Positions 1 through 64,000 of a DNA stretch of 64,000 nucleotides are shown here, piece after piece. A program made the position numbers and the translations under genes. The DNA lies in NCBI GenBank assembly GCA_051599415.1, contig AP039691.1, positions 1 to 64,000 of the forward strand. The letters run 5' to 3'. The DNA comes from Savitreella phatthalungensis. Taxonomy: Eukaryota. The notes beneath the pieces are model-generated. The model was given only the letters and a program-made list of their open reading frames with translations, was not told the DNA's origin and did no database searches. Numbering within the stretch: the stretch's first letter is position 1; each line of letters begins with the position of its first letter.

Positions 1-73
1 ATGTCCTGTTACTTCGTTCAGTTACGTATTGCTAAGGTTAAGACTACTTTCTGCCTTTGCGAGAACAGCACCT
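1..73 (+). other. Oxford Nanopore ligation adapter remnant plus native barcode (technical artefact)
   Basis: TACTTCGTTCAGTTACGTATTGCT (adapter, ends at 33), AAGGTTAA flank (34-41), GACTACTTTCTGCCTTTGCGAGAA (42-65, recalled as NB06), CAGCACCT flank (66-73). Confidence 0.95.
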
Positions 74-160
74 AACCCTAACCCTAACCCTAACCCTAAC
101 CCTAACCCTAACCCTAACCCTAACCCTAACCCTAACCCTAACCCTAACCCTAACCCTAAC
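71..160. repeat. Canonical telomere (CCCTAA)n / (TTAGGG)n, about 15 copies
   Basis: Perfect hexamer array, C-rich strand at the 5' end of the sequence. Confidence 0.97.
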
Positions 161-236
161 CCTGACCCTGACCCTGACCCTAACCCTGACCCTGACCCTG
201 ACCCTGACCCTGACCCTCACCCTCACCCTCACCCTG

Positions 237-310
<74 letters not shown>

Positions 311-314
311 CCTG

Positions 315-346
<32 letters not shown>

Positions 347-350
347 CCTG

Positions 351-394
<44 letters not shown>

Positions 395-540
395 CCTGAC
401 CCTCACCCTCACCCTGACCCTCACCCTGACCCTCACCCTCACACTCACCCTCACCCTCACACTCACACTCACCCTCACCCTCACACTCACCCTCACCCTC
501 ACACTCACCCTCACCCTCACACTCACCCTGGCCCTGACCT
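160..540. repeat. Telomere variant repeats (CCCTGA, CCCTCA, CACTCA)
   Basis: Hexamer array continues in phase with single-base variants. Confidence 0.93.
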
Positions 541-853
541 CTGCTTTGCTTGCCCCCTCGCCCGCTCGCTTGCTTGCTAACCTTGTTTCTCTGCTCACGC
601 CTGCTGCCTTGCTACACTACACTTGTTTGCACACATACGTTCCTGCTGGTCTTCAACATCATCATCATCTTGCTGTCTCCTTGCTGCTCCTCTCTGCTGC
701 TCCTCTCTCTGCTGTACTCCTGCCTCCAATCCCTCATCCATCTGACACTCTTCCTCCCCTTTACCTGAAACATCCCATGCCATTTGCCATGCCATTTGCT
801 CCCAACATTCCTACTGCTAACCGCTTTGCCATCTGTTTCATCTTCAACTGCAC

Positions 854-965
854 TGTCACCTGCCACACGCTGTTACCTGCATGTCACCTGCCACACGCTG
901 TTGCCTGCATGTCACCTGTCACATGCTGTTACTTGCATGTCGCTTGTCAAATGATGTTACGTGCC
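854..965. repeat. Degenerate 28-bp tandem repeat, about 4 copies, in the subtelomere
   Basis: Unit TGTCACCTGCCACACGCTGTTACCTGCA at 854, 882, 910 and 938; differences are mostly transitions. Confidence 0.8.
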
Positions 966-2076
966 CTGCCACCTGTCAAACATCTCTACCTGCAACACAT
1001 CTGTCAACCGCCTTTACCTGCAAAACATCTGTCAAATGCCATTACCTGCACCATCATCTGGCAAATGCTGTTGCCTGCACCGTCACCTGACCCACTGCCC
1101 CGCTCTGTGACCCAACATTTGTCAAACCCTTGATCTGCCAATTGCTGTTCACCTGTCATCTCCTGTTTTCTGTTTCTGTCACTCACTGTTGCCTGGACTG
1201 TACCCTGTTTCATCACTTCACTGCCATCTGTCAAATGCTGTCATCTGTTAAACACTGCAACATCACTTGATATATATCATTCCTGCACTGTCACTTGTTG
1301 TTTGAACACCTGGCCCCTGCCACTGACTCTGACTCTGCTTGTCATGACACACCACTCGCTTGGCTCTGACCCTACTCTGTTGCCTGCATTCTCATTCCTT
1401 TGACTGCAATTGGCACTGGCGCCTGTTGTGCAACATCAATTGACTGCAACTGACTCCAATGTCACATGGCATGCATTATTTCCTCCACTGTTGCTTGTCA
1501 AACTCACGCTTGCCATTCTCTTTCCCCTGATCCATTTGGCATATCTATCTTCTTGAAACACCCCGTGGCATTTCACCCTCCGTTTCTACTATTAACCGCC
1601 CTCTCATCTGTTTCATCTACAACTGCACTGTCACTTGCCGATTGCCGTTAACTACCCTGTCTCTTCCAGACGCACAAATACAGTATCTTGCCATCCACTG
1701 TTTAGTACACTATTGCTTTTCGTAGCCGTTACCTCTGTTGTGCCATACCCAGGTCGAGACAACTGGTTCATGCTTACAGGCATGTTCAGTCAAGTACCCA
1801 TAATCATGTCTCGACACATCATCAAGAACGTTGACCTTTCTCTCTGCCGTCTTGCCACCTTTCTTGCGGACGTCCCCCGTTTATCACCAGCTGCTTGCCT
1901 AACCGCTTCCGCATTCACCTCGTTCCACTCGACCTCCTCCTTACCAGATGTTCTTCACGGCAATGACTCGATGCCTTGTTTCAAATGCTGGGTAAACTCT
2001 CGAATGACTCGAATAATCTTAATGTGTAATGAATGTGTTAGAAAAAGAATGTCGAAAGGGCTAAATACTTGTTTGT

Positions 2077-3882
2077 CTAAAAGTGAGGTGCGTTGAGGAT
2101 GATGCCCATCAGGAGTCCGGCTAGAGTTCCTGCCACAGGGATGGTGAAGATCCATGCGGAGACGAGCAGGGCGAAACGCTGCCAGTTGACAGCCCTAAGG
2201 CGACCGTTGCAAAGGCCGACGCCGAGTGTAGCGCCAGTGATGCACATGGACGTTGAGACTGGCAGTGCGTACTGCGAGAAGACGAGAACGGTAATGGCAG
2301 CTCCGAGTTCCATCGAGGATCCACGGGATGGTGAGTGGTAGGTCAGCTTGTTGCCCATGACGGACATGATGCGGTAACCGTAGAGAACAAAACCGAGGAT
2401 CATTGCGAGGGCCACAACTGCAATCTGCCAGAGGTCAACTGCGGCCTTGGATGCAGACGGCTTGCCGGTGTGCCATGCCTTGTAAATCACAGCCCAGGGA
2501 CCGACAGCGTTGGACACATCGTTGGCTCCGTGAGCGAAGGAAGCAGTGCAGGCTGTGATGATCTGGACGAAGGCGTATGAATGCTCGACCTCGTTCGGGT
2601 ACTTGTCTGCAGCGGCATAAACGCGAGCCATGCGGTCTCCATCAGGTGTGCCGTGAACACCAGCTTGTGCGGCATGGATGTCGAAGTGCATGCCGTAAAG
2701 AGCGCCGACAATGGCCATAGCAGGTAGGCGCTTGACGAAGGTGATCAGATTCTTGCGCTCGAAAATGGTGCCGGCGCCCATTGGGTTGTTGTGAAGGTGA
2801 CGCATGGCCCATCCGAGAGGTCCGCGCATCTTGCGCATCTTTGCGTGCATGCGTTCGAGGCCCTGAGCAACAAGCTCCTTGTGAGAGACCTGGCGAACCT
2901 CGTTTTCGACTGCACGCTGCTCGGTAGAGATGCCGGCATTCTTCTCGAGTGATCCATCCAAAGATTCGGCCTTGTTGTGAAAGGTGGAAGAGGTCTCGGT
3001 CTTGTCATCATCCTGAACGACTGCATAGTTGGGCACGTCGGCCTGCTCATTCGTGCTGTCGGCGGGTGCAGGGCGGGTGAAGAGAATCGGACCGAGGAAG
3101 AGGTGGTACCAGCGCACGGTGTGGTCCTTCTTGATCACCTTGGCGTGGACGTACGGAACGAAGAAGAGCGCGGCGAGAAGAGCCAGGAGGCCACCGGTTC
3201 CGAGCGAGACCCCAATGATGAAAGAGTGAGGCTTCTTGTTAAGGCCGAGCTTGGGAGATCCCTTGTAGACGATCGACAGGGCGCAGATGGTACCGGCGAT
3301 GAGGAAGAAGAAAGGGGAGGTGTAGACGGCCCAAGCAGCCGGGTTGCGGCGAAGCAGAACTGTGGTCTTGATGAGCATGAAGATGATGGCACCAAATCCG
3401 GCGGCGGCAGTTGGCGCCATGAACAATCCTGCGAAGATTGCGCCAAGTCCCTTACCGTTGTTCCAGCCCCACTGGACCTTCGAAGCACCGGCGGTTGCGA
3501 CACCGACACCAGCAACGGCGGAGATAATGGAGTAGGTAGAGGAGACGTGAGCGTTGTGCCGTGTGCACCAGAAGACCCAGAGTGATGCGGCGGCGAGAGC
3601 GCAGGTGAATGCGAGCATCTGAACGCCTGCGTTATTTTTGAACGCCGTGTAAGGGATAATACCGTTCTTGATGGTGTCAGCGGTTCGTGCGCCCACAAGG
3701 ACTGCTCCGAGCAGCTCGAAGACCGTGCCGAGCATCATGGCCTGTCGGTACGTGACCGATCGAGACGAGACGGAGGTCGCCCATGAGTTGGCAATATCCT
3801 GCGATCCGATGTTGAAGGCATCGAACAATGCGAAGAAGGTGCCAATGGCGAAGACGTAATTGTACTGGCTAAGGGCTGCCAT
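2077..3882 (-). CDS. PHO89: PiT-family sodium/phosphate symporter
   Basis: PiT signatures AFNIGSQDIANSWATSV and SFAHGANDVSNAVGP; many TM segments; likely ATG at 3882 (MAALSQ). Confidence 0.92.
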   Translation of the reverse strand: MAALSQYNYVFAIGTFFALFDAFNIGSQDIANSWATSVSSRSVTYRQAMMLGTVFELLGAVLVGARTADTIKNGIIPYTAFKNNAGVQMLAFTCALAAASLWVFWCTRHNAHVSSTYSIISAVAGVGVATAGASKVQWGWNNGKGLGAIFAGLFMAPTAAAGFGAIIFMLIKTTVLLRRNPAAWAVYTSPFFFLIAGTICALSIVYKGSPKLGLNKKPHSFIIGVSLGTGGLLALLAALFFVPYVHAKVIKKDHTVRWYHLFLGPILFTRPAPADSTNEQADVPNYAVVQDDDKTETSSTFHNKAESLDGSLEKNAGISTEQRAVENEVRQVSHKELVAQGLERMHAKMRKMRGPLGWAMRHLHNNPMGAGTIFERKNLITFVKRLPAMAIVGALYGMHFDIHAAQAGVHGTPDGDRMARVYAAADKYPNEVEHSYAFVQIITACTASFAHGANDVSNAVGPWAVIYKAWHTGKPSASKAAVDLWQIAVVALAMILGFVLYGYRIMSVMGNKLTYHSPSRGSSMELGAAITVLVFSQYALPVSTSMCITGATLGVGLCNGRLRAVNWQRFALLVSAWIFTIPVAGTLAGLLMGIILNAPHF

Positions 3883-5554
3883 GTTGACCACTGTTCCTGA
3901 TGGCCTGACGGACGGTTGTGTGTTGCACAATGTGGTATCCAGGTAGCAGGTCGATGACTTTTATACGTCTTGAGCAAGGAGTTTCTTCTGGCCAGCACAT
4001 GCCGAAACGTCGCACGACGATAGGACGCTGCCCATCTCGCTGGCTTTCGTGGCCATCAAGGGCCACGGCAATCTGGATGCCAACATCCCCAGCGAGAAGG
4101 ATGCAGGAGGGGATTTATTCACTCTGTCCGATTGACAAGCTGTAGGGGAACGTCGGCAAACCGAGCCTTCGGCGGTCGCGCACATGAGTCAAACGCGAGC
4201 TTTTGACTCGACGACAGCAACCATCCGCAGCAATTCAGAGGCGGGAATACTTTTTGCTAAGCCCCACAATGTTGTTGCTTCGTCGTGTGAGCGTGATTTT
4301 TTAGGTGCTGCTGGTCAAAACGACTCCGAATACTTTCAGCAAATGAGCCAATCAGTGAAGCCAATCGAGGCACGTTGATCCTCAAAAAACTTTGGTCCCG
4401 CCGCGGATCGCTCAAATAAGCTTTTTTAAGCTCGGCCGGCGTGACCTGTCAAAGAGAGATCCATGCGAAAATCACGGAGGAATTCGGTCTAGCCAATTGA
4501 CAGGCAGAGAGCCGGCACTCCGGCTCAAAATCAATTGTCCCAGCTCAGGCACACTGGTCTTCAAAGAGTGTTTTAGTTGCCACAGCATTTCCCAACAGTC
4601 CGTACTGAATCACGGAAGCAGACGTGGAATACGATCAACTTTGATGGTTTGCCGTCCGATCTGGGCCATACATAATATGTTCTGGTTATCCTGTACCGTG
4701 ATGGACTTCGTGCCTCTGTCGTCTTGACGCCGCAAGGGTATCCATGGCCTGGAAGACGTGCCGTTCGGCTATGCTGGTCGTCGTCACATTGAGTCCTCAG
4801 CGCTGTGAAATCGCCTACTCGCTTTGTTAGCATCAGCCACCATACCATCAACACAACTTGGTCGCAATGGTACCAAAATCTCAAGCGTGTCTCGAACATG
4901 CTTTACAAGAAATCGCTTGACCATCGCAGGTGCGCTCACGCTTCTCAAGCCCGAAGGCGAGCTCGAAGGCTGGGCTTTAGGTTTTTCTTACCGTGTTCAG
5001 CTTGAGCGAGTACTCCCTCGGCGTGCCAAGTTCTACGAGAGTGGCCGCCATGAAGGAAATTCGCAACCTTCTTCGAGTGAATGAATCATCATGACAATGG
5101 AGAATTTTGTTGTATTAAGATCCATATTGGGTACGCCCAAAGAGACTCAGGACAGCGAGGTCATGAGCCAAGGGAGCCAAGCAATTGATCGCTCTAAGAC
5201 TCGCATCCGTGGTCGCTCTGAGTGTCAACCTTGCCCGTCCGCGATCGCTTGTGTATGACCGCTTACGCTTTGCTGCCTCTTCATGCCCTTATGTTTTGAT
5301 CCGAGTGTTCCGCTTTGAAAATGAATGCTAAGCTCATCATTTCTCCGAGCTACGATGTTGTCAGGCGTCGCTGCTGTCCACGCACGGCTTGCAAGGGTCA
5401 TCCGACTCAATTAAACCACGTGTAAGGAAATGCGGTCCGCAGAGCCTGATTTCCACGGTATCACGGACATCAAAGGCAACCCACAACGAGTCAATGCCGG
5501 CTGGAAGCAGGAGCTTCTGTCTATCGCCACCGGTCTCGGTGCTCTGGCCGTCCC

Positions 5555-6520
5555 TATACAATTGTATGTGGCCCTTATCACTTCAACAATCATTCGAAAT
5601 AATATCCAGGTGAACTAAGGATTTTTTTTTGTCTATTTCGAATTGGCCTGCAAACGAAGGACGATCGATTACTGTGCTTCGCGGGAAGGACGTTCTTGTC
5701 ACAACCAGTTCAGTCATCCGGGCTGCTTGCATACAATTGTACACAATGCTGTCACTTCCGCAATCACTCAGGACTACATTTGACAAGATTAAAGAACTGT
5801 ATGGAGCTGTCAGATCGTATGGTCCGGTGCTAGGTCCGAATATTGGTGATAGATGGAGTCCATATACAGCAGGATGCGTCCTCTCATGCTCAGATTCTGT
5901 CATGTAACCTGCCACGTCAGCAGAGCCGAGACATGTGTGAGATAGGATTGGCACTGATCAGGGCCACTGGGTTGGCCGGAGCCCATGTGGTCCCTCTGTG
6001 TCTTGTGCCGGCTCAACTCCTCCGTACTGATTGGATACAGGCGTACACGACGCTGTCACTTCCGCAATCACTCGGTCTATCGATCTGTGTATGATAAAAT
6101 CGTAGCCCTGTGTGGATTTGTCAAATAGGAATGTTGTTTGCTAGATCCTGGTATTGGTGATGTCTTGCCTGCTGTCCATGTACAACGTGCTGCATTCTCT
6201 TGTGATGCCTAGGCCCAGGACTGTAGCCCTCCATGACAGCAGATGCCAGGTATATATCAGCTAAAGTATCTGTATTTGTCGCGACCACTCTGTGGCCCGG
6301 GTCGATCGTATACGGTTTGTATACAACGCCGTCACTTCCGCAATCACTTGGTCAACATATGAAAAGATAGTAGCCCCGTAAGGAGCTCTCAAGTAGTATT
6401 GTTCTGTGCTAGGTCCTGGTAATGGTATTATCTGGCATGCCGTCTCTGTGCAGCGTGTTGCGTTCTCTTGTACACCCCTGTAAACCTGCCATGTCAGCAG
6501 ATTTGTGCTATGTATCAATT
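5555..6520. repeat. Degenerate direct repeats of about 280-300 bp (3 clear copies, 1 weak)
   Basis: Exact 18-mer GTCACTTCCGCAATCACT at 5751, 6055 and 6331 with similar flanks; weaker copy near 5578. Confidence 0.8.
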
Positions 6521-7046
6521 ATAGCATGGTCGGTGTCACTGCCTAGACCGTCTTTTGTAGTCCCTCCGTGTCTGTTTGTGCTTGTTCGTGTTTCTCCGTG
6601 GTCTTCGGTGAACTTCGTCTGTGTCGCTTTGTCCGTCGCCCTCGGATCCCACCGCCGTCCTCCGCGACGAAGATCCGCCGTTCTAAGGTATTCGGGCGGA
6701 ACATCACTGCAGAAGTTTCGAATTGAAGACCGTGCTAAAGGAAAGCATCCAACATATCCGCGTCTGATCGATATCGAGCAGACTAAGAGACTGTAATTGC
6801 AGGCCGATCGCAACATTCCGAAAGCCGCAGACTTATCCGAGGCTGACAACATCCTTTGACTCGACATTTTGAACTAAATGACGCAAATGTTGTTGTATAT
6901 CTTCATGGTGCTTTTCAGGGTATCGCCTTCCGACACTTATTGAATCGGCTCAGACCCGCCTGTCTCATCGCTTCGTTGCTCGATGGGCTGCTTTCCAGAG
7001 GTGTAAAAGTGGCTAACCAGCATGAAGCGAGAATTCGGAGAAACAT
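5583..7046 (-). pseudogene. Possible decayed secreted, repeat-containing protein gene
   Basis: ATG at 7046 gives a signal-peptide-like MFLRILASCWLATFT; Cys-containing segment follows; recurring SDCGSDxxVY and GPST motifs in shifting frames with stops. Confidence 0.3.
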
Positions 7047-8532
7047 GACGGAATTATATCGAAAATTCGACGAATTGACAATTTACATGCTTGTACAACC
7101 GACTGTGATGCTGTTATTGTCAAAAGCGACAAAAAATGGCGGACAGAGTGGACTGCATGAGAGTCAATAGGTTGAAAATCGTGTTCATCTTTCCTCTTCT
7201 TCAAAATGATCTGCTACATGCGTACATTGTGGACTTGCAAAGACTTCTTGACAGATACACCATTCTGAACTGACAATGACCATCTTTTCCTGTACAGGCT
7301 TCTTGTCGCATTCGTGGATCGTTCATATCAGATTTCACTAGACTTGACTAACCTCGTAGGTCAAGTACACATATTGCACGAAGGAATCCCTATTCCCGGT
7401 CATTCTGCTCAGTGTAGATGAAGTTCTTCGAAAGGTACCAGTGGTTTCACAGGGTGCCCCGAGACCGTCTACATGTTATGCATGGACATGAGATTTGGTG
7501 TATTATTCAGGTTCGCTGTACCAATATCTTTCAGATACGGTGCAGTCTTGCTCGATTGGATACATGCTTTATGTTCTATTGAGAATTCTAATTAGCAAAC
7601 CTGGAGTGAGCAGTTGGGAAGCGTGTCATGTTCTTGCCACCAGACTGTGTCAAGTCTCCTTTTGCATCGGATTTTGGGCACGCTATAACTTATCACCAAG
7701 ACGAAGACGTAGCACAGAACTATTTTATTTGACAGCACCACACGGGTCCACAGTCTCGTCACCCGCAGACCGAGTCATTGTGGAAAAAACGGCATCTCGT
7801 TCGAGTGTTTACATTCAGCCCGGACGACTTAGCGGTCGCCACAACGCAGATATCCGAAGGCTGTACTATGTCAAAGGCACATGGACGATGGGTGCATGTG
7901 TACAAAGGAAGATGTCATGTTCCTGATTGACTGATATTGGCACAGTGCAAGCGCTGTCTTCGACGTCTGTACATGTGGCAAAAGTGGAACGGAACACCTT
8001 GTAGCGCTCAGGGATGGCTTTTTGCGCACAAATCTCGGATGAGAATGATTTTCATGTATCCTGTACACGCTGATAAGATTTTCAGGTCTAGGTATTATAC
8101 TGAGCAAACTGTAATTGTCTATCCAAAAATTTGATTGTCTCAAACATTATGCACCAAATCACTGAGCCCTATGAAATTGATAAGCATCGAACAGCCAAGT
8201 ACAATAGTCTAGACAAGCAACCTGGTCAGGGTGCAGGAATTCCTGTTATCACTCACATGCATGATTGCTGTGTTTCAAAGACTACGCTTTTCGTCTGGTT
8301 CCCCTGAGGGCGCGGTGTTGGCAAGCATGATATTTGAAAATCGCCACAAATCGAGGAATCACGGCATCGGCATCTGTCCATCGCAAGGAAAATCGCTCAC
8401 ATCCGGGGACTCGCTGCTGCTCGGCGTGACGCTCATCTTCGGCCGAAGGACACATTCGACCAGGACAGGTGATTCCGAGAAGCCTTTGCTAGGTCTTCGA
8501 TTCATATTCATTTCTTCGTAATTCTTCATTGA

Positions 8533-9765
8533 TCAAGGGCCTCCGTACGATTGACGCACTGCTTCCTCGTCCATGAAAGGTGCGAACCCGGTGACCTGAG
8601 CCTTTCGGGACAGCAATCGGCGTACCTCTCCGATCGGCAAAACCTCCAGCTCAGCGAAAGTCTTGTCAGTGAGTCCGGCGAGCGGACGATTGGAGCGATT
8701 CCGCACAGCCCACTCTTGAGCATCTGGAGGCGGGATACTGGTAAGAATGTCGAGCTCACTCCGAATCACGTCGCAGTACCGTTCGAGGTCGAGGTCATTC
8801 GCGTCCTGACCGAAGGGATCCTCAATTTCAGTGCCGATGGCGAGGAGGGAGAAGAGAAATGCGCCTGCCACAACCGACAGTGGCACGCTCGCCCAAGACA
8901 AGACGCCACAAAGTTGGAAAGGGAGCGACAGGCAGAAGATCCAGACAATCTGAGACATAATGATGTTGTATGCGATTGGCGTTGGAGTCCGTCGAATGCG
9001 TTCACACGCGGAGACGACGTCGTTCATCGCATTCAGACAAAGAGTAAAGTTCTGCGGTATGAAGTTTGGCATGCCAGGGTTGTTTGACCGAGCAAATTCA
9101 CAGTAGCTCGCGAGGTGGAAGGCTGCCTCGACAGGGAGAAGATGAGCGCGCAATGTTGGGATGCATGCGTCGTCACTCGAATGATGCAGGAACCAAGTGA
9201 AGCGTAATTGGCCGGCTTCATCGACAGCGTTCGGTTGATATGTCGGCGCACGTCGAAGCCTGGATGGAGAGCTCTTAGGGCGGTTGTGGTTCAAATCTGG
9301 AGCAATGTCATTACGTTCGTCCCTCAGATGATTCTTCAGGGCCACGACAAACACAGCGATCAGATTGATTGCTGATTTCTTCATGAGCACGTCCCGCGAG
9401 GAGCCCTCCTTCTCCGGTAGACAAACCCATATCAGACGTGCCAGATTTCGAGAGGTACTTGTTAACCTGTCCCACAGTACGCGAGCTTCCCACCATCGCT
9501 GATAAGCAGTCGTCGTCCTGAAGCTGAGGCTTAGCGAGACGATGAACCCGAGAGTAGAAATCAAAATTGGAGAAATGCTGAGTTGAAACGGTATGGCTTC
9601 GACACGATCTAGCGCACAAATGAACAGTGCCCATACTGCGAGAGTGACGACCTGCCAGGCAATTGTAGGAAGCACAGAGCCGGCTATGCGCAGTGCGTAT
9701 GGCCGATACATTCTCACTTCGTGGTTCGCATGCGTAACCGAGAGGTACTCCAGCGTGATACGCAT
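8533..9765 (-). CDS. Bestrophin-like (UPF0187/YneE) anion channel
   Basis: LSFRTTTAYQRWWEAR, ERIRRTPTPIAY and EIEDPFGQDANDLDL motifs; start codon uncertain. Confidence 0.88.
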   Translation of the reverse strand: MRITLEYLSVTHANHEVRMYRPYALRIAGSVLPTIAWQVVTLAVWALFICALDRVEAIPFQLSISPILISTLGFIVSLSLSFRTTTAYQRWWEARVLWDRLTSTSRNLARLIWVCLPEKEGSSRDVLMKKSAINLIAVFVVALKNHLRDERNDIAPDLNHNRPKSSPSRLRRAPTYQPNAVDEAGQLRFTWFLHHSSDDACIPTLRAHLLPVEAAFHLASYCEFARSNNPGMPNFIPQNFTLCLNAMNDVVSACERIRRTPTPIAYNIIMSQIVWIFCLSLPFQLCGVLSWASVPLSVVAGAFLFSLLAIGTEIEDPFGQDANDLDLERYCDVIRSELDILTSIPPPDAQEWAVRNRSNRPLAGLTDKTFAELEVLPIGEVRRLLSRKAQVTGFAPFMDEEAVRQSYGGP

Positions 9766-9904
9766 TGACCACAACCTAAATGTAAGAGAGATTGATCTTG
9801 CAGATCAGTATTCACATAAATTTACGTCAAAAATAAGCACTCATTGTCATACGTACGTCAGAAAAAGAAGGAGAATTGGTACTTTGGCGCGTACGTCACT
9901 TACG

Positions 9905-10390
9905 ATGGCGCTCGTCTCGCTATTTGGCTATTCGATCGAGAGTAGCGTCATCCTATCTCTCATATTGATTGCAGTACTCGCAGTGGTGCAGCTTTCGTGG
10001 CCGCGGCTCTGTCACTGGCTGAAGCAGCGACCAGCGCCCAGGTCCATGCCAAAAATCCATACTTTTTCGTCCGACGAGAAGCCGGAAAGGAGGCAGCGTT
10101 TCAAAAAGAACAGAGACGATATTGCTAGCTGGCTGCAGAACGCCAAGAAGGAGGATAGAGTGACGATGGACGATGGCGAGGCGATCGATATCTCTGCGAT
10201 CGCGCACATCCGACAGCAGATGATCCATCGTGTGATGCTTACTGGAAATGTGGAAGACAATGACGAGAACGATGCTTCGTTCAAGCTCGACGTCATCAAC
10301 AGTATCCGTACGCTCAATGACAAGGATGTGGTATCCTGGTGGCGGGTCAACAGAGAGCTTCTCGTCACGGCTCCACAAAGAAGTACTTAA
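9905..10390 (+). CDS. Hypothetical protein with N-terminal TM anchor
   Basis: ATG at 9905; hydrophobic VILSLILIAVLAVVQL then a soluble domain; fits the gap between neighbouring genes. Confidence 0.6.
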   Translation: MALVSLFGYSIESSVILSLILIAVLAVVQLSWPRLCHWLKQRPAPRSMPKIHTFSSDEKPERRQRFKKNRDDIASWLQNAKKEDRVTMDDGEAIDISAIAHIRQQMIHRVMLTGNVEDNDENDASFKLDVINSIRTLNDKDVVSWWRVNRELLVTAPQRST

Positions 10391-10423
10391 AGCCAGCATA
10401 GACAGGTGACACGCAGAAAAAAC

Positions 10424-10999
10424 ATGACCGTAAGTGATAAACGATTACTTGTCCTGTGCGACGAGGCGGTGGATGCGCACGCACTTCTCAGACATGTCTT
10501 CGAAGCTTCCAGCTCTACAGGCGAGATTGTGAGGCACAAAATCCGCACTCGCTATTTTGAGGTCGACGTGGACTGCTGGGTCGAAACTTATGCGGCTGGT
10601 GATGAGACTACGGTAGTGGATGCATATCTTGCTGACGATGCCCGAGAAGCTCTCGCAGTGGTCGGCGCGATCCTCGTCGTCTATCAGACCAGGTCATGTC
10701 TCACTCTGAGCCGCATCGCGGCTCACGCACCCAGCGATATCCACGCCATGGCATATGGGCCTCGCGATGTCGACTGGAAAGACACACCTTTCGAATGGAT
10801 CGACGGAATTGAGGAGCTCCGGACCAGCATCCAGCTCATTCCGTGGATGCAGCACTTCAGCGAGAAGGAGATGGCGATTGATCTTGATGAATCCATCGCC
10901 GCGCTGCGTGCAATTAAGCACAATACCAACATGACCACAACGGAGCGGGAGCAGGCTGCGATGAATGAGCTGCGTAGACTGCTACCTGACACTACTTAG
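10424..10999 (+). CDS. Irc6/AAGAB (p34)-like adaptin-binding protein
   Basis: KIRTRYFEVDVDCWVE resembles the family IxTKYYxADVxxW motif; GIEELRTSIQLIPW; C-terminal EREQAA helix. Confidence 0.6.
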   Translation: MTVSDKRLLVLCDEAVDAHALLRHVFEASSSTGEIVRHKIRTRYFEVDVDCWVETYAAGDETTVVDAYLADDAREALAVVGAILVVYQTRSCLTLSRIAAHAPSDIHAMAYGPRDVDWKDTPFEWIDGIEELRTSIQLIPWMQHFSEKEMAIDLDESIAALRAIKHNTNMTTTEREQAAMNELRRLLPDTT

Positions 11000-12836
11000 C
11001 GTACTCCTCTCGGACCTCCTCAAGGAGCTTGACCTTCCAGTCCGCGGGAAGTTTCGGTCGCCCCTTGTATTTGAGCTGCAAGAGGTCCCCAACCTCGTCA
11101 CAAGCGTCCAGAAGCCTGTCAAGATCGTCCTTGTTGTGCGCAGCGCTGACACAGAAGCGCACACGCGACTTAATCAGAGGTGTGGCCGGATATGCGACAA
11201 TGACGACGGCGATCTTGCGCTTAAGCATTTGATGACTGAAGGCCGGCATCTTGGCCGGATTGTACAGTAGGAGCGGGATGATGGGTGACGCTGGATGGCC
11301 ATAAATGATAAAACCCAGCTTCTTGAGGCCAAGTCTGAGGTAGATTGAGTTGAACGCCAGGCGTTCAACCCTCTCGACGCCGTCGAGCCCGGGAATTTCT
11401 CGCGCAATGCTGCGCAGAGACGTGCTCACTTGCTGAATAACGATCGGCGACATGGCCTCAACAAGCACGGAGCCAGCATTAGACAGCTTGAGCTTGTCGA
11501 TGAAGTGCTGTTCAGCGGCGATGTAACCTCCTGCAGCGCCGAATGACTTGGTGAAAGTTCCCATGAGGATATCTACCTTGGCGGGATCGATGCCATAGAA
11601 GTCACATACACCCCTACCTCTGCGTCCGAGTGCCCCGATCGAATGCGCTTCATCGATGAAAAGATAGAACTTGTATTTCTCCTTCAGCGCAATGAGACCA
11701 GGCAAGTTACACATCGTGCCCTCCATCGAATAGAGACCTTCGACAACGACGAGGATTTTCTTCCAAGGACGATGAGTGCGCGGCTGACCCTGTGAGATCA
11801 CCTCACGCAAGAGTCGCTCAAGTGCATCCATGTCGTTATGGGTGAAGATTCGAATTGCCGCTCCCGACAGACGGGACCCCCAGCGAATGCTAGCGTGATT
11901 GAGCTCATCCGAAATGACCAGACAGCCTTTTGAGACAAGTGCGGAAAAGATGGTCGCGTTGACTCCAAAACCCTGCGAAAATACGGAGGCGGCTGGCTTG
12001 CCGACAAAGCGGGCGGTGAGCTTTTCGAGATCCTCGTGCAGATCGAGGGTGCCGGCTTCTGATCTTGTAGCGCAAGATGAGAGACCGTACTTCTCGACAA
12101 CCTGCTCAACGTCGTCTGCGCAAGCGCCAACACTCTCTGCATACCCGAGATAGTTATAGCTCGATAGATTCAGACAATCAGTCGTGCCACCAACAAGCTG
12201 AAAGCTGATATTGTGGTCCCGCGACTCGCGGTTGAGTAGCGTGATAAAGCGGCCGGGCACTCCCGTTGTCGGTCGATTGAAGCAGTCGTTGATGCGCATC
12301 TTAAGGCGGCGGACGTAGAAATTGTCGAAGTCGGAATTGAGCGGAGCGTAGCCGTTCTGTTGCTTGAGGTGAGCATACCTCTTGCTTGCGAAGCGCTTGC
12401 CGAAGAAGTCACGCACATGTCCAAGGACAATGAGGATCAAATAGGAAATGTAGGTCGTGATGAGGAAATAAAGCGGCGGATCTTCGTCGATGTGGCCTAC
12501 TGGCGCGCCGATCGACGTTGATGGCAGCTTGTGTTTATTATCTTTAAGCGGGGCGTATTGACGTTCATTTTGCGGCTGCCTCGTGTGACCACCATCAGCT
12601 GTCCTAGGTACACTGCTGATTGGAGGGTCGCGCTTTGCCGGCGACGCCAATTCCCCGTGTCTCATGTCGTCGTCAAAGCGGGTGATGGAGGTTGTCGTGG
12701 ACGGACTCGAGAACGGCGAAGTAGGTTTCGGCGAGCCAGCAAAGAAGGATCCAAGTTTAGCTCTGTCAGAAAGACCGGAGGATGTTCTGTGGAGCACCTG
12801 ACTGCTTCCTTCTGCCGAACGTGTACGCGCGACCAT
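10992..12836 (-). CDS. LCB2: Serine palmitoyltransferase subunit 2
   Basis: CLNLSSYNYLG, DEAHSIGA and PLP-lysine motif GTFTKSFG. Confidence 0.96.
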   Translation of the reverse strand: MVARTRSAEGSSQVLHRTSSGLSDRAKLGSFFAGSPKPTSPFSSPSTTTSITRFDDDMRHGELASPAKRDPPISSVPRTADGGHTRQPQNERQYAPLKDNKHKLPSTSIGAPVGHIDEDPPLYFLITTYISYLILIVLGHVRDFFGKRFASKRYAHLKQQNGYAPLNSDFDNFYVRRLKMRINDCFNRPTTGVPGRFITLLNRESRDHNISFQLVGGTTDCLNLSSYNYLGYAESVGACADDVEQVVEKYGLSSCATRSEAGTLDLHEDLEKLTARFVGKPAASVFSQGFGVNATIFSALVSKGCLVISDELNHASIRWGSRLSGAAIRIFTHNDMDALERLLREVISQGQPRTHRPWKKILVVVEGLYSMEGTMCNLPGLIALKEKYKFYLFIDEAHSIGALGRRGRGVCDFYGIDPAKVDILMGTFTKSFGAAGGYIAAEQHFIDKLKLSNAGSVLVEAMSPIVIQQVSTSLRSIAREIPGLDGVERVERLAFNSIYLRLGLKKLGFIIYGHPASPIIPLLLYNPAKMPAFSHQMLKRKIAVVIVAYPATPLIKSRVRFCVSAAHNKDDLDRLLDACDEVGDLLQLKYKGRPKLPADWKVKLLEEVREEYAK

Positions 12837-13061
12837 GAGAAGCAGACCTTCAGACTTTATGGCTGCGTCGTCTTACGTGCAAGCATACAGGTTTCTGTTC
12901 CAAATACAATTCCGCCGGCGAGGCTGCCGGAGTAGCAAAATTCCATTGTAGACTGACCGCGCCTAAGTTATCACTCACCACGCGGCACAGCGTCATGGAC
13001 CCGATTCGCACATGCATGATATCCGTGCCATCAGTAAGGCAGGTATGAAAGAGCGATAACA

Positions 13062-13799
13062 CTACAACTTTGTCTCCCACTTATAGAATCTCGCAAGCCA
13101 TGAGTCGTATGGCGGCTTGCCCTTAGCTGGGACATAATGACAGTCCTCGTACACCTTCAGCTGTTCCCAGAACCCTTCATTCGGTCGTCTGTGGAGCGAT
13201 GTCAGTGTGTGAGGTTGATCCCTCCTTCGAACACATACACTTGTCTCCGGCGATGTTTGATGAGCCTGAAAGCCTCGTCACGTGTAAGACCTTCGCTGGA
13301 CATTAAGAAGGCACAAAGCACTGTTGAAGATCGGCTGATCCCCGCCTGACTGCGCCGTCAGTACTGATTAGCTCCGATCCTACAAGGAGCATACCAGTGT
13401 ATCAGACAATTACCGCCTTGCTCAACCGCATCACGAATAAAGGCGTGAGTGTGCCTGAATTCGTCGATGATGTTTTCGTCCGGGTAGTCTAGCTTTAGAC
13501 AGTTAACGCATGTTTCTGTGCAACCTAGGACTTACAATATCCAGCTTGAGGTGCTTCACATCAGTCGGCCTATAAAGACGTCAGCATGTGTGGCGTGGAT
13601 CGGACTAGACGGACACGATGATGTTTGCAAATGAAAGTAGACTGAGCACATGCGTCACTCTATGTTTTCGCAGAGTCTTCTCATCCTGCGCTGCATACAC
13701 ACTAGATCTTGTTAGCCAGGCGGGACGTTGCGCGAGCTCAGAAGCCTACTCTGAAATGCAAAGATGAGGTGTCACCTGATGGATTACTGGCCAACCCAT
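13062..13799 (-). CDS. Dual-specificity protein phosphatase, 6 exons, about 165 aa
   Basis: Manual splicing of 5 short GT-AG introns with branch sites gives MGWPVIHQVTPHLCISD...THVLSL...LDYPDENI...LIHCQAGISRSSTVLCAFLM...VRPNEGFWEQL...KL*; catalytic HCxAGxSRS is split by intron 4. Confidence 0.88.
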
Positions 13800-14009
13800 C
13801 CGGTATCCCCCTGACGTTTTCTTTTTAGACTGCTCTCCTGCCACGACGTAGACAAATCTTCCATACCTGTGCGGTGGTGTCAAAGTAGGTGCAGATCCCC
13901 ACGACTGCGGAGTGATGGGTGCCCGTGCCCGGGTGCAGCTATTCTTCGGCTCCACTAAATAAAGGGAAAAGGATGGCGAAGCATTCATTTTGGCTATGGA
14001 TCTCCGTGC

Positions 14010-15104
14010 TCACACTTGGTCAGCTCGAGAAGCAACCTCAGGGAATGCTCTGAGGTATGGCGAGATGTCACCCCACCAAGTCTCGCCGTGGGCGCGATAC
14101 CATGCAACGGTTTTCGCCAGCCCATTTTCGAGCGTAGTCGACTGCTTCCATCCGAGTTTGTGCAACTTCGCAGCATCAACGGCGTAGCGCATATCGTTGA
14201 AAGGCCGATCGTGGGTGTGGCGAACCCAATGGGCTTGATCTTCTGTCGAGATGTCAAACGATTGCAGGAGACGAACGCACAAATCTCTATTCGAGACCTC
14301 GTCCTTTGAGCCGATGTTATATATTTCACCAACTTTGCCGAGGTGGAAGATCGTGTCAAAGGCATCTGCGGCATCTCCGGCGTATAAGTATCTGCGAGTC
14401 GGACTGCCGTCACCATGCAGCACGCACGGCAGATTGCGGGAAAGCAGCATGCAGAACTTCGGAATAATCTTTTCCGGGAATTGATGAGGACCGTACACGT
14501 TGTTCGAGCGGACAATGACAACAGGCAGCCTGAAAGACTTGTGGTAAGCATGGACAAGCATTTCAGCGGCTGCCTTTGTGGCCGCATACGGATTGGTCGG
14601 CGCCAGAATCGCCGTTTCGAGCAGATCCGCATCCCCTGCTGCAACCTCCCCATAAACCTCGTCCGTGGAAACATGAATGAAGCGCTTGATAGCAACATTC
14701 TGAGCACATTCCAGGAGGATATGCGTGCCTAGCACATTCGCTCGCGTGAAGCTGTATGAATTACCGAAGGAGAGATCGACATGAGATTGAGCGGCGAAGT
14801 GGACCACTGCATCGACGGCGTACTTGCGCAGCACGTCAAGCAGCCGATCTGCGTCTCCCACGTCCCCGCGCTCGAAAACGAAGTTCGGCTCGTTGAGAAT
14901 AGCGGCGACATTGTTCAAAGTGGCACAATAGTCAAGCTTATCGAAGCAGACGATCCTGTAGTTGTTGGCATATTGACGGACGAAATGGCGAGCCACCCAA
15001 CTACCAATGAAGCCCGCTGCCCCGGTCATAAGGATGGTCTTGATTTCAGGCCTTGGCTCGTAACGAGAGCACCCGATCAGTGCGACATCCACAGACGGCG
15101 TCAT
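14010..15104 (-). CDS. UDP/dTDP-glucose 4,6-dehydratase (RmlB-like)
   Basis: GAAGFIG, HFAAQSHVDLSF, STDEVYG, YAATK, NNVYGPHQFPEK; likely ATG at 15104. Confidence 0.94.
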   Translation of the reverse strand: MTPSVDVALIGCSRYEPRPEIKTILMTGAAGFIGSWVARHFVRQYANNYRIVCFDKLDYCATLNNVAAILNEPNFVFERGDVGDADRLLDVLRKYAVDAVVHFAAQSHVDLSFGNSYSFTRANVLGTHILLECAQNVAIKRFIHVSTDEVYGEVAAGDADLLETAILAPTNPYAATKAAAEMLVHAYHKSFRLPVVIVRSNNVYGPHQFPEKIIPKFCMLLSRNLPCVLHGDGSPTRRYLYAGDAADAFDTIFHLGKVGEIYNIGSKDEVSNRDLCVRLLQSFDISTEDQAHWVRHTHDRPFNDMRYAVDAAKLHKLGWKQSTTLENGLAKTVAWYRAHGETWWGDISPYLRAFPEVASRADQV

Positions 15105-15256
15105 GACAAGAATATGCCTGGACTTAGGAAGAGGGCGTGTCTTCGAACTCTTGTATAGACACCCTGACACATACCATGTTTCAGAGCGATTACAAGTATT
15201 GCCACGAGGCTGTTATTTAAAGGCTGCGACTCATCCTGTACGCCAAGTATCGAGAC

Positions 15257-16138
15257 ATGCGTGCCCTCGTATTCGGCGAGAATGGATGGATTGGTGGACA
15301 GATGATCGCGCTGCTGCGAAAAGAAGGTGTCGAGACGCACACGGCCGATTGCCGATTGGAGGATCGCGGCACAGTTCTCGAGCTGATAAAAGAAATCAGC
15401 CCTACACATGTCTTCAACTGCGCCGGCGTCACCGGTAGGCCCAACGTCGATTGGTGTGAGACTAATCAAAAGCAGACCGTGCGGTCGAACATCATCGGTA
15501 CTCTCAATTTACTCGATTGCTGTGATTTGAAAGGTATTCATGTGACGAACTTTGCCACTGGTTGCATGTACGTCTATGACGATCAGCATCCGATCAGATC
15601 TGGTAAAGGGTTCACCGAGGCCGACCCTCCGAACTTCTTCGGCAGCTACTATTCGAAGACGAAGGCAATGGCCGAAGAATTGTCCAAGGCATACGACAAT
15701 GTGCTTACGCTCCGCCTGCGCATGCCTGTTTCGGACGATCTGCATCCACGTAACTTCGTCACGAAGATTACAAAGTACGAAAAGGTGGTCGATGTGCCAA
15801 ACTCGAATTCAATCCTACATGATCTACTACCGGTGGCGATTCTGCTGGCATCTCACAGCGTCAGCGGCATCTATAACTTCACGAACCCAGGAGCAATCTC
15901 GCACAACGAGGTTTTAACCTTGTATCGTGACAAGATTGACCCTTCTTTTAAGTGGACGAATTTCTCTCTCGAAGAGCAAGCCAAGGTCATTAGAGCCGGC
16001 AGATCCAACTGCGAACTTGACACCTCCAAGCTCGAGCGAAAAGTTGCAGAGTACGGACTTACGATCCCTGAAGTTCATCTGGCCTACAATGCATGTTTCG
16101 ACCGCCTTAAAGCGACGGCGCAAGAACACAGAGACTGA
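15257..16138 (+). CDS. NDP-4-keto-6-deoxyglucose 3,5-epimerase/4-reductase (NRS/ER type, rhamnose synthesis)
   Basis: GENGWIG, AGVTGRPNVDWCE, GSYYSKTK, LRLRMP, NFTNPGAISHNE, RSNCELD motifs. Confidence 0.93.
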   Translation: MRALVFGENGWIGGQMIALLRKEGVETHTADCRLEDRGTVLELIKEISPTHVFNCAGVTGRPNVDWCETNQKQTVRSNIIGTLNLLDCCDLKGIHVTNFATGCMYVYDDQHPIRSGKGFTEADPPNFFGSYYSKTKAMAEELSKAYDNVLTLRLRMPVSDDLHPRNFVTKITKYEKVVDVPNSNSILHDLLPVAILLASHSVSGIYNFTNPGAISHNEVLTLYRDKIDPSFKWTNFSLEEQAKVIRAGRSNCELDTSKLERKVAEYGLTIPEVHLAYNACFDRLKATAQEHRD

Positions 16139-16867
16139 AGTTCAGATTCTCTCCTTCTGAAGCAGACATCGCAATGAAAGAGCGAACACTCGCGAGGGCT
16201 TTATCTGACAGAACATCTTCATCGGAATCTAGCGAGCAACGGCCAATCGGCCCCGGTTGACCGCCATCCAGTTCGTAAAATTGATTGTTGCTGTTTGACT
16301 TGACAAAGGCGACAAAGTGGAGGTTCACATCTGCTTCTGCGTCGATCGGCGCCGACTGACCGTGCGAGGCGACATCGTTGTGTGCATTCAGAATGAGTTT
16401 CGACGCCTCGATCATTGTCACCCGCGTGCTCATGGGTTCGCGCTTCAATGAGTGTGTAAACTTCAAGAACTCGCTGTCAAGCTCAAGTGTCTGCTCGTTA
16501 TTTACCAAGGCATGCAAAATCGCCATCTGTGTGCCAATCAGTCAATCTGTAGATGAGCTTCGACAGGTGTCAGACTTACAGTGCCACACGCATTTCCGAT
16601 CGTTTGCTTCAGCCAGATGACATGTTCGGTATCCGATCTTTCCGATACGCCGCAACTTTGCCTCTCATTCTCAAGCCTTCGCCGCTCGTAGCTTTCCGTG
16701 ATTGGAAATATCATAATGAGTGCGAGAGCAGGTCGAGGCACGTAGGACAATAGTTCCGGATCGTCCAGTGAGTAGACATCTTGAAAAGCGAATTTACGGT
16801 CTAGATTCAGCTTGTAAGCCAGTTCAGTGAGCACTTCTGGATTGTTCTCGAGTGGCCTGACACGCAT
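16107..16867 (-). CDS. YUH1: Ubiquitin C-terminal hydrolase (peptidase C12), 2 exons, intron 16527-16579
   Basis: PLENNPEV, QTIGNACGT (Cys), LHFVAF (His), YELDG (Asp); GTAAGT...CTGAT...CAG intron joins the two ORF-track fragments in frame. Confidence 0.9.
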
Positions 16868-17220
16868 TGCGCGAGAATAAGTCACGATACGAAACAATCA
16901 GAAACTACAGGCTTGACCGCGATGAGCAGTGGCCTTCTCGCCAAATTGCTTGCGGTTGAGTGTGAATAATCGATCACGTTCTGGTAGTCAGAGTCTTCAA
17001 ATTACAGGAGATGCAAGATACGCTTGATCAGACGAAAAATTGATCTCATGCGGGGCCGGCCTTAATACGTCATCCATCACGCTCAAGGTCGCTTCCCCTG
17101 ATCACAGGGCAGCTGTCGTTACACAGTCGTCAATCGACTTCTCCTATCCTGCGGTCCACAAGCCCGATGCGGGTTGCAAATTCGAGAGATCTAGAAAGTT
17201 TGTCTTCGCAGGCCATCATC

Positions 17221-17494
17221 ATGGACCCTTACGCCACGAAGATAAGCATGACTTCAACACCAGTGAGGGATGGGAAAGAGGAGACCGCATGTGCGCAAGA
17301 TGCATCAGCCACAAACACTCTCACGCTGAGCTCGGACGCTCAGATTGATCGCATGCGTGGCGGCTGCATACCATGGTAAGAAGCAGAACTGCATAGGCAA
17401 TTTCGAGGGCAAGACGTGTCGCACAAATGCTGACTTTACCGGCAGTCCAGACGGCGGTTGCTGTTACATCATCCCGATCCCATGCTGTTGCTGA
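17221..17494 (+). CDS. 67-aa microprotein with RMRGG motif and Cys-rich (CYSTM-like) tail, intron 17376-17445
   Basis: GTAAG...GCTGAC...CAG intron; spliced product ends QIDRMRGGCIPCPDGGCCYIIPIPCCC*. Confidence 0.75.
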
Positions 17495-18475
17495 CGACAG
17501 CCTGTTCAAGGCTCAGCCTCCTGCAGAACGTCGAACGCGGTCACGTGCCATTGTCATCCGAAAGACTCTTCTCGTTCGGCACGAGGCCGCATTGATTCTT
17601 GCATTTGGTTTTTGCAGCCGTACATATTCAATATCGATTCCATGAAATTTGCGCGATTGACACTGTGAAACTTCCGCACCTTGAACGCTTGAGGCCGAAA
17701 GTCCCATCGGTACTCACTGAGGGTGATCTGGCCCGGTTGTAAGGTAGGATGAGTTGGGAACAGGCAATATTTGTCTTGCCAGACTTAACACATCTCTGTA
17801 TACATGATCAGGGCTCAATGGGGCTTTCCATCGATGAGTGTATGCATATTGTCAAAGTTAGGTCACGTGCTCCCGCGCCGAACGAAGATCTATGCGAGAA
17901 CAGCATCAGTGATTATTCATGTACATGACATACTCAAACGATATACATGTCATTTACACAGGTACGTCGTGTAGCGTAACTCAGAACGTCGATCATTTTG
18001 ACAAGCTTTGCTACGACATACACGTGGTATACATGGGTAGCGTACGGATGCTATATGTTGTCTTATAGGGTAGAAACGTAATGGGGTGTCGGCTAATTGA
18101 ACGTGGTATGCAGATGAAGCATTTTCAAGTGACCAAGGCTTGTCAAGCGTCCACCGGAACCTCGAGCCCTAAACGGCGCGATATTGGTAGGATTTTATCA
18201 TCAATAATTTGCTGATCGTGAATAGTGCACTCGTGGTCAGCGATGTGGACTGTGGGAAATGATCATGCACTGAAAATTTCAGGCACTTGGACACGTGATG
18301 ACTGCTTGTCATTCGCAGCCAGTCTGGGGCGCGTAGCAGGACTCAGCGCGATTGCACTCCGTCTTGCTATCACTCATGGTAACGGACTCCAGCAACAGCG
18401 GCCTGCCTCCAGTCGTGCGTGTACACCAACAATTGAGAAGAAGGTGACTGGAATATAATCTGGATATCTGCCAAG

Positions 18476-18871
18476 ATGGCTGCCTCAGCGCCTCATGTGC
18501 CAATCGTCAAGAAGCGCACCAAGCGCTTCAATCGCTTCCAAAGCGACCGTTTCATGCGTGTCGGTGCATCTTGGAGAAAGCCCAAGGGTATCGACAATCG
18601 TGTCCGTCGGAGGTTCAAGGGTACAATGGTTATGCCCAGCATCGGCTTCGGCTCAAACAAGAAGACCCGCCACATGATGCCATCCGGCCACAAGGCCTTC
18701 CTGGTTCGGAATGTGAAGGATGTTGAGCTTCTTCTAATGCACTCGAAGACCTACGCAGCAGAAATCGCCAGCAGCGTATCATCCAAGAAGCGCATCGACA
18801 TCATTGCCAAGGCAAAGCAACTCAATGTCAAGGTGACAAACGACACGGCGAAGGTCAGGAGCCAGGAGTAA
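18476..18871 (+). CDS. RPL32: 60S ribosomal protein L32 (eL32)
   Basis: [17 protein letters not shown] and [17 protein letters not shown]. Confidence 0.98.
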
Positions 18872-19106
18872 AGTGACTGATTGCGAAATAACAAGCGACC
18901 TGACGACCTGGCGCTGCGATCGGCTTTTCTGGCTGAGAACAATAGCTTCTTACTTATGACATGCACTTTCATATTGAACTCATCCGTCGGCGCATTTGAA
19001 TTGTCTTACGTGTTTCAGCTCTGCGACTGACCAGATCCATAAAGACAGTATTTGTGCGCGCGCACATATTGACAAACAGGTAGCACACTGAATTGTTGCG
19101 AGCACG

Positions 19107-20063
19107 ATGGACTTGCCCGTACAGATCTGGACAATTTTTTCGGAGTGGTACGAAGACGTGCGCTTCAAGGAGCAGACAGCGCCTCAGCATGACCTGCGCG
19201 GCAAAGTTATCCTGATCACGGGCGGCAGCGCCGGGCTCGGCGCAGAAAGTGCGAAGCAGTTGGCAGCCATGAAGCCGGAGAAGATCATCTTGACTGCGCG
19301 CAATGTCGCAAAGGCGGAGGCTGTCGCTGAAGCCTTAAGACAGACGACTGTGCACATTCAGGTCGAAGAGCTAGACCTATGCTCTCTTGGCAGCGTGCAA
19401 CGTTTAAGCAAGAGGTTGCTCGACACCGAGTCACGCCTTGACGTCCTCATGTGCAATGCAGGTGTCGGTCACAATGTGGGACGTAAGCTCAAGACGGATG
19501 ACGGATTCGACGACATGTTCCAGGCAAATAATCTGGGCCATTTCTTACTGGTGCGTAACCTTCATCCTCTCCTTGCAAAGACCGGGACAAAAGCAGCGCC
19601 AGCGCGTATAATCACCTTGAGCTCGCTGGCCCACCGTTTCGCCTGGGGTTTCAAAGTGGATCACTGCAACAACCCCAAAGGGCAACCTGGCAATGCCTTC
19701 TACGGTCCCACGAAGGTGATGAGCATATGGATGGCGAAAGGCTTTGCAAAAGACTACGCCAAGGACAACATCACCGCAAATAGTCTTCATCCCGGAACCG
19801 TCAATACCGAATTTGCAGAGAAGTTTGGCGCAACGCTGATGTCGAAGGCGTTTCCCGTGATTTATGCTTTCTTCGATCGCGGTCTTCATGCAGGAGCTGC
19901 TACTCAAGTCTACCTTGCAAGCGCGCCGGAAGCCGCACACTTCACGGGTCAGTACTTCAGTAGCATGCGCGCAGTCGCAGCCACTGCTCTGGCTGAGGAT
20001 CAGAGGCAATACGAGGTTTTCATGAACGTCTGTGATGAGTATGTCAAGGATTATCGCCTCTGA
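19107..20063 (+). CDS. Short-chain dehydrogenase/reductase (retinol dehydrogenase/WWOX-like)
   Basis: TGGSAGLG, CNAG, NNLGHFLL, YGPTK, HPGTVNT. Confidence 0.9.
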   Translation: MDLPVQIWTIFSEWYEDVRFKEQTAPQHDLRGKVILITGGSAGLGAESAKQLAAMKPEKIILTARNVAKAEAVAEALRQTTVHIQVEELDLCSLGSVQRLSKRLLDTESRLDVLMCNAGVGHNVGRKLKTDDGFDDMFQANNLGHFLLVRNLHPLLAKTGTKAAPARIITLSSLAHRFAWGFKVDHCNNPKGQPGNAFYGPTKVMSIWMAKGFAKDYAKDNITANSLHPGTVNTEFAEKFGATLMSKAFPVIYAFFDRGLHAGAATQVYLASAPEAAHFTGQYFSSMRAVAATALAEDQRQYEVFMNVCDEYVKDYRL

Positions 20064-20281
20064 ATACCAGACATGGGCGGCACGACGCACAATTGATAAT
20101 ACGGATATCCGCATTTCAAACTACGCACGCATTTCATAAATTCGTCTGATCAAACCTGGTTGATTCGCTTCGCGTGACAACATCGTTACTTAGATTCGTC
20201 ATCGTCTGGTGCAACTTATTCGGACCAGTCAGAGAACACTAAACAGATTGCTGAGGATCAGGAGCGATTTTGGCATTCGTC

Positions 20282-21436
20282 ATGTCCTCGACACAGGCGT
20301 CGCTGACCATCAAAGCATCCAACGACAAGAAATACCACATTCAAATTGCCCTCTCAAGAACAGTCGCCGAGCTCAAGACTGAAATCGCTGAGGTCAGCTC
20401 CATCTCGGCCGACAAGCAACGCCTGATCTACTCTGGCCGCATTCTAAGCAAAGAAGATGAATCTCTCGAAGGCTACAGAATCAAGGATGGCAACACAATC
20501 CATCTCGTTCAGAGCAGGGGCGCGACAACTCCTTCGACTACGAACAGTGGGGCTGCAGACACGTCCAGGGATGTGAACCCGACGATCCAAGGTACAACAC
20601 AGATACCCATGGCTGCAGGAACAGGCAATGCAAACCCTCTTACCGGTCTGACCGGCGCGCGTTACGCTGGCCAAGTCGGCTTACCGTCTGCATCGATGTT
20701 TGGTGCAGACGGCGGCATGACGGGTTTTCCGGGTGGCATCGACAACCTGGAAGAGATGCTTTCTCAGCCTGGAGTTCGAGAGGCTATGGATGCTGCGTTC
20801 AGCAACCCGCAATTCATCGACATGATGATGGCCTCAAACCCCCAATTGCGCGACGCTCCCCCATACGTTCGACAAATGCTTCAATCAGAGCAATTCCGGA
20901 GGCAGATGCTAGACCCGGCGTTTCTGCGGCAGATGCAGCAAATGCAACAGATATTCGGTGGCGGCTCGTCGACAGCTAGTGCTTCATTCCCGGCTCCGGG
21001 CAGTACAGATGGCTCGGCAGCTACGTCCTCAGCAAGTGGAGCGCAGACGTCGGATGGATCGAGCGAATTCCCCGCACAAGCCAATGATATAGGAGCGCTT
21101 CTCGGAGCCTTGGGGCGCATGCCTTCCAGCCAGCCAACTCATACAGGTCCAGCGGGTGGCGGAACTCAACAAGCGACAACGTCCTCCTCTTCCAACAGCT
21201 TCCCTCAGCTCGGTGACCCGGCAATGTTGGGATTCTTACATGCTATGGCCAATAGAGAGGGAATTACATCGTCGGCGCAAGGGGACACGAGACCTGTGGA
21301 AGAGCGCTTCGCGGATCAATTGCGTCAGCTGAACGATATGGGATTCTTCGAATTTGATCGCAACGTTGCTGCACTGCGCAGGTCCGGCGGAAGTGTCCAA
21401 GGTGCTATCGAAGCTCTCCTCAATGGTAGTGTCTGA
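20282..21436 (+). CDS. DSK2: Ubiquilin (UBL-STI1-UBA shuttle factor)
   Basis: N-terminal UBL (QRLIYSGRIL), STI1-like NPQ segments, C-terminal UBA (QLRQLNDMGF). Confidence 0.94.
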   Translation: MSSTQASLTIKASNDKKYHIQIALSRTVAELKTEIAEVSSISADKQRLIYSGRILSKEDESLEGYRIKDGNTIHLVQSRGATTPSTTNSGAADTSRDVNPTIQGTTQIPMAAGTGNANPLTGLTGARYAGQVGLPSASMFGADGGMTGFPGGIDNLEEMLSQPGVREAMDAAFSNPQFIDMMMASNPQLRDAPPYVRQMLQSEQFRRQMLDPAFLRQMQQMQQIFGGGSSTASASFPAPGSTDGSAATSSASGAQTSDGSSEFPAQANDIGALLGALGRMPSSQPTHTGPAGGGTQQATTSSSSNSFPQLGDPAMLGFLHAMANREGITSSAQGDTRPVEERFADQLRQLNDMGFFEFDRNVAALRRSGGSVQGAIEALLNGSV

Positions 21437-21498
21437 AGATCGATTTTAAATTTATTTCTTCAGAAAAATGTGTCACACAATTCGCTTCCTACAAGATC

Positions 21499-22998
21499 AT
21501 GTCTACTCGAGTGGGAGTCCTGGCATTGCAAGGTGCCTTCGCTGAACACGTTGCGGTGCTGGAAGAGTTTCAAGACATCAAAGCGCTTGAGGTTCGAACT
21601 ATCGAAGAACTCTCGGGGCTCGACGGCTTGATTATTCCAGGAGGAGAATCAACCGTCATCGGAAAGCAGCTCCAAGCATCGGGTCTCGGTGTCGCGATCA
21701 AGCGACTTATTCAGCAAGGCACGCCAGTATATGGCACATGTGCAGGTCTGATCCTGCTATCAAACTCCCTGCGCGCCGTCAGCGGGAAGCAGGGCGGCCA
21801 ATACCTGATTGGTGGTCTAGATGTCGACCTGGAGCGCAATTACTTCGGGCGCCAGATCAACTCGTTTGAGGCCCAAGTGGACACTGAGTGTCTTGGATCG
21901 GAGCCCTTCCACGCCGTGTTCATACGGGCCCCAGCAATACACGGTCTGCTATCCGATCAAGTACACACCCTGGCCACAATCGAGCACAACGCACGGCGTG
22001 TGATTGTGGCTGTCCGGCAAGGCAATCTGATTGGCACTGCGTTCCACCCAGAATTGACGAAGGACAAGCGTTGGCATGAGTACTTCCTGAGATTGGTCCG
22101 GGAGGCGAAGTCTCCAGGTGTCCTCCTGAAGACCCACATGCCGGGACTCAAGCTCGTTGCACAAGGTAAGGTGCGCGATATCTATGAAGTGGACGACCAG
22201 AGTCTACTGTTCGTGACGACCGATCGAATGTCCGCGTATGACGTTATCATGCAGAATGGGATACCAGGTAAGGGCAAGATTTTGACGCAACTTTCTGAAT
22301 TCTGGTTCGAGAAATTGAGTGGGATCTGTCAACATCACCTGCAAACCACAGATGTAGCGAAAATGCCCCGCGCTGTACAGAAACACGCCGCTCAGGTACG
22401 AGGTCGAGCAATGTTAGTGAAGCGACTTCGCGTGCTGCCAGTTGAGGCCATCGTGCGCGGCTTCATAAGTGGGTCGGCGTGGAAAGAGTATCGATCGCGC
22501 GGGACAGTCCATGGCATACAAATGCCAACAGGGATGCAAGAATCTCAGGCCTTCCCCAAGCCGATCTTTACTCCTAGTACGAAGGCTGAGCAGGGCGACC
22601 ACGATGAGAACATCCATCCGGATGCAGTGGCTGGAATCATCGGATCAAAGCACGCGGAGAGAATGGCCGAACTTGCTATCAGCCTCTATACGGCCGCCAG
22701 GGACTGGGCCGCATCGCGGGGCATCATCATCGCCGATACAAAGTTCGAGTTCGGCGTGGACGAGAATGACGAGCTCGTGCTGGTCGACGAAGTGTTGACG
22801 CCGGATTCTTCTCGCTTCTGGCCCGCTGCCTCTTATCAAGTGGGTCGCAGTCAGGAATCGTTTGACAAACAGTACTTGCGAGATTGGTTGACAGCAAACG
22901 GAATCGACAAGAAAGATGGCGTGAGCATGCCCGATGACATTGTCCAGCGCACCGTCGAAAAGTATACCCAAGTACTGCATCTCATCATTGATGCCTAG
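21499..22998 (+). CDS. Fusion of PLP synthase glutaminase (Sno1/PdxT) and SAICAR synthetase (Ade1/PurC)
   Basis: Residues 1 to about 203: GVLALQGAF, PGGEST, GTCAG, RNYFGRQ, FIRAP, FHPE. Residues about 208-499: GKVRDIY, TDRMSAYD, FTPSTKAE, IADTKFEFG, DEVLTPDSSRFW, DKQYLRDWL. One uninterrupted ORF. Confidence 0.93.
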   Translation: MSTRVGVLALQGAFAEHVAVLEEFQDIKALEVRTIEELSGLDGLIIPGGESTVIGKQLQASGLGVAIKRLIQQGTPVYGTCAGLILLSNSLRAVSGKQGGQYLIGGLDVDLERNYFGRQINSFEAQVDTECLGSEPFHAVFIRAPAIHGLLSDQVHTLATIEHNARRVIVAVRQGNLIGTAFHPELTKDKRWHEYFLRLVREAKSPGVLLKTHMPGLKLVAQGKVRDIYEVDDQSLLFVTTDRMSAYDVIMQNGIPGKGKILTQLSEFWFEKLSGICQHHLQTTDVAKMPRAVQKHAAQVRGRAMLVKRLRVLPVEAIVRGFISGSAWKEYRSRGTVHGIQMPTGMQESQAFPKPIFTPSTKAEQGDHDENIHPDAVAGIIGSKHAERMAELAISLYTAARDWAASRGIIIADTKFEFGVDENDELVLVDEVLTPDSSRFWPAASYQVGRSQESFDKQYLRDWLTANGIDKKDGVSMPDDIVQRTVEKYTQVLHLIIDA

Positions 22999-23431
22999 TT
23001 ACAGCGCTTCGGGCAGCATGAGATGTAAAGAGATGTTCGAGGCTGATCGTACTGCCGATGACTGGCTGCTGTGAATTCTGCATAGCTTGTAGCATATTAG
23101 GGCGATCGCGCTCATCCCAGACCCATATTCCCCAGATCTCCTCCTCCTTGGAACGATGAATTATGTAGCCCTCGGACTCCAGGACATCAAGCGGAGACTC
23201 CACAATCCGTGCGAAACACTCGAGCGCGATTCGATTCAGAATGCGATAACCGCACTTTCCCTCGAGTGTCCTGTATACGAAGAAAGTACCTTCGAACTGG
23301 CACTTCGCCCACGCTTGTTGATTGACGTCGTAGGTATAAAGAACGACGTAAGGGCTTGATGCCAGGATCTCTCGGATGCTAGCGTCCTGTTTCCGGAGTA
23401 CGCGCAGATTTAGCTCGTCTCTCGCGTCCAT
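22985..23431 (-). CDS. DCP1: mRNA decapping activator subunit (EVH1 fold)
   Basis: LNLRVLRKQD, YVVLY, WAKCQFEGTFFVY, ILNR, IWGIW. Confidence 0.9.
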   Translation of the reverse strand: MDARDELNLRVLRKQDASIREILASSPYVVLYTYDVNQQAWAKCQFEGTFFVYRTLEGKCGYRILNRIALECFARIVESPLDVLESEGYIIHRSKEEEIWGIWVWDERDRPNMLQAMQNSQQPVIGSTISLEHLFTSHAARSAVTRHQ

Positions 23432-23563
23432 ATGATGTGATGTGCAGATGGTCGCTGAGTCTTAAAGATGACCTGGAAGTTGTAGTAGTGTGTCCAAGCG
23501 TGCGCTCATGAAAATCCATCGTCCAAATTTGGAAATCCCTCGTGCGTCCTTTGCTCACCTACG

Positions 23564-24733
23564 ATGTCGTCCTTTGCTGCGCGCAACCACAATTTCTTAC
23601 GACAAGCTCGATCGGCAGTCAAAGTAGCTTTGTACACAATCGTTGGCTTCAGTGGAATTACTTTGACCGGTTTTGCCGGTGTGCACGGCTTCCTGGAGAC
23701 TCAGTCTCCCACGCCGGGTAGCTGGTCGCGCGAGTCTCGATTTGCTTATCGGGCCGCACTCTTTAATGCGCGGTACCTCGATCAGCCATTGATGGCTCGC
23801 GAATACATGCACAGGGCGCTGGAGACAGTCTACGAGACCAACTCCCAGACGAATACTTCCGCGGAACGCGCAGCCACCGCACGTTTGTTGATCTTGCTTG
23901 GGGACCTCTACAAAGATGCGCAGAATTTCGAGGCAGCTCAAGAATACTATGTTGCAGCGTCGCAGGTCGCTCTAGACTTTCGACACTTGCTAGGTGCAGC
24001 AGAGCGACGTCATGGCGAGCTGTTAGAGCATACAGGGGATGTGTCGAAAGCGCGAACGTCGCTATTACGTGCCATCAATCTATTGCTCCCGCCCGTCGAC
24101 CGGACAGTTCGGGACAGCCCAGGTCAATTAGAGTCGTGGAAGGATTCGGCCCGGCTCAGTACGATCAGCATACCACCTGATCTGCCGTATGATGCGGAGC
24201 TCGCGAGGGCGCTAGTTTCGTATGCTCTGCTCACTGCACGGGGTGGTGGGCTGGAGAATGGCCTGGCAATTCTACTCAGTGTTTTGCGATATCAGCAGAC
24301 ACGCGGAGATCAGCATACGCATTCATCAAGCATGATGTCGATCTTGTGGACCTTGGCGACCGGTGCCACGGCCCGTAATGCGGATGACGATGCTCTCTGG
24401 TTGCCGACCGCTCGGCTGGTATGCGAAGAGGCGAGCACGATGTGTAACATTGCGGAGGTTGCGAACAAACTCGGCTATGCCGCTGAAGCCGAACGTTGGA
24501 TGCATCAGGCGCTACGACAGAGTCAGGATCAGAAGCACAAAGCTGATATTCACTGCTCAAGATGTGCTATAATAAGCTTGAACATGCTGGGTATATCGTC
24601 GATGAAGCACGGCGATCAAGAGACAGCTCTCCAATACATGAGGCGAGCCATGATCATTGCGGAGCAGATTGAGGATGAGTCGCTCCTACAGGAGACAGAG
24701 ACCAACATACGGCACAGTCAACCTGCAAAATAG
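23564..24733 (+). CDS. TPR-like protein, probably mitochondrial inner membrane (Mgr3-like)
   Basis: Basic presequence-like N-terminus, TM segment, TPR-like helices (LGDLYKDAQNFEAAQEYY). Confidence 0.6.
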   Translation: MSSFAARNHNFLRQARSAVKVALYTIVGFSGITLTGFAGVHGFLETQSPTPGSWSRESRFAYRAALFNARYLDQPLMAREYMHRALETVYETNSQTNTSAERAATARLLILLGDLYKDAQNFEAAQEYYVAASQVALDFRHLLGAAERRHGELLEHTGDVSKARTSLLRAINLLLPPVDRTVRDSPGQLESWKDSARLSTISIPPDLPYDAELARALVSYALLTARGGGLENGLAILLSVLRYQQTRGDQHTHSSSMMSILWTLATGATARNADDDALWLPTARLVCEEASTMCNIAEVANKLGYAAEAERWMHQALRQSQDQKHKADIHCSRCAIISLNMLGISSMKHGDQETALQYMRRAMIIAEQIEDESLLQETETNIRHSQPAK

Positions 24734-24745
24734 TATCGACTCGTC

Positions 24746-27529
24746 CTACGTTGAGCCGATCATTGCAAACCCCGCGGAAACTTGTTTATTCAGGATGTCG
24801 TAATCCGAACCGAGGACCGCCATTACCTGGTCGAATGGTCGACACACAGCGCGATCCAGCTTTTGAGCCAGCAATGCCCGGGCCACTGATTTTGCCACTC
24901 TACAGGCAGCAGTCTCAGCATTAGTGCGCTCGTCCTCTGTCGACATTGTGCTTTGTCTCCCCTGTGTCGCTTCGATCCCTTCCGCTGAGTCGCTTTCCGA
25001 TTCTGCATTGTCAGCTGTATCATCTCCTAGATGCTCTGGCCATTCAAGATGCGGCATCTTTTTGTGATTAATTTTCGCAAAAGACGAGACTTTTGAGCAG
25101 AGTACCCTCCAGGTCTGCTTCTGTGCTCTAGCAGCCAGCGGTCGCTCCAGGCGACCCAACATACACGAGTCGGTCGATGGCAACAAAGCAGCAAGTCGAG
25201 CCATCATAGTTTCCAGATCAAGCACGAAACAGACAAGCTCCTCGTCATCGTCGATTAATCTTGACTCGAGGCGCTGTAGCACGAGATCCCGTCGATCGAT
25301 GACATCCTTGAGATCGTTGTGATCAATGCCGAACCGAGATGTAGCAAGACGCTGCACGCGCCATAAGAAGTACGCCAACAGACCTCGACAAGCGAGCTTC
25401 CGATGGCGCGGCAACTCTTCGTCGATATACGAAACGACTTTATCGAACAATGTCGGCTGATCTTCGACCCATTCGGCACTGTGATCATTTGCAAAAGTCA
25501 TCGTGGCGATACGCAAGAGCGATGTCTCCGATGGGCGGATCTCGTGCAAGATTTCAAGGCGGACAGTGTTGAAAATCTGCGCCATCTTGTCCTGGGCGAC
25601 TGTGATGAGCAGCTGCTGCTCGCACATGTGCATCATGACAGCAGCAGCGAGGTTGAGCACCTGTTCGTCGCGGAAGCCGAGGAAGATATCACCCACGTCG
25701 GACATTAAGTTTGTGATCACATCGAGCTGAAATTGCTCAGTCAAGCTGCAAAGATCGATTTTGTGCAAGGTTGCGAGAATACTCACCGTGGCCGGAACTG
25801 AGTTGAGGCACTTCAGGAGTTTAGACGCTGAAGCAATGAAGTCAAAACAGCATCCCGGCGCGCTTTGCTGCTTGTCGCTGCTAGTGCGCGTCATGTAAGC
25901 GCCAAGCACTCGAAGCATTGCAAGTTGCTCTTCGCTAGACAATCGGTTCTGTCCGGCACTCTGATCATCCATGCTCAGCGCTTGCAGAATCCGGCTGGCG
26001 TCAAGATTGTCAAGATGAGGGATTATCGACGAAGCCGCTACTTCGCTCGCCGAAGTATCGCCGAAGCCGCTGACGCCACCAATGGGTGCCAGTCGCTGAG
26101 AAGGGGTTCTTTCCAGATCGGCAAACAGCTGCGCAAGAACCTTGATCCTGTGAACGGCGTCGTGACCAAGCTTCTTTTTATATTGCGAAACATGATTCTC
26201 CCAACGCTCATCGAGAACACCGGCGAAGAGAGCGGCGGCAGCCTCGCGCACACGCAATTCTGCATCATACAGATTCAGCAGAAGCGTCTTGACTTCCCCC
26301 TCATTTAAGAACCCTCGCTCGCGGAGACTCTGTGCAAGGAAAAGCACTTTTGAGCGTACGCTCGAGTCTGCATCTGAGGAAGCCATCTCTAGTAGTCGCG
26401 CCTTGAACTTGCTTGTGAAATGGCGCAAACCAGCCACATAGTCGTCCATTGCGTACAGAGCGGGAAGCAATTTCACCGCGGCCATACGAACCTGATGGGC
26501 TGGATCGGACAATTGCCAACCGACATACCTCAGGTAAGCGCCATCGTAGAAGACGCCGGGCAAGCGAGTCATCCAGTCGCCCAGCGCCTTGATGCAGTCT
26601 GTCCGGATGTGCCAGTCTACGTCACGATATCGGTGCACGAAGATCTCGTCAATCAGGTTTCCGACTGTAGTCTTCAATGTTTGAACAAGCTCTGTCTTTG
26701 TGTCGCGGGTATGACTCAACTGCGTCTGGCGGCTATGTGCTGTGTTGCCTTTGCGTTGGGCTGACTCGATCTTTGCATTGCATCCACTAATCTCGCTTTC
26801 CAACGCAGCGATGCGATCGACAAACGCTGTTATACACTGTAGGGCAAATGTTGTCGCACTGTGTCTGAAAGACCTTAAATTCGCGGCAGACATGCTGCTT
26901 ATCCACTTCTCGACGACGTCAAAGAAGCTCTGTTCGTCCTCATTTGGTGCGACGATGAGCTCACGATCGACAATTTGATTTGTAAGCTGTCGCACGAACG
27001 ACGGCAAGGTCTTTCGAAGCGTCCGGAAATGTTTTTCCATGGAAACGAGCGGATAAGTTGCGCCACCTATAGCATGGCCCGTGCTATCTGTCGTTATCAA
27101 ATTTTCCTGGATTTGCGCCAATGTGTCCCGTGCAGAATCGCTGTCCTGGACGTCAAATGCCGTGATATTGTGTCGCGAGCCGGCGATACGCAGCAGACAA
27201 TTGACAAGCTCAGCTAGCGTATCGTGAGGCGACGACTGGAAAGCATCCAGCACGTCCGCCGCGGTCGTCGACGCTGTAGAATCGGGATCTAGCAGCGATG
27301 TAAAGATTTCATTGTCGTTCAGGACCTCGTTATGACGATCTTCGAGCTCGGAGGCTGACGGAGCGGTCTTGCTGCGCTTGCGCTGCGCGGCAATGACGCT
27401 CGTCTTGCCGCGTTTGCGCCCATCGAGAGTGTTGCTCTGGAGCTGTGCGCCGTTGGATCGCTCCATCTCTTGTAGAATTGGTACACGGATGCGCTGTGAA
27501 CGCCGCGGGTTCCTCGATACACTCGACAT
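24746..27529 (-). CDS. Cohesin STAG/Scc3-family subunit (Psc3 or Rec11 type)
   Basis: LRSFRHSAT, FVHRYRDVDWHIRTDCI, YLRYVGWQLSD. Confidence 0.92.
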   Translation of the reverse strand: MSSVSRNPRRSQRIRVPILQEMERSNGAQLQSNTLDGRKRGKTSVIAAQRKRSKTAPSASELEDRHNEVLNDNEIFTSLLDPDSTASTTAADVLDAFQSSPHDTLAELVNCLLRIAGSRHNITAFDVQDSDSARDTLAQIQENLITTDSTGHAIGGATYPLVSMEKHFRTLRKTLPSFVRQLTNQIVDRELIVAPNEDEQSFFDVVEKWISSMSAANLRSFRHSATTFALQCITAFVDRIAALESEISGCNAKIESAQRKGNTAHSRQTQLSHTRDTKTELVQTLKTTVGNLIDEIFVHRYRDVDWHIRTDCIKALGDWMTRLPGVFYDGAYLRYVGWQLSDPAHQVRMAAVKLLPALYAMDDYVAGLRHFTSKFKARLLEMASSDADSSVRSKVLFLAQSLRERGFLNEGEVKTLLLNLYDAELRVREAAAALFAGVLDERWENHVSQYKKKLGHDAVHRIKVLAQLFADLERTPSQRLAPIGGVSGFGDTSASEVAASSIIPHLDNLDASRILQALSMDDQSAGQNRLSSEEQLAMLRVLGAYMTRTSSDKQQSAPGCCFDFIASASKLLKCLNSVPATVSILATLHKIDLCSLTEQFQLDVITNLMSDVGDIFLGFRDEQVLNLAAAVMMHMCEQQLLITVAQDKMAQIFNTVRLEILHEIRPSETSLLRIATMTFANDHSAEWVEDQPTLFDKVVSYIDEELPRHRKLACRGLLAYFLWRVQRLATSRFGIDHNDLKDVIDRRDLVLQRLESRLIDDDEELVCFVLDLETMMARLAALLPSTDSCMLGRLERPLAARAQKQTWRVLCSKVSSFAKINHKKMPHLEWPEHLGDDTADNAESESDSAEGIEATQGRQSTMSTEDERTNAETAACRVAKSVARALLAQKLDRAVCRPFDQVMAVLGSDYDILNKQVSAGFAMIGST

Positions 27530-27829
27530 GTCCTTGTTGACCTACAACTGAACCATCAGGCGCGTCTTTATTAACAAATTACCACAACGATCATCTGCGT
27601 GTACGATTTCGCGACGATGTCACGTGATCAGAGAGGATCGCCAAAATGTCTGAGTGGTCTGGAGATCACATGATCGGGTAAACAGTTAATTATTATGTGT
27701 ACCGATGTTTGCACCCTAAGGAATTTTCAGCGCGGTTATATTCAGGTATGATTTCTGAAAGAATATGCAATTCTGAGATACACTTCTCCATAGCCATTTG
27801 TCATCTTGCCGAGGAGATGCGTACACCAT

Positions 27830-28498
27830 CTACCGCATCGCCTGCTTGCCTTGCCTCTTGAGAACCTTGCGACGTTGCGAGATCATGTAAGTGAAGAGAA
27901 TATAGAATCCAGGAAGATACGTCAGCATAGCAGCGACTAGGAAATACCAGTACAGCGGATTGAGAGTATTGGCTTTATCGAGAGATATGAAGACCAGCCA
28001 GGTCTCCGATGCCACACCGACCGGGTATAGAACGTAAAATAGGCTGTAACGCAGCCACAGCAGGACATCCGGAACCTGGCCCTGCAGATGTATAGCATAA
28101 TAACTGTAGCGAAGCACTTCCGTCACTGACCACGCTGCCAGCATGGATGCGAACGCCGGTGAACGCGAGGTCAGCTCGGGAAACTGTCGGTCAATGCCCC
28201 AAACAAGCAAAAGGCGTGACGAAACCTGCATGACAGTCGTGCTCACTGGCGATGAGACGATTCTCAGGAGAGAGTGTACGATTTCGAGCAACGCGCTCGT
28301 TTGCACCCAAAACAACATCGTTGCAACAGAATCGTGCGCCGTCCTCAAACCAGAGACACGGGCGATGAGGAAGAAGTGTACGACCACAAACGCCCACAAT
28401 AGTGCTTCGACAGTGTTGTAGAGCACAAGGTATTTCCGAGCGAACGGATTCAGCCGACGAGCGGCTGCCTTTTTACTTGAACGAGTCTGCGCTGGCAT
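27830..28498 (-). CDS. PHS1: Very-long-chain 3-hydroxyacyl-CoA dehydratase (PTPLA family)
   Basis: YLVLYN, QVSSR, EVLRYSYY, WLRYSLFYVLYPVGVASE, YMISQRRKVL. Confidence 0.94.
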   Translation of the reverse strand: MPAQTRSSKKAAARRLNPFARKYLVLYNTVEALLWAFVVVHFFLIARVSGLRTAHDSVATMLFWVQTSALLEIVHSLLRIVSSPVSTTVMQVSSRLLLVWGIDRQFPELTSRSPAFASMLAAWSVTEVLRYSYYAIHLQGQVPDVLLWLRYSLFYVLYPVGVASETWLVFISLDKANTLNPLYWYFLVAAMLTYLPGFYILFTYMISQRRKVLKRQGKQAMR

Positions 28499-29091
28499 GG
28501 TGCAAATGCCGGACAAGAAGAGCTCGCGCCCGAGACCTGGATTTAAAAAGATTGAGAAACGAGGAACGTGGAGTTCCGGGTGATATGAAGCTCCTCAGGA
28601 GAAGTCTCGTGGTTACAAGGTCAAAAGAGCTGTTTGTGTCAGGCTATGAATCGATGTGCGATTTGCCGATGCCTGTATGTCTCGGAAAAGGAGTTTTGGC
28701 GCGACGTTCGTCTGCAGTAGTTAAGCTCTTCCGACCAGCCTCTGTTCATTGTATGCTAATCAGCACCGCCGCCATTGCCGCGATTGCAAGGCACCATGTA
28801 TCAAAGTGATTGATCCTTTGTGCTTCGATCGCTGGAATTCGTGCTGAGCCGTGGCCAGCTGTAAATTAACTGAGGCAGAAAAATCCACTGGAGCTTACTG
28901 GATTAGAGAGGAACTCCACAATCGGTACAATCTGTGCATCCACCACCAGGAGCGAGCTATGACTGGCCTCAACAAGCTCGCCTGTCGTCGTCCAGTGGAC
29001 GAGAATGCGCACGCAACGGCTGATATGCTCGCGTAGCCGAGATCATGATACTGATGCTTTCTTGAGCTGTACGATACGCTGAGCAAGCATT

Positions 29092-30570
29092 ATGAAGATC
29101 GATAAGCTCTCAGCACTTTTGGATGATATTCTGGATGATCTCAGTGCGCGATTCATCATTAATCTGCCGGACAGCGAGTTGTCCTCTGTGACTCGCGTTT
29201 GTTTTGGGCTCGAGCAGGCACACTGGTTCTACGAGGACTTCTATCGGCCGCGACACCCGGAGCTGCCATCGGTGAATCTGCGCGCATTCACATCCGCTCT
29301 TTTCTCCCACTGTCCGCTGTTGTGGAAATTCAGCGGGGAATTGGAGAGCGCCTTTGATGATTTCTTAAGATATAAAGTACGTGTACCGATCCGCGGTGGC
29401 ATTCTGCTGAACAGCGCGCTCGACAAGTGCGTGCTTGTCAAAGGTTGGAGCAAGGGAGCTGGCTGGGGATTTCCTAAGGGCAAGATCGATCAGCAAGAGG
29501 ATGACGCTGCATGTGCCGTGCGCGAAGTCTTCGAGGAGTGTGGCTTCGATGTTTCGGCATATGTGCTTCCAAATGAGTTCATTGACGTCGTTATGAAGGA
29601 GTCGAGAATGCGCCTTTACATCATACCAAATGTGCCGGAGGACACTCGTTTTGAGCCACAGACGCGGAAGGAGATCTCTAGAATCGACTGGTTTTCCTTG
29701 GACAGCCTTCCAACTTATGCGAAAACTGGCACCGACGCAGCCAGTAAGAATAAATTCTATATGGTCGCACCATTCATGGTCCCGTTACGCCGCTGGATCA
29801 AGCGGAATCGCCGCAAGGTTGTGGTGAACCCCACAGTGCCCAATAGAGAAGACGACAGGCCTCAAAAGCTCGTCCTAGAAGATACGGAACACAACGAGAA
29901 CGTCCTTCACGAGGCCCCGGTAAATGACCACGCTTCAGTTGCCCTGAAGCTGCTGCTCGGAATTGGAAACGGCATGCATTCGTCAGAACCATTGCAGAAA
30001 TCAGGTCAGAGATCTAGCCGGTCAACAAACGAGCCCCTTCGTGATGATACAAGGTTGTCTGCCCAGCAGCAGACCACGGCAGCCGATGCTGCTTTGCGAG
30101 GAGAAGCTCTGGGCATGCAGGCAAGCGACACCTCTGGGTCATTGTTGGCATTGCTACAGACGGGCCAGAAGAATTTCAAGGCGACGCCTCCTGGAGTCCC
30201 TGCCATCGCCACTTCGGATCATGGAAAGTCGCTTCTGGGGCTGCTAGATCCTTCTCTCGGTGCGACCAGCCAATCTGCAACGCAACACCCGAACATTCCT
30301 TCCAGCGATCGATCCATGCCGATTCGCGTATCACAGAGGTCCACAGCTGCACCGGCCGAAGAGCAATGGCAGAGCCTGCTCTCTCTTCTACGAGGTGGTA
30401 GTCCGATGCAGCACCCGCCGGCGGTCAATCTTAGGACGAGAGAAATCCAGAGGCCCAAGCCTGAGACTGGAACAATCAAGCATTCCTCAGAAGAACCTTC
30501 GACAGTCACCGGTAGCGCGACCGATGCACTTCTGCTCGACTACCTGCAACAGGCAGTCAGTCGAATGTAG
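29092..30570 (+). CDS. DCP2: mRNA decapping enzyme catalytic subunit
   Basis: Box A (LDDLSARFIIN, EQAHWFYEDF), Nudix box GKIDQQEDDAACAVREVFEECG, disordered tail with LLxLL helical motifs. Confidence 0.95.
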   Translation: MKIDKLSALLDDILDDLSARFIINLPDSELSSVTRVCFGLEQAHWFYEDFYRPRHPELPSVNLRAFTSALFSHCPLLWKFSGELESAFDDFLRYKVRVPIRGGILLNSALDKCVLVKGWSKGAGWGFPKGKIDQQEDDAACAVREVFEECGFDVSAYVLPNEFIDVVMKESRMRLYIIPNVPEDTRFEPQTRKEISRIDWFSLDSLPTYAKTGTDAASKNKFYMVAPFMVPLRRWIKRNRRKVVVNPTVPNREDDRPQKLVLEDTEHNENVLHEAPVNDHASVALKLLLGIGNGMHSSEPLQKSGQRSSRSTNEPLRDDTRLSAQQQTTAADAALRGEALGMQASDTSGSLLALLQTGQKNFKATPPGVPAIATSDHGKSLLGLLDPSLGATSQSATQHPNIPSSDRSMPIRVSQRSTAAPAEEQWQSLLSLLRGGSPMQHPPAVNLRTREIQRPKPETGTIKHSSEEPSTVTGSATDALLLDYLQQAVSRM

Positions 30571-30592
30571 AAATGGTATTTACAGGCCGTAT

Positions 30593-31009
30593 TCAGACGG
30601 TATGAGCCGACTCCGATACGAATGGGGACCATATGCCGCGCACGGACTCATTTATGCTTGTGACGGGTCGAGTAGTGCGTACGAGCTTCTTGCCAGAGCT
30701 ATCCCTGAGTATATTCAGCTTTCCGTTGATTTCATCGGCCGACAAATTCCGCACACAGATGACCTTTTCCCGGCCATTCACATAGTGACCACGTAGAATA
30801 GGATGCCTGTGCGGCCGCTTCCTCACGATCAAGTCGATTTGCGGGTTTGCGGTTGCAAAAGTACGAAGGCGATTGAGCAAAAAGTCATTCATACCTCGCG
30901 AGCTGCCAGCCCAGTCACAGTACGCGAGCTCTATGCTTTTGCACTGTAGCAGAAAGTTGCCAATACCGTTACGTCCTCGAGTGGCTCCTGCGGCCACCTT
31001 GACAGACAT
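30593..31009 (-). CDS. MRPL51: Mitochondrial ribosomal protein mL43
   Basis: NGIGNFLLQCK, YCDWAGSSRGM, NESVRGIWSPF. Confidence 0.92.
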   Translation of the reverse strand: MSVKVAAGATRGRNGIGNFLLQCKSIELAYCDWAGSSRGMNDFLLNRLRTFATANPQIDLIVRKRPHRHPILRGHYVNGREKVICVRNLSADEINGKLNILRDSSGKKLVRTTRPVTSINESVRGIWSPFVSESAHTV

Positions 31010-31283
31010 CCTTGCAGTTGTAGTGCCGGTGCGAGATTGTGTCCGCTCGCGGATGAGTCGGAGGTTTTAAATTCTGAAAGATGCGAAGAGACCCAGAACT
31101 GCTTCTTGCGTGTAGGTATGCCGTGTGCAATTTCTTTTGGAAGAGGAACAATAAATCACTGCGTGGTGAGCTGCGACTATGTAGCAGGTAGAACATGCAA
31201 TATTAGCATTCTGCGATCACATCGTCGTCAGGACAGCTGTCGAGAAGGACGGGAACGATCGCTCATGAGCTGCAGCATTCGCG

Positions 31284-32318
31284 ATGAGCGATCCAGTCTC
31301 TCGACTGCCATCTATACAACGCAGAGCGATTTTCCGCACGCAAATCCATCATGAGCACGTCGAGCTACTTCACCAAGCTTCTTGGATCGTGATCCTGAGC
31401 ATTCTTGGGACTCTGACTAGACTAGGCTTGACCGCTCTCAGCGACTTTCCAGGACAGGTGATCCCGGCTGTGACATGGGCACAATTTGTGGGCTCGGCTC
31501 TCATGGGATTCCTCGTCAAAGACGACACTCTCTTTCCTCGGCCGCCGAATCGTCGTTATGATGCGCTGCACGTTGGTCTGGCTACGGGCTATTGTGGAAG
31601 CACGACGACGTTCTCGGCTTGGATGCTGCAAATCTACGAAGCGCTGTCTAATAGCATGAGAGCGCCTCATCGCGGTGGCTATAATGTCATAGCCCTGCTA
31701 TCGCAAGTTCTTGTGCAGCTAGCTGCCTCAATAGCAGCTTACAAGCTAGGCAGCCATACAGCTTATTGGCTACGAGAATGGAGGCCCTCCCTCAGACACC
31801 AATTCCCGGTTTTAGAAAATGGAGGCGATGCAGAGCTCGTCCTTGTTGCTTTCGTAACTGCACTAGCTGCTTGCTGTTCGGCTGCAGCAATTGTTGTCGC
31901 GGCTGTACGCCCAGATTGGCGAGGAAAAGCCAGCATAGCAATCACTTTGGCTCCAGCTGGAGCTTTGCTGCGTTGGCAAGTCTCGCGCCAGCTCAACGCG
32001 CGGCGTCAGGATTTCCCCGTCGGCACCTTTCTTGTAAACATCGTCGGCTCATTGCTCGAGGGCATTTTCTACCTCCTACAACATCATCCACGAGATAAGC
32101 TCGCTTGTGTGATGCTCCAAGGTCTCCAAGATGGCTTCTGCGGCTGTCTGACTACAGTCAGCACCTTTGTCGTCGAACTCCACGTTATGAGTCACGGCAA
32201 TGCATGGCGTTATGGTCTCCTGAGCGTTTTTGTCGCTGTCATTCTGCTCATTCTCGTCGATGGTGTTGACTTCTGGACAAGACAAGGGGCTTCAACCTAC
32301 GTGAAATGTTCGTATTGA
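31284..32318 (+). CDS. FEX1: Fluoride exporter with two CrcB/Fluc domains
   Basis: GTLTRLGL, TGYCGSTTTFS, GALLRW, GTFLVN, DGFCGCLTTVSTF. Confidence 0.92.
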   Translation: MSDPVSRLPSIQRRAIFRTQIHHEHVELLHQASWIVILSILGTLTRLGLTALSDFPGQVIPAVTWAQFVGSALMGFLVKDDTLFPRPPNRRYDALHVGLATGYCGSTTTFSAWMLQIYEALSNSMRAPHRGGYNVIALLSQVLVQLAASIAAYKLGSHTAYWLREWRPSLRHQFPVLENGGDAELVLVAFVTALAACCSAAAIVVAAVRPDWRGKASIAITLAPAGALLRWQVSRQLNARRQDFPVGTFLVNIVGSLLEGIFYLLQHHPRDKLACVMLQGLQDGFCGCLTTVSTFVVELHVMSHGNAWRYGLLSVFVAVILLILVDGVDFWTRQGASTYVKCSY

Positions 32319-32362
32319 TCGGGATCGTTATGCATTGGATCAGCTCGCTATGCGACTTCACT

Positions 32363-33571
32363 TCAGCCAACAGCGCGTCGTGAAAAAGCGATGCGCTCAA
32401 GCACCAGGCTTCGGCGGACGTAGAGCCAGCTCGTGGCTGCGCAGAGCATCATCCATAAGAAAAGCCACACAAATGAGAGGCCGTACGCGACATTGAAGGT
32501 GGCTCCCCACGTCAGGGCGGCCAGGATCGCAATGAACACGAGGCCACCTATGCCCCAGAACAATGTGCCGTGCCACATGAGGCGGCGGAAATGCGGGCTC
32601 GCGAGCCAGCGTGCGCGACAAGCTTCCCGCCATGGCCGTCCTTGCTTGCAATCAACCGCGAGGAAGTCCTCGACGACATAATAGACAAACGGCTTGATCG
32701 GCTCGCCTGCTCTATCGGACGAGAGCCGGAAAGGAGCTGGTAGGCCGTAGTCGATAGCGTCTAGCTGAACTCCCGCTTTGCCAGGCATGAGTGATAGGAA
32801 ACAAGCCGCACTTGCAAAGCCGACCACCATGCCTGGCGTCATGAGGAAGACCTTATAGAGTGGCCCACTTGGGAGAGAGGTCGCGACAGCATACGGCACT
32901 ACTCCGATGATGGTCGCTACAATATACCACCAGAAAAGCAGATCGAAAGCCGAACGTTTGTCGATCCCGCAGCCGTTGTAGACGCGAGGCCAGCGGCAAA
33001 GCCGATAGCCTCGAACTGGGAGCTCGAGCAACTCGCCTATGCCGACGGATAAGCAGGCATATCCAAGGACGTCCTCATCCGAGAGTCCTGTAGAGTCCTG
33101 CAGAATGTAGTATAAGATAAGGGGCACGGCAACGTCGAAGAAGAAGAGCAGCATAACTCCAAGGGCAATGCGATTTCTTCGTCGCCAAAGGTCAAAAGGC
33201 AGCGCCGGGAGGCCTTCCGACGATACGTTTTCGACCATTCGCTTTATCGCGAAGGATTCAACAGCTTCGAGCTCCAACGCAAGGCCCTCGTCGCGCGATT
33301 CTGCTTGATCATGTGCCAATGGCGCTGTTGAGACCACTGTCCGGTCTTCAGCCTGGGCGCCGACGGCTCCTATTGTAATAGTCTGCAGGGCAGATTCACT
33401 CCGATAGGCCAGCTGCCCAGTGAGCCTGCGAACAGGCAGTTCGCGCGGAGTCGTCGCTGTGCTCTGCGCATTTCCGGGATAACGCAAACTTCCGATCTCC
33501 TCATCAGCTACCGGCGGATTTGACAAGCCATCTCGAAGTATGTCCTCTGGATGGCGATCGCTTTCAATCAT
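32363..33571 (-). CDS. Uncharacterised fungal multi-pass membrane protein
   Basis: ORF of about 400 aa, disordered N-terminus, about 6 TM segments, YYVVEDFLAVD motif; start uncertain. Confidence 0.75.
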   Translation of the reverse strand: MIESDRHPEDILRDGLSNPPVADEEIGSLRYPGNAQSTATTPRELPVRRLTGQLAYRSESALQTITIGAVGAQAEDRTVVSTAPLAHDQAESRDEGLALELEAVESFAIKRMVENVSSEGLPALPFDLWRRRNRIALGVMLLFFFDVAVPLILYYILQDSTGLSDEDVLGYACLSVGIGELLELPVRGYRLCRWPRVYNGCGIDKRSAFDLLFWWYIVATIIGVVPYAVATSLPSGPLYKVFLMTPGMVVGFASAACFLSLMPGKAGVQLDAIDYGLPAPFRLSSDRAGEPIKPFVYYVVEDFLAVDCKQGRPWREACRARWLASPHFRRLMWHGTLFWGIGGLVFIAILAALTWGATFNVAYGLSFVWLFLWMMLCAATSWLYVRRSLVLERIAFSRRAVG

Positions 33572-35015
33572 CTGCTCTTTGGGCAAAACTATGCTCTGTC
33601 AGGACATGACGATGGCATGAAAATTGGAGGAGCTGTGAATGCGCGTCTGCTGTTCAAAGCGTGTCTCTCATCGGTGGGAAACGACCATTTAATCCTATGC
33701 GTATGAGGCCGAGTCTATCCCCGAAGTCAAGGTTTCCAGTTTCATCTCGAACGCTTGGCAACGGTACCCGCTGTGGGCCAAAATCGAGTTGATAGCGGCC
33801 AGATTTACCTTTCCGCTTTCCTAAGCGCGGATGTTGACCTCAGGGGCGTTCAAACCAATTTGAGTACTCGTAAAGAGACTAAAGTCTTTCCAGCCCGGTT
33901 GATTGCATGCATGACGTGGATCAAGAGAACAAAAATCCAGGTCCATAGGAATGCCTCCATAGGTCACACATTGAGTACACGTCGCAGAAGCGTCTAATTT
34001 AGTGCCATATGCTCAGAATTCTGGAGCCAATGATTTAAATGATAGCTCGGTCAACTTTTACAGTCCCACCTAGTTAGGTTTGCGCTATGTACGCTTTCTA
34101 CAAAATGTCCTACGGAAGATTGATTTCACAATATATTATCCTGAGATCCTTTTCCCTCGAGCACGCGACGAACAGGCGGAGCGCCTTGGTCCGACTGGAT
34201 GAGGATGGGTTGAGCTCTTATCACAGCGTCGCGACAGGCGTTCCAAAAGCGGTGTGAGGAGTGTGTGGCGTAGAGCCTGAGCGGACGGAGCGTTGAAAGC
34301 GTGAAGTCGTGCTGGCTAAGGTGCCGTGAATATGTCACAGACGGCTGTCTATCCTTCAAGAGCACAGGAGGCTCTTGCGACCGTGCGATGAGAGAAGTAG
34401 AATGCATGGAAACATTTGCATCTCTTGAATCGTTCAGTAGACGTCTAAGCCCATTTTTGTAGTAACTCTGCCTTCCGTCGCTGGACCATGAGACCTTCGA
34501 TAGCCTCGCGCGGACACTCGGGAAACGCTAGCGACAAATTGCCAGAGGTGCGTTTGTCGAAGATGACAAGCTCTGTTCTAGAGGCCACGACGTCGCGGTC
34601 GCGCTCATCGGTCAGTAGCGCGGCAGGCTCGTTCGAGGGATCCGACTGACTGGTCGCCGTACCATCCCTGATTCCCACCCCCGTTGAAGACCCCATCAAT
34701 CAGTCTCGTTTGTTGTACCGAGAGTTGCTTAGAGCTTGCGCAAAGACAGATTGGAAGTGTGCTGTTTCGGTCCACGTCTTCACGGTCCTGCAACAATATG
34801 TGCCCCGAGTTTGAATGTTACAATAGGACTAGCAGTAATTCAAGCGATATTTTTGGCACCAGTGGCATGATCTGGAATGGCGACTCTGTACAGATCGGCA
34901 TCACATTGGTTCAAGCTTGCTACTCGGAAAAGAGTCGGCATAAAAAGTCGAAATCAAGACGTGTTTTGTCTGCCACACTTGAGGAAGGGAGCGTTCCGCT
35001 CGCCAGCAGACAAAG

Positions 35016-36398
35016 ATGGGTGTTATATACGATCTCATGCTTCACCCAAGTGAAACTAGCGCTGTGCTGGAATACAAATTCTGGCGCCAGCCACTGCACA
35101 GACGAAACCCTGCAAGTGAGTCTGCTCAACTCCAACGATGCTACTACTTTCTCGACGAGACCTCAAGATCATTCGCGGCTGTCATCAAGGAGCTTTCCAA
35201 TGAGCTACGGGACGCCGTAATGCTGTTCTACCTGGTGCTTCGCGGGCTGGACACGATCGAAGACGACATGACGATTCCGCTTGAAAGGAAGTTGCCGCTT
35301 CTTAGATCATTCTATGAGAAGCTTGAACAGCCTGGCTGGACTTTCACGCAGAATGGCAAGGACGAAAAGGACCGTCAGCTCCTCGTTGAATTCGATGTCG
35401 TCATCGCCGAATACGGGCACTTGATGCCAGCCTACAGACGAACTATAGCCGACATTACAAAAGAGATGGGCTCCGGCATGGCGCATTACGCGGAGGCAGA
35501 CATCATAGTCGACACACTCGATGACTATGACCGATACTGCCATTATGTCGCAGGACTTGTGGGTGAAGGCCTTTCCCGGTTGTTTGCCAGCTCGGGACTT
35601 GAAGACAAATGCTACGCCGACTTGACGGATTTGTCCAATTCCATGGGCCTTTTCCTGCAGAAGACAAATATCATGCGGGACTATCGAGAAGACCTGGACG
35701 ATGGACGCGTCTTTTGGCCGAAGGTCATCTGGTCACGATATGCTGCTGAGATTGGGGATTTGGTGAGACCAGAAAGCCGTGCGGCCGCTTTAGACTGCCT
35801 GTCTCACATGACTTGCAATGCTCTCGAGCATGCAACAGATTGCTTGGTCTACCTCTCGGGTCTGCACAACCAGGCTGTCTTCAATTTCTGCGCTATTCCT
35901 CAAGTTATGGCCATTGCCACAATGGCTTTGTGCTTCCGCAATCCCGCTGTTTTTGAGAGAAATGTGAAGATACGCAAAGGACAAGCATGCAAGATGATCA
36001 TGCAGTCGAGCAATCTCCACTCCGTTACTGCTATATTTTGCAAGTATTCGCGTGAGATTCAACGAAAGAATCATCCGTCCGACCCCAACTACTTACGTAT
36101 CGGAGAGCTGTGCGGGCAGATCGAGGCATGGACTGCGGCACGCTACGGGTCCAGCCGACAATTGCCAGTAATATCGGACGGAAGACGAGACGACAATGGG
36201 GATCGAGACGCGCTTAAATTGATGCTCATCGTTGTGATCTTCTGGCTGACAGTCAGCACAATCATGCTTTTCGCAGCGCAAAGCATGGGCGCGCGTTTCG
36301 ATCTCGCTTGGGAAGAATTAATTACACAGCTTTCGCGGTTTCGTGCCTCGGCAACGCGCCCAGTGGCAGACAATGCAGCATACCGAGTAGAGCTTTAA
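35016..36398 (+). CDS. ERG9: Squalene synthase
   Basis: SRSFAAVI, LDTIEDD, YCHYVAGLVG, MGLFLQKTNIMRDY, FCAIPQVMAIAT, C-terminal TM anchor. Confidence 0.97.
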   Translation: MGVIYDLMLHPSETSAVLEYKFWRQPLHRRNPASESAQLQRCYYFLDETSRSFAAVIKELSNELRDAVMLFYLVLRGLDTIEDDMTIPLERKLPLLRSFYEKLEQPGWTFTQNGKDEKDRQLLVEFDVVIAEYGHLMPAYRRTIADITKEMGSGMAHYAEADIIVDTLDDYDRYCHYVAGLVGEGLSRLFASSGLEDKCYADLTDLSNSMGLFLQKTNIMRDYREDLDDGRVFWPKVIWSRYAAEIGDLVRPESRAAALDCLSHMTCNALEHATDCLVYLSGLHNQAVFNFCAIPQVMAIATMALCFRNPAVFERNVKIRKGQACKMIMQSSNLHSVTAIFCKYSREIQRKNHPSDPNYLRIGELCGQIEAWTAARYGSSRQLPVISDGRRDDNGDRDALKLMLIVVIFWLTVSTIMLFAAQSMGARFDLAWEELITQLSRFRASATRPVADNAAYRVEL

Positions 36399-36555
36399 GA
36401 TTAAAGCTAGCTATCTAGGGCACCAACGGATTCAATCAATCGAGGCACTATATTGTACATATTCACCTACCTTAGATATCGGCTAAGCCCATCGGGGTTA
36501 GATCATGGATGTTTCGGTCCGTGCGCATGTTACTGATCAATCTCGGTGCAGCGTG

Positions 36556-36562
36556 TATATAA
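36556..36562 (+). promoter_or_regulatory. TATA box of the U2 snRNA gene
   Basis: TATATAA about 30 nt upstream of the inferred U2 5' end. Confidence 0.6.
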
Positions 36563-36589
36563 GGGCGACGAAATCCGGACAAAATAAGT

Positions 36590-36793
36590 ATGTTCTTTTG
36601 CTTTCCGAAGCTTAGATCAAGTGTAGTATCTGTTCTTTTCAGTTTAATCGCTGAAACATCCCCAAGGGGATTGATTTTCGATTAACTAATTCTTGGAAAC
36701 AACAGCTGAGGGATTGACATCGTCGGCTTGCCGGCGACGTCGCTCACAGCGCTGGTGTCCTTGCCATTGCACAGTCCGGCTTGAGACGCCATC
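36590..36793 (+). ncRNA. U2 spliceosomal snRNA
   Basis: GCTTAGATCAAGTGTAGTATCTGTTCTTTTCAGTTTAATCGCTGAAA core, branch-point recognition GTAGTA at 36623-36628, Sm-like site, stem-loop IV with ATTGCAC loop; ends approximate. Confidence 0.95.
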
Positions 36794-36880
36794 CACATCT
36801 TCACTTTCCACATCTTTGATGCGGTCGCATCGCTGAGTATCAGCGATACAGCCATAACACAGTTGTGAAAATTGACAGAC

Positions 36881-38635
36881 TTACGAAGGCCTGAGCAGCC
36901 AGCCGCTCAAGCTTTTTGCTTTGTCGCGCGATGTTTTCGGCGCGGAAGGCAAAGGCGTGATATGAGAATCCCCTGCCGTCGCTTCTCGAATGGCGCGGGT
37001 ATTCAGACAATGCTCCACATGAGCCCAAACATCTATCTCTGTCTCCCGCAGTTGACGCGCGCAGATCGGGCATCGCGGGAGATCTTCGCTCAAATTGCGA
37101 TCTTCCTCGGTCGAGGTCTTTGATTCCCCTGTTAGCTTGTCAGGGAAACAGCTGTCAACCCTAGGTGATTTGCCATCTCGGGTTGCCTGATCAGCTCTTG
37201 TCAAGTTGAGCGTTGTGGACGGGTCGTCGTCCTGCTCGACATGTGAAGGCCTGTCCAAACGCTTGTGCGCGGCTGAGCTTAAGGAATCGAAGAAAGTCGC
37301 CGGGGACTTACGTTTTATGCGAGACAAGTGGGTGAGCCGAAGCCCCATGAGACGTACGCATATAGGAAACTCTTTCTCCAGCATGCAAATTGCATATGCG
37401 TAGAGGTCGTCCGCTTTGTAGCACGGATGCTGTAGGGCTCTCTGTTTCGTAATAACTTCATATGTGTCCCGCTTGAGCTTGAGGTGAATGGTCCGTCCTG
37501 CCCAGTCAGTGCGCTCGCAATCCTTTTGCAGATCCTCTGCAATGGTGCGCAATTTGACTCGCAAATCGTTTGGACTTGCCAGCTCTCGAAAGGTGGACTC
37601 GGTGCCGATACTTTTGCGACCGTCCTCTCCAGCGCCGCCAATTCTCGTCGGACCAATGCCGAGATAGACCTCCAGAAGAAAGCTGAATGTCTTGTGGCCC
37701 AGCACTTGTGATAATAGAGCTCTTTGACGATAAATATCTTTACATTTGCGAACCCCAAGCGCCTCCAATTGCCTCTCAAGGACTTTCCCGATGCCGTTGA
37801 CTTTTCGAACAGGGAGTTCGCTCATGAAGGCTATGATAGTCTTCCGGTCGTTTGCAAGAATACACTGACCATCAGGCTTATTGACATTCGACAGAATCTT
37901 CGAGAGGCGAGCATTGGCTGCTACGCCGGCGGAAACTGTGAGGCCTGTGGCACGGTAGATGGAATCTCGGAGATTTGCAATAGCTTCTTCGCGCGTCAGT
38001 TCCTGTCCAGCCAGCCAGTCGGTGGCATTCATATATGCCTCGTCGAGAGAGCCGGCCTGGTAGTTCGGGTCGACGCGAGCAAGTACCTGGCGAATCTCAC
38101 CGGCTTTCCGAGTGTATTTGTCAAAGTTCAGTGGGACACATACCAATTCTGGGCAAAGCTTCTTGGCGATATAGACAGGCATAGCGGAGCGCACCCCAAA
38201 CTTTCGGGCATGGTAATTAGCGGTCGTTAGAACGCCAGTACCAACTCCCATAGGTAAGTCTTTCAGCTCAGGCCGATCGAGCTCTTCCACGCTAGCATAG
38301 AATGCATCGACATCGACCGTCACAATAGTTTGCGAGAGATCGACATTCTGCTCGAGTTCTGCGATACGGCGGTCAATGGCTCTTTCAATGCCGGACAGGT
38401 CTCTCGACCGCAGTTCTTCAGCCTGCTTCAGCGTTCGCGCAATCCTGACTGTGAGTTGGGCGTCGCGCTTGTGCTCATTCTGGAAATACTTCGATCCCTC
38501 GCTCGCATCATAGATAATCTTGTTCACCTGCGCTTGATCCACTCCTTCCTGACCGGACTTTGCGACCGAAGGACCTGCAAGGCGCTGTTTCAAAGTGTTG
38601 TCATCGCGCGGATCGCCGCTTGCCAATGGCTCCAT
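36881..38635 (-). CDS. Y-family DNA polymerase kappa (DinB)
   Basis: N-clasp region, VDVDAFYASVE, TANYHARKFGVRSAMP, SLDEAY, C-terminal UBZ finger CPIC...HVEHCL; likely ATG at 38635. Confidence 0.93.
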   Translation of the reverse strand: MEPLASGDPRDDNTLKQRLAGPSVAKSGQEGVDQAQVNKIIYDASEGSKYFQNEHKRDAQLTVRIARTLKQAEELRSRDLSGIERAIDRRIAELEQNVDLSQTIVTVDVDAFYASVEELDRPELKDLPMGVGTGVLTTANYHARKFGVRSAMPVYIAKKLCPELVCVPLNFDKYTRKAGEIRQVLARVDPNYQAGSLDEAYMNATDWLAGQELTREEAIANLRDSIYRATGLTVSAGVAANARLSKILSNVNKPDGQCILANDRKTIIAFMSELPVRKVNGIGKVLERQLEALGVRKCKDIYRQRALLSQVLGHKTFSFLLEVYLGIGPTRIGGAGEDGRKSIGTESTFRELASPNDLRVKLRTIAEDLQKDCERTDWAGRTIHLKLKRDTYEVITKQRALQHPCYKADDLYAYAICMLEKEFPICVRLMGLRLTHLSRIKRKSPATFFDSLSSAAHKRLDRPSHVEQDDDPSTTLNLTRADQATRDGKSPRVDSCFPDKLTGESKTSTEEDRNLSEDLPRCPICARQLRETEIDVWAHVEHCLNTRAIREATAGDSHITPLPSAPKTSRDKAKSLSGWLLRPS

Positions 38636-38904
38636 ATAGGCTACGTACCAGAGATACAGGCAGATTGAGACAGCAGAACGCAGCTGACCGCCTTTGAAAT
38701 TGGCGCGACGATAAACCCGAAGCCTTACCTGTGGTGGCAAAGCATGCGTGGTCCTGACTGCTGCAGCACGCGTATGAACAGTTTACTCTCCATCTATACG
38801 TGATCATGTCCAAATGGCTCTAGCATGTGGAAAACAGTGTTGATCGATCGAAAATCCATTTAATGCAATTTCATCAACATCTTCGTTCAAATTGGCTTAC
38901 GCAG

Positions 38905-39882
38905 CTACTTGCGGCTACCATATGATTCGCCCTGCTTTTCCACGGTCTTGCCCTCGACGCGATTTTGCATCCGATCCCCGTCGTTCAGCTGATAGCAATT
39001 GATACCTACCATTGCCTCTCCCAGATTAGTAGACACTTCGACGAGTTTGTCGGCGTCCCGGAAATGTGTGGTCGCCTGCACGATGGCGGCGGCGCGTTGA
39101 GCGGGATTTCCAGACTTGAATACGCCCGAGCCAACAAACACGCCGTCTGAGCCTAATTGCATCATCAGGGCGGCATCAGCAGGTGTAGCAATGCCACCTG
39201 CAGCAAAATTGACCACAGGTAGTCGCCCGAGCTCCTTGACCTTGCGGACAAGATCTATTGGCGCCTGGATCTCCTTTGCGAAGACATACAGCTCCTCGTC
39301 CGACATATTCTGACAGCGACGAATGTCTGCTTGCATTATACGCTGATGCTTCACAGCTTCGATCACGTCGCCTGTTCCAGGTTCTCCTTTGGTGCGGATC
39401 ATTGCCGCGCCCTCGGAGATACGCCGCAGTGCTTCGCCGAGATTTTTTGCACCGCAGACGAAGGGAACTTTAAAAGGATGTTTGTGAATGTGGTTGACGG
39501 GGTCAGCCGGAGTGAGGACCTCCGACTCGTCAATATAATCTACACCACATGCTTGAATGATCTGTGCCTCGACGAAGTGGCCGATTCGGGCCTTTGCCAT
39601 GACTGGAATCGTCACCGCTTCAACAATCTCCTTGATCATGGAAGGATCGGACATACGTGCGACGCCACCTTGCGCACGAATGTCAGCAGGCACTCGCTCA
39701 AGAGCCATGACTGCGCATGCGCCGGCCTCTTCTGCAATGCGTGCTTCTTCTGCATTTGTAACATCGCAAATTACACCACCTTTGAGCATCTGAGCTAGGC
39801 CGGCCTTCACGGTCCAATTCTCAATTCCAGTAGCATCAACGCCGTTGGTGACAACATTGGTAGACTTGCTGACTCCGTTCAT
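38905..39882 (-). CDS. SNZ1: PLP synthase synthase subunit (PdxS/Pdx1)
   Basis: [48 protein letters not shown]. Confidence 0.97.
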
Positions 39883-40845
39883 GGTAGGCTAAATGACTCG
39901 TGTCGGTTGCTGAATGTCGTGAATTTTACAGACTCTATTCCATATGTCCGAATCGTCTGACTCATTGTGCTGATTTTCAATTTTGCCGCGCATGCATTTT
40001 GCGGAACTCCAGGACTGGCTCGGCTTGCATTACATTCAATCAAATTGGTGTATGATCTCGGGCCACATAGCTCCAATGTGCTGCAGGTTCTCATGTATGA
40101 CCCCGATCGACCTAAGAAGCATAGCTTTTTCCAAAGGGCTCTAAAGATCCGCCGACGTCGAATTCAGCTCGATGGAAGATCCGCACTGCATCAACGCCTG
40201 ACGTATGTGTCCCTGGTTCCGGTTTTAGATTTGTTCAGCACAAAGGTCATACGATCAATTACCAAATCTGCTTTTACGACCAGCCAAGATCTATACATCT
40301 GATATAAGCAGAAAAAACGGGACGAAAAGACAACCCATAACTTCCTGGACTCGATCAAAGCTATTGGAGCCAATCGTGGGATTGGCATCGCCGAGAACAA
40401 TCTCATCATAACATCCGAGACGAGCGTTCTGAGACCAAGGAGTGACTGCCTTATTAGAAAAACAATGCAGGGATGTCACGATGGCGCGGGCTACAGACTG
40501 AGCGCCATGCGGTATCAGGATCGCGTGTAACACCGTGTAGCAATGTGCACGATCGATTGTGAATTGTATGCGATAGATAAATTTGTTCTCTGAGGCTCGA
40601 TATCCGCCCCCACTGCACTATATATAGCAAAGATGTGTCGATATAATTTACTTTGGCTGCATGAATCCGAGTTGCTGAAATTCACCGAAGCTCAGCTGGA
40701 TTGCGGTCACGTGAGCGGTCGTCCCAGCAGCCAATTCCGCGACCACGGAGATTGATTGATTCAGGACATAGCCGGTCTTGTGCCTGTTCCGCACCGATAT
40801 GATCATACTAGAGAACCACGGTAAAAACACCCGCAATCGGCCTCG

Positions 40846-43800
40846 ATGACCTCCTTGGCAGGGCAGCTCAATGCTCTTGGTCGTGATGCTGTGGTCTCAA
40901 ATGTGAACTTTCAGAAACGTCGAAAGACAGCTTCTCTTTTGTTCGACCCAGTACAAGCTGCTGATTTGGATCTAGATCAGGTCTTCGCCATTGCTTTAAA
41001 TGGTTACCAAGAGCTGACGAGCATTTGTCCAGAGGTGAGAAATTCATCTGGTTCTTTGTTCTCAGACATCTCTCGAGCGCACGATCGCATTTCTCAAACG
41101 GCCGAAGACTCAAGACGGCTTGATCGAAAGATCGAAAAGTATCTACGCATCGTGTCTCCAATCATTACGATCAGGCCAGTGTTAAAAACCCTGGAATGGC
41201 TAGTCCGACGATTCGAGATTCATCGGCACAATGCACAAGCTCTGCTATTGTCAATTCTACCACATCGTGAAACCTTGACATTCAGTCGAATCTTGACAAT
41301 CATCGAGCTGCCACCTCGATGGTCATTTCTCGCAAGGTTTAGCAAATCATCAGCAGCGCCAGATCTCGCGGCTCTGGCAGCAGCATTTTCTAAGGACTCA
41401 ACACTCGTTTCCTTGCTTCTGGAAAGGAGCGCCATCGCCGCTCGTGAGGGCCACGGCTTCCAAGCGTTGTACAGCCTGCTTACTGATTCATGGGCTCAAA
41501 CTATCGGTCATCTTCGTCAAAATGATGTCGAGGAGGAAGAGATTACGCAGCAATTTTTACCAATGCTGACGACTGCTTTGGCAGATTCTACCACAGCCGA
41601 ATTGCAGGCAAGCTTGTTGACCGTGCTGGCTGTAATGACCTCAAGCTGCCAGCTGTCTAGCTCCTCGGTCAACGCACTGTCAGAGCTCATCGGCACGCAT
41701 ATGGGCGAGGAGAATTGTTCCGCATCCGTTTTGTGTTTGATGCAGCTTCTGCAAAGCAGTACCAACTACGAACGCTTATCTAGTGGTCTGTTGCGGACTT
41801 GTGTCGCGCAGCAGGCCGTTGTCTCAAGAATAAACCTCTTGGCAAGCCGCTTTCGCTCCGACCGACTCGTCGTCGCTTTGGCGCTCACTGCAATTGCCAT
41901 CGACATGTCGTTATATAAGGATTTGCTTTTGCTCACCTGGAAACTGCCGGATTTGACGCCGCCCGGCCGCAACGCCTTCGTAGGTGCCATTTGTTCGCAA
42001 GTGCTTCGATCCTCCCAAAATTCGGAGACCCGCGAAGCTGCTCGCTGGCTGTTCCTCCAAATTCTTACTGATAGCGACGGGGCTCTGAGATTGCGTGAGA
42101 GCCTGTCCGATGCGGCGCTCTCTACACAAGCTCTGGAGCAGGCTCTCGGCCTTCGAGTCGCTTCACCGGAAATGCCATCGATGATTGGAGAGTCTCCGAC
42201 CACGTCTCGGACGGACACAATCAATGCCTCCAGAGTTTTGGACATGAAGCTCGACGAGAACTATTTGTCGGTTCCAGATGTCCGGGCGATAGTTGATGTG
42301 CTTGTGCCTGTACGCACCGAGGTCGATTGGAAGGCAGCTCTTCCGCCTGATGCGAGTCTGCAAAGCAAGATTTCTATTGCAGCTCGCGTGGCGCTGGCAG
42401 CGCCTGATCTTGCCCTTCGAGAAGTAGCATTCAAGCAGCTGATTCATGAGTGCAGCAACCTGCAAAATTTCGACCTGCAAGTCTTCCTCCCCTTCACTAT
42501 CGCTCTCCTTGGATCCAGAGAAAAATCGCTCCGTCTACTTGCCTTAGACTTCGCACGCGTCATCCAGAAGTCTGTTCAGCCGAGTGCTGGCGAGCGGTCT
42601 ATTTATGGCATGGATGGGTTCTACGGTGAAGCAGCTACACAACAGCTGTCCTGGCTTGGCTCGAACGATGCATCAGCATTGATCTCTGGCAGTATGCTGA
42701 CGCGAGCGTCCGAGTGTGGTCTGGATCACAAAGAGATCTATCGCTCCGTGGCAGCTGAGATGACTACACATGGCACCAAGGGGAAGCTTCTCGCACATCG
42801 GTCCGCTGTATTCCATTTCCTTGGATCCCATCTGTCAGCTTGTCCTGTCGCTAAGATACAGCTCAAATTGCTGCTCTGTATGAGTCGGATACATTCTCCA
42901 ACGCCTTTGAGGAATCAGGTCGTCATGCCCTTGCTTTCTAGTTGGATGTCGAACTTCTCTGAAGCCGCGGCTCACTGCAAGGCCGAACTGATTGAACCGG
43001 ACATCCTGTTCGACCGAATCGTCTCACAGATTGTTGTCGATGATCAGGGCACGCTGCCTGGTACCCTGGTCGCAGCAATGCGACATGAGCTTGAGCCTGT
43101 TGTCTCTGTGGCTATGGCCCACTCATGTCGCCTTTATTCGGCCTTGCGACGCGATAGCAAGCTTGAGCTTGTGACAATGCTTCTGAATTTCATCCTGGAC
43201 GAGCATTTTACCTTCACTCGCGAGGCATTGAGGTCATACTTCGCATTGCGGCCTGAGGAGGACGTCTTTGCAGCATTGATACGCACAATTCGATTGAGCA
43301 ATTCCGGCAATGCGGAATCCCCGTCAAATAAGAGGCACAAGACGGAATCTCAGGCGCGCGGCCGCGCTCTTACGGTCCGCAGAATGACTCTCGTCTTTGA
43401 ACTTCTGGAGAAGTCTGGTAGCACAGGCTTCACAAGCCTGCTCCCGCTCTGTCTTGCAAAACTTCAGGAGACAATTTGCCTTGAGGTCGAGCTGCACACA
43501 GCCATGAGCTATACTCAGCAGATCATTTTGACGTGTATCGGCGACTTGCTCACAACGCCAAATCTCGATCCTTCCGCAGTTCGTCTTGATGTCATCGTCA
43601 ATTGCATACGCAACTCTGCAAGTCCACAGGTGCAGACTCGCGCGCTGCTCCTTGTCGCACAGTTGGCGAAAATAGCGCCTGATCAGGTGCTCCACGGCGT
43701 CATGCCGATATTTACCTTCATGAGCGCTAACATTTTGCGTCAGGATGACGGCTTCAGCGCACACGTCATCGAGGAGACCGTTGTCAACGTGATTCCGCCT

Positions 43801-46041
43801 CTCTTATCTGCACAACGGAGCGATAGAGACGCTCAGCTTCTGGACGCTACTGACATCTTAAGATGCTTCGTCGATGCCCTACCTCATGTGCCAAAGCATC
43901 GTCGACTGAAACTCTACATCGATCTCGTCAACGTTATGAATAATCACAGCTATCTTGCTACCCTCATCTTACTCATCATGGACAAGACAACTCATATTGC
44001 GTCATCCAAGGACAAACAACAAGAAGCACTGCGAACATATCAAGAGTTTGTCCTCGCCCTTCTGCCGCAGTTCTCTCCACAAGTCCAGCTTGAGGTCATT
44101 GCCGCAATTGTGAGTGCAATAGCGCCGCAAAGGTCACCAGAATCTCGTGCGGATGAATCAAGCAACAATATCGCACGGCAGAGCATGATCGCAGTGCTCT
44201 CAATGATTGACGCCTCTGATCGAATGCGACTGATTCTTCTGACCACCGTGGCGGGACACTTTGCCTCACGAAAGGTGCGCAATATACTCGAGAATGCGTT
44301 TGCCACGATGCCGCACCTCGTTTCGACTGCAACGACCGTTGTAATTGCACTGCTCGACATATCGGATACAGCCTCCGAACAAAAAGCTGATGTGCATGAT
44401 TGGCAAGCCAAAGCGCTGGATGCTTTAGACAGATTTGTCACGCTTCTGCCCGTGCGTGAGTTCTCCAAGGTCGCTGGCAGCGTCGCGACTTCTGCCAGGC
44501 ATGAATCGGTGCGGCTGAAAGCCTTGCAGATCGTGCAGACGCGAGCTGCGGCTATCAACCCGGCTGATAGTGAAGCTTCCAGCTCAATGCTTGGCTTGGT
44601 TCGCCTCTTTCTGACACGGCTTCGGGATCCTGTCTCCTCCGCAGTCATCCGCTCATCTTACTTGCAAAGCATCAGCGCCATTGGTCGACGCGTTGGCAAA
44701 AGTGACCTTGAAGTCTTCGCTAATGCTGCAGTAATCGTGCTAGACAGTGGCGCCATGGAGTCAGAAGATCTTGTTCTGAAGGTTTCGGCCATAGAATGCG
44801 TGACGACTTTTCTGGTGGTTCTCGGCACGCGATTTTTGCCTATCCTCCCAAGAGTTGTTCCGCATCTCCTTGGTGCCTTGCATGGCGCTGATCTTAGGGC
44901 TGACGGCGATCTCATACCACTTGCGTCCATCTCCTGCCTCGAAAGTGCCATCAAGACAATACCTGGCTTCATGACGAGCTACATGGACACCATTCTCAGG
45001 CAAGCAGCTGCACAGCATGAGGCATCGGAAGAACTGGTAGCCGAAAAGCAGCGCTTGTTACGAATCATCCCGCAGCACTTCCCTTTGCGCACAGTTCTGC
45101 CAGCGCTAAAGAATGCGTGGCAGAGGCATGTTGGGACGGATCAGGGAGCACTCTCTGCTCTGCTTGCTGTGCTGCGCTCGGCATTCGAGTTCGCGGATCG
45201 CGCCGCGATTTCAAGGGCTATAAAGGAGGCTGTAGGCACCTTTCTCTGTATTTTCGATACGCGGCGACAATTATACGCCAAGTCGAGCGTAAAAACCATT
45301 GAGCGCCTCGAGCGACAAGCGGTTGACGTTTTCCTGCATGTCGCCCTCAAGCTCAATGATTCTACCTTTCGACCTGTATTCTATAGGCTGCATGCATGGA
45401 CTCGAGAGGTCTCGGCAACCACAGACCGGCTTGCGCAGGATGCGCGCGCCATTACATTCTACAATCTTTTCAGTCAGCTGATCGCCAAGTTTAAGTCCAT
45501 CGTCTTGGATTATTTCAACGGAGCTGTCTTCGACGACTGCGTCGGTATTTTGTCGACAACCACAGGCACGAACCACTGCCGGCTCTGGACTGCTGTGCTG
45601 CAGAGCCTTCTTCATGGCTTCAGTACCGACGACGAAGATTTCTGGCGCATGCCTGGCAGATTTGATAAGCTCGTGCCTCTTTTAGTCGCACAGCTGGAGT
45701 TCGCCGGCCCGCGATCGAGCTATCGACTTGACGAGACGCTCATTCCGGCAATTGTCGCTTTGACAAAGGTTTGTGTCTCGGATGACAACATCAAGTTGGT
45801 AAATGCAAAAGTTTTGGGATACTTCAGACATGAGAGGGCCTACGTACGACTGTTTGCTATCCGGACAGCAGAGCAATTATGCGCACAGATTGGAGACGAA
45901 TGGTTAGCGATGCTTCCGCAGACGATCCCGTTCCTTGCTGAGGCAATGGACGACGAAGATGAAAAAGTCTCGCGCGCGGCGAACACACTCGCTTTGACGA
46001 TCGAAAAGCACTTCGGCGAGCCCCTGGACAAGTATCTCTGA
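40846..46041 (+). CDS. UTP10: U3 snoRNP HEAT-repeat protein
   Basis: MTSLAGQL start, ASLLFD, LEWLVRRF, BP28CT-type KLNDSTFRPVF, LPQTIPFLAE...GEPLDKYL end. Confidence 0.95.
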   Translation: MTSLAGQLNALGRDAVVSNVNFQKRRKTASLLFDPVQAADLDLDQVFAIALNGYQELTSICPEVRNSSGSLFSDISRAHDRISQTAEDSRRLDRKIEKYLRIVSPIITIRPVLKTLEWLVRRFEIHRHNAQALLLSILPHRETLTFSRILTIIELPPRWSFLARFSKSSAAPDLAALAAAFSKDSTLVSLLLERSAIAAREGHGFQALYSLLTDSWAQTIGHLRQNDVEEEEITQQFLPMLTTALADSTTAELQASLLTVLAVMTSSCQLSSSSVNALSELIGTHMGEENCSASVLCLMQLLQSSTNYERLSSGLLRTCVAQQAVVSRINLLASRFRSDRLVVALALTAIAIDMSLYKDLLLLTWKLPDLTPPGRNAFVGAICSQVLRSSQNSETREAARWLFLQILTDSDGALRLRESLSDAALSTQALEQALGLRVASPEMPSMIGESPTTSRTDTINASRVLDMKLDENYLSVPDVRAIVDVLVPVRTEVDWKAALPPDASLQSKISIAARVALAAPDLALREVAFKQLIHECSNLQNFDLQVFLPFTIALLGSREKSLRLLALDFARVIQKSVQPSAGERSIYGMDGFYGEAATQQLSWLGSNDASALISGSMLTRASECGLDHKEIYRSVAAEMTTHGTKGKLLAHRSAVFHFLGSHLSACPVAKIQLKLLLCMSRIHSPTPLRNQVVMPLLSSWMSNFSEAAAHCKAELIEPDILFDRIVSQIVVDDQGTLPGTLVAAMRHELEPVVSVAMAHSCRLYSALRRDSKLELVTMLLNFILDEHFTFTREALRSYFALRPEEDVFAALIRTIRLSNSGNAESPSNKRHKTESQARGRALTVRRMTLVFELLEKSGSTGFTSLLPLCLAKLQETICLEVELHTAMSYTQQIILTCIGDLLTTPNLDPSAVRLDVIVNCIRNSASPQVQTRALLLVAQLAKIAPDQVLHGVMPIFTFMSANILRQDDGFSAHVIEETVVNVIPPLLSAQRSDRDAQLLDATDILRCFVDALPHVPKHRRLKLYIDLVNVMNNHSYLATLILLIMDKTTHIASSKDKQQEALRTYQEFVLALLPQFSPQVQLEVIAAIVSAIAPQRSPESRADESSNNIARQSMIAVLSMIDASDRMRLILLTTVAGHFASRKVRNILENAFATMPHLVSTATTVVIALLDISDTASEQKADVHDWQAKALDALDRFVTLLPVREFSKVAGSVATSARHESVRLKALQIVQTRAAAINPADSEASSSMLGLVRLFLTRLRDPVSSAVIRSSYLQSISAIGRRVGKSDLEVFANAAVIVLDSGAMESEDLVLKVSAIECVTTFLVVLGTRFLPILPRVVPHLLGALHGADLRADGDLIPLASISCLESAIKTIPGFMTSYMDTILRQAAAQHEASEELVAEKQRLLRIIPQHFPLRTVLPALKNAWQRHVGTDQGALSALLAVLRSAFEFADRAAISRAIKEAVGTFLCIFDTRRQLYAKSSVKTIERLERQAVDVFLHVALKLNDSTFRPVFYRLHAWTREVSATTDRLAQDARAITFYNLFSQLIAKFKSIVLDYFNGAVFDDCVGILSTTTGTNHCRLWTAVLQSLLHGFSTDDEDFWRMPGRFDKLVPLLVAQLEFAGPRSSYRLDETLIPAIVALTKVCVSDDNIKLVNAKVLGYFRHERAYVRLFAIRTAEQLCAQIGDEWLAMLPQTIPFLAEAMDDEDEKVSRAANTLALTIEKHFGEPLDKYL

Positions 46042-46539
46042 GGATAAGCATGATTACGACTCGACCAATGGCGCTTGCGGATCCAGCCCGCCGTTCGGAG
46101 GCAGCGGCGCTGACGGGAACACCTGAGCAGCAGGAAGTTGAAATTTGTCGGCTTCTGTCGATGCTGCAATCAACAGGGCTGAGACACCACCATAGGCCAC
46201 CATGGCTAGCTTGAAGTACATGTTATCCTCGAAGAATGCCTCGATTATAAGCTGGAATACTGGTGATACGGTCGGATGGATCGAGAAGGACGTTGTTCGC
46301 GCGTGCTTTTGTAGAAGGTGGCCGTAGCTGGATTGGATTGTCTGACATTTCAAACGAGTTACATGCGGCATACATAATTAGTTTGACAGGTGAAGCACAA
46401 GATGTATAGGACAATTTTCGTCGTTTCAGACTTAGATCAGAGTGTTCATGTCATTAATCGTCCTGAGGTGTCGGTCTCGAAGCCAAAGACTATGGTCAAT
46501 CGCGATACACACGCGCTGTGATACAAGCAGCAGTTCAGA

Positions 46540-48237
46540 TCATTGCCGCGGATGACTAGTGGTACCGTTATTTGTGTCGTGGTCGCGGCTGGCGGAGCAC
46601 CACCATTTGTGGCCTGGCCAGGCATTCGATTGACATTGTTTGGAGCAGTATTTCGTTCGCCGACAGCGTCGGCATTTTGCAAACTGCCGATTAGATTCTT
46701 CCCACTTCCCGCATTCGAGATAAGCACATTGCCGTACGCCTCCTCGACTCTCGTCCTTTCGGCACGCGTTGCGCATAGTCACGCCGGCCCAATAGGCAGC
46801 CTCGTCTGGCGGTCTTGCTGTGAATTTCTCGACGAGAGAAAAGACATTGTAGGGCATTTGCAAATCATCCGATAGATCCTCATCCATCGTCTCGAAAGGA
46901 CCTTCGGCATGATCAGACGAGATGTAGTACTCGTATTGCTTGAGATTTTGTTTCAATAGAGGCATATCAGTCGCATGTTGGAATAGCTCTCGTAAGGATG
47001 GATACTTCGAGAGGTATGCGAGCAGCTTGAGACACATGACCACATCCTGATCCAGCTGGGCGGACATGACAATATCTGCTGCGGCGCTCGCTTGCTGCGT
47101 CTGCACAGGCGCAGCAGGCATTGAGAATGGCCGTGTCGATAAGCGCGGTGCTTGCGGAGTGTTTATCGGACGTGACAACTCGAATTCGCGACCTGGATCC
47201 TCAATCATTGACTGTCGTGCGGAAGCCGCCTCTTCATCCACAGTGGTCTCAGTCCCGGGCGCCCCGGCTGGTGAAGAGGTTGAGACCGGCGCTTGGGCAT
47301 GTAAGGCCAACGCCATCTCGTGCGCTGAGACAACCTCATCAGCGATGCTCGCGACGCGCACGCCCGCATCGGCAAAAGCTGCGAGATTGGCCTCCTCGCT
47401 CATTGAGTATCCGTCGTCCGACTCGTTCATGTCCGGCTCATTGCCCGGCCCGCGCTCGAGCCGTTCATGGGTCTGTCGTCCCGGTCGAAGCCTGTGCCCC
47501 GTGTCGCTGGCTGCCGCAGCCGCGGCAGCTGCAGCAGTGGAGACCGAAAGTTCCCCGAGCTGCTCCACTAGCCGATCAGTCACACGTCGCGTCAGCGGAG
47601 TGCTCGGGCGCTGTGGCGTAGCATTCTCATCTGTATCATCATCATCGAGTACATTTTCAGCATGAACCCGGCGGACCGGTGGGAGTGGATAATCTGCAGA
47701 AACAGCGGCCTGAGAAGCTTCAATTGTGGTTTGTACCGTTATAGGAGCATCGACCATGGTCGTCGATCGACTCAAATGGTTACCATTGACCTGTCGAAGC
47801 GTATGTCGCTGCTGGCTCGCAAGATATCTGGCATACTGTGTGGCGCGGTCGAGCTTTTCGAGGGTATGGCACAGCACAGTGACGACGACTGGAATCATGT
47901 CCGCCTCTACCACGCGTGTCCTTACGTATTCTGAACCGCGGACACCTATATTGAACAGGCAAAGCAGTGCTGACTGCCACTTTACAAGCTGCCAGCGTTC
48001 GGGCATCCGCTTGACCTTGCCACGCTTAAGAATCCGCACGATCTGCTCCAGGCCTCCATCAGACGCAAGAGAGTCGCGAATTTTTGGCGATTGCTGCGCC
48101 AAATCGGCCAAATAGGCTAGCGAGGTGCAGAGGGCATAATCTGCATTCGTATCAAGTGCGCGTCTGTCGTAGTACGTTGGGGTAATGGTGCATACCGCTC
48201 GATTATCGCCGGGCGAGCAAGTTTCTCTCTCCCTCAT
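46540..48237 (-). CDS. MYND zinc-finger protein (SamB/Mub1 family)
   Basis: TYYDRRALD, WAGVTMRNACRKD, CAYLECGKWE...FAKCRRCRRTKYCSKQCQSNAWPGHKWWC; likely ATG at 48237. Confidence 0.92.
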   Translation of the reverse strand: MRERETCSPGDNRAVCTITPTYYDRRALDTNADYALCTSLAYLADLAQQSPKIRDSLASDGGLEQIVRILKRGKVKRMPERWQLVKWQSALLCLFNIGVRGSEYVRTRVVEADMIPVVVTVLCHTLEKLDRATQYARYLASQQRHTLRQVNGNHLSRSTTMVDAPITVQTTIEASQAAVSADYPLPPVRRVHAENVLDDDDTDENATPQRPSTPLTRRVTDRLVEQLGELSVSTAAAAAAAAASDTGHRLRPGRQTHERLERGPGNEPDMNESDDGYSMSEEANLAAFADAGVRVASIADEVVSAHEMALALHAQAPVSTSSPAGAPGTETTVDEEAASARQSMIEDPGREFELSRPINTPQAPRLSTRPFSMPAAPVQTQQASAAADIVMSAQLDQDVVMCLKLLAYLSKYPSLRELFQHATDMPLLKQNLKQYEYYISSDHAEGPFETMDEDLSDDLQMPYNVFSLVEKFTARPPDEAAYWAGVTMRNACRKDESRGGVRQCAYLECGKWEESNRQFAKCRRCRRTKYCSKQCQSNAWPGHKWWCSASRDHDTNNGTTSHPRQ

Positions 48238-49659
48238 ACTTGGCGCACGAAGGCTGTCACAATGCTTCGTTTCAGCTGCTCTGATTACGAGATTCGTGCC
48301 AACGACAATGAAAGATGGGCGGTGTCGCGCAAAAGAGAGTCGGTCGACGATTAGAACTGCGCGACGATGGTCTGCATTGGCAGAAGCTTCACTGATAAAG
48401 CGCACAAAATTCTGCGCTTCTCGAAGTCGCGCTGAAGACCCCTTGACTAGTGCGGGCGCAAGGGAGTCATGCGTGACCAACCGTCTCACTTACTGGGTTG
48501 CACTCGACTGGCTTCTGTGAGCCTGGCACTTAATAATTTGACATAAAGAGCTCCAGCTCGACAGATCGCTTCGAAACCAATTTCTGCTGGATCTAGCTTT
48601 GCCTCCCCGCGCGCCTCAGAGTGGTTTATATAAATATTGATTATGAATACTATTTTGATTCACATTTATCCTTCAGAGCTAATTAAGAGCTATATATAGT
48701 AAGGTATCGGAATTAAGGCAGTATCAAAACGATCGTACATCCTTTGTATGAATTTAAAAATCGAGCAATCGGCCAAAAATGAAGAGGAAGTGTAAATTTT
48801 AACAATCAATATTCAAGATCTAAGGTTGCTGCAGCGGTCGGATGACCGAGCTCACAATCAATATCAATCACTCTGATGATTTTGGCCGCTAGAATTGTGA
48901 TGTTTGGCTGGCTACTTAGGCGCCAGAGTCACACAGGATATTGCTCCGGGAAATCGAGTGCCTGCGCGGATACACGACAGACATCAATCAGGGAAGCGAA
49001 CGGAATTGCAGAGCCGGTGTGGCACAAGCGACCGTTTACCTTCAAGCAATATACCGGTCGTTTGTCATGGGAATGCGGTATAGACTCGGCATATGTCTAG
49101 GCGATATAGACAGCCCAACTATGAGTGTAAACGAGTTCCCATTCTGGCAGCCAATAACATCTAATCTTTCGCTAGCTCAGCTACAGTCTCTTTGTGGTCA
49201 CGTTTTGACATGTCGATGGACGTTCTATCCGGGTCCCGCATTCGAGCGGCCGATGAATTAGGCACATTTGCACAAGTTTTGCACTGTCCGCGGCATTCAT
49301 GACTACCCTGATTTAAGACGTGTGGCCGAGCTGAAATTTCACCAATTGGAATTTGTCAACATAAAGCGGATAAGCGACTGTGTTGACGTTGCCCGCGTGA
49401 TGGTCACGTTTGCTGTGATTCCGCATCGTGTCGTCGCCTACTTAGCTATAAAAGGAATGCAGCTGTAGATTATCCTTGTCGGGTAGACGACGATCCACAT
49501 CGTCTGCTTGCGCTGCTTCCTGAGAACCTGAAGCGAGAAATAAACACGGCCAGCGCATCTGATCTGAGGACGATAGTAATGCAGGAAAAGAATAGATATT
49601 ATTTAAATACGATTAGCGATTGATATTGGATAGGTGCCTGGCGTTCGCCTTGATGCTGC

Positions 49660-52275
49660 TCAATACTGGACGCGTTCGAGCGCCGGGGCGAGACCGTCAG
49701 TCTGAGGCTTCTCATATGTAGCTGAGGATCCTGCGGGAAGTGTAGCGGATGGAGCGCTCGTGTTAGTGCCGGAGAATGCATAGGAGCCACTTGCACTTGT
49801 GTTTCCACCGGCGTTGTCAAGGCTGCCATTATTCCCAGAGATACCCGCCTCAGCAGCAGCCCTTTGGTTGGCCTCATGCTGTGGGTGATTCAAGGTCGCG
49901 CGCTCGTTCGGTGACTTGCGAGAGATTGCGGCTGGCTTTGGCACATTCGTCGAGGGGTTGGCGGAGCCAATGGAGAAGACCTCCGAGTGCCAGTCACTAC
50001 CCTCTGCTGCCTTTTTCTTGAGTTCCGTGGCCGTGTTCGAGGTCACGCCGTCCAGTTTCTTGTCCTTGAGCTTGGAGCCGGCAAGTGTAGCGCTCACGTT
50101 GACTGTGGTTTGTTTTACGCGCTCCTCTTTCTGACGCTTGTTCTCCAAGAACCGGGTTTTGATCTGCTCGATCCACAACTGGATATCCTTGACCGCACCC
50201 TCAGGGTCGCCCTGCTTTGCCTTTTCCTTCTCAGCTTTGACCTTCTTGTTGAGTGAGTAGAGCTCAGCATCAAGCTTCGAAATGCTCTCACGAATTTGCT
50301 GCTCAGCTGCCTTAGCAATCACTGGCTTCAGTGTCGTCAGGAGAAGAGGCTTGAAAACGCCGAACAGCAGTTTGTGACTGGATTTGCGCAACTTGATGTT
50401 TATGTGGTGAATGCTTACGTTGACATTTGCTGGCTTGAAGTAGGCTTGTCGGTCCTTTCCTTCGGCTGTCTCAAGACCGATAGTAGCAGACAGACCGTTG
50501 CCGGACAGCAGAACGTCCATGACACCGGTGTCTGAGATTGCGGGGAAACCCTGCTTACGCTTGACGTAGTACGCAACGTCCTTGATGTCGAGCTGGATTT
50601 GGCGAAGCGAGACATTGAAGCGGTGATGAGAGACATTGTCGATTCGTTTGTACGCGGAATAGCGAAGGTTGTTGTGGTTCTCGATTTCGATGATATTCGG
50701 GATGATGTTAGCGCCATCCAGCACGAGATTTTCGATGATGGCTTCGAATTTCGGATCGATGATCTCGATCCGCGGCAGGGGAACGTAATTGATACGTTTG
50801 AAGATACCGGGAATGACGACATTTGTCACATCCTTGAGTAGGTGCTTCTTGAACACACGCTCGCCTTTGCGATCAGTACCCAGATCATCGATGAGCTTCT
50901 GCACGGTCTGCCCAAACTGGCGGTTCTGAGGATCTTTTTCGAATTGCTCGAACCATCGCTGGAACTCGTCAATGAGTCGACTGTAGTGCTCCTTGTACCG
51001 GTGCTGTGCAAAGTCTTGACCGCGCTTTTGGAGCTCATTGAATTGCTTATCGGAGTCTTCGGACAGAATGTAACCTGTTTCTTTGAGTACTCTTCGGATG
51101 TACCGGTCCACATCTTGGAACCACTTGCGGAAAAGAGGATCCTTCTGGGCGTCAACATAGACATCATTGAGCGCGTCAACGATATCATCAGTTGAGGATG
51201 AATTTGCAAAGTATTCAATGGACTTTTTAAGCTGGCGCGTGGCGAGTTTGAGCTTGTCGTCGCTCTTTGCAGTCTGATGCGCAGCGTCGACTCCCTGACT
51301 TGTGATATCCTGCGCGTATCCTGTGTAATCACGAGCAAGGTCGAGCAAAGTCTCGATCGCGTCATTGTAATCCTCGTGATCCTGGATCTCGACAACCATC
51401 TTCTTGAGTCGCTCGACAGCGGCGTCTCGCGTCTCTTCTGGCACCTTATCGGTCAAGTAGTCCTTCACGTCAGCCTTGGTCTGCTCAGCCTTTGCATTCG
51501 CCTTGTCCTTGATATCATCCTTAGCGTCCAAAAGCTTCTGCTGCTGCCTGTCAGACGGACCCGAGCCGCTGGTCTGCTCTGCTTCACTTTTCTCCTGATT
51601 GATCCTGCTCTTGATGTCGTTGAGCTTATCCTTCGCCTGGTCTTTCAAACCATTCACGTCAGGCTTGTCATGCCAAGTGTTATCCGGTGCGTGTTCGTTG
51701 ACTCGCTCGAGAGCGTCCTGGTCAGGGCGAAGCTTGTCTGCGCTCAGGCCAGTCTTATCCTGGATCTTCTCGAGAGAGTCAGCGGCGATGTCTCGAGCAA
51801 GCAGTCCAATGTCTGATAGCAGCTTGCGGAATTGACCGTTCGTGATGATCAGCACACCTAGTGTTTTGAGCGAGTCCAGCGCTTTATCGCCGTCGCGCTG
51901 AGCCTTGTCTTGACTAACAGGCGCTGAGACCGTACTTCCGGAAGGATTTGCATTGGAAGTCAGGTAGACAAATTGCTGAAGGGATTCCTCATGATTCTTG
52001 CTGAGGAGCAGCAACTTCGCTTGATTGAGGACATTGCGAAGATCCTGCACGAGCAAACGGCCCTCTTGACTCAACTCTTTGCTTGGATTCTTGAGCAAGT
52101 CTGAATCGATCGCGCTGTTCATAGCTACATCGATTTGCTTGTTCGACGGCAGCTTGCCGACCCGTAAGCCTTCAAAGACACCGTACCACTGCAGTTTGCG
52201 GCCGACGTCGATGTCGCGCTGCTTTCTGTCGAATGGCCTTGTGACCTCGGTTCTACCTGGGTTGTTGGATGCCAT
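49660..52275 (-). CDS. Conserved fungal protein, DUF5923 + DUF4449 type (helical region plus BPI-like C-terminal domain)
   Basis: GKLPSNKQID, NGQFRKLLSD, YVPLPRIE, YYVKRKQGFP motifs; 871-aa ORF. Confidence 0.75.
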   Translation of the reverse strand: MASNNPGRTEVTRPFDRKQRDIDVGRKLQWYGVFEGLRVGKLPSNKQIDVAMNSAIDSDLLKNPSKELSQEGRLLVQDLRNVLNQAKLLLLSKNHEESLQQFVYLTSNANPSGSTVSAPVSQDKAQRDGDKALDSLKTLGVLIITNGQFRKLLSDIGLLARDIAADSLEKIQDKTGLSADKLRPDQDALERVNEHAPDNTWHDKPDVNGLKDQAKDKLNDIKSRINQEKSEAEQTSGSGPSDRQQQKLLDAKDDIKDKANAKAEQTKADVKDYLTDKVPEETRDAAVERLKKMVVEIQDHEDYNDAIETLLDLARDYTGYAQDITSQGVDAAHQTAKSDDKLKLATRQLKKSIEYFANSSSTDDIVDALNDVYVDAQKDPLFRKWFQDVDRYIRRVLKETGYILSEDSDKQFNELQKRGQDFAQHRYKEHYSRLIDEFQRWFEQFEKDPQNRQFGQTVQKLIDDLGTDRKGERVFKKHLLKDVTNVVIPGIFKRINYVPLPRIEIIDPKFEAIIENLVLDGANIIPNIIEIENHNNLRYSAYKRIDNVSHHRFNVSLRQIQLDIKDVAYYVKRKQGFPAISDTGVMDVLLSGNGLSATIGLETAEGKDRQAYFKPANVNVSIHHINIKLRKSSHKLLFGVFKPLLLTTLKPVIAKAAEQQIRESISKLDAELYSLNKKVKAEKEKAKQGDPEGAVKDIQLWIEQIKTRFLENKRQKEERVKQTTVNVSATLAGSKLKDKKLDGVTSNTATELKKKAAEGSDWHSEVFSIGSANPSTNVPKPAAISRKSPNERATLNHPQHEANQRAAAEAGISGNNGSLDNAGGNTSASGSYAFSGTNTSAPSATLPAGSSATYEKPQTDGLAPALERVQY

Positions 52276-53312
52276 GCTGAGAAAGGACGAGGTGTCGTAG
52301 GAACAGTCGGTGAGTTCGCAATTGCGATGATCGCTTTCCTATATACTAGTTATTGCTATGCTGGCAGCATCGCAAGCTGGTTTCTGTCGTGTGGCTATCA
52401 TCTCATAGGTCAGAGCTGTGCAAGTCCTCTTTGGTGCCAGTTCCCAGCCCCGAGGGCTATTTCGTCAATCTACCCAAGTAGCGCTCGCGACGGCTGGCTC
52501 CAAATCCAACATCCCCATTCGCTCTTCCTGACTAGAAGCAGTTTGCATGTCACTTTTCACCGATTTTGAATACTTAACTATGTCATGCAAACGATTCGAA
52601 TCTATTCGAGGAACGATCGAATTTAGACTTTTGGTGGTGACGTCAGCGGAGAATGCAGATGAGGTCATACGCAAAACCCCAGCACGTGAGACGAATAGTG
52701 ATGGAGGATCGCTTACCTTAAGTAGCACCGCTTGATATTGCAATATTGCGATCTATCTAGTCATGATTCATGCAGTCCAGCTTTCATGGAAGAAAATCCT
52801 GATTGACACCACTCCACCTTCGAAGTGACTATAATTCCCATTCTCTGTGTCCATCTAGGTATACCGGCTGCTGGTTTTCGTCTCTGGCAAACTCAATAAG
52901 TTGCGGGATAAGTTGCAGCACCGGTACTCCTTAAGAAGCATTTCAACAGAATATGCACGAGCATCGATGGTCATTCCCATCCGACTTAGATACGCCCAAG
53001 CTCGATGACCTCACATCGGGATCGGAGACTAGGCGACAAATTGTCAATGCTCAATGAAACCTTCCATTCATCGTATTTTCGAGGCAGTGTCATATGAGCT
53101 AAACGAACCTGGCATGCCAACTATCGCCATAAATCGGCGGACCTAGAAGCATATTATACACCACTCCGCAATAGTCTTTCCTTGCTTCGTGGTGCTTTTC
53201 GTCTCGTGAGCCTCGTGTAGACAGGAGTAAGGGCGGGTATGCAAGCTCAAGAGCTGCAAAAAAAAAATCCAGATCTCGCAGATTCCGCAGGTCTCAGTGA
53301 GATTGCTCAGGG

Positions 53313-54860
53313 ATGTCCGACGTCCTACGACAGCTTGAACATCTGGCTATAGAGATTGATGAATATCGCGCTGAGCTTCGAACGCGTAATGTACAAATAC
53401 ACGGCCTAGGCAACTTTGCTCATAGAGTCAAAAAAGAGATATCGGCGGTCGTGGCTGCATATAGCTACCAAGATTTTGAACATCGGCTGGCGAGCTCGAA
53501 CGCGACGGACCTCGCACGCTCATGGCGTCTGCTTCGTTCATTGCCTGCCGTGACAGCGGTCAATACACGCGCAATAATTGATAAGTCCAAGCGCGTGAGA
53601 GACAATCATGTCATTGTAGACGTTATCTACCGCAAAGGCCATGCCTGGTGCATCCGATTCTCCCAGCGCTATAGATCGCTGTTGCAGGAATTAGCCAACC
53701 TTCCTTTCGTTCGCGAATGCGAAAGCATCCGCGGGGATGATGAAGATACAGCGATGTCTGATTCCAGCTCTATCGACTTCGTCATTGATACTGAGCCTCG
53801 GCGCAGCGAAAGTCCGACAGACGCAGACGACCTTTTCGACTGGCGCTATGTGCGGCAGACGCAAATGGTGAGACATATGTATAATGTGCTCACGGCTGCC
53901 GCGAACTATCCTCGACTTGGATTGTCGCCTCGAATCTGCGTGTACTTACCCCGACTCCTCGAGGACGCGGCGACGGATGAAGCCCAAGACAATTGCTTCC
54001 GACTTTCGAAAATACTGGAAGACCGGCTGAAAGTTCAAGTCATGCTACATTCCCCCGGCGTACCACTCGACATCGACTGCAATGTCCAGGCTCAAGCCAG
54101 AGACGAATTTGGAAATGAGCCTCTCGAGCTGTGCCTTGAGGATGGTGCCACGCCACGGCCAGTTGTTCTTTGTGTGACGACTCTCTTTGTTTTGACGAGT
54201 GATTTGTCGAACGATGCGTTTAACAAAGACTTTCGTGGACTCCATTCAGCTCAGCAGTTTCAATTGGACGAGGAGCGGCGCGTATCCTGCCTGCAAGCTC
54301 GGATTCTGCCCATCCTTGCCGTGGGTGGTGAACTCCATACCACCGAATTCGGGCGACAGAGACTGTTCCAGCTCGTGGAGCAGCTCGGCTCGAGTGCCGA
54401 GCATCAGCGAGCGGCTCTACTCTTCGACTGCCTTCCGTCCCATGGGCTCACGTCTTTGGACCGCGCCACAGCGCTGTCAAATCTATCCATTCATTCATGG
54501 CCAGACTCTATCAGGCTACCCATCATCGTGCATGAAGACGTCGGTGATTCGATGCAAGGGCTATTCGATATGAAAACGAAAACTGCACAGGATGTCTTTG
54601 CATTGGCTTGGCACAGACCGAGTTGCATTTTGCTCTCCGCGAACAAGACAGCTGTGACCGTCTTTCGACGTTGCCTTGCAAGCGAGAACGTCCGCCTCGC
54701 CAAACGCCCTCGGGAGAACGTGAAGTCGCCAGACGAAGAATCGGAACAGCGCATTCCGCAGGTACATCTGCATGCAGCAAGGTCTCTCGCAAAATACGAA
54801 CGAGCTGGCCTCCTGGCAGCGAAGCGCAATGAGAGAGCCACGCTCGCACACGACATCTAA
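53313..54860 (+). CDS. DUF1308/UPF0415-like protein
   Basis: ASSN, VIVDVI...W, VVLCVTTLFVLTSDLSN, LSANKTAV, HAARSL motifs. Confidence 0.7.
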   Translation: MSDVLRQLEHLAIEIDEYRAELRTRNVQIHGLGNFAHRVKKEISAVVAAYSYQDFEHRLASSNATDLARSWRLLRSLPAVTAVNTRAIIDKSKRVRDNHVIVDVIYRKGHAWCIRFSQRYRSLLQELANLPFVRECESIRGDDEDTAMSDSSSIDFVIDTEPRRSESPTDADDLFDWRYVRQTQMVRHMYNVLTAAANYPRLGLSPRICVYLPRLLEDAATDEAQDNCFRLSKILEDRLKVQVMLHSPGVPLDIDCNVQAQARDEFGNEPLELCLEDGATPRPVVLCVTTLFVLTSDLSNDAFNKDFRGLHSAQQFQLDEERRVSCLQARILPILAVGGELHTTEFGRQRLFQLVEQLGSSAEHQRAALLFDCLPSHGLTSLDRATALSNLSIHSWPDSIRLPIIVHEDVGDSMQGLFDMKTKTAQDVFALAWHRPSCILLSANKTAVTVFRRCLASENVRLAKRPRENVKSPDEESEQRIPQVHLHAARSLAKYERAGLLAAKRNERATLAHDI

Positions 54861-56485
54861 CGAGAAGTTGGCCTGCTCTTCATGTCCTCATCGCTGTCGT
54901 CCTCGTCTCCAAGATCGAAAGCATCGTTGACGGTGCCTCCAGCTACCTGATAGGCAGTACGGCCAGGTCGACCTGATCCTGATGAGGCGAATGCGGTCTC
55001 ACTGAAGTTCTCAGACTGATTTGAAATGGATGTACGCGGCTTTGAAGCGTGCTGTCGACCCGTTTGGCCGTCCTCTTCGTCTTCATCTGACTGAAGGTTG
55101 ACGTCCATATCGTAGTCTTCTTGACGAACCTCGTCCGACATGGCAAAGCGCCGATTGTCCTTTGTTGGGCGCCAGAGAAAGATAATCGTTACAAAGACTG
55201 AGAGATAAAGCGTATTCAGCCAGCCATTGAGAACCATGCGGTCTTTCCAGTGCCTTGGAACGAAGTCCGGCGAATCGGCGTTGTAAAAGGTGAATGACTG
55301 CAGGAGTATAAAGGCACACACGGCTACGATGGACCACCAAATTACTCCATGTAATCGGCGGTACATCATAGACTTTTGCCACTGGCCCCTGTTCTCAAGC
55401 TCGGCAATAGTAGTGCGCATGGCTTGGACGGTCCAGAAGTAAAATACTGTCATACACGCTGACAGCGGCAGAATGACGAACAATGTCCAAAGTGACGGCG
55501 CGTCTGCCGTGCCGACAGCCATGGAGGCCACCCCATACAAGGATCCGAAGCAGAAATGGACGACTGCCAGCATTCTTGCCTTGAGCATCGCCGGTCCGAG
55601 GCTAGGTCGGACTACACTATAGCCTAGACTGACGATGAGTATCATGAAGAAGCTGAAGGAGTTCCTGAGGGCACTGAGTACAGACACGATGACCATATAG
55701 ATCCGTGAGCCAATCGTAAAGCCGTGAATGTTGACATAGTCGTAATAACCCCAGACGATGATCATCTCGCATGTCAGAAATACCATGAGGGCCGTCAGGT
55801 AGTTCTGTACTGGCAGAATTTCAGTCTTGTGCTGATAGTACTGGAAACCCCACAGAAAGCCAATCAGAACGTATGCAACGGCCAGTGCCCCGTAGAATGG
55901 TAAGTTGAAGTATTCCGATGCTGGCAGCTCGCCATACGAATTCGCAAAGCGGACTGATCCCCTGTAATCTGTGCCAGTAGCGCTCAAGGTTGAAACACAG
56001 TAGTACGAGGTCTTCTTGATGTCGTAGTGTAACGATAGCGGATCTTCTAAAGCAATGGCTTGCGTAACCACCGTAGCCTTGGTCGCATTTCTGGCAGATT
56101 TGCTGATAAGGAATTGTCCTGTCTCGCGATCTGTGCAAAGGTCTTGCGCGATTGCATCGTCATCGCAGATCAAAAAGCTGCGCTCGGAGCTGGAGCCCTC
56201 CAAGGGCGGGAGTCGTATGCCGATCCGATCAATGTCTTGATACTCAAACACTACGACAGAGATGTTGTTGTGAGAATGCGAGTCGCCCGGCACAGAGACA
56301 GTCTCGAATTCTACACGGATGTATGGATTCCGATTGCCGCCCACCGAGGCCCTAGCGAACATCCCACTGCATTGCTGCGATAGCTTGTTGTTGATCTGGA
56401 CGACATTAGCTTGGACGACTGTCAACAGCCCGACAAGCACAGAAAGCCAGCCGATTTGCATCAATCCAGACCGCCACAGTCTCAT
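54857..56485 (-). CDS. PTM1: GOST / lung seven-TM receptor family protein (Ptm1/TMEM87-like)
   Basis: Signal peptide, luminal domain, GELPASEY, ILPVQNY, IVSLGYSVVRP, LWRPT..NRRFAMS. Confidence 0.88.
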   Translation of the reverse strand: MRLWRSGLMQIGWLSVLVGLLTVVQANVVQINNKLSQQCSGMFARASVGGNRNPYIRVEFETVSVPGDSHSHNNISVVVFEYQDIDRIGIRLPPLEGSSSERSFLICDDDAIAQDLCTDRETGQFLISKSARNATKATVVTQAIALEDPLSLHYDIKKTSYYCVSTLSATGTDYRGSVRFANSYGELPASEYFNLPFYGALAVAYVLIGFLWGFQYYQHKTEILPVQNYLTALMVFLTCEMIIVWGYYDYVNIHGFTIGSRIYMVIVSVLSALRNSFSFFMILIVSLGYSVVRPSLGPAMLKARMLAVVHFCFGSLYGVASMAVGTADAPSLWTLFVILPLSACMTVFYFWTVQAMRTTIAELENRGQWQKSMMYRRLHGVIWWSIVAVCAFILLQSFTFYNADSPDFVPRHWKDRMVLNGWLNTLYLSVFVTIIFLWRPTKDNRRFAMSDEVRQEDYDMDVNLQSDEDEEDGQTGRQHASKPRTSISNQSENFSETAFASSGSGRPGRTAYQVAGGTVNDAFDLGDEDDSDEDMKSRPTSR

Positions 56486-57098
56486 TCCTGAGCGATGCAG
56501 CCCTGTGCTGCCGAGCGCCGATCCTCGGGGGTCCAAGACGAAGCTGACTAGATGAAGAACTGTCAGGTCCGTCTAATAAGTTATGTAGCTGTGCCAGGAT
56601 CTGTTTGCTGGGTCCGATATGATCACACATGCGCAGGCCTGGCGCGTCCGTGCATCCGTACGTAAATATTCAGAAAGTAATTACGGTGTACTCTTATCGA
56701 GGTCCAGCAACATACAGTACCGGGAATCTTGAGCAGCCCAGGCCCTTGGTATACATGGCCTCGTCTTCTTTAGCACGGTCGAGTCTCTTTGAACCTCTAT
56801 CATAAGGCTCATGCACAAAATATATAAATTACATCCAAGAGCAATTCATTTCGCAATGGCCGGTATCCCATAATTAATTAAATACATCTCAGAATAGAAT
56901 TTATTTACTTGACTCTCTATGTCCAGTTGTTTACATATACAATACGTATTTACGTTTCAAAATCTTGCGGCCGCCGGTCATGTGCGTAAGAGGTCCTGGC
57001 AGCATGTGTGGAGACCTGCCATAGAAGCCTGTGAAGGGTTCGATGGAAACCAGATAAGAGCTGGAAGCTCGGTGGAGCTGCTTTTATTGGGGTCGACT

Positions 57099-57728
57099 AT
57101 GCCGTTCAATCTACCAGGGATCTATCTCGGATTGTATGCTGCCCTTTGGAGACCGGCCCTGTTAAGGCCAACGCTCGTGGTGGATGAATACTCTGACATA
57201 CCGTGGAGGAACTTACACGCAGCGATACACCAAGCTGAAGCTCAGCGTGAAGCAGGACGATCAGAAAGCGTGTCGTATATCGCCTTAGACAAGGACAACT
57301 GCTTTTCTCGGGCAAAGACGCTTGATATCTTGCCAGCTTATGCGGCAGCCTTTCGCGAGATGACACAGACCTTGACCTCTCGATCGCAGTGTCTCATTGT
57401 GTCGAACACTGCAGGCACACTGATGCACTCTGAAGACCTCAACGGACACTTAGCGCTACAGCTTGAACGAACGACCGGATTTTCTGTCCTCAGACACAAA
57501 CGGCCCAAGCCAGGTTGTGGCAATAACATCTTGCGGCACTTCTCGGAGACGCACATGACGACCGTTAAACCGCATGAGATTCTCGTCGTCGGGGATCGAC
57601 TTCTGACAGACATTCTCATGGCTAATCTACATGGCATGCGCTCGTGCTGGTTGAGGAAAGGTGTGGCATACGAAGACAGTGGCCTAGGCGGAAAACTCGA
57701 GCGACTATACGCACGCATGTTTCTCTAA
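57099..57728 (+). CDS. GEP4: Mitochondrial phosphatidylglycerophosphatase (HAD family)
   Basis: LDKDNC, IVSNTAG, KPGC, VVGDRLLTDILMAN; likely ATG at 57099. Confidence 0.92.
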   Translation: MPFNLPGIYLGLYAALWRPALLRPTLVVDEYSDIPWRNLHAAIHQAEAQREAGRSESVSYIALDKDNCFSRAKTLDILPAYAAAFREMTQTLTSRSQCLIVSNTAGTLMHSEDLNGHLALQLERTTGFSVLRHKRPKPGCGNNILRHFSETHMTTVKPHEILVVGDRLLTDILMANLHGMRSCWLRKGVAYEDSGLGGKLERLYARMFL

Positions 57729-57865
57729 TGAGCTGGGGTCAGTCCATCGATTGCGTTCATCGCTTCCAGTGACACATGCTGCATGCCAAAAGCCGATGCC
57801 TTGTCACCGATGATCCTGATGCTCTCCTTTCGCAACCAATCCCCTGCCGTACTGCAAGTCCTTGG

Positions 57866-60616
57866 TCAGCTTCCGACAGGTCGTCGCGCAAGATCATTTG
57901 CAACGCCTGAACCCCCATATATCAACCCGGACATTTCGTTAAAATCAAGCATCGAGTCTGCGTCCATAGGCAGCTGAGAAACGCCTGCATGACCAGTGGC
58001 GAGCTCGTGCTGTTGACCGGCATCGCCAGTTTGCGGTCTGAATGCTGTGTGCAGCGGCGCGGACAAACTCGACTGTTCGCCGGACATGATAGCGCCAGCT
58101 GCGGCTGTTGCAGCGGCTACCGACCGGGCATATGCCGTTTCATTGCTCAAACCATCACCCGACGAGCCGTCATGGAATGACATCAATTGCGCATTTTCCA
58201 AAGGAGGCGCATGAAGCGGGTTGGCCTGTCCTGCTGACGTATTGTGCCCGAGAGCGCCCTGCCCATCCATCACAGCTGAGGCTCGAGACGGCATGGTGAA
58301 ATTATTGAATGGCGGCATGAGGGAGTCGTGAACTGCCAGCTGCACTGCCTCAGGGTCTTCATCAGCCATCGTCAGGTCTGGCATACTCTGATTGACCATA
58401 GGTCCGAGTTCGTCAATCAAACTGGGCCCCAGATTGTGATTGTCCAAGTAGGTTGACGGTAATGCTTGCCTTTGTGTTGAGCCGACACCCAAGTCGAAGC
58501 TCTCTTGTTGCTGCGTCGTTTGCTCTCCATTGCTGAGCGCCAGCCCAGCAGCGGCAGCGGCAGCGGCTGCCATCTGCAAATCAAACTGTCCGGCTTGCAT
58601 CAGAGCTGGTGAGTTCATGACAGATGCTTGCATACTGCTTGGGCCTTTTGGCAATGGCGTATAACAGTTACTCGACGAGTCGAAAAACGCTGGCGTCCCG
58701 TAGTCAGCATCGGCATAAGATGGCGTTGCTGTGGCGCTCGACGAATAAGCTGACTCGTTTCTTTCAAAATCAGGGTATCGCCCGCCGTCATTCATCAAAT
58801 GACTGCTGGTAACAATCGACGAAAGCGGTGGCTGATTTTGCTGCGATGAGTAGCCTGACGAGACATCGCGATGGTATGGCTCCATCCGCAAGCTTGTTTG
58901 TCCTGTGTGATAATTGTTGTAAGCTCGATCACTTGCAAGGAACTGCGAAAAGTCCACGGCGATGGGTGCAGAACGGCTCCGAGTTCGTCGATGCTGACCA
59001 CGAGAGGCGTTGAAACCTGCCGCGCTCGACCTGCTCATCTGCGACGCGGGCGCCATAGTCCCGCTAGGGCTGTTACCCGCGACGTTGATTTCGTCTGCCG
59101 AAGCGTCCTGAATTCTGTCCATTTGACCCTGCTGCGCGCCAAAGGAAGTGCTCTGTGGTCTCTGATGCTGCTCGCGCTGCAGCTGTAGATTCTGTTGCTG
59201 AGCGAATAATTGCCGCTGATGCTGCTGCGCGATGGCCGCCGCTCCGACTGCTCCACTGATCTCTGCGAGAGACTGAGGGCCGTGAGTGAAACTGACTCCG
59301 GCCATTTGTCTCTGTAATAGATGCTGTTCGAGTGGATCAGGCGCAGGCGGTGTAGCGTCGATTGTCATCAAGGCGGCTGCTTGAGGGAAAGCGGAAGCTA
59401 GCAAGCTGAGTGACTCCCTCAGAGCGACGTAAGAGCCCACAAGTGTATGTGTAAGAACATTTGAGGCTTGTTGGTTCTCTGTAAAATCTGTGCAATGCTT
59501 CCAGCCTCCGGTCGAGACCTCCATCAAGAAGGTCGGTGGCTCGAGCAATTTGACGGTCATACGTCCAACCTGCGCACCAGGCGCGGCTTGCACAGCAAGC
59601 AACTCAATCTTTTGCACAGATCCGATGCTGAACTCGATCTTAAATCCAGCAGCCCCACTGTTGATGTAGTGTGTGAAGCGAGGGTCACCCTGTGACCAAT
59701 AACAGACCAGATCCATTGCATTGCACGCGACACGCCGCCACGTACCTATCGTTAGCGATCGCACATTGAGTCGTGTGATGCCTGTATTTGTGACTGGCTG
59801 GTGAGCGGGATTTGCGGCCAAGGATAATGTGTGGTGTGGAGTCATAGCAGCCACAGAGCCAGCAGAGAACATGTCCATCTGACGCGATGCTATTGCAGAC
59901 ACCATCGGCGGCTGCGCAAGAGATGATCCGGAGGCAACTCGCGAAGTTGGAGAACTGACGGCGTACGGCACATAGCCGCGGGGACTAAGGGAAGGCTGTC
60001 CGGCGAAGTCCATAGTCATCGATCTTGCGGGAATACCAGGACGAATCGGGATGTCATACAAGCCGTGATGCGCTGGAATGCCTAGTGGCGACACTTCGTC
60101 CAAGCCTTCGCGCTTCTGCTGGGTCTTGGTTTTTGCTCGTCGATTCTGGAACCAAATTTGAACAGATCGTTCGGTCATATTGATCTCGCCTGAGATGGCC
60201 TCGCGCATCTTTGCGTTCGGATTTGGGTTGACGGCGAAAGCTTCTTCCAACACGACCAGCTGTTCCGGAGTAGCACGCTGCCGTTTTTTATTCATCTGCT
60301 GCTGAGTCAAATTTGCCGTCGAGCGTCCGCCGAAGCGCGAATTCAGGCTGACAGAGCGGAGGCGATTTCCGATGTGAGGGGTGTGCGGCTGCAGAGGAGA
60401 AGCTTCGCCCGGAGAAACCGGCGAATGCCTGTCAGACGGCTCTCCGGGCGATTCATCGTCGTCGGGTAGGTGCATTACAGTTGAACTTGGCGAATCGTGA
60501 TCTTGCGAACCATGAGCATCATCGCAGCAGCTTTCCTGGTCGCTGGAAATGGTCGATTCGACTCGCATGCCAAGCTGCTCGCCTGAACTGTGCTGGGTAG
60601 CTGGAGCGGTCGTCAT
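57866..60616 (-). CDS. Homeobox transcription factor (Phx1/Pah1-like)
   Basis: Homeodomain KRQRATPEQL...INMTERSVQIWFQNRRAK; conserved SLTIGTWRRV...DFTENQQAS domain; HRRTRSRSAP motif. Confidence 0.9.
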   Translation of the reverse strand: MTTAPATQHSSGEQLGMRVESTISSDQESCCDDAHGSQDHDSPSSTVMHLPDDDESPGEPSDRHSPVSPGEASPLQPHTPHIGNRLRSVSLNSRFGGRSTANLTQQQMNKKRQRATPEQLVVLEEAFAVNPNPNAKMREAISGEINMTERSVQIWFQNRRAKTKTQQKREGLDEVSPLGIPAHHGLYDIPIRPGIPARSMTMDFAGQPSLSPRGYVPYAVSSPTSRVASGSSLAQPPMVSAIASRQMDMFSAGSVAAMTPHHTLSLAANPAHQPVTNTGITRLNVRSLTIGTWRRVACNAMDLVCYWSQGDPRFTHYINSGAAGFKIEFSIGSVQKIELLAVQAAPGAQVGRMTVKLLEPPTFLMEVSTGGWKHCTDFTENQQASNVLTHTLVGSYVALRESLSLLASAFPQAAALMTIDATPPAPDPLEQHLLQRQMAGVSFTHGPQSLAEISGAVGAAAIAQQHQRQLFAQQQNLQLQREQHQRPQSTSFGAQQGQMDRIQDASADEINVAGNSPSGTMAPASQMSRSSAAGFNASRGQHRRTRSRSAPIAVDFSQFLASDRAYNNYHTGQTSLRMEPYHRDVSSGYSSQQNQPPLSSIVTSSHLMNDGGRYPDFERNESAYSSSATATPSYADADYGTPAFFDSSSNCYTPLPKGPSSMQASVMNSPALMQAGQFDLQMAAAAAAAAGLALSNGEQTTQQQESFDLGVGSTQRQALPSTYLDNHNLGPSLIDELGPMVNQSMPDLTMADEDPEAVQLAVHDSLMPPFNNFTMPSRASAVMDGQGALGHNTSAGQANPLHAPPLENAQLMSFHDGSSGDGLSNETAYARSVAAATAAAGAIMSGEQSSLSAPLHTAFRPQTGDAGQQHELATGHAGVSQLPMDADSMLDFNEMSGLIYGGSGVANDLARRPVGS

Positions 60617-62473
60617 CGGTAGGCAGCTTCTGTGGACTTTCAATCAGTTGACCCGTAGATGCGAGCTTGGAGCTCGATGAGAGCTGGCGGTGTCCTTGAC
60701 AGCCTCAGGACGTTCAGAGAGCACAGAATCGCGGGCGGGGCCTACCTCTCTGCTTCCGTCGACTCCGTAATAGATTCGTTTGCTGGCTTCGCGATATGTA
60801 GGCTTGAAAGAATCAACGATCTGCCAAGTGAAGGGAAGAGAATTGAGAGTTTGTTGTCTCAGGACGTGCGTGTGCGCGTGTGCGACCGCAGAGTGCGATA
60901 ATGCACCCGAAATTGTGGGAGAGTGGCTCGTGGCTCACGTTGTTCGCGGCAGCTGTGGAAAATTATATGTCGCCAGCAAGAGAGTGGAAAAGGGCGAGAT
61001 CCCGGACAGAGACTTCGTGCTTTGGTCGACACGTGACGACCGTCGAAGCAAGAGCAAGCGGACGGCTGAATGACGCTTCTTGAAACACGAGCGATGCAGA
61101 GAGACGATCCTGCTAAACTGGTCGATCTCGATCAAACACAGCTGCGACCACTAAGACTGCCAGCAACGAGTCTCGGGACTGCGACGCTCTTGACCTGTAG
61201 CCTGGCTCAGATGACGTGCCTGCAGCCGGTCGGTACGAGATTGCCGCCTCCGATGCTCCAGACGATGAGCGTACAGACACTCTGCTTCCGAGAAGGGCGT
61301 CGCGCGAATGGTGCCCTGCTCAGCTTCTCTGCGATTCGTTGCCGAACTTGATCTTGGCAGCCGGACGATGAGCACGAAGTCGGCAAACCAAAATTGCTTG
61401 AAGCTGAGCGATATGCGATCAATACTGTGAACCTGTCGTGAGGTAGTCTACTTTGTGAGTCGCAGTCTGCCAATTGCTTGATGACTTCGACGCCGCACCC
61501 TTCTGTGCGTATTGAATATTAACTGAAGTTTGAAATGAGTGGAACTCCAGTGGATTCGACCTTGTCAATCGCGCCGTGGTCAAGAACTGGCCGGACGTAC
61601 TGATTGTGTGGCTGCCCCTCTCTTGTTCAGCACCAACCATACTCAGAAGGACTTGCACCCAGGGCTTTGACCTACCACTGGTCTCGAATGCAACCTGCTG
61701 ACCTTGATTGGATTTAAAACTACACTACTGGAGATCGCTATTAGAATGGCTAGCGAACGAGGTCCCCAACTGTAAGCTAAATGGATCCACTAAGCCTATT
61801 GCAGGGTACGTATGGACCGTTAAGCACCACAGTACCTACTGTAGATATCTATGCCCTTTCATGTGTATCCGCGGACAGTCGGAATCTGCTGGGTCTAAAC
61901 TTAGTCCTTTGATGTTGCACATATCCGGATCCCGCTCTAAATCGTCCGCAAGATTTGACCTATGATAGTTGCGCTTTCGAAGGGATTGAGTTCAATGCAC
62001 AGTAATCTATATCTGTCAGTGACTGTTTAGGACATGCGGAAGTTGGCACTCCTATAGCTTCAATTGCTTTTCAACCGAGAACTGGTTAACCTTATTTGCG
62101 CAGTTTGGTTTGTCATTTTAAGTAAAGCTTAGGAAGGTTGCAGAGTTTATTGACAACCCCGGAAATTCAGAAGCCGAATGTGAAAACTCATTGATATATC
62201 GAAATACGCGCGCACGTGTACTGGGGAAACGAGATCGGTTATTCAACCACGTGTTACCACATGGCCACAGTTTCCCGGCCGGTGAAAGGCGATTTGACCA
62301 GCAGAATTGACGAGTCTTTATACAGGGCTGAGCGCTTTGTCAAAAGGGCGATTCTCCGTTATCATAGCTTCTGTACACCTCGAGTGACAAGCATAGGCTA
62401 ACGAAGACTTTTGTCGTAGATCGGTTTCATGCACGACCGTGATCGCATTTATTACGCCGACAAACTCCCTTGT

Positions 62474-62504
62474 GAGTCGAGTCGAGTCGAGTCGAGTCGA
62501 GTCG
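62474..62504. repeat. (GAGTC)6 microsatellite
   Basis: Perfect pentamer array. Confidence 0.9.
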
Positions 62505-63073
62505 TTCCATTGCAATTGAGACGACTGCTTACGTGCGATTCTGCCATCGGTCGAAATCAAACATGATGTAAACGGCTTTGTAGAGTCTATCATGCACGAT
62601 CCCTTGCTCGAGCTACGACTTTGCTGGGCGTCGGCTCCTGAATAAAATGTAACATGAGCTACGTGTACGCAAAGGCATTTACGGACACTTGTGGAATCCA
62701 GGTCATGCCGAGCTTCTCGGTAAACTCAGCAGTATGCCTTTCTGATACATACTGTACGCCTTGCGAGCGCTTGAGCCGCAAGGCTTTGATCATGAATCAT
62801 CTTTTCGAGCCAGGTACCATTCGGTACTTGTGCTTGAGACGGTATGCGAAGTATTACCATGGCCCACGCTCACTCACCCACTGAACCATTTATTTCCTGC
62901 ATGTTGGGTGGTCATTTTCCGTCACCTTGGGAGTACGCCACGGGAATCCTTTCCTTTTGACGATACGATCTCATGTGATTGCACTCGACAGAACGACAGT
63001 GCACATCTAGCCTCTAGTAGCAGAAGTCTCGGTCTGTGATACATTGAGGCACAAATCGAGAAAATCTCGAGAA

Positions 63074-64000
63074 CTACTCGCTAACTGATGTTGATCTCTC
63101 GGAGACGAACGCCACTTTTCCATGCGCGGGTTGACACGATGCAGATGATGCTTGCGGAGTCGTTCTGTTGCGCAAGATGCTGGTGCTCTGCCGAGGCGCA
63201 GTCAATTGCTCGGGATTGTGACTGCCTGCTACCGTGCCGGCAGTCTCGCCGGGATGACGCATTTGGTGCTCGGTGCCGCCGCGGGCAATACCGAGTGAAA
63301 GCCTTCCAAATTTGTAACCAGTCGCTCCCGTGCCAAGTTCCTCGTCCAAAGCACGCCGACGCAAGATTTCCTCCACTTCACGCTCGTCTTGGTGATCCTG
63401 CTGAGCCTGCCAGGATTGCTGCAGCTCCATGGCGGCCTCCTCCTCGAGTCTCGCTTTCCCGGCGACATCCGCCTGCAATTCTCGGAAAATATCGTGCTGC
63501 GTTGGAAAGAAGATGATTCTAATGGACTGTGTGATGATGTCAATTAATGCCGTGAAGATGATCGTGAATAGCAGTGCGGACCACCACCCCACATTCTTGC
63601 CGTAATGATGGAAGAGAGCGCCTTTGACGAAATAGATAGGTTGATACCCGTAGAATGAGTTCAGCAAAACAAGCCAGAGGAACCAGCCACAGACGGTGAT
63701 GGTGAAGAACGCAAAGTTCAGTATTGACCACGAGTGTATCTCGAAGAAGAGCAATTTGAGATTAATCAGGATAACACATGCGGTGAAGACCATGTTGCCC
63801 ATGGGGAAGACATCGATGTTGTTATTGCGGCTCGCATAAGCAAGAAAGACGCAGTAGAAGACAACGACGGACTGCGTGCAAGCCAGAGTCATCCAGCCAA
63901 AGAAAAGTCGAAGATTGAATGCCTTGCCGAGGCGCCCGATCTCATACAGCTCCGGAACAGCGAGCAAAGTTGATGCATTGAGATCCCGCTCGAAAGCCCC
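63074..64000 (-). CDS. P4-type ATPase (phospholipid flippase, Dnf3-like), 3' part only
   Basis: LLAVPELYEIGRLGKAFNLRLFFGW, C-terminal TM helices, FFPTQHDIFREL; runs off the window edge. Confidence 0.88.
   Translation of the reverse strand, partial: GAFERDLNASTLLAVPELYEIGRLGKAFNLRLFFGWMTLACTQSVVVFYCVFLAYASRNNNIDVFPMGNMVFTACVILINLKLLFFEIHSWSILNFAFFTITVCGWFLWLVLLNSFYGYQPIYFVKGALFHHYGKNVGWWSALLFTIIFTALIDIITQSIRIIFFPTQHDIFRELQADVAGKARLEEEAAMELQQSWQAQQDHQDEREVEEILRRRALDEELGTGATGYKFGRLSLGIARGGTEHQMRHPGETAGTVAGSHNPEQLTAPRQSTSILRNRTTPQASSASCQPAHGKVAFVSERSTSVSE

Follow-up and report, generated by a model that had tools for sequence, protein, structure and literature searches.

Can a glutaminase of vitamin B6 synthesis and an enzyme of purine synthesis be made as one polypeptide, and if so, what does the pairing mean? 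The question is raised by a gene in the window, by which we mean the whole 64-kb stretch of DNA analyzed here. An earlier note, made from the letters alone, had described a single 499-aa open reading frame (ORF) containing both enzymes. The ORF listing, Pfam, and NCBIfam bear out that description. The gene is one uninterrupted ORF with an ATG start under the standard code, as seen in the ORF listing and in the DNA itself, and it lies among closely packed neighbors:

20282 to 21436, plus strand: ubiquilin/Dsk2-like gene, upstream of the fusion gene and on the same strand
21437 to 21498, no strand: spacer of 62 bp between the ubiquilin/Dsk2-like stop codon and the ATG of the fusion gene
21499 to 22998, plus strand: PdxT/Sno1-Ade1 fusion coding sequence, 499 aa plus stop; no intron is needed, and both HMMs match end to end
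21499 to 22110, plus strand: PdxT/Sno1/Pdx2 class I glutamine amidotransferase domain, residues 1 to 204 (Pfam, NCBIfam, and alignment to solved PdxT chains)
21739 to 21741, plus strand: codon of Cys81 in GTCAG, aligned with the same motif in solved PdxT chains
22045 to 22053, plus strand: His183 (22045 to 22047) and Glu185 (22051 to 22053) in FHPE, placed by alignment to solved PdxT chains
22111 to 22125, plus strand: junction/linker SPGVL, residues 205 to 209, free of stops and frameshifts
22126 to 22995, plus strand: yeast-type SAICAR synthetase (Ade1/PurC) domain, residues 210 to 499, complete from the position that matches residue 4 of yeast Ade1
22985 to 22998, no strand: 14-bp overlap between the 3' ends of the fusion gene and of the convergent Dcp1-like ORF (ORF listing and domain scan)
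22985 to 23431, minus strand: Dcp1-like ORF, convergent with the fusion gene

Both halves belong to their families over the full length of the profiles and above curated cut-offs. On the PdxT side, the Pfam family SNO (PF01174) matched residues 7 to 200 (profile positions 1 to 186 of 188, E = 7e-49, 166.7 bits against a cut-off of 27), and the NCBIfam model PdxT (TIGR03800) matched residues 4 to 197 (positions 1 to 183 of 184, 199.9 bits against 105.55). On the purine side, SAICAR_synt (PF01259) matched residues 220 to 469 (E = 2e-79, 267.1 bits against 20), while PurC PRK13961 (NF010568) covered residues 209 to 497 (positions 5 to 292 of 297, 408.8 bits against 251). Given the E-values for SNO and SAICAR_synt, we regard chance matches as ruled out. 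Among the 17 NCBIfam matches, PdxT was the sole amidotransferase model above its cut-off, with CobQ, CobB, and HisH far below theirs. We also considered PurQ, the glutaminase of FGAM synthase, and rejected it, as neither name occurred among those 17 matches. Pfam placed no AIRC domain (PF00731) in the fusion at E ≤ 0.01, so that the protein is not of the PAICS type, and no PurS domain was found there either. A tblastn search with the protein returned no second copy within the 64-kb window.

The structural evidence agrees with these assignments. An AF2 model of the fusion had a mean pLDDT of 93.8 and a pTM of 0.76. Its PdxT half resembles the PdxT chains of pyridoxal phosphate (PLP) synthase complexes (TM 0.92 to 0.96; 131 to 147 bits in sequence) and has in common with PdxT/Sno1/Pdx2 proteins, such as those of B. 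subtilis (2nv2) and G. stearothermophilus (1q7r/4wxy), a full-length domain and a triad set in GTCAG and FHPE. We take Cys81, His183, and Glu185 to be the catalytic triad of class I amidotransferases; the alignment places this Cys-His-Glu triad in all 13 fused sequences described below. The Ade1 half has the fold of yeast SAICAR synthase (TM 0.90 to 0.92 to S. cerevisiae Ade1, 1a48 and 2cnq), with 358.8 bits in sequence and 54 to 56% identity in structural alignments. It is complete at the N terminus, residues 4 to 296 of 1a48 corresponding to residues 210 to 493, and like yeast Ade1 it is a long "yeast-type" PurC (PRK13961). None of the PDB chains listed in the structure comparison covered both domains (best TMq, 0.56).

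How the two halves meet was clear from the same alignments. Homology to solved PdxT chains extends to residues 204 to 206. Because residue 4 of yeast Ade1 (1a48) aligns to residue 210, the Ade1-like sequence begins before the internal Met214, just as the earlier note had proposed, and the linker is about five residues long. Position 214 is Met in 3 of the 13 fused sequences and Val or Leu in the other 10; judged by this column, an alternative start at this Met is not conserved. The stretch from Val200 to Thr212 varies from 11 to 34 aa and is in frame in all 13 sequences, and the identity of the linker to that of the window protein is only 19 to 38% across the fused homologues. Linker length and sequence thus appear unconstrained and poorly conserved.

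Fused proteins of this kind are not confined to the window. Among the best 120 matches listed, of 8,000 scored, at least 12 other proteins carried both Pfam domains. They are 510 to 548 aa long, are 57 to 71% identical to the window protein over 98 to 99% of the query, and come from ENA, Logan, and JGI assemblies; together with the window protein they make up our 13-row alignment. Two further members of the cluster (P0510 and P0511) were scanned and contained both domains, and cluster members sit on contigs of up to 141 kb. Of the alignment columns, 195 do not vary; among them are Cys81, His183, Glu185, the GGEST stretch, and GKVRDIY. Identity to the window protein is 57 to 67% in the SNO half and 65 to 77% in the Ade1 half. 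SNO was absent from all 13 proteins of at least 450 aa among the best 150 representatives, a set in which AIRC+SAICAR and SAICAR+PurS architectures do occur.

The fused family has left little trace in named records. All 13 fused sequences, among the matches listed, appear to be absent from named protein records, and the Protein Atlas gave no usable match for the whole fusion protein. The best short match to the SNO half, and the named sequence nearest to it, is NCBI ORY75488.1/XP_040722361.1, "PdxT/SNO family, partial [Protomyces lactucae-debilis]," with 59% identity. This record stops at the domain boundary after 209 aa, over which it shares 89% identity with the N-terminal half of the fused protein P0006. 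Since it lacks the Ade1 continuation, the fusion is invisible in public annotation, and gene models of Protomyces-like fungi probably need correction. The fusion is not peculiar to this genome; the homologues and the match between ORY75488.1 and P0006 indicate a family shared with Protomyces-like fungi.

The host itself looks like a compact, intron-poor, yeast-like fungus of the Taphrinomycotina, related to Protomyces and Taphrina; for the squalene synthase encoded in the window, the nearest named sequences were from Protomyces lactucae-debilis and Taphrina deformans (61%) and Saitoella (60%). When a tree was built from the Ade1 half, all 13 fused rows grouped together (SH-aLRT 92) as the sister of Saccharomycotina plus Pezizomycotina, the whole lying within an ascomycete clade (SH-aLRT 100). 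The Ade1 half therefore branches at the position expected of Taphrinomycotina. In a 95-row tree of the SNO half, which held no fungal Sno1 beyond the fused family, the 14 fused and Protomyces rows formed a group of their own (SH-aLRT 99) on a long stem of 1.16 changes per column. Chloroflexi formed a separate clade (SH-aLRT 100), and the fused rows lay outside it.

A PdxT-type glutaminase works with a synthase subunit, and the earlier note had named PdxS as the docking partner. A gene for it is present in the same window:

38905 to 39882, minus strand: PdxS/Snz1/Pdx1 synthase subunit, 325 aa (SOR_SNZ, E = 1.8e-109)

The protein scores 454 bits to Arabidopsis PDX1.3 and 398.5 bits to yeast Snz1, and its gene lies 16 kb from the fusion gene, nonadjacent to it. 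The PdxS/Snz1 partner of a PdxT/SNO glutaminase is accordingly encoded in the same genome. A model of PdxS with the full fusion protein scored 0.80, compared with 0.00 for the best of three controls; solved complexes attain the mark applied to such models in 51 of 78 cases, mismatched pairs in 2 of 108. At least 76% of contacts recurred between runs, with a partner pLDDT of at least 85. In the model PdxS docks on the PdxT half only. All confident interface residues of the fusion fall within residues 9 to 186, the Ade1 half contributes none, and the predicted contact uses the same N-terminal face as in known PdxT. The high score may simply reproduce similar complexes that have already been solved (e.g., 2nv2 and 4wxy), and we read the model as a predicted likeness to known PdxT-PdxS docking rather than as binding.

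The join is genuine and of long standing in this lineage. We consider it likely that the locus is a real bifunctional gene, vertically inherited within one lineage of Taphrinomycotina to which Protomyces-like fungi belong, and that the fusion is a by-product of gene packing with both halves kept working. The PdxT half would dock by its usual face on PdxS/Snz1, hydrolyze glutamine, and supply PdxS with the ammonia that PLP synthesis needs. The Ade1 half would act as an ordinary yeast-type SAICAR synthetase, converting CAIR, aspartate, and ATP to SAICAR while hanging from the free C-terminal helix of PdxT by a short, unconstrained linker. As for its origin, the stop codon and spacer between tandem neighbors SNO1 and ADE1 may have been lost under extreme gene packing, and the fusion would have been retained since both halves still function; fixation probably took place while the genome was very compact. 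Unless an internal start site or internal polyadenylation yields separate products, the expected consequences are equimolar coexpression and a passive tethering of Ade1 to PLP synthase, and we would expect no channeling between the two. To our knowledge, the PdxT and PurC reactions overlap in neither substrates nor intermediates. For want of a shared substrate, extreme gene packing is the most likely source of the fusion.

It could be argued that there is no such gene, and that mis-assembly, a stop codon removed by sequencing error, or a chimeric contig joined two reading frames. The only run covering the whole stretch (X1) leaves some room for this, as the window may derive from that run, which is therefore not independent. 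However, a contig from another study (run X6) bridges positions 21940 to 22165 with no gaps and one synonymous change. The earlier note had pointed to reads across the junction as a check, and here there is neither a stop nor extra sequence. Contigs from runs X3 and X5 cover parts of the gene away from the junction. Across X3, X5, and X6 there were six differences, all at third codon positions; five were synonymous, and the sixth changes Asp367 to Glu in a column that holds both residues within the family. The same continuous ORF also recurs, with different linkers, in the 12 independent homologues. Composition is uniform across the junction, with GC and GC3 of 0.555 and 0.597 in the SNO half and 0.536 and 0.616 in the Ade1 half, all within the range of 19 neighboring ORFs. 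Together, homologues, contig, and composition effectively refute an artifact, to which we assign next to no probability, and they uphold the claim that this is not a simple lost stop private to one assembly. A genuine gene might still carry one catalytically dead half, a pseudoenzyme domain serving as a structural or regulatory remnant. That is very improbable given that the intact catalytic motifs reported earlier for both halves proved invariant in all 13 sequences: the PdxT triad, GGEST, and ERNxFGRQ on one side and the ATP- and CAIR-binding motifs of Ade1 on the other. The halves are also about equally conserved (mean pairwise identity of 72.8% for SNO and 73.4% for Ade1), and both score far above their family cut-offs.

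If both halves are active, their history and purpose may nevertheless differ from the by-product reading. The SNO half could be bacterial, a Chloroflexota-type pdxT acquired horizontally and expressed by landing in frame before ADE1. Apart from the Protomyces model, all named matches to residues 1 to 206 among the best 120 short matches were bacterial (metagenome-assembled Caldilineaceae/Chloroflexi, 53 to 56% identity, 208 to 228 bits), with no other named fungal Sno1 at 208 bits or more, and the nearest Protein Atlas clusters, a lead only, are bacterial or archaeal PdxT. Other eukaryotic Pdx2/Sno1 proteins, however, probably carry the motifs behind the high scores of these bacterial PdxT, which would count against transfer. 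In the 95-row tree, itself without other fungal Sno1, the fused and Protomyces rows do not fall within the Chloroflexi group, and by GC, GC3, and codon usage the SNO half resembles its neighbors. We therefore hold such a transfer to be improbable. A further reading is that selection keeps the fusion: twelve Ade1 domains on the PdxS dodecamer would form a particle that connects the purine and vitamin B6 pathways. Conceivable routes are a common demand for ribose-5-phosphate and glutamine and allosteric cross talk by way of SAICAR, ATP, or aspartate. That homologues as distant as 57% identity still carry the fusion, each half intact, could reflect selection over neutrality. In the heterodimer model the Ade1 half is clear of the PdxS interface, which makes display sterically plausible for a heterodimer, and PDB 9cca is listed as a PLP synthase of 12 chains in which a foreign segment is fused to PDX2. 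Against coupling stand the lack of a common substrate or intermediate and the linker, whose free length and sequence argue against a fixed interdomain geometry. SNO+SAICAR was also found in one family only, so the pairing has not arisen repeatedly among the representatives searched. We think selected coupling unlikely, and equally doubtful that the PLP synthase of Protomyces-like fungi is a 12+12 particle with a rim of twelve active SAICAR synthetase domains, its link selected and its B6 output tied to purine flux. The "B6-purine metabolon" suggested in the earlier note is, for now, pure conjecture.

Both enzymes are well known; the novelty, going by the sequences compared, seems to lie in how their domains are combined and in the apparent lack of this combination among named records. 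Known PdxT is a free subunit of about 200 aa, whereas the C-terminal helix of the fused PdxT runs straight into an unrelated 290-aa enzyme. Likewise, yeast Ade1 is a stand-alone chain of 306 aa, while the N terminus of the fused Ade1 is covalently joined to PdxT. Animal PAICS (AIR carboxylase plus SAICAR synthetase, 6yb8) and the bacterial SAICAR+PurS proteins indicate that SAICAR synthetase accepts partners at either end. Those partners belong to the same purine pathway, in contrast to the vitamin B6 synthesis enzyme found here.

The earlier note knew of no description of a SNO/PdxT-SAICAR fusion, and our literature searches likewise found none. Nothing on a 6-azauracil phenotype of snz/sno mutants turned up in the literature, and that link plays no part here. 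The T. deformans genome paper (PMC3648899) and PMC12866564 contain none of the terms fusion, fused, pyridox, or purine, and a Protomyces preprint (10.1101/594028) uses "fusion" for reporter constructs only. Aco2 of S. pombe, an aconitase joined to a mitochondrial ribosomal protein, is likewise a Taphrinomycotina fusion of functionally unrelated partners, though of different genes, and is reported to yield a truncated mRNA by internal polyadenylation (bioRxiv 10.1101/2019.12.16.879015).

Several implications would follow. A "Rosetta-stone" inference would wrongly tie B6 to purine synthesis here, making the locus a cautionary case, and the fusion could act as a clade marker inside Taphrinomycotina. 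PdxT appears to tolerate a 33-kDa cargo at its C terminus, which bears on PLP synthase as a display scaffold, and the case is relevant to how fusions become established in fungi with highly compact genomes. Should coupling prove true, the protein would be a natural example of an unusual cross-pathway enzyme assembly, with two unrelated pathways on one scaffold.

Two scans yielded minor observations. Models of bacterial type, which are irrelevant for a eukaryote, returned no terminator and three promoter-like sites (1.3 expected). In a metagenome scan with the fused alignment, using patterns taken from the SNO half, no fused locus was recovered among the 80 loci kept of 550 confirmed, all of which matched residues 1 to ~229 only, that is, the PdxT part.

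The glutaminase and the SAICAR synthetase are encoded in one uninterrupted reading frame:

21499-22998, + strand, PdxT/Sno1-Ade1 fusion coding sequence (single ORF, 499 codons, ATG start, standard code)

Both domain matches in this ORF are complete. Using Pfam, we located the SNO/PdxT domain at residues 7 to 200 (profile positions 1 to 186 of 188, E = 7e-49) and the SAICAR synthetase domain at residues 220 to 469 (E = 2e-79). Among NCBIfam models, PdxT (TIGR03800) matched residues 4 to 197 with 199.9 bits (cut-off, 105.55), and the long yeast-type PurC model (PRK13961) matched residues 209 to 497 with 408.8 bits (cut-off, 251). Each half is an unambiguous member of its own family. The architecture is unlike PAICS, and the glutaminase half is not PurQ. 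Alignment to the same motifs of solved PdxT chains confirmed the catalytic positions proposed in an earlier note, with Cys81 in GTCAG and His183 and Glu185 in FHPE. Homology to the solved chains ends at residues 204 to 206, while residue 4 of yeast Ade1 (PDB 1a48) aligns at residue 210. This leaves a linker of about five residues, as short as the earlier note had claimed, and Ade1-like sequence does begin upstream of Met214. Because methionine occupies position 214 in only 3 of 13 fused sequences, it is not a conserved second start. No second copy of the fusion protein was found within the window by tblastn.

Fused homologues were recovered by searching 5.8 billion clustered proteins, from which 8,000 candidates were scored and the best 120 listed. 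Twelve of these listed matches contained both Pfam domains (510 to 548 residues each) and were 57 to 71% identical to the fusion over 98 to 99% of the query. All 12 came from ENA, Logan, or JGI assemblies. Their cluster members were found on contigs of up to 141 kb, and the two that were scanned both carried both domains. An alignment of 13 fused sequences had 195 invariant columns, including the triad, the GGEST stretch, and GKVRDIY. Identity to the window protein was 57 to 67% in the glutaminase half and 65 to 77% in the Ade1 half, and just 19 to 38% at the junction. The segment from Val200 to Thr212 ranged from 11 to 34 residues and was in frame in all 13 sequences. Such a pattern points to two constrained domains with a free linker, unlike the outcome of a sequencing slip.

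Sequencing runs provided DNA matching the fusion. Run X1 covers the entire stretch, although the window itself may derive from it. Run X6, which belongs to another study, yielded a 226-nt contig that spans positions 21940 to 22165 with no gaps and one change, so that the uninterrupted junction described in the earlier note is borne out. Contigs from runs X3, X5, and X6, whose depth is below 5 so that any one difference could reflect an error, showed six differences, all at third codon positions. Five were synonymous, and the sixth changed Asp367 to Glu, at a column where both residues are present within the fused family. Both halves were within the range of 19 neighbouring ORFs in GC content, GC3, and codon usage. 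The fusion is real, as indicated by its conserved architecture, its conservation pattern, independent DNA, and composition. We rejected an artefact given complete domains in a single ORF, fused homologues, a bridging contig, and uniform composition; a dead domain is contradicted by the complete matches, the triad, and the invariant motifs.

The window is gene dense, with long unbroken ORFs, a GC content of 52%, and genes of fungal type (e.g., a fungal bestrophin, a HAM1-like protein, Dcp1/Dcp2, and Erg9). The nearest named relatives of its squalene synthase were from Protomyces lactucae-debilis and Taphrina deformans (61% identity) and Saitoella complicata (60%), with those of Pezizomycotina at approximately 50 to 53%. 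We placed the Ade1 half in a tree of 43 rows, built by a quick search with 30 named stand-alone rows selected from the protein-search matches. The 13 fused rows formed one group (SH-aLRT 92) inside an ascomycete clade (SH-aLRT 100), where Saccharomycotina and Pezizomycotina together were its sister; this is the place expected for Taphrinomycotina. Within the fused family, the trees of both halves were compatible, with homologues P0002 and P0003 together, the window sequence near them, and the rest together. This fits one old fusion followed by vertical inheritance. The Ade1-half tree also placed three SAICAR synthetases labelled "MAG: Planctomycetes bacterium" (P0032, P0077, and P0096; 57 to 64% identical to the fungal type) among early-diverging fungal sequences, which could be MAG contamination or inter-domain transfer.

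A separate HMMER full pass covered 1.84 billion 50%-identity representatives. Among the best 150 considered, the query was the sole protein with both halves, and a Pfam scan of all 13 proteins of at least 450 residues found SNO in none. These 13 included AIR carboxylase with SAICAR, SAICAR with PurS, a class I tRNA synthetase domain with SAICAR, an AI-2E transporter with SAICAR, sigma-70 regions with SAICAR, a duplicated SAICAR, and SAICAR alone with N-terminal sequence lacking assignment (P0358). As far as the protein searches reach, the SNO-SAICAR pairing appears limited to one family. None of the fused sequences they returned derives from NCBI or UniRef, and the one relative with a name is a truncated model. 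We found no description of a SNO/PdxT-SAICAR fusion in the literature searched, including genome papers screened by term. What is new is a lineage-specific domain architecture, both enzymes being already known. A specialist would see it as curious, not startling. It helps with annotation, can mark the clade, and calls for care when function is inferred from fusions. Other odd SAICAR synthetase architectures occurred among the representatives (P0251, P0255, P0281, P0253, and P0369). The N-terminal partners were a class I (Trp/Tyr) tRNA synthetase, an AI-2E transporter, sigma-70 regions, and an EF-hand pair, and in one case an acylphosphatase was C-terminal; some may be miscalled adjacent genes. 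In a 507-aa SAICAR synthetase (P0241), about 150 residues are exactly duplicated within the chain, which is probably an assembly artefact.

PdxS, the partner of PdxT, is encoded within the same window:

38905-39882, - strand, PdxS/Snz1 (325 residues; SOR_SNZ, E = 1.8e-109)

Its scores were 454 bits against Arabidopsis PDX1.3 and 398.5 bits against yeast Snz1. The SNZ and SNO genes of Saccharomyces cerevisiae are divergent neighbours. The window shows no such layout: PdxS lies 16 kb from the fusion, with a Y-family polymerase ORF on one side and a UTP10-like ORF on the other. An AlphaFold2 model of the fusion (72-row alignment) had a mean pLDDT of 93.8 and a pTM of 0.76, with the PdxT C-terminal helix at residues 191 to 204, then coil, and the first Ade1 strand from residue 218. 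In Foldseek comparisons, the Ade1 half matched yeast SAICAR synthase (TM 0.90 to 0.92) and the PdxT half matched PdxT chains of PLP synthase (TM 0.92 to 0.96); no chain spanning both halves was found. When modelled with PdxS, the full fusion scored 0.80, compared with 0.00 for the best of three controls. Of 78 solved complexes, 51 reached that mark, as did 2 of 108 mismatched pairs; since PdxS-PdxT complexes are already solved, this pass may reflect structures memorized by the model and speaks to likeness, not binding. Runs shared at least 76% of contacts, with partner pLDDT of at least 85. As the earlier note had expected, the PdxT half docks on PdxS in the model. The confident fusion contacts all fell within residues 9 to 186, and those of PdxS in its N-terminal helix region and residues 268 to 276. 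The glutaminase half would thus act as usual on PdxS, hydrolyzing glutamine and passing ammonia to it, with the Ade1 half pointing outward and ligating aspartate to CAIR with ATP.

The best short match to the glutaminase half was NCBI ORY75488.1/XP_040722361.1, named "PdxT/SNO family, partial," from P. lactucae-debilis. This protein, encoded on a 180-kb contig, stops precisely where the domain does; its full length of 209 residues aligns with the N-terminal half of P0006, a fused homologue, at 89% identity. We infer that it is a truncated public model of the same fused gene. Apart from this model, all named sequences among the best 120 short matches were from Caldilineaceae/Chloroflexi (53 to 56% identity), as if the glutaminase half were of bacterial origin. 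However, in a 95-row tree, which held no fungal Sno1 from outside the fused family, the fused group was set apart by a long stem (SH-aLRT 99, length 1.16) and fell outside the Chloroflexi clade. The composition of this half is also native, and we regard a bacterial origin as unlikely.

Gene packing around the fusion is extreme, as the upstream gene lies 62 bp away and a convergent ORF overlaps the fusion by 14 bp:

21437-21498, spacer upstream of the fusion
22985-22998, overlap of the fusion stop with the end of the Dcp1 ORF
22985-23431, - strand, Dcp1 (PF06058)

The pairing appears to have arisen once, its linker is unconstrained, and to our knowledge the PdxT and SAICAR synthetase reactions share nothing in their established biochemistry. 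For these reasons, the most economical reading is that the stop and short spacer between tandem neighbours would have been lost with both enzymes retained. The product would have been tolerated since both enzymes still fold and work, and would cause the two to be expressed in equimolar amounts and passively tethered. Selection could instead have favoured coupling, in a particle whose PLP synthase ring displays Ade1. What speaks most for such coupling is how long the fusion has persisted, but nothing computed supports cross-talk, and we consider this reading unlikely.

Further tight convergent ORF pairs occur in the window, and the 3' UTRs at convergent pairs must overlap in antisense:

24733-24746, ORFs 12 bp apart
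54857-54860, ORFs with a 4-bp overlap

The decapping partners Dcp1 and Dcp2 are encoded less than 6 kb apart. A divergent pair of ORFs is a candidate for a GDP-6-deoxyhexose (fucose or rhamnose) pathway:

29092-30570, + strand, Dcp2 (box A and NUDIX)
14010-15104, - strand, GDP-mannose 4,6-dehydratase-like ORF
15257-16138, + strand, epimerase/RmlD-like reductase ORF

Three stretches (3883-8532, 16139-19106, and 60617-63073) are without an ORF of at least 200 aa and may hold intron-containing or short genes.
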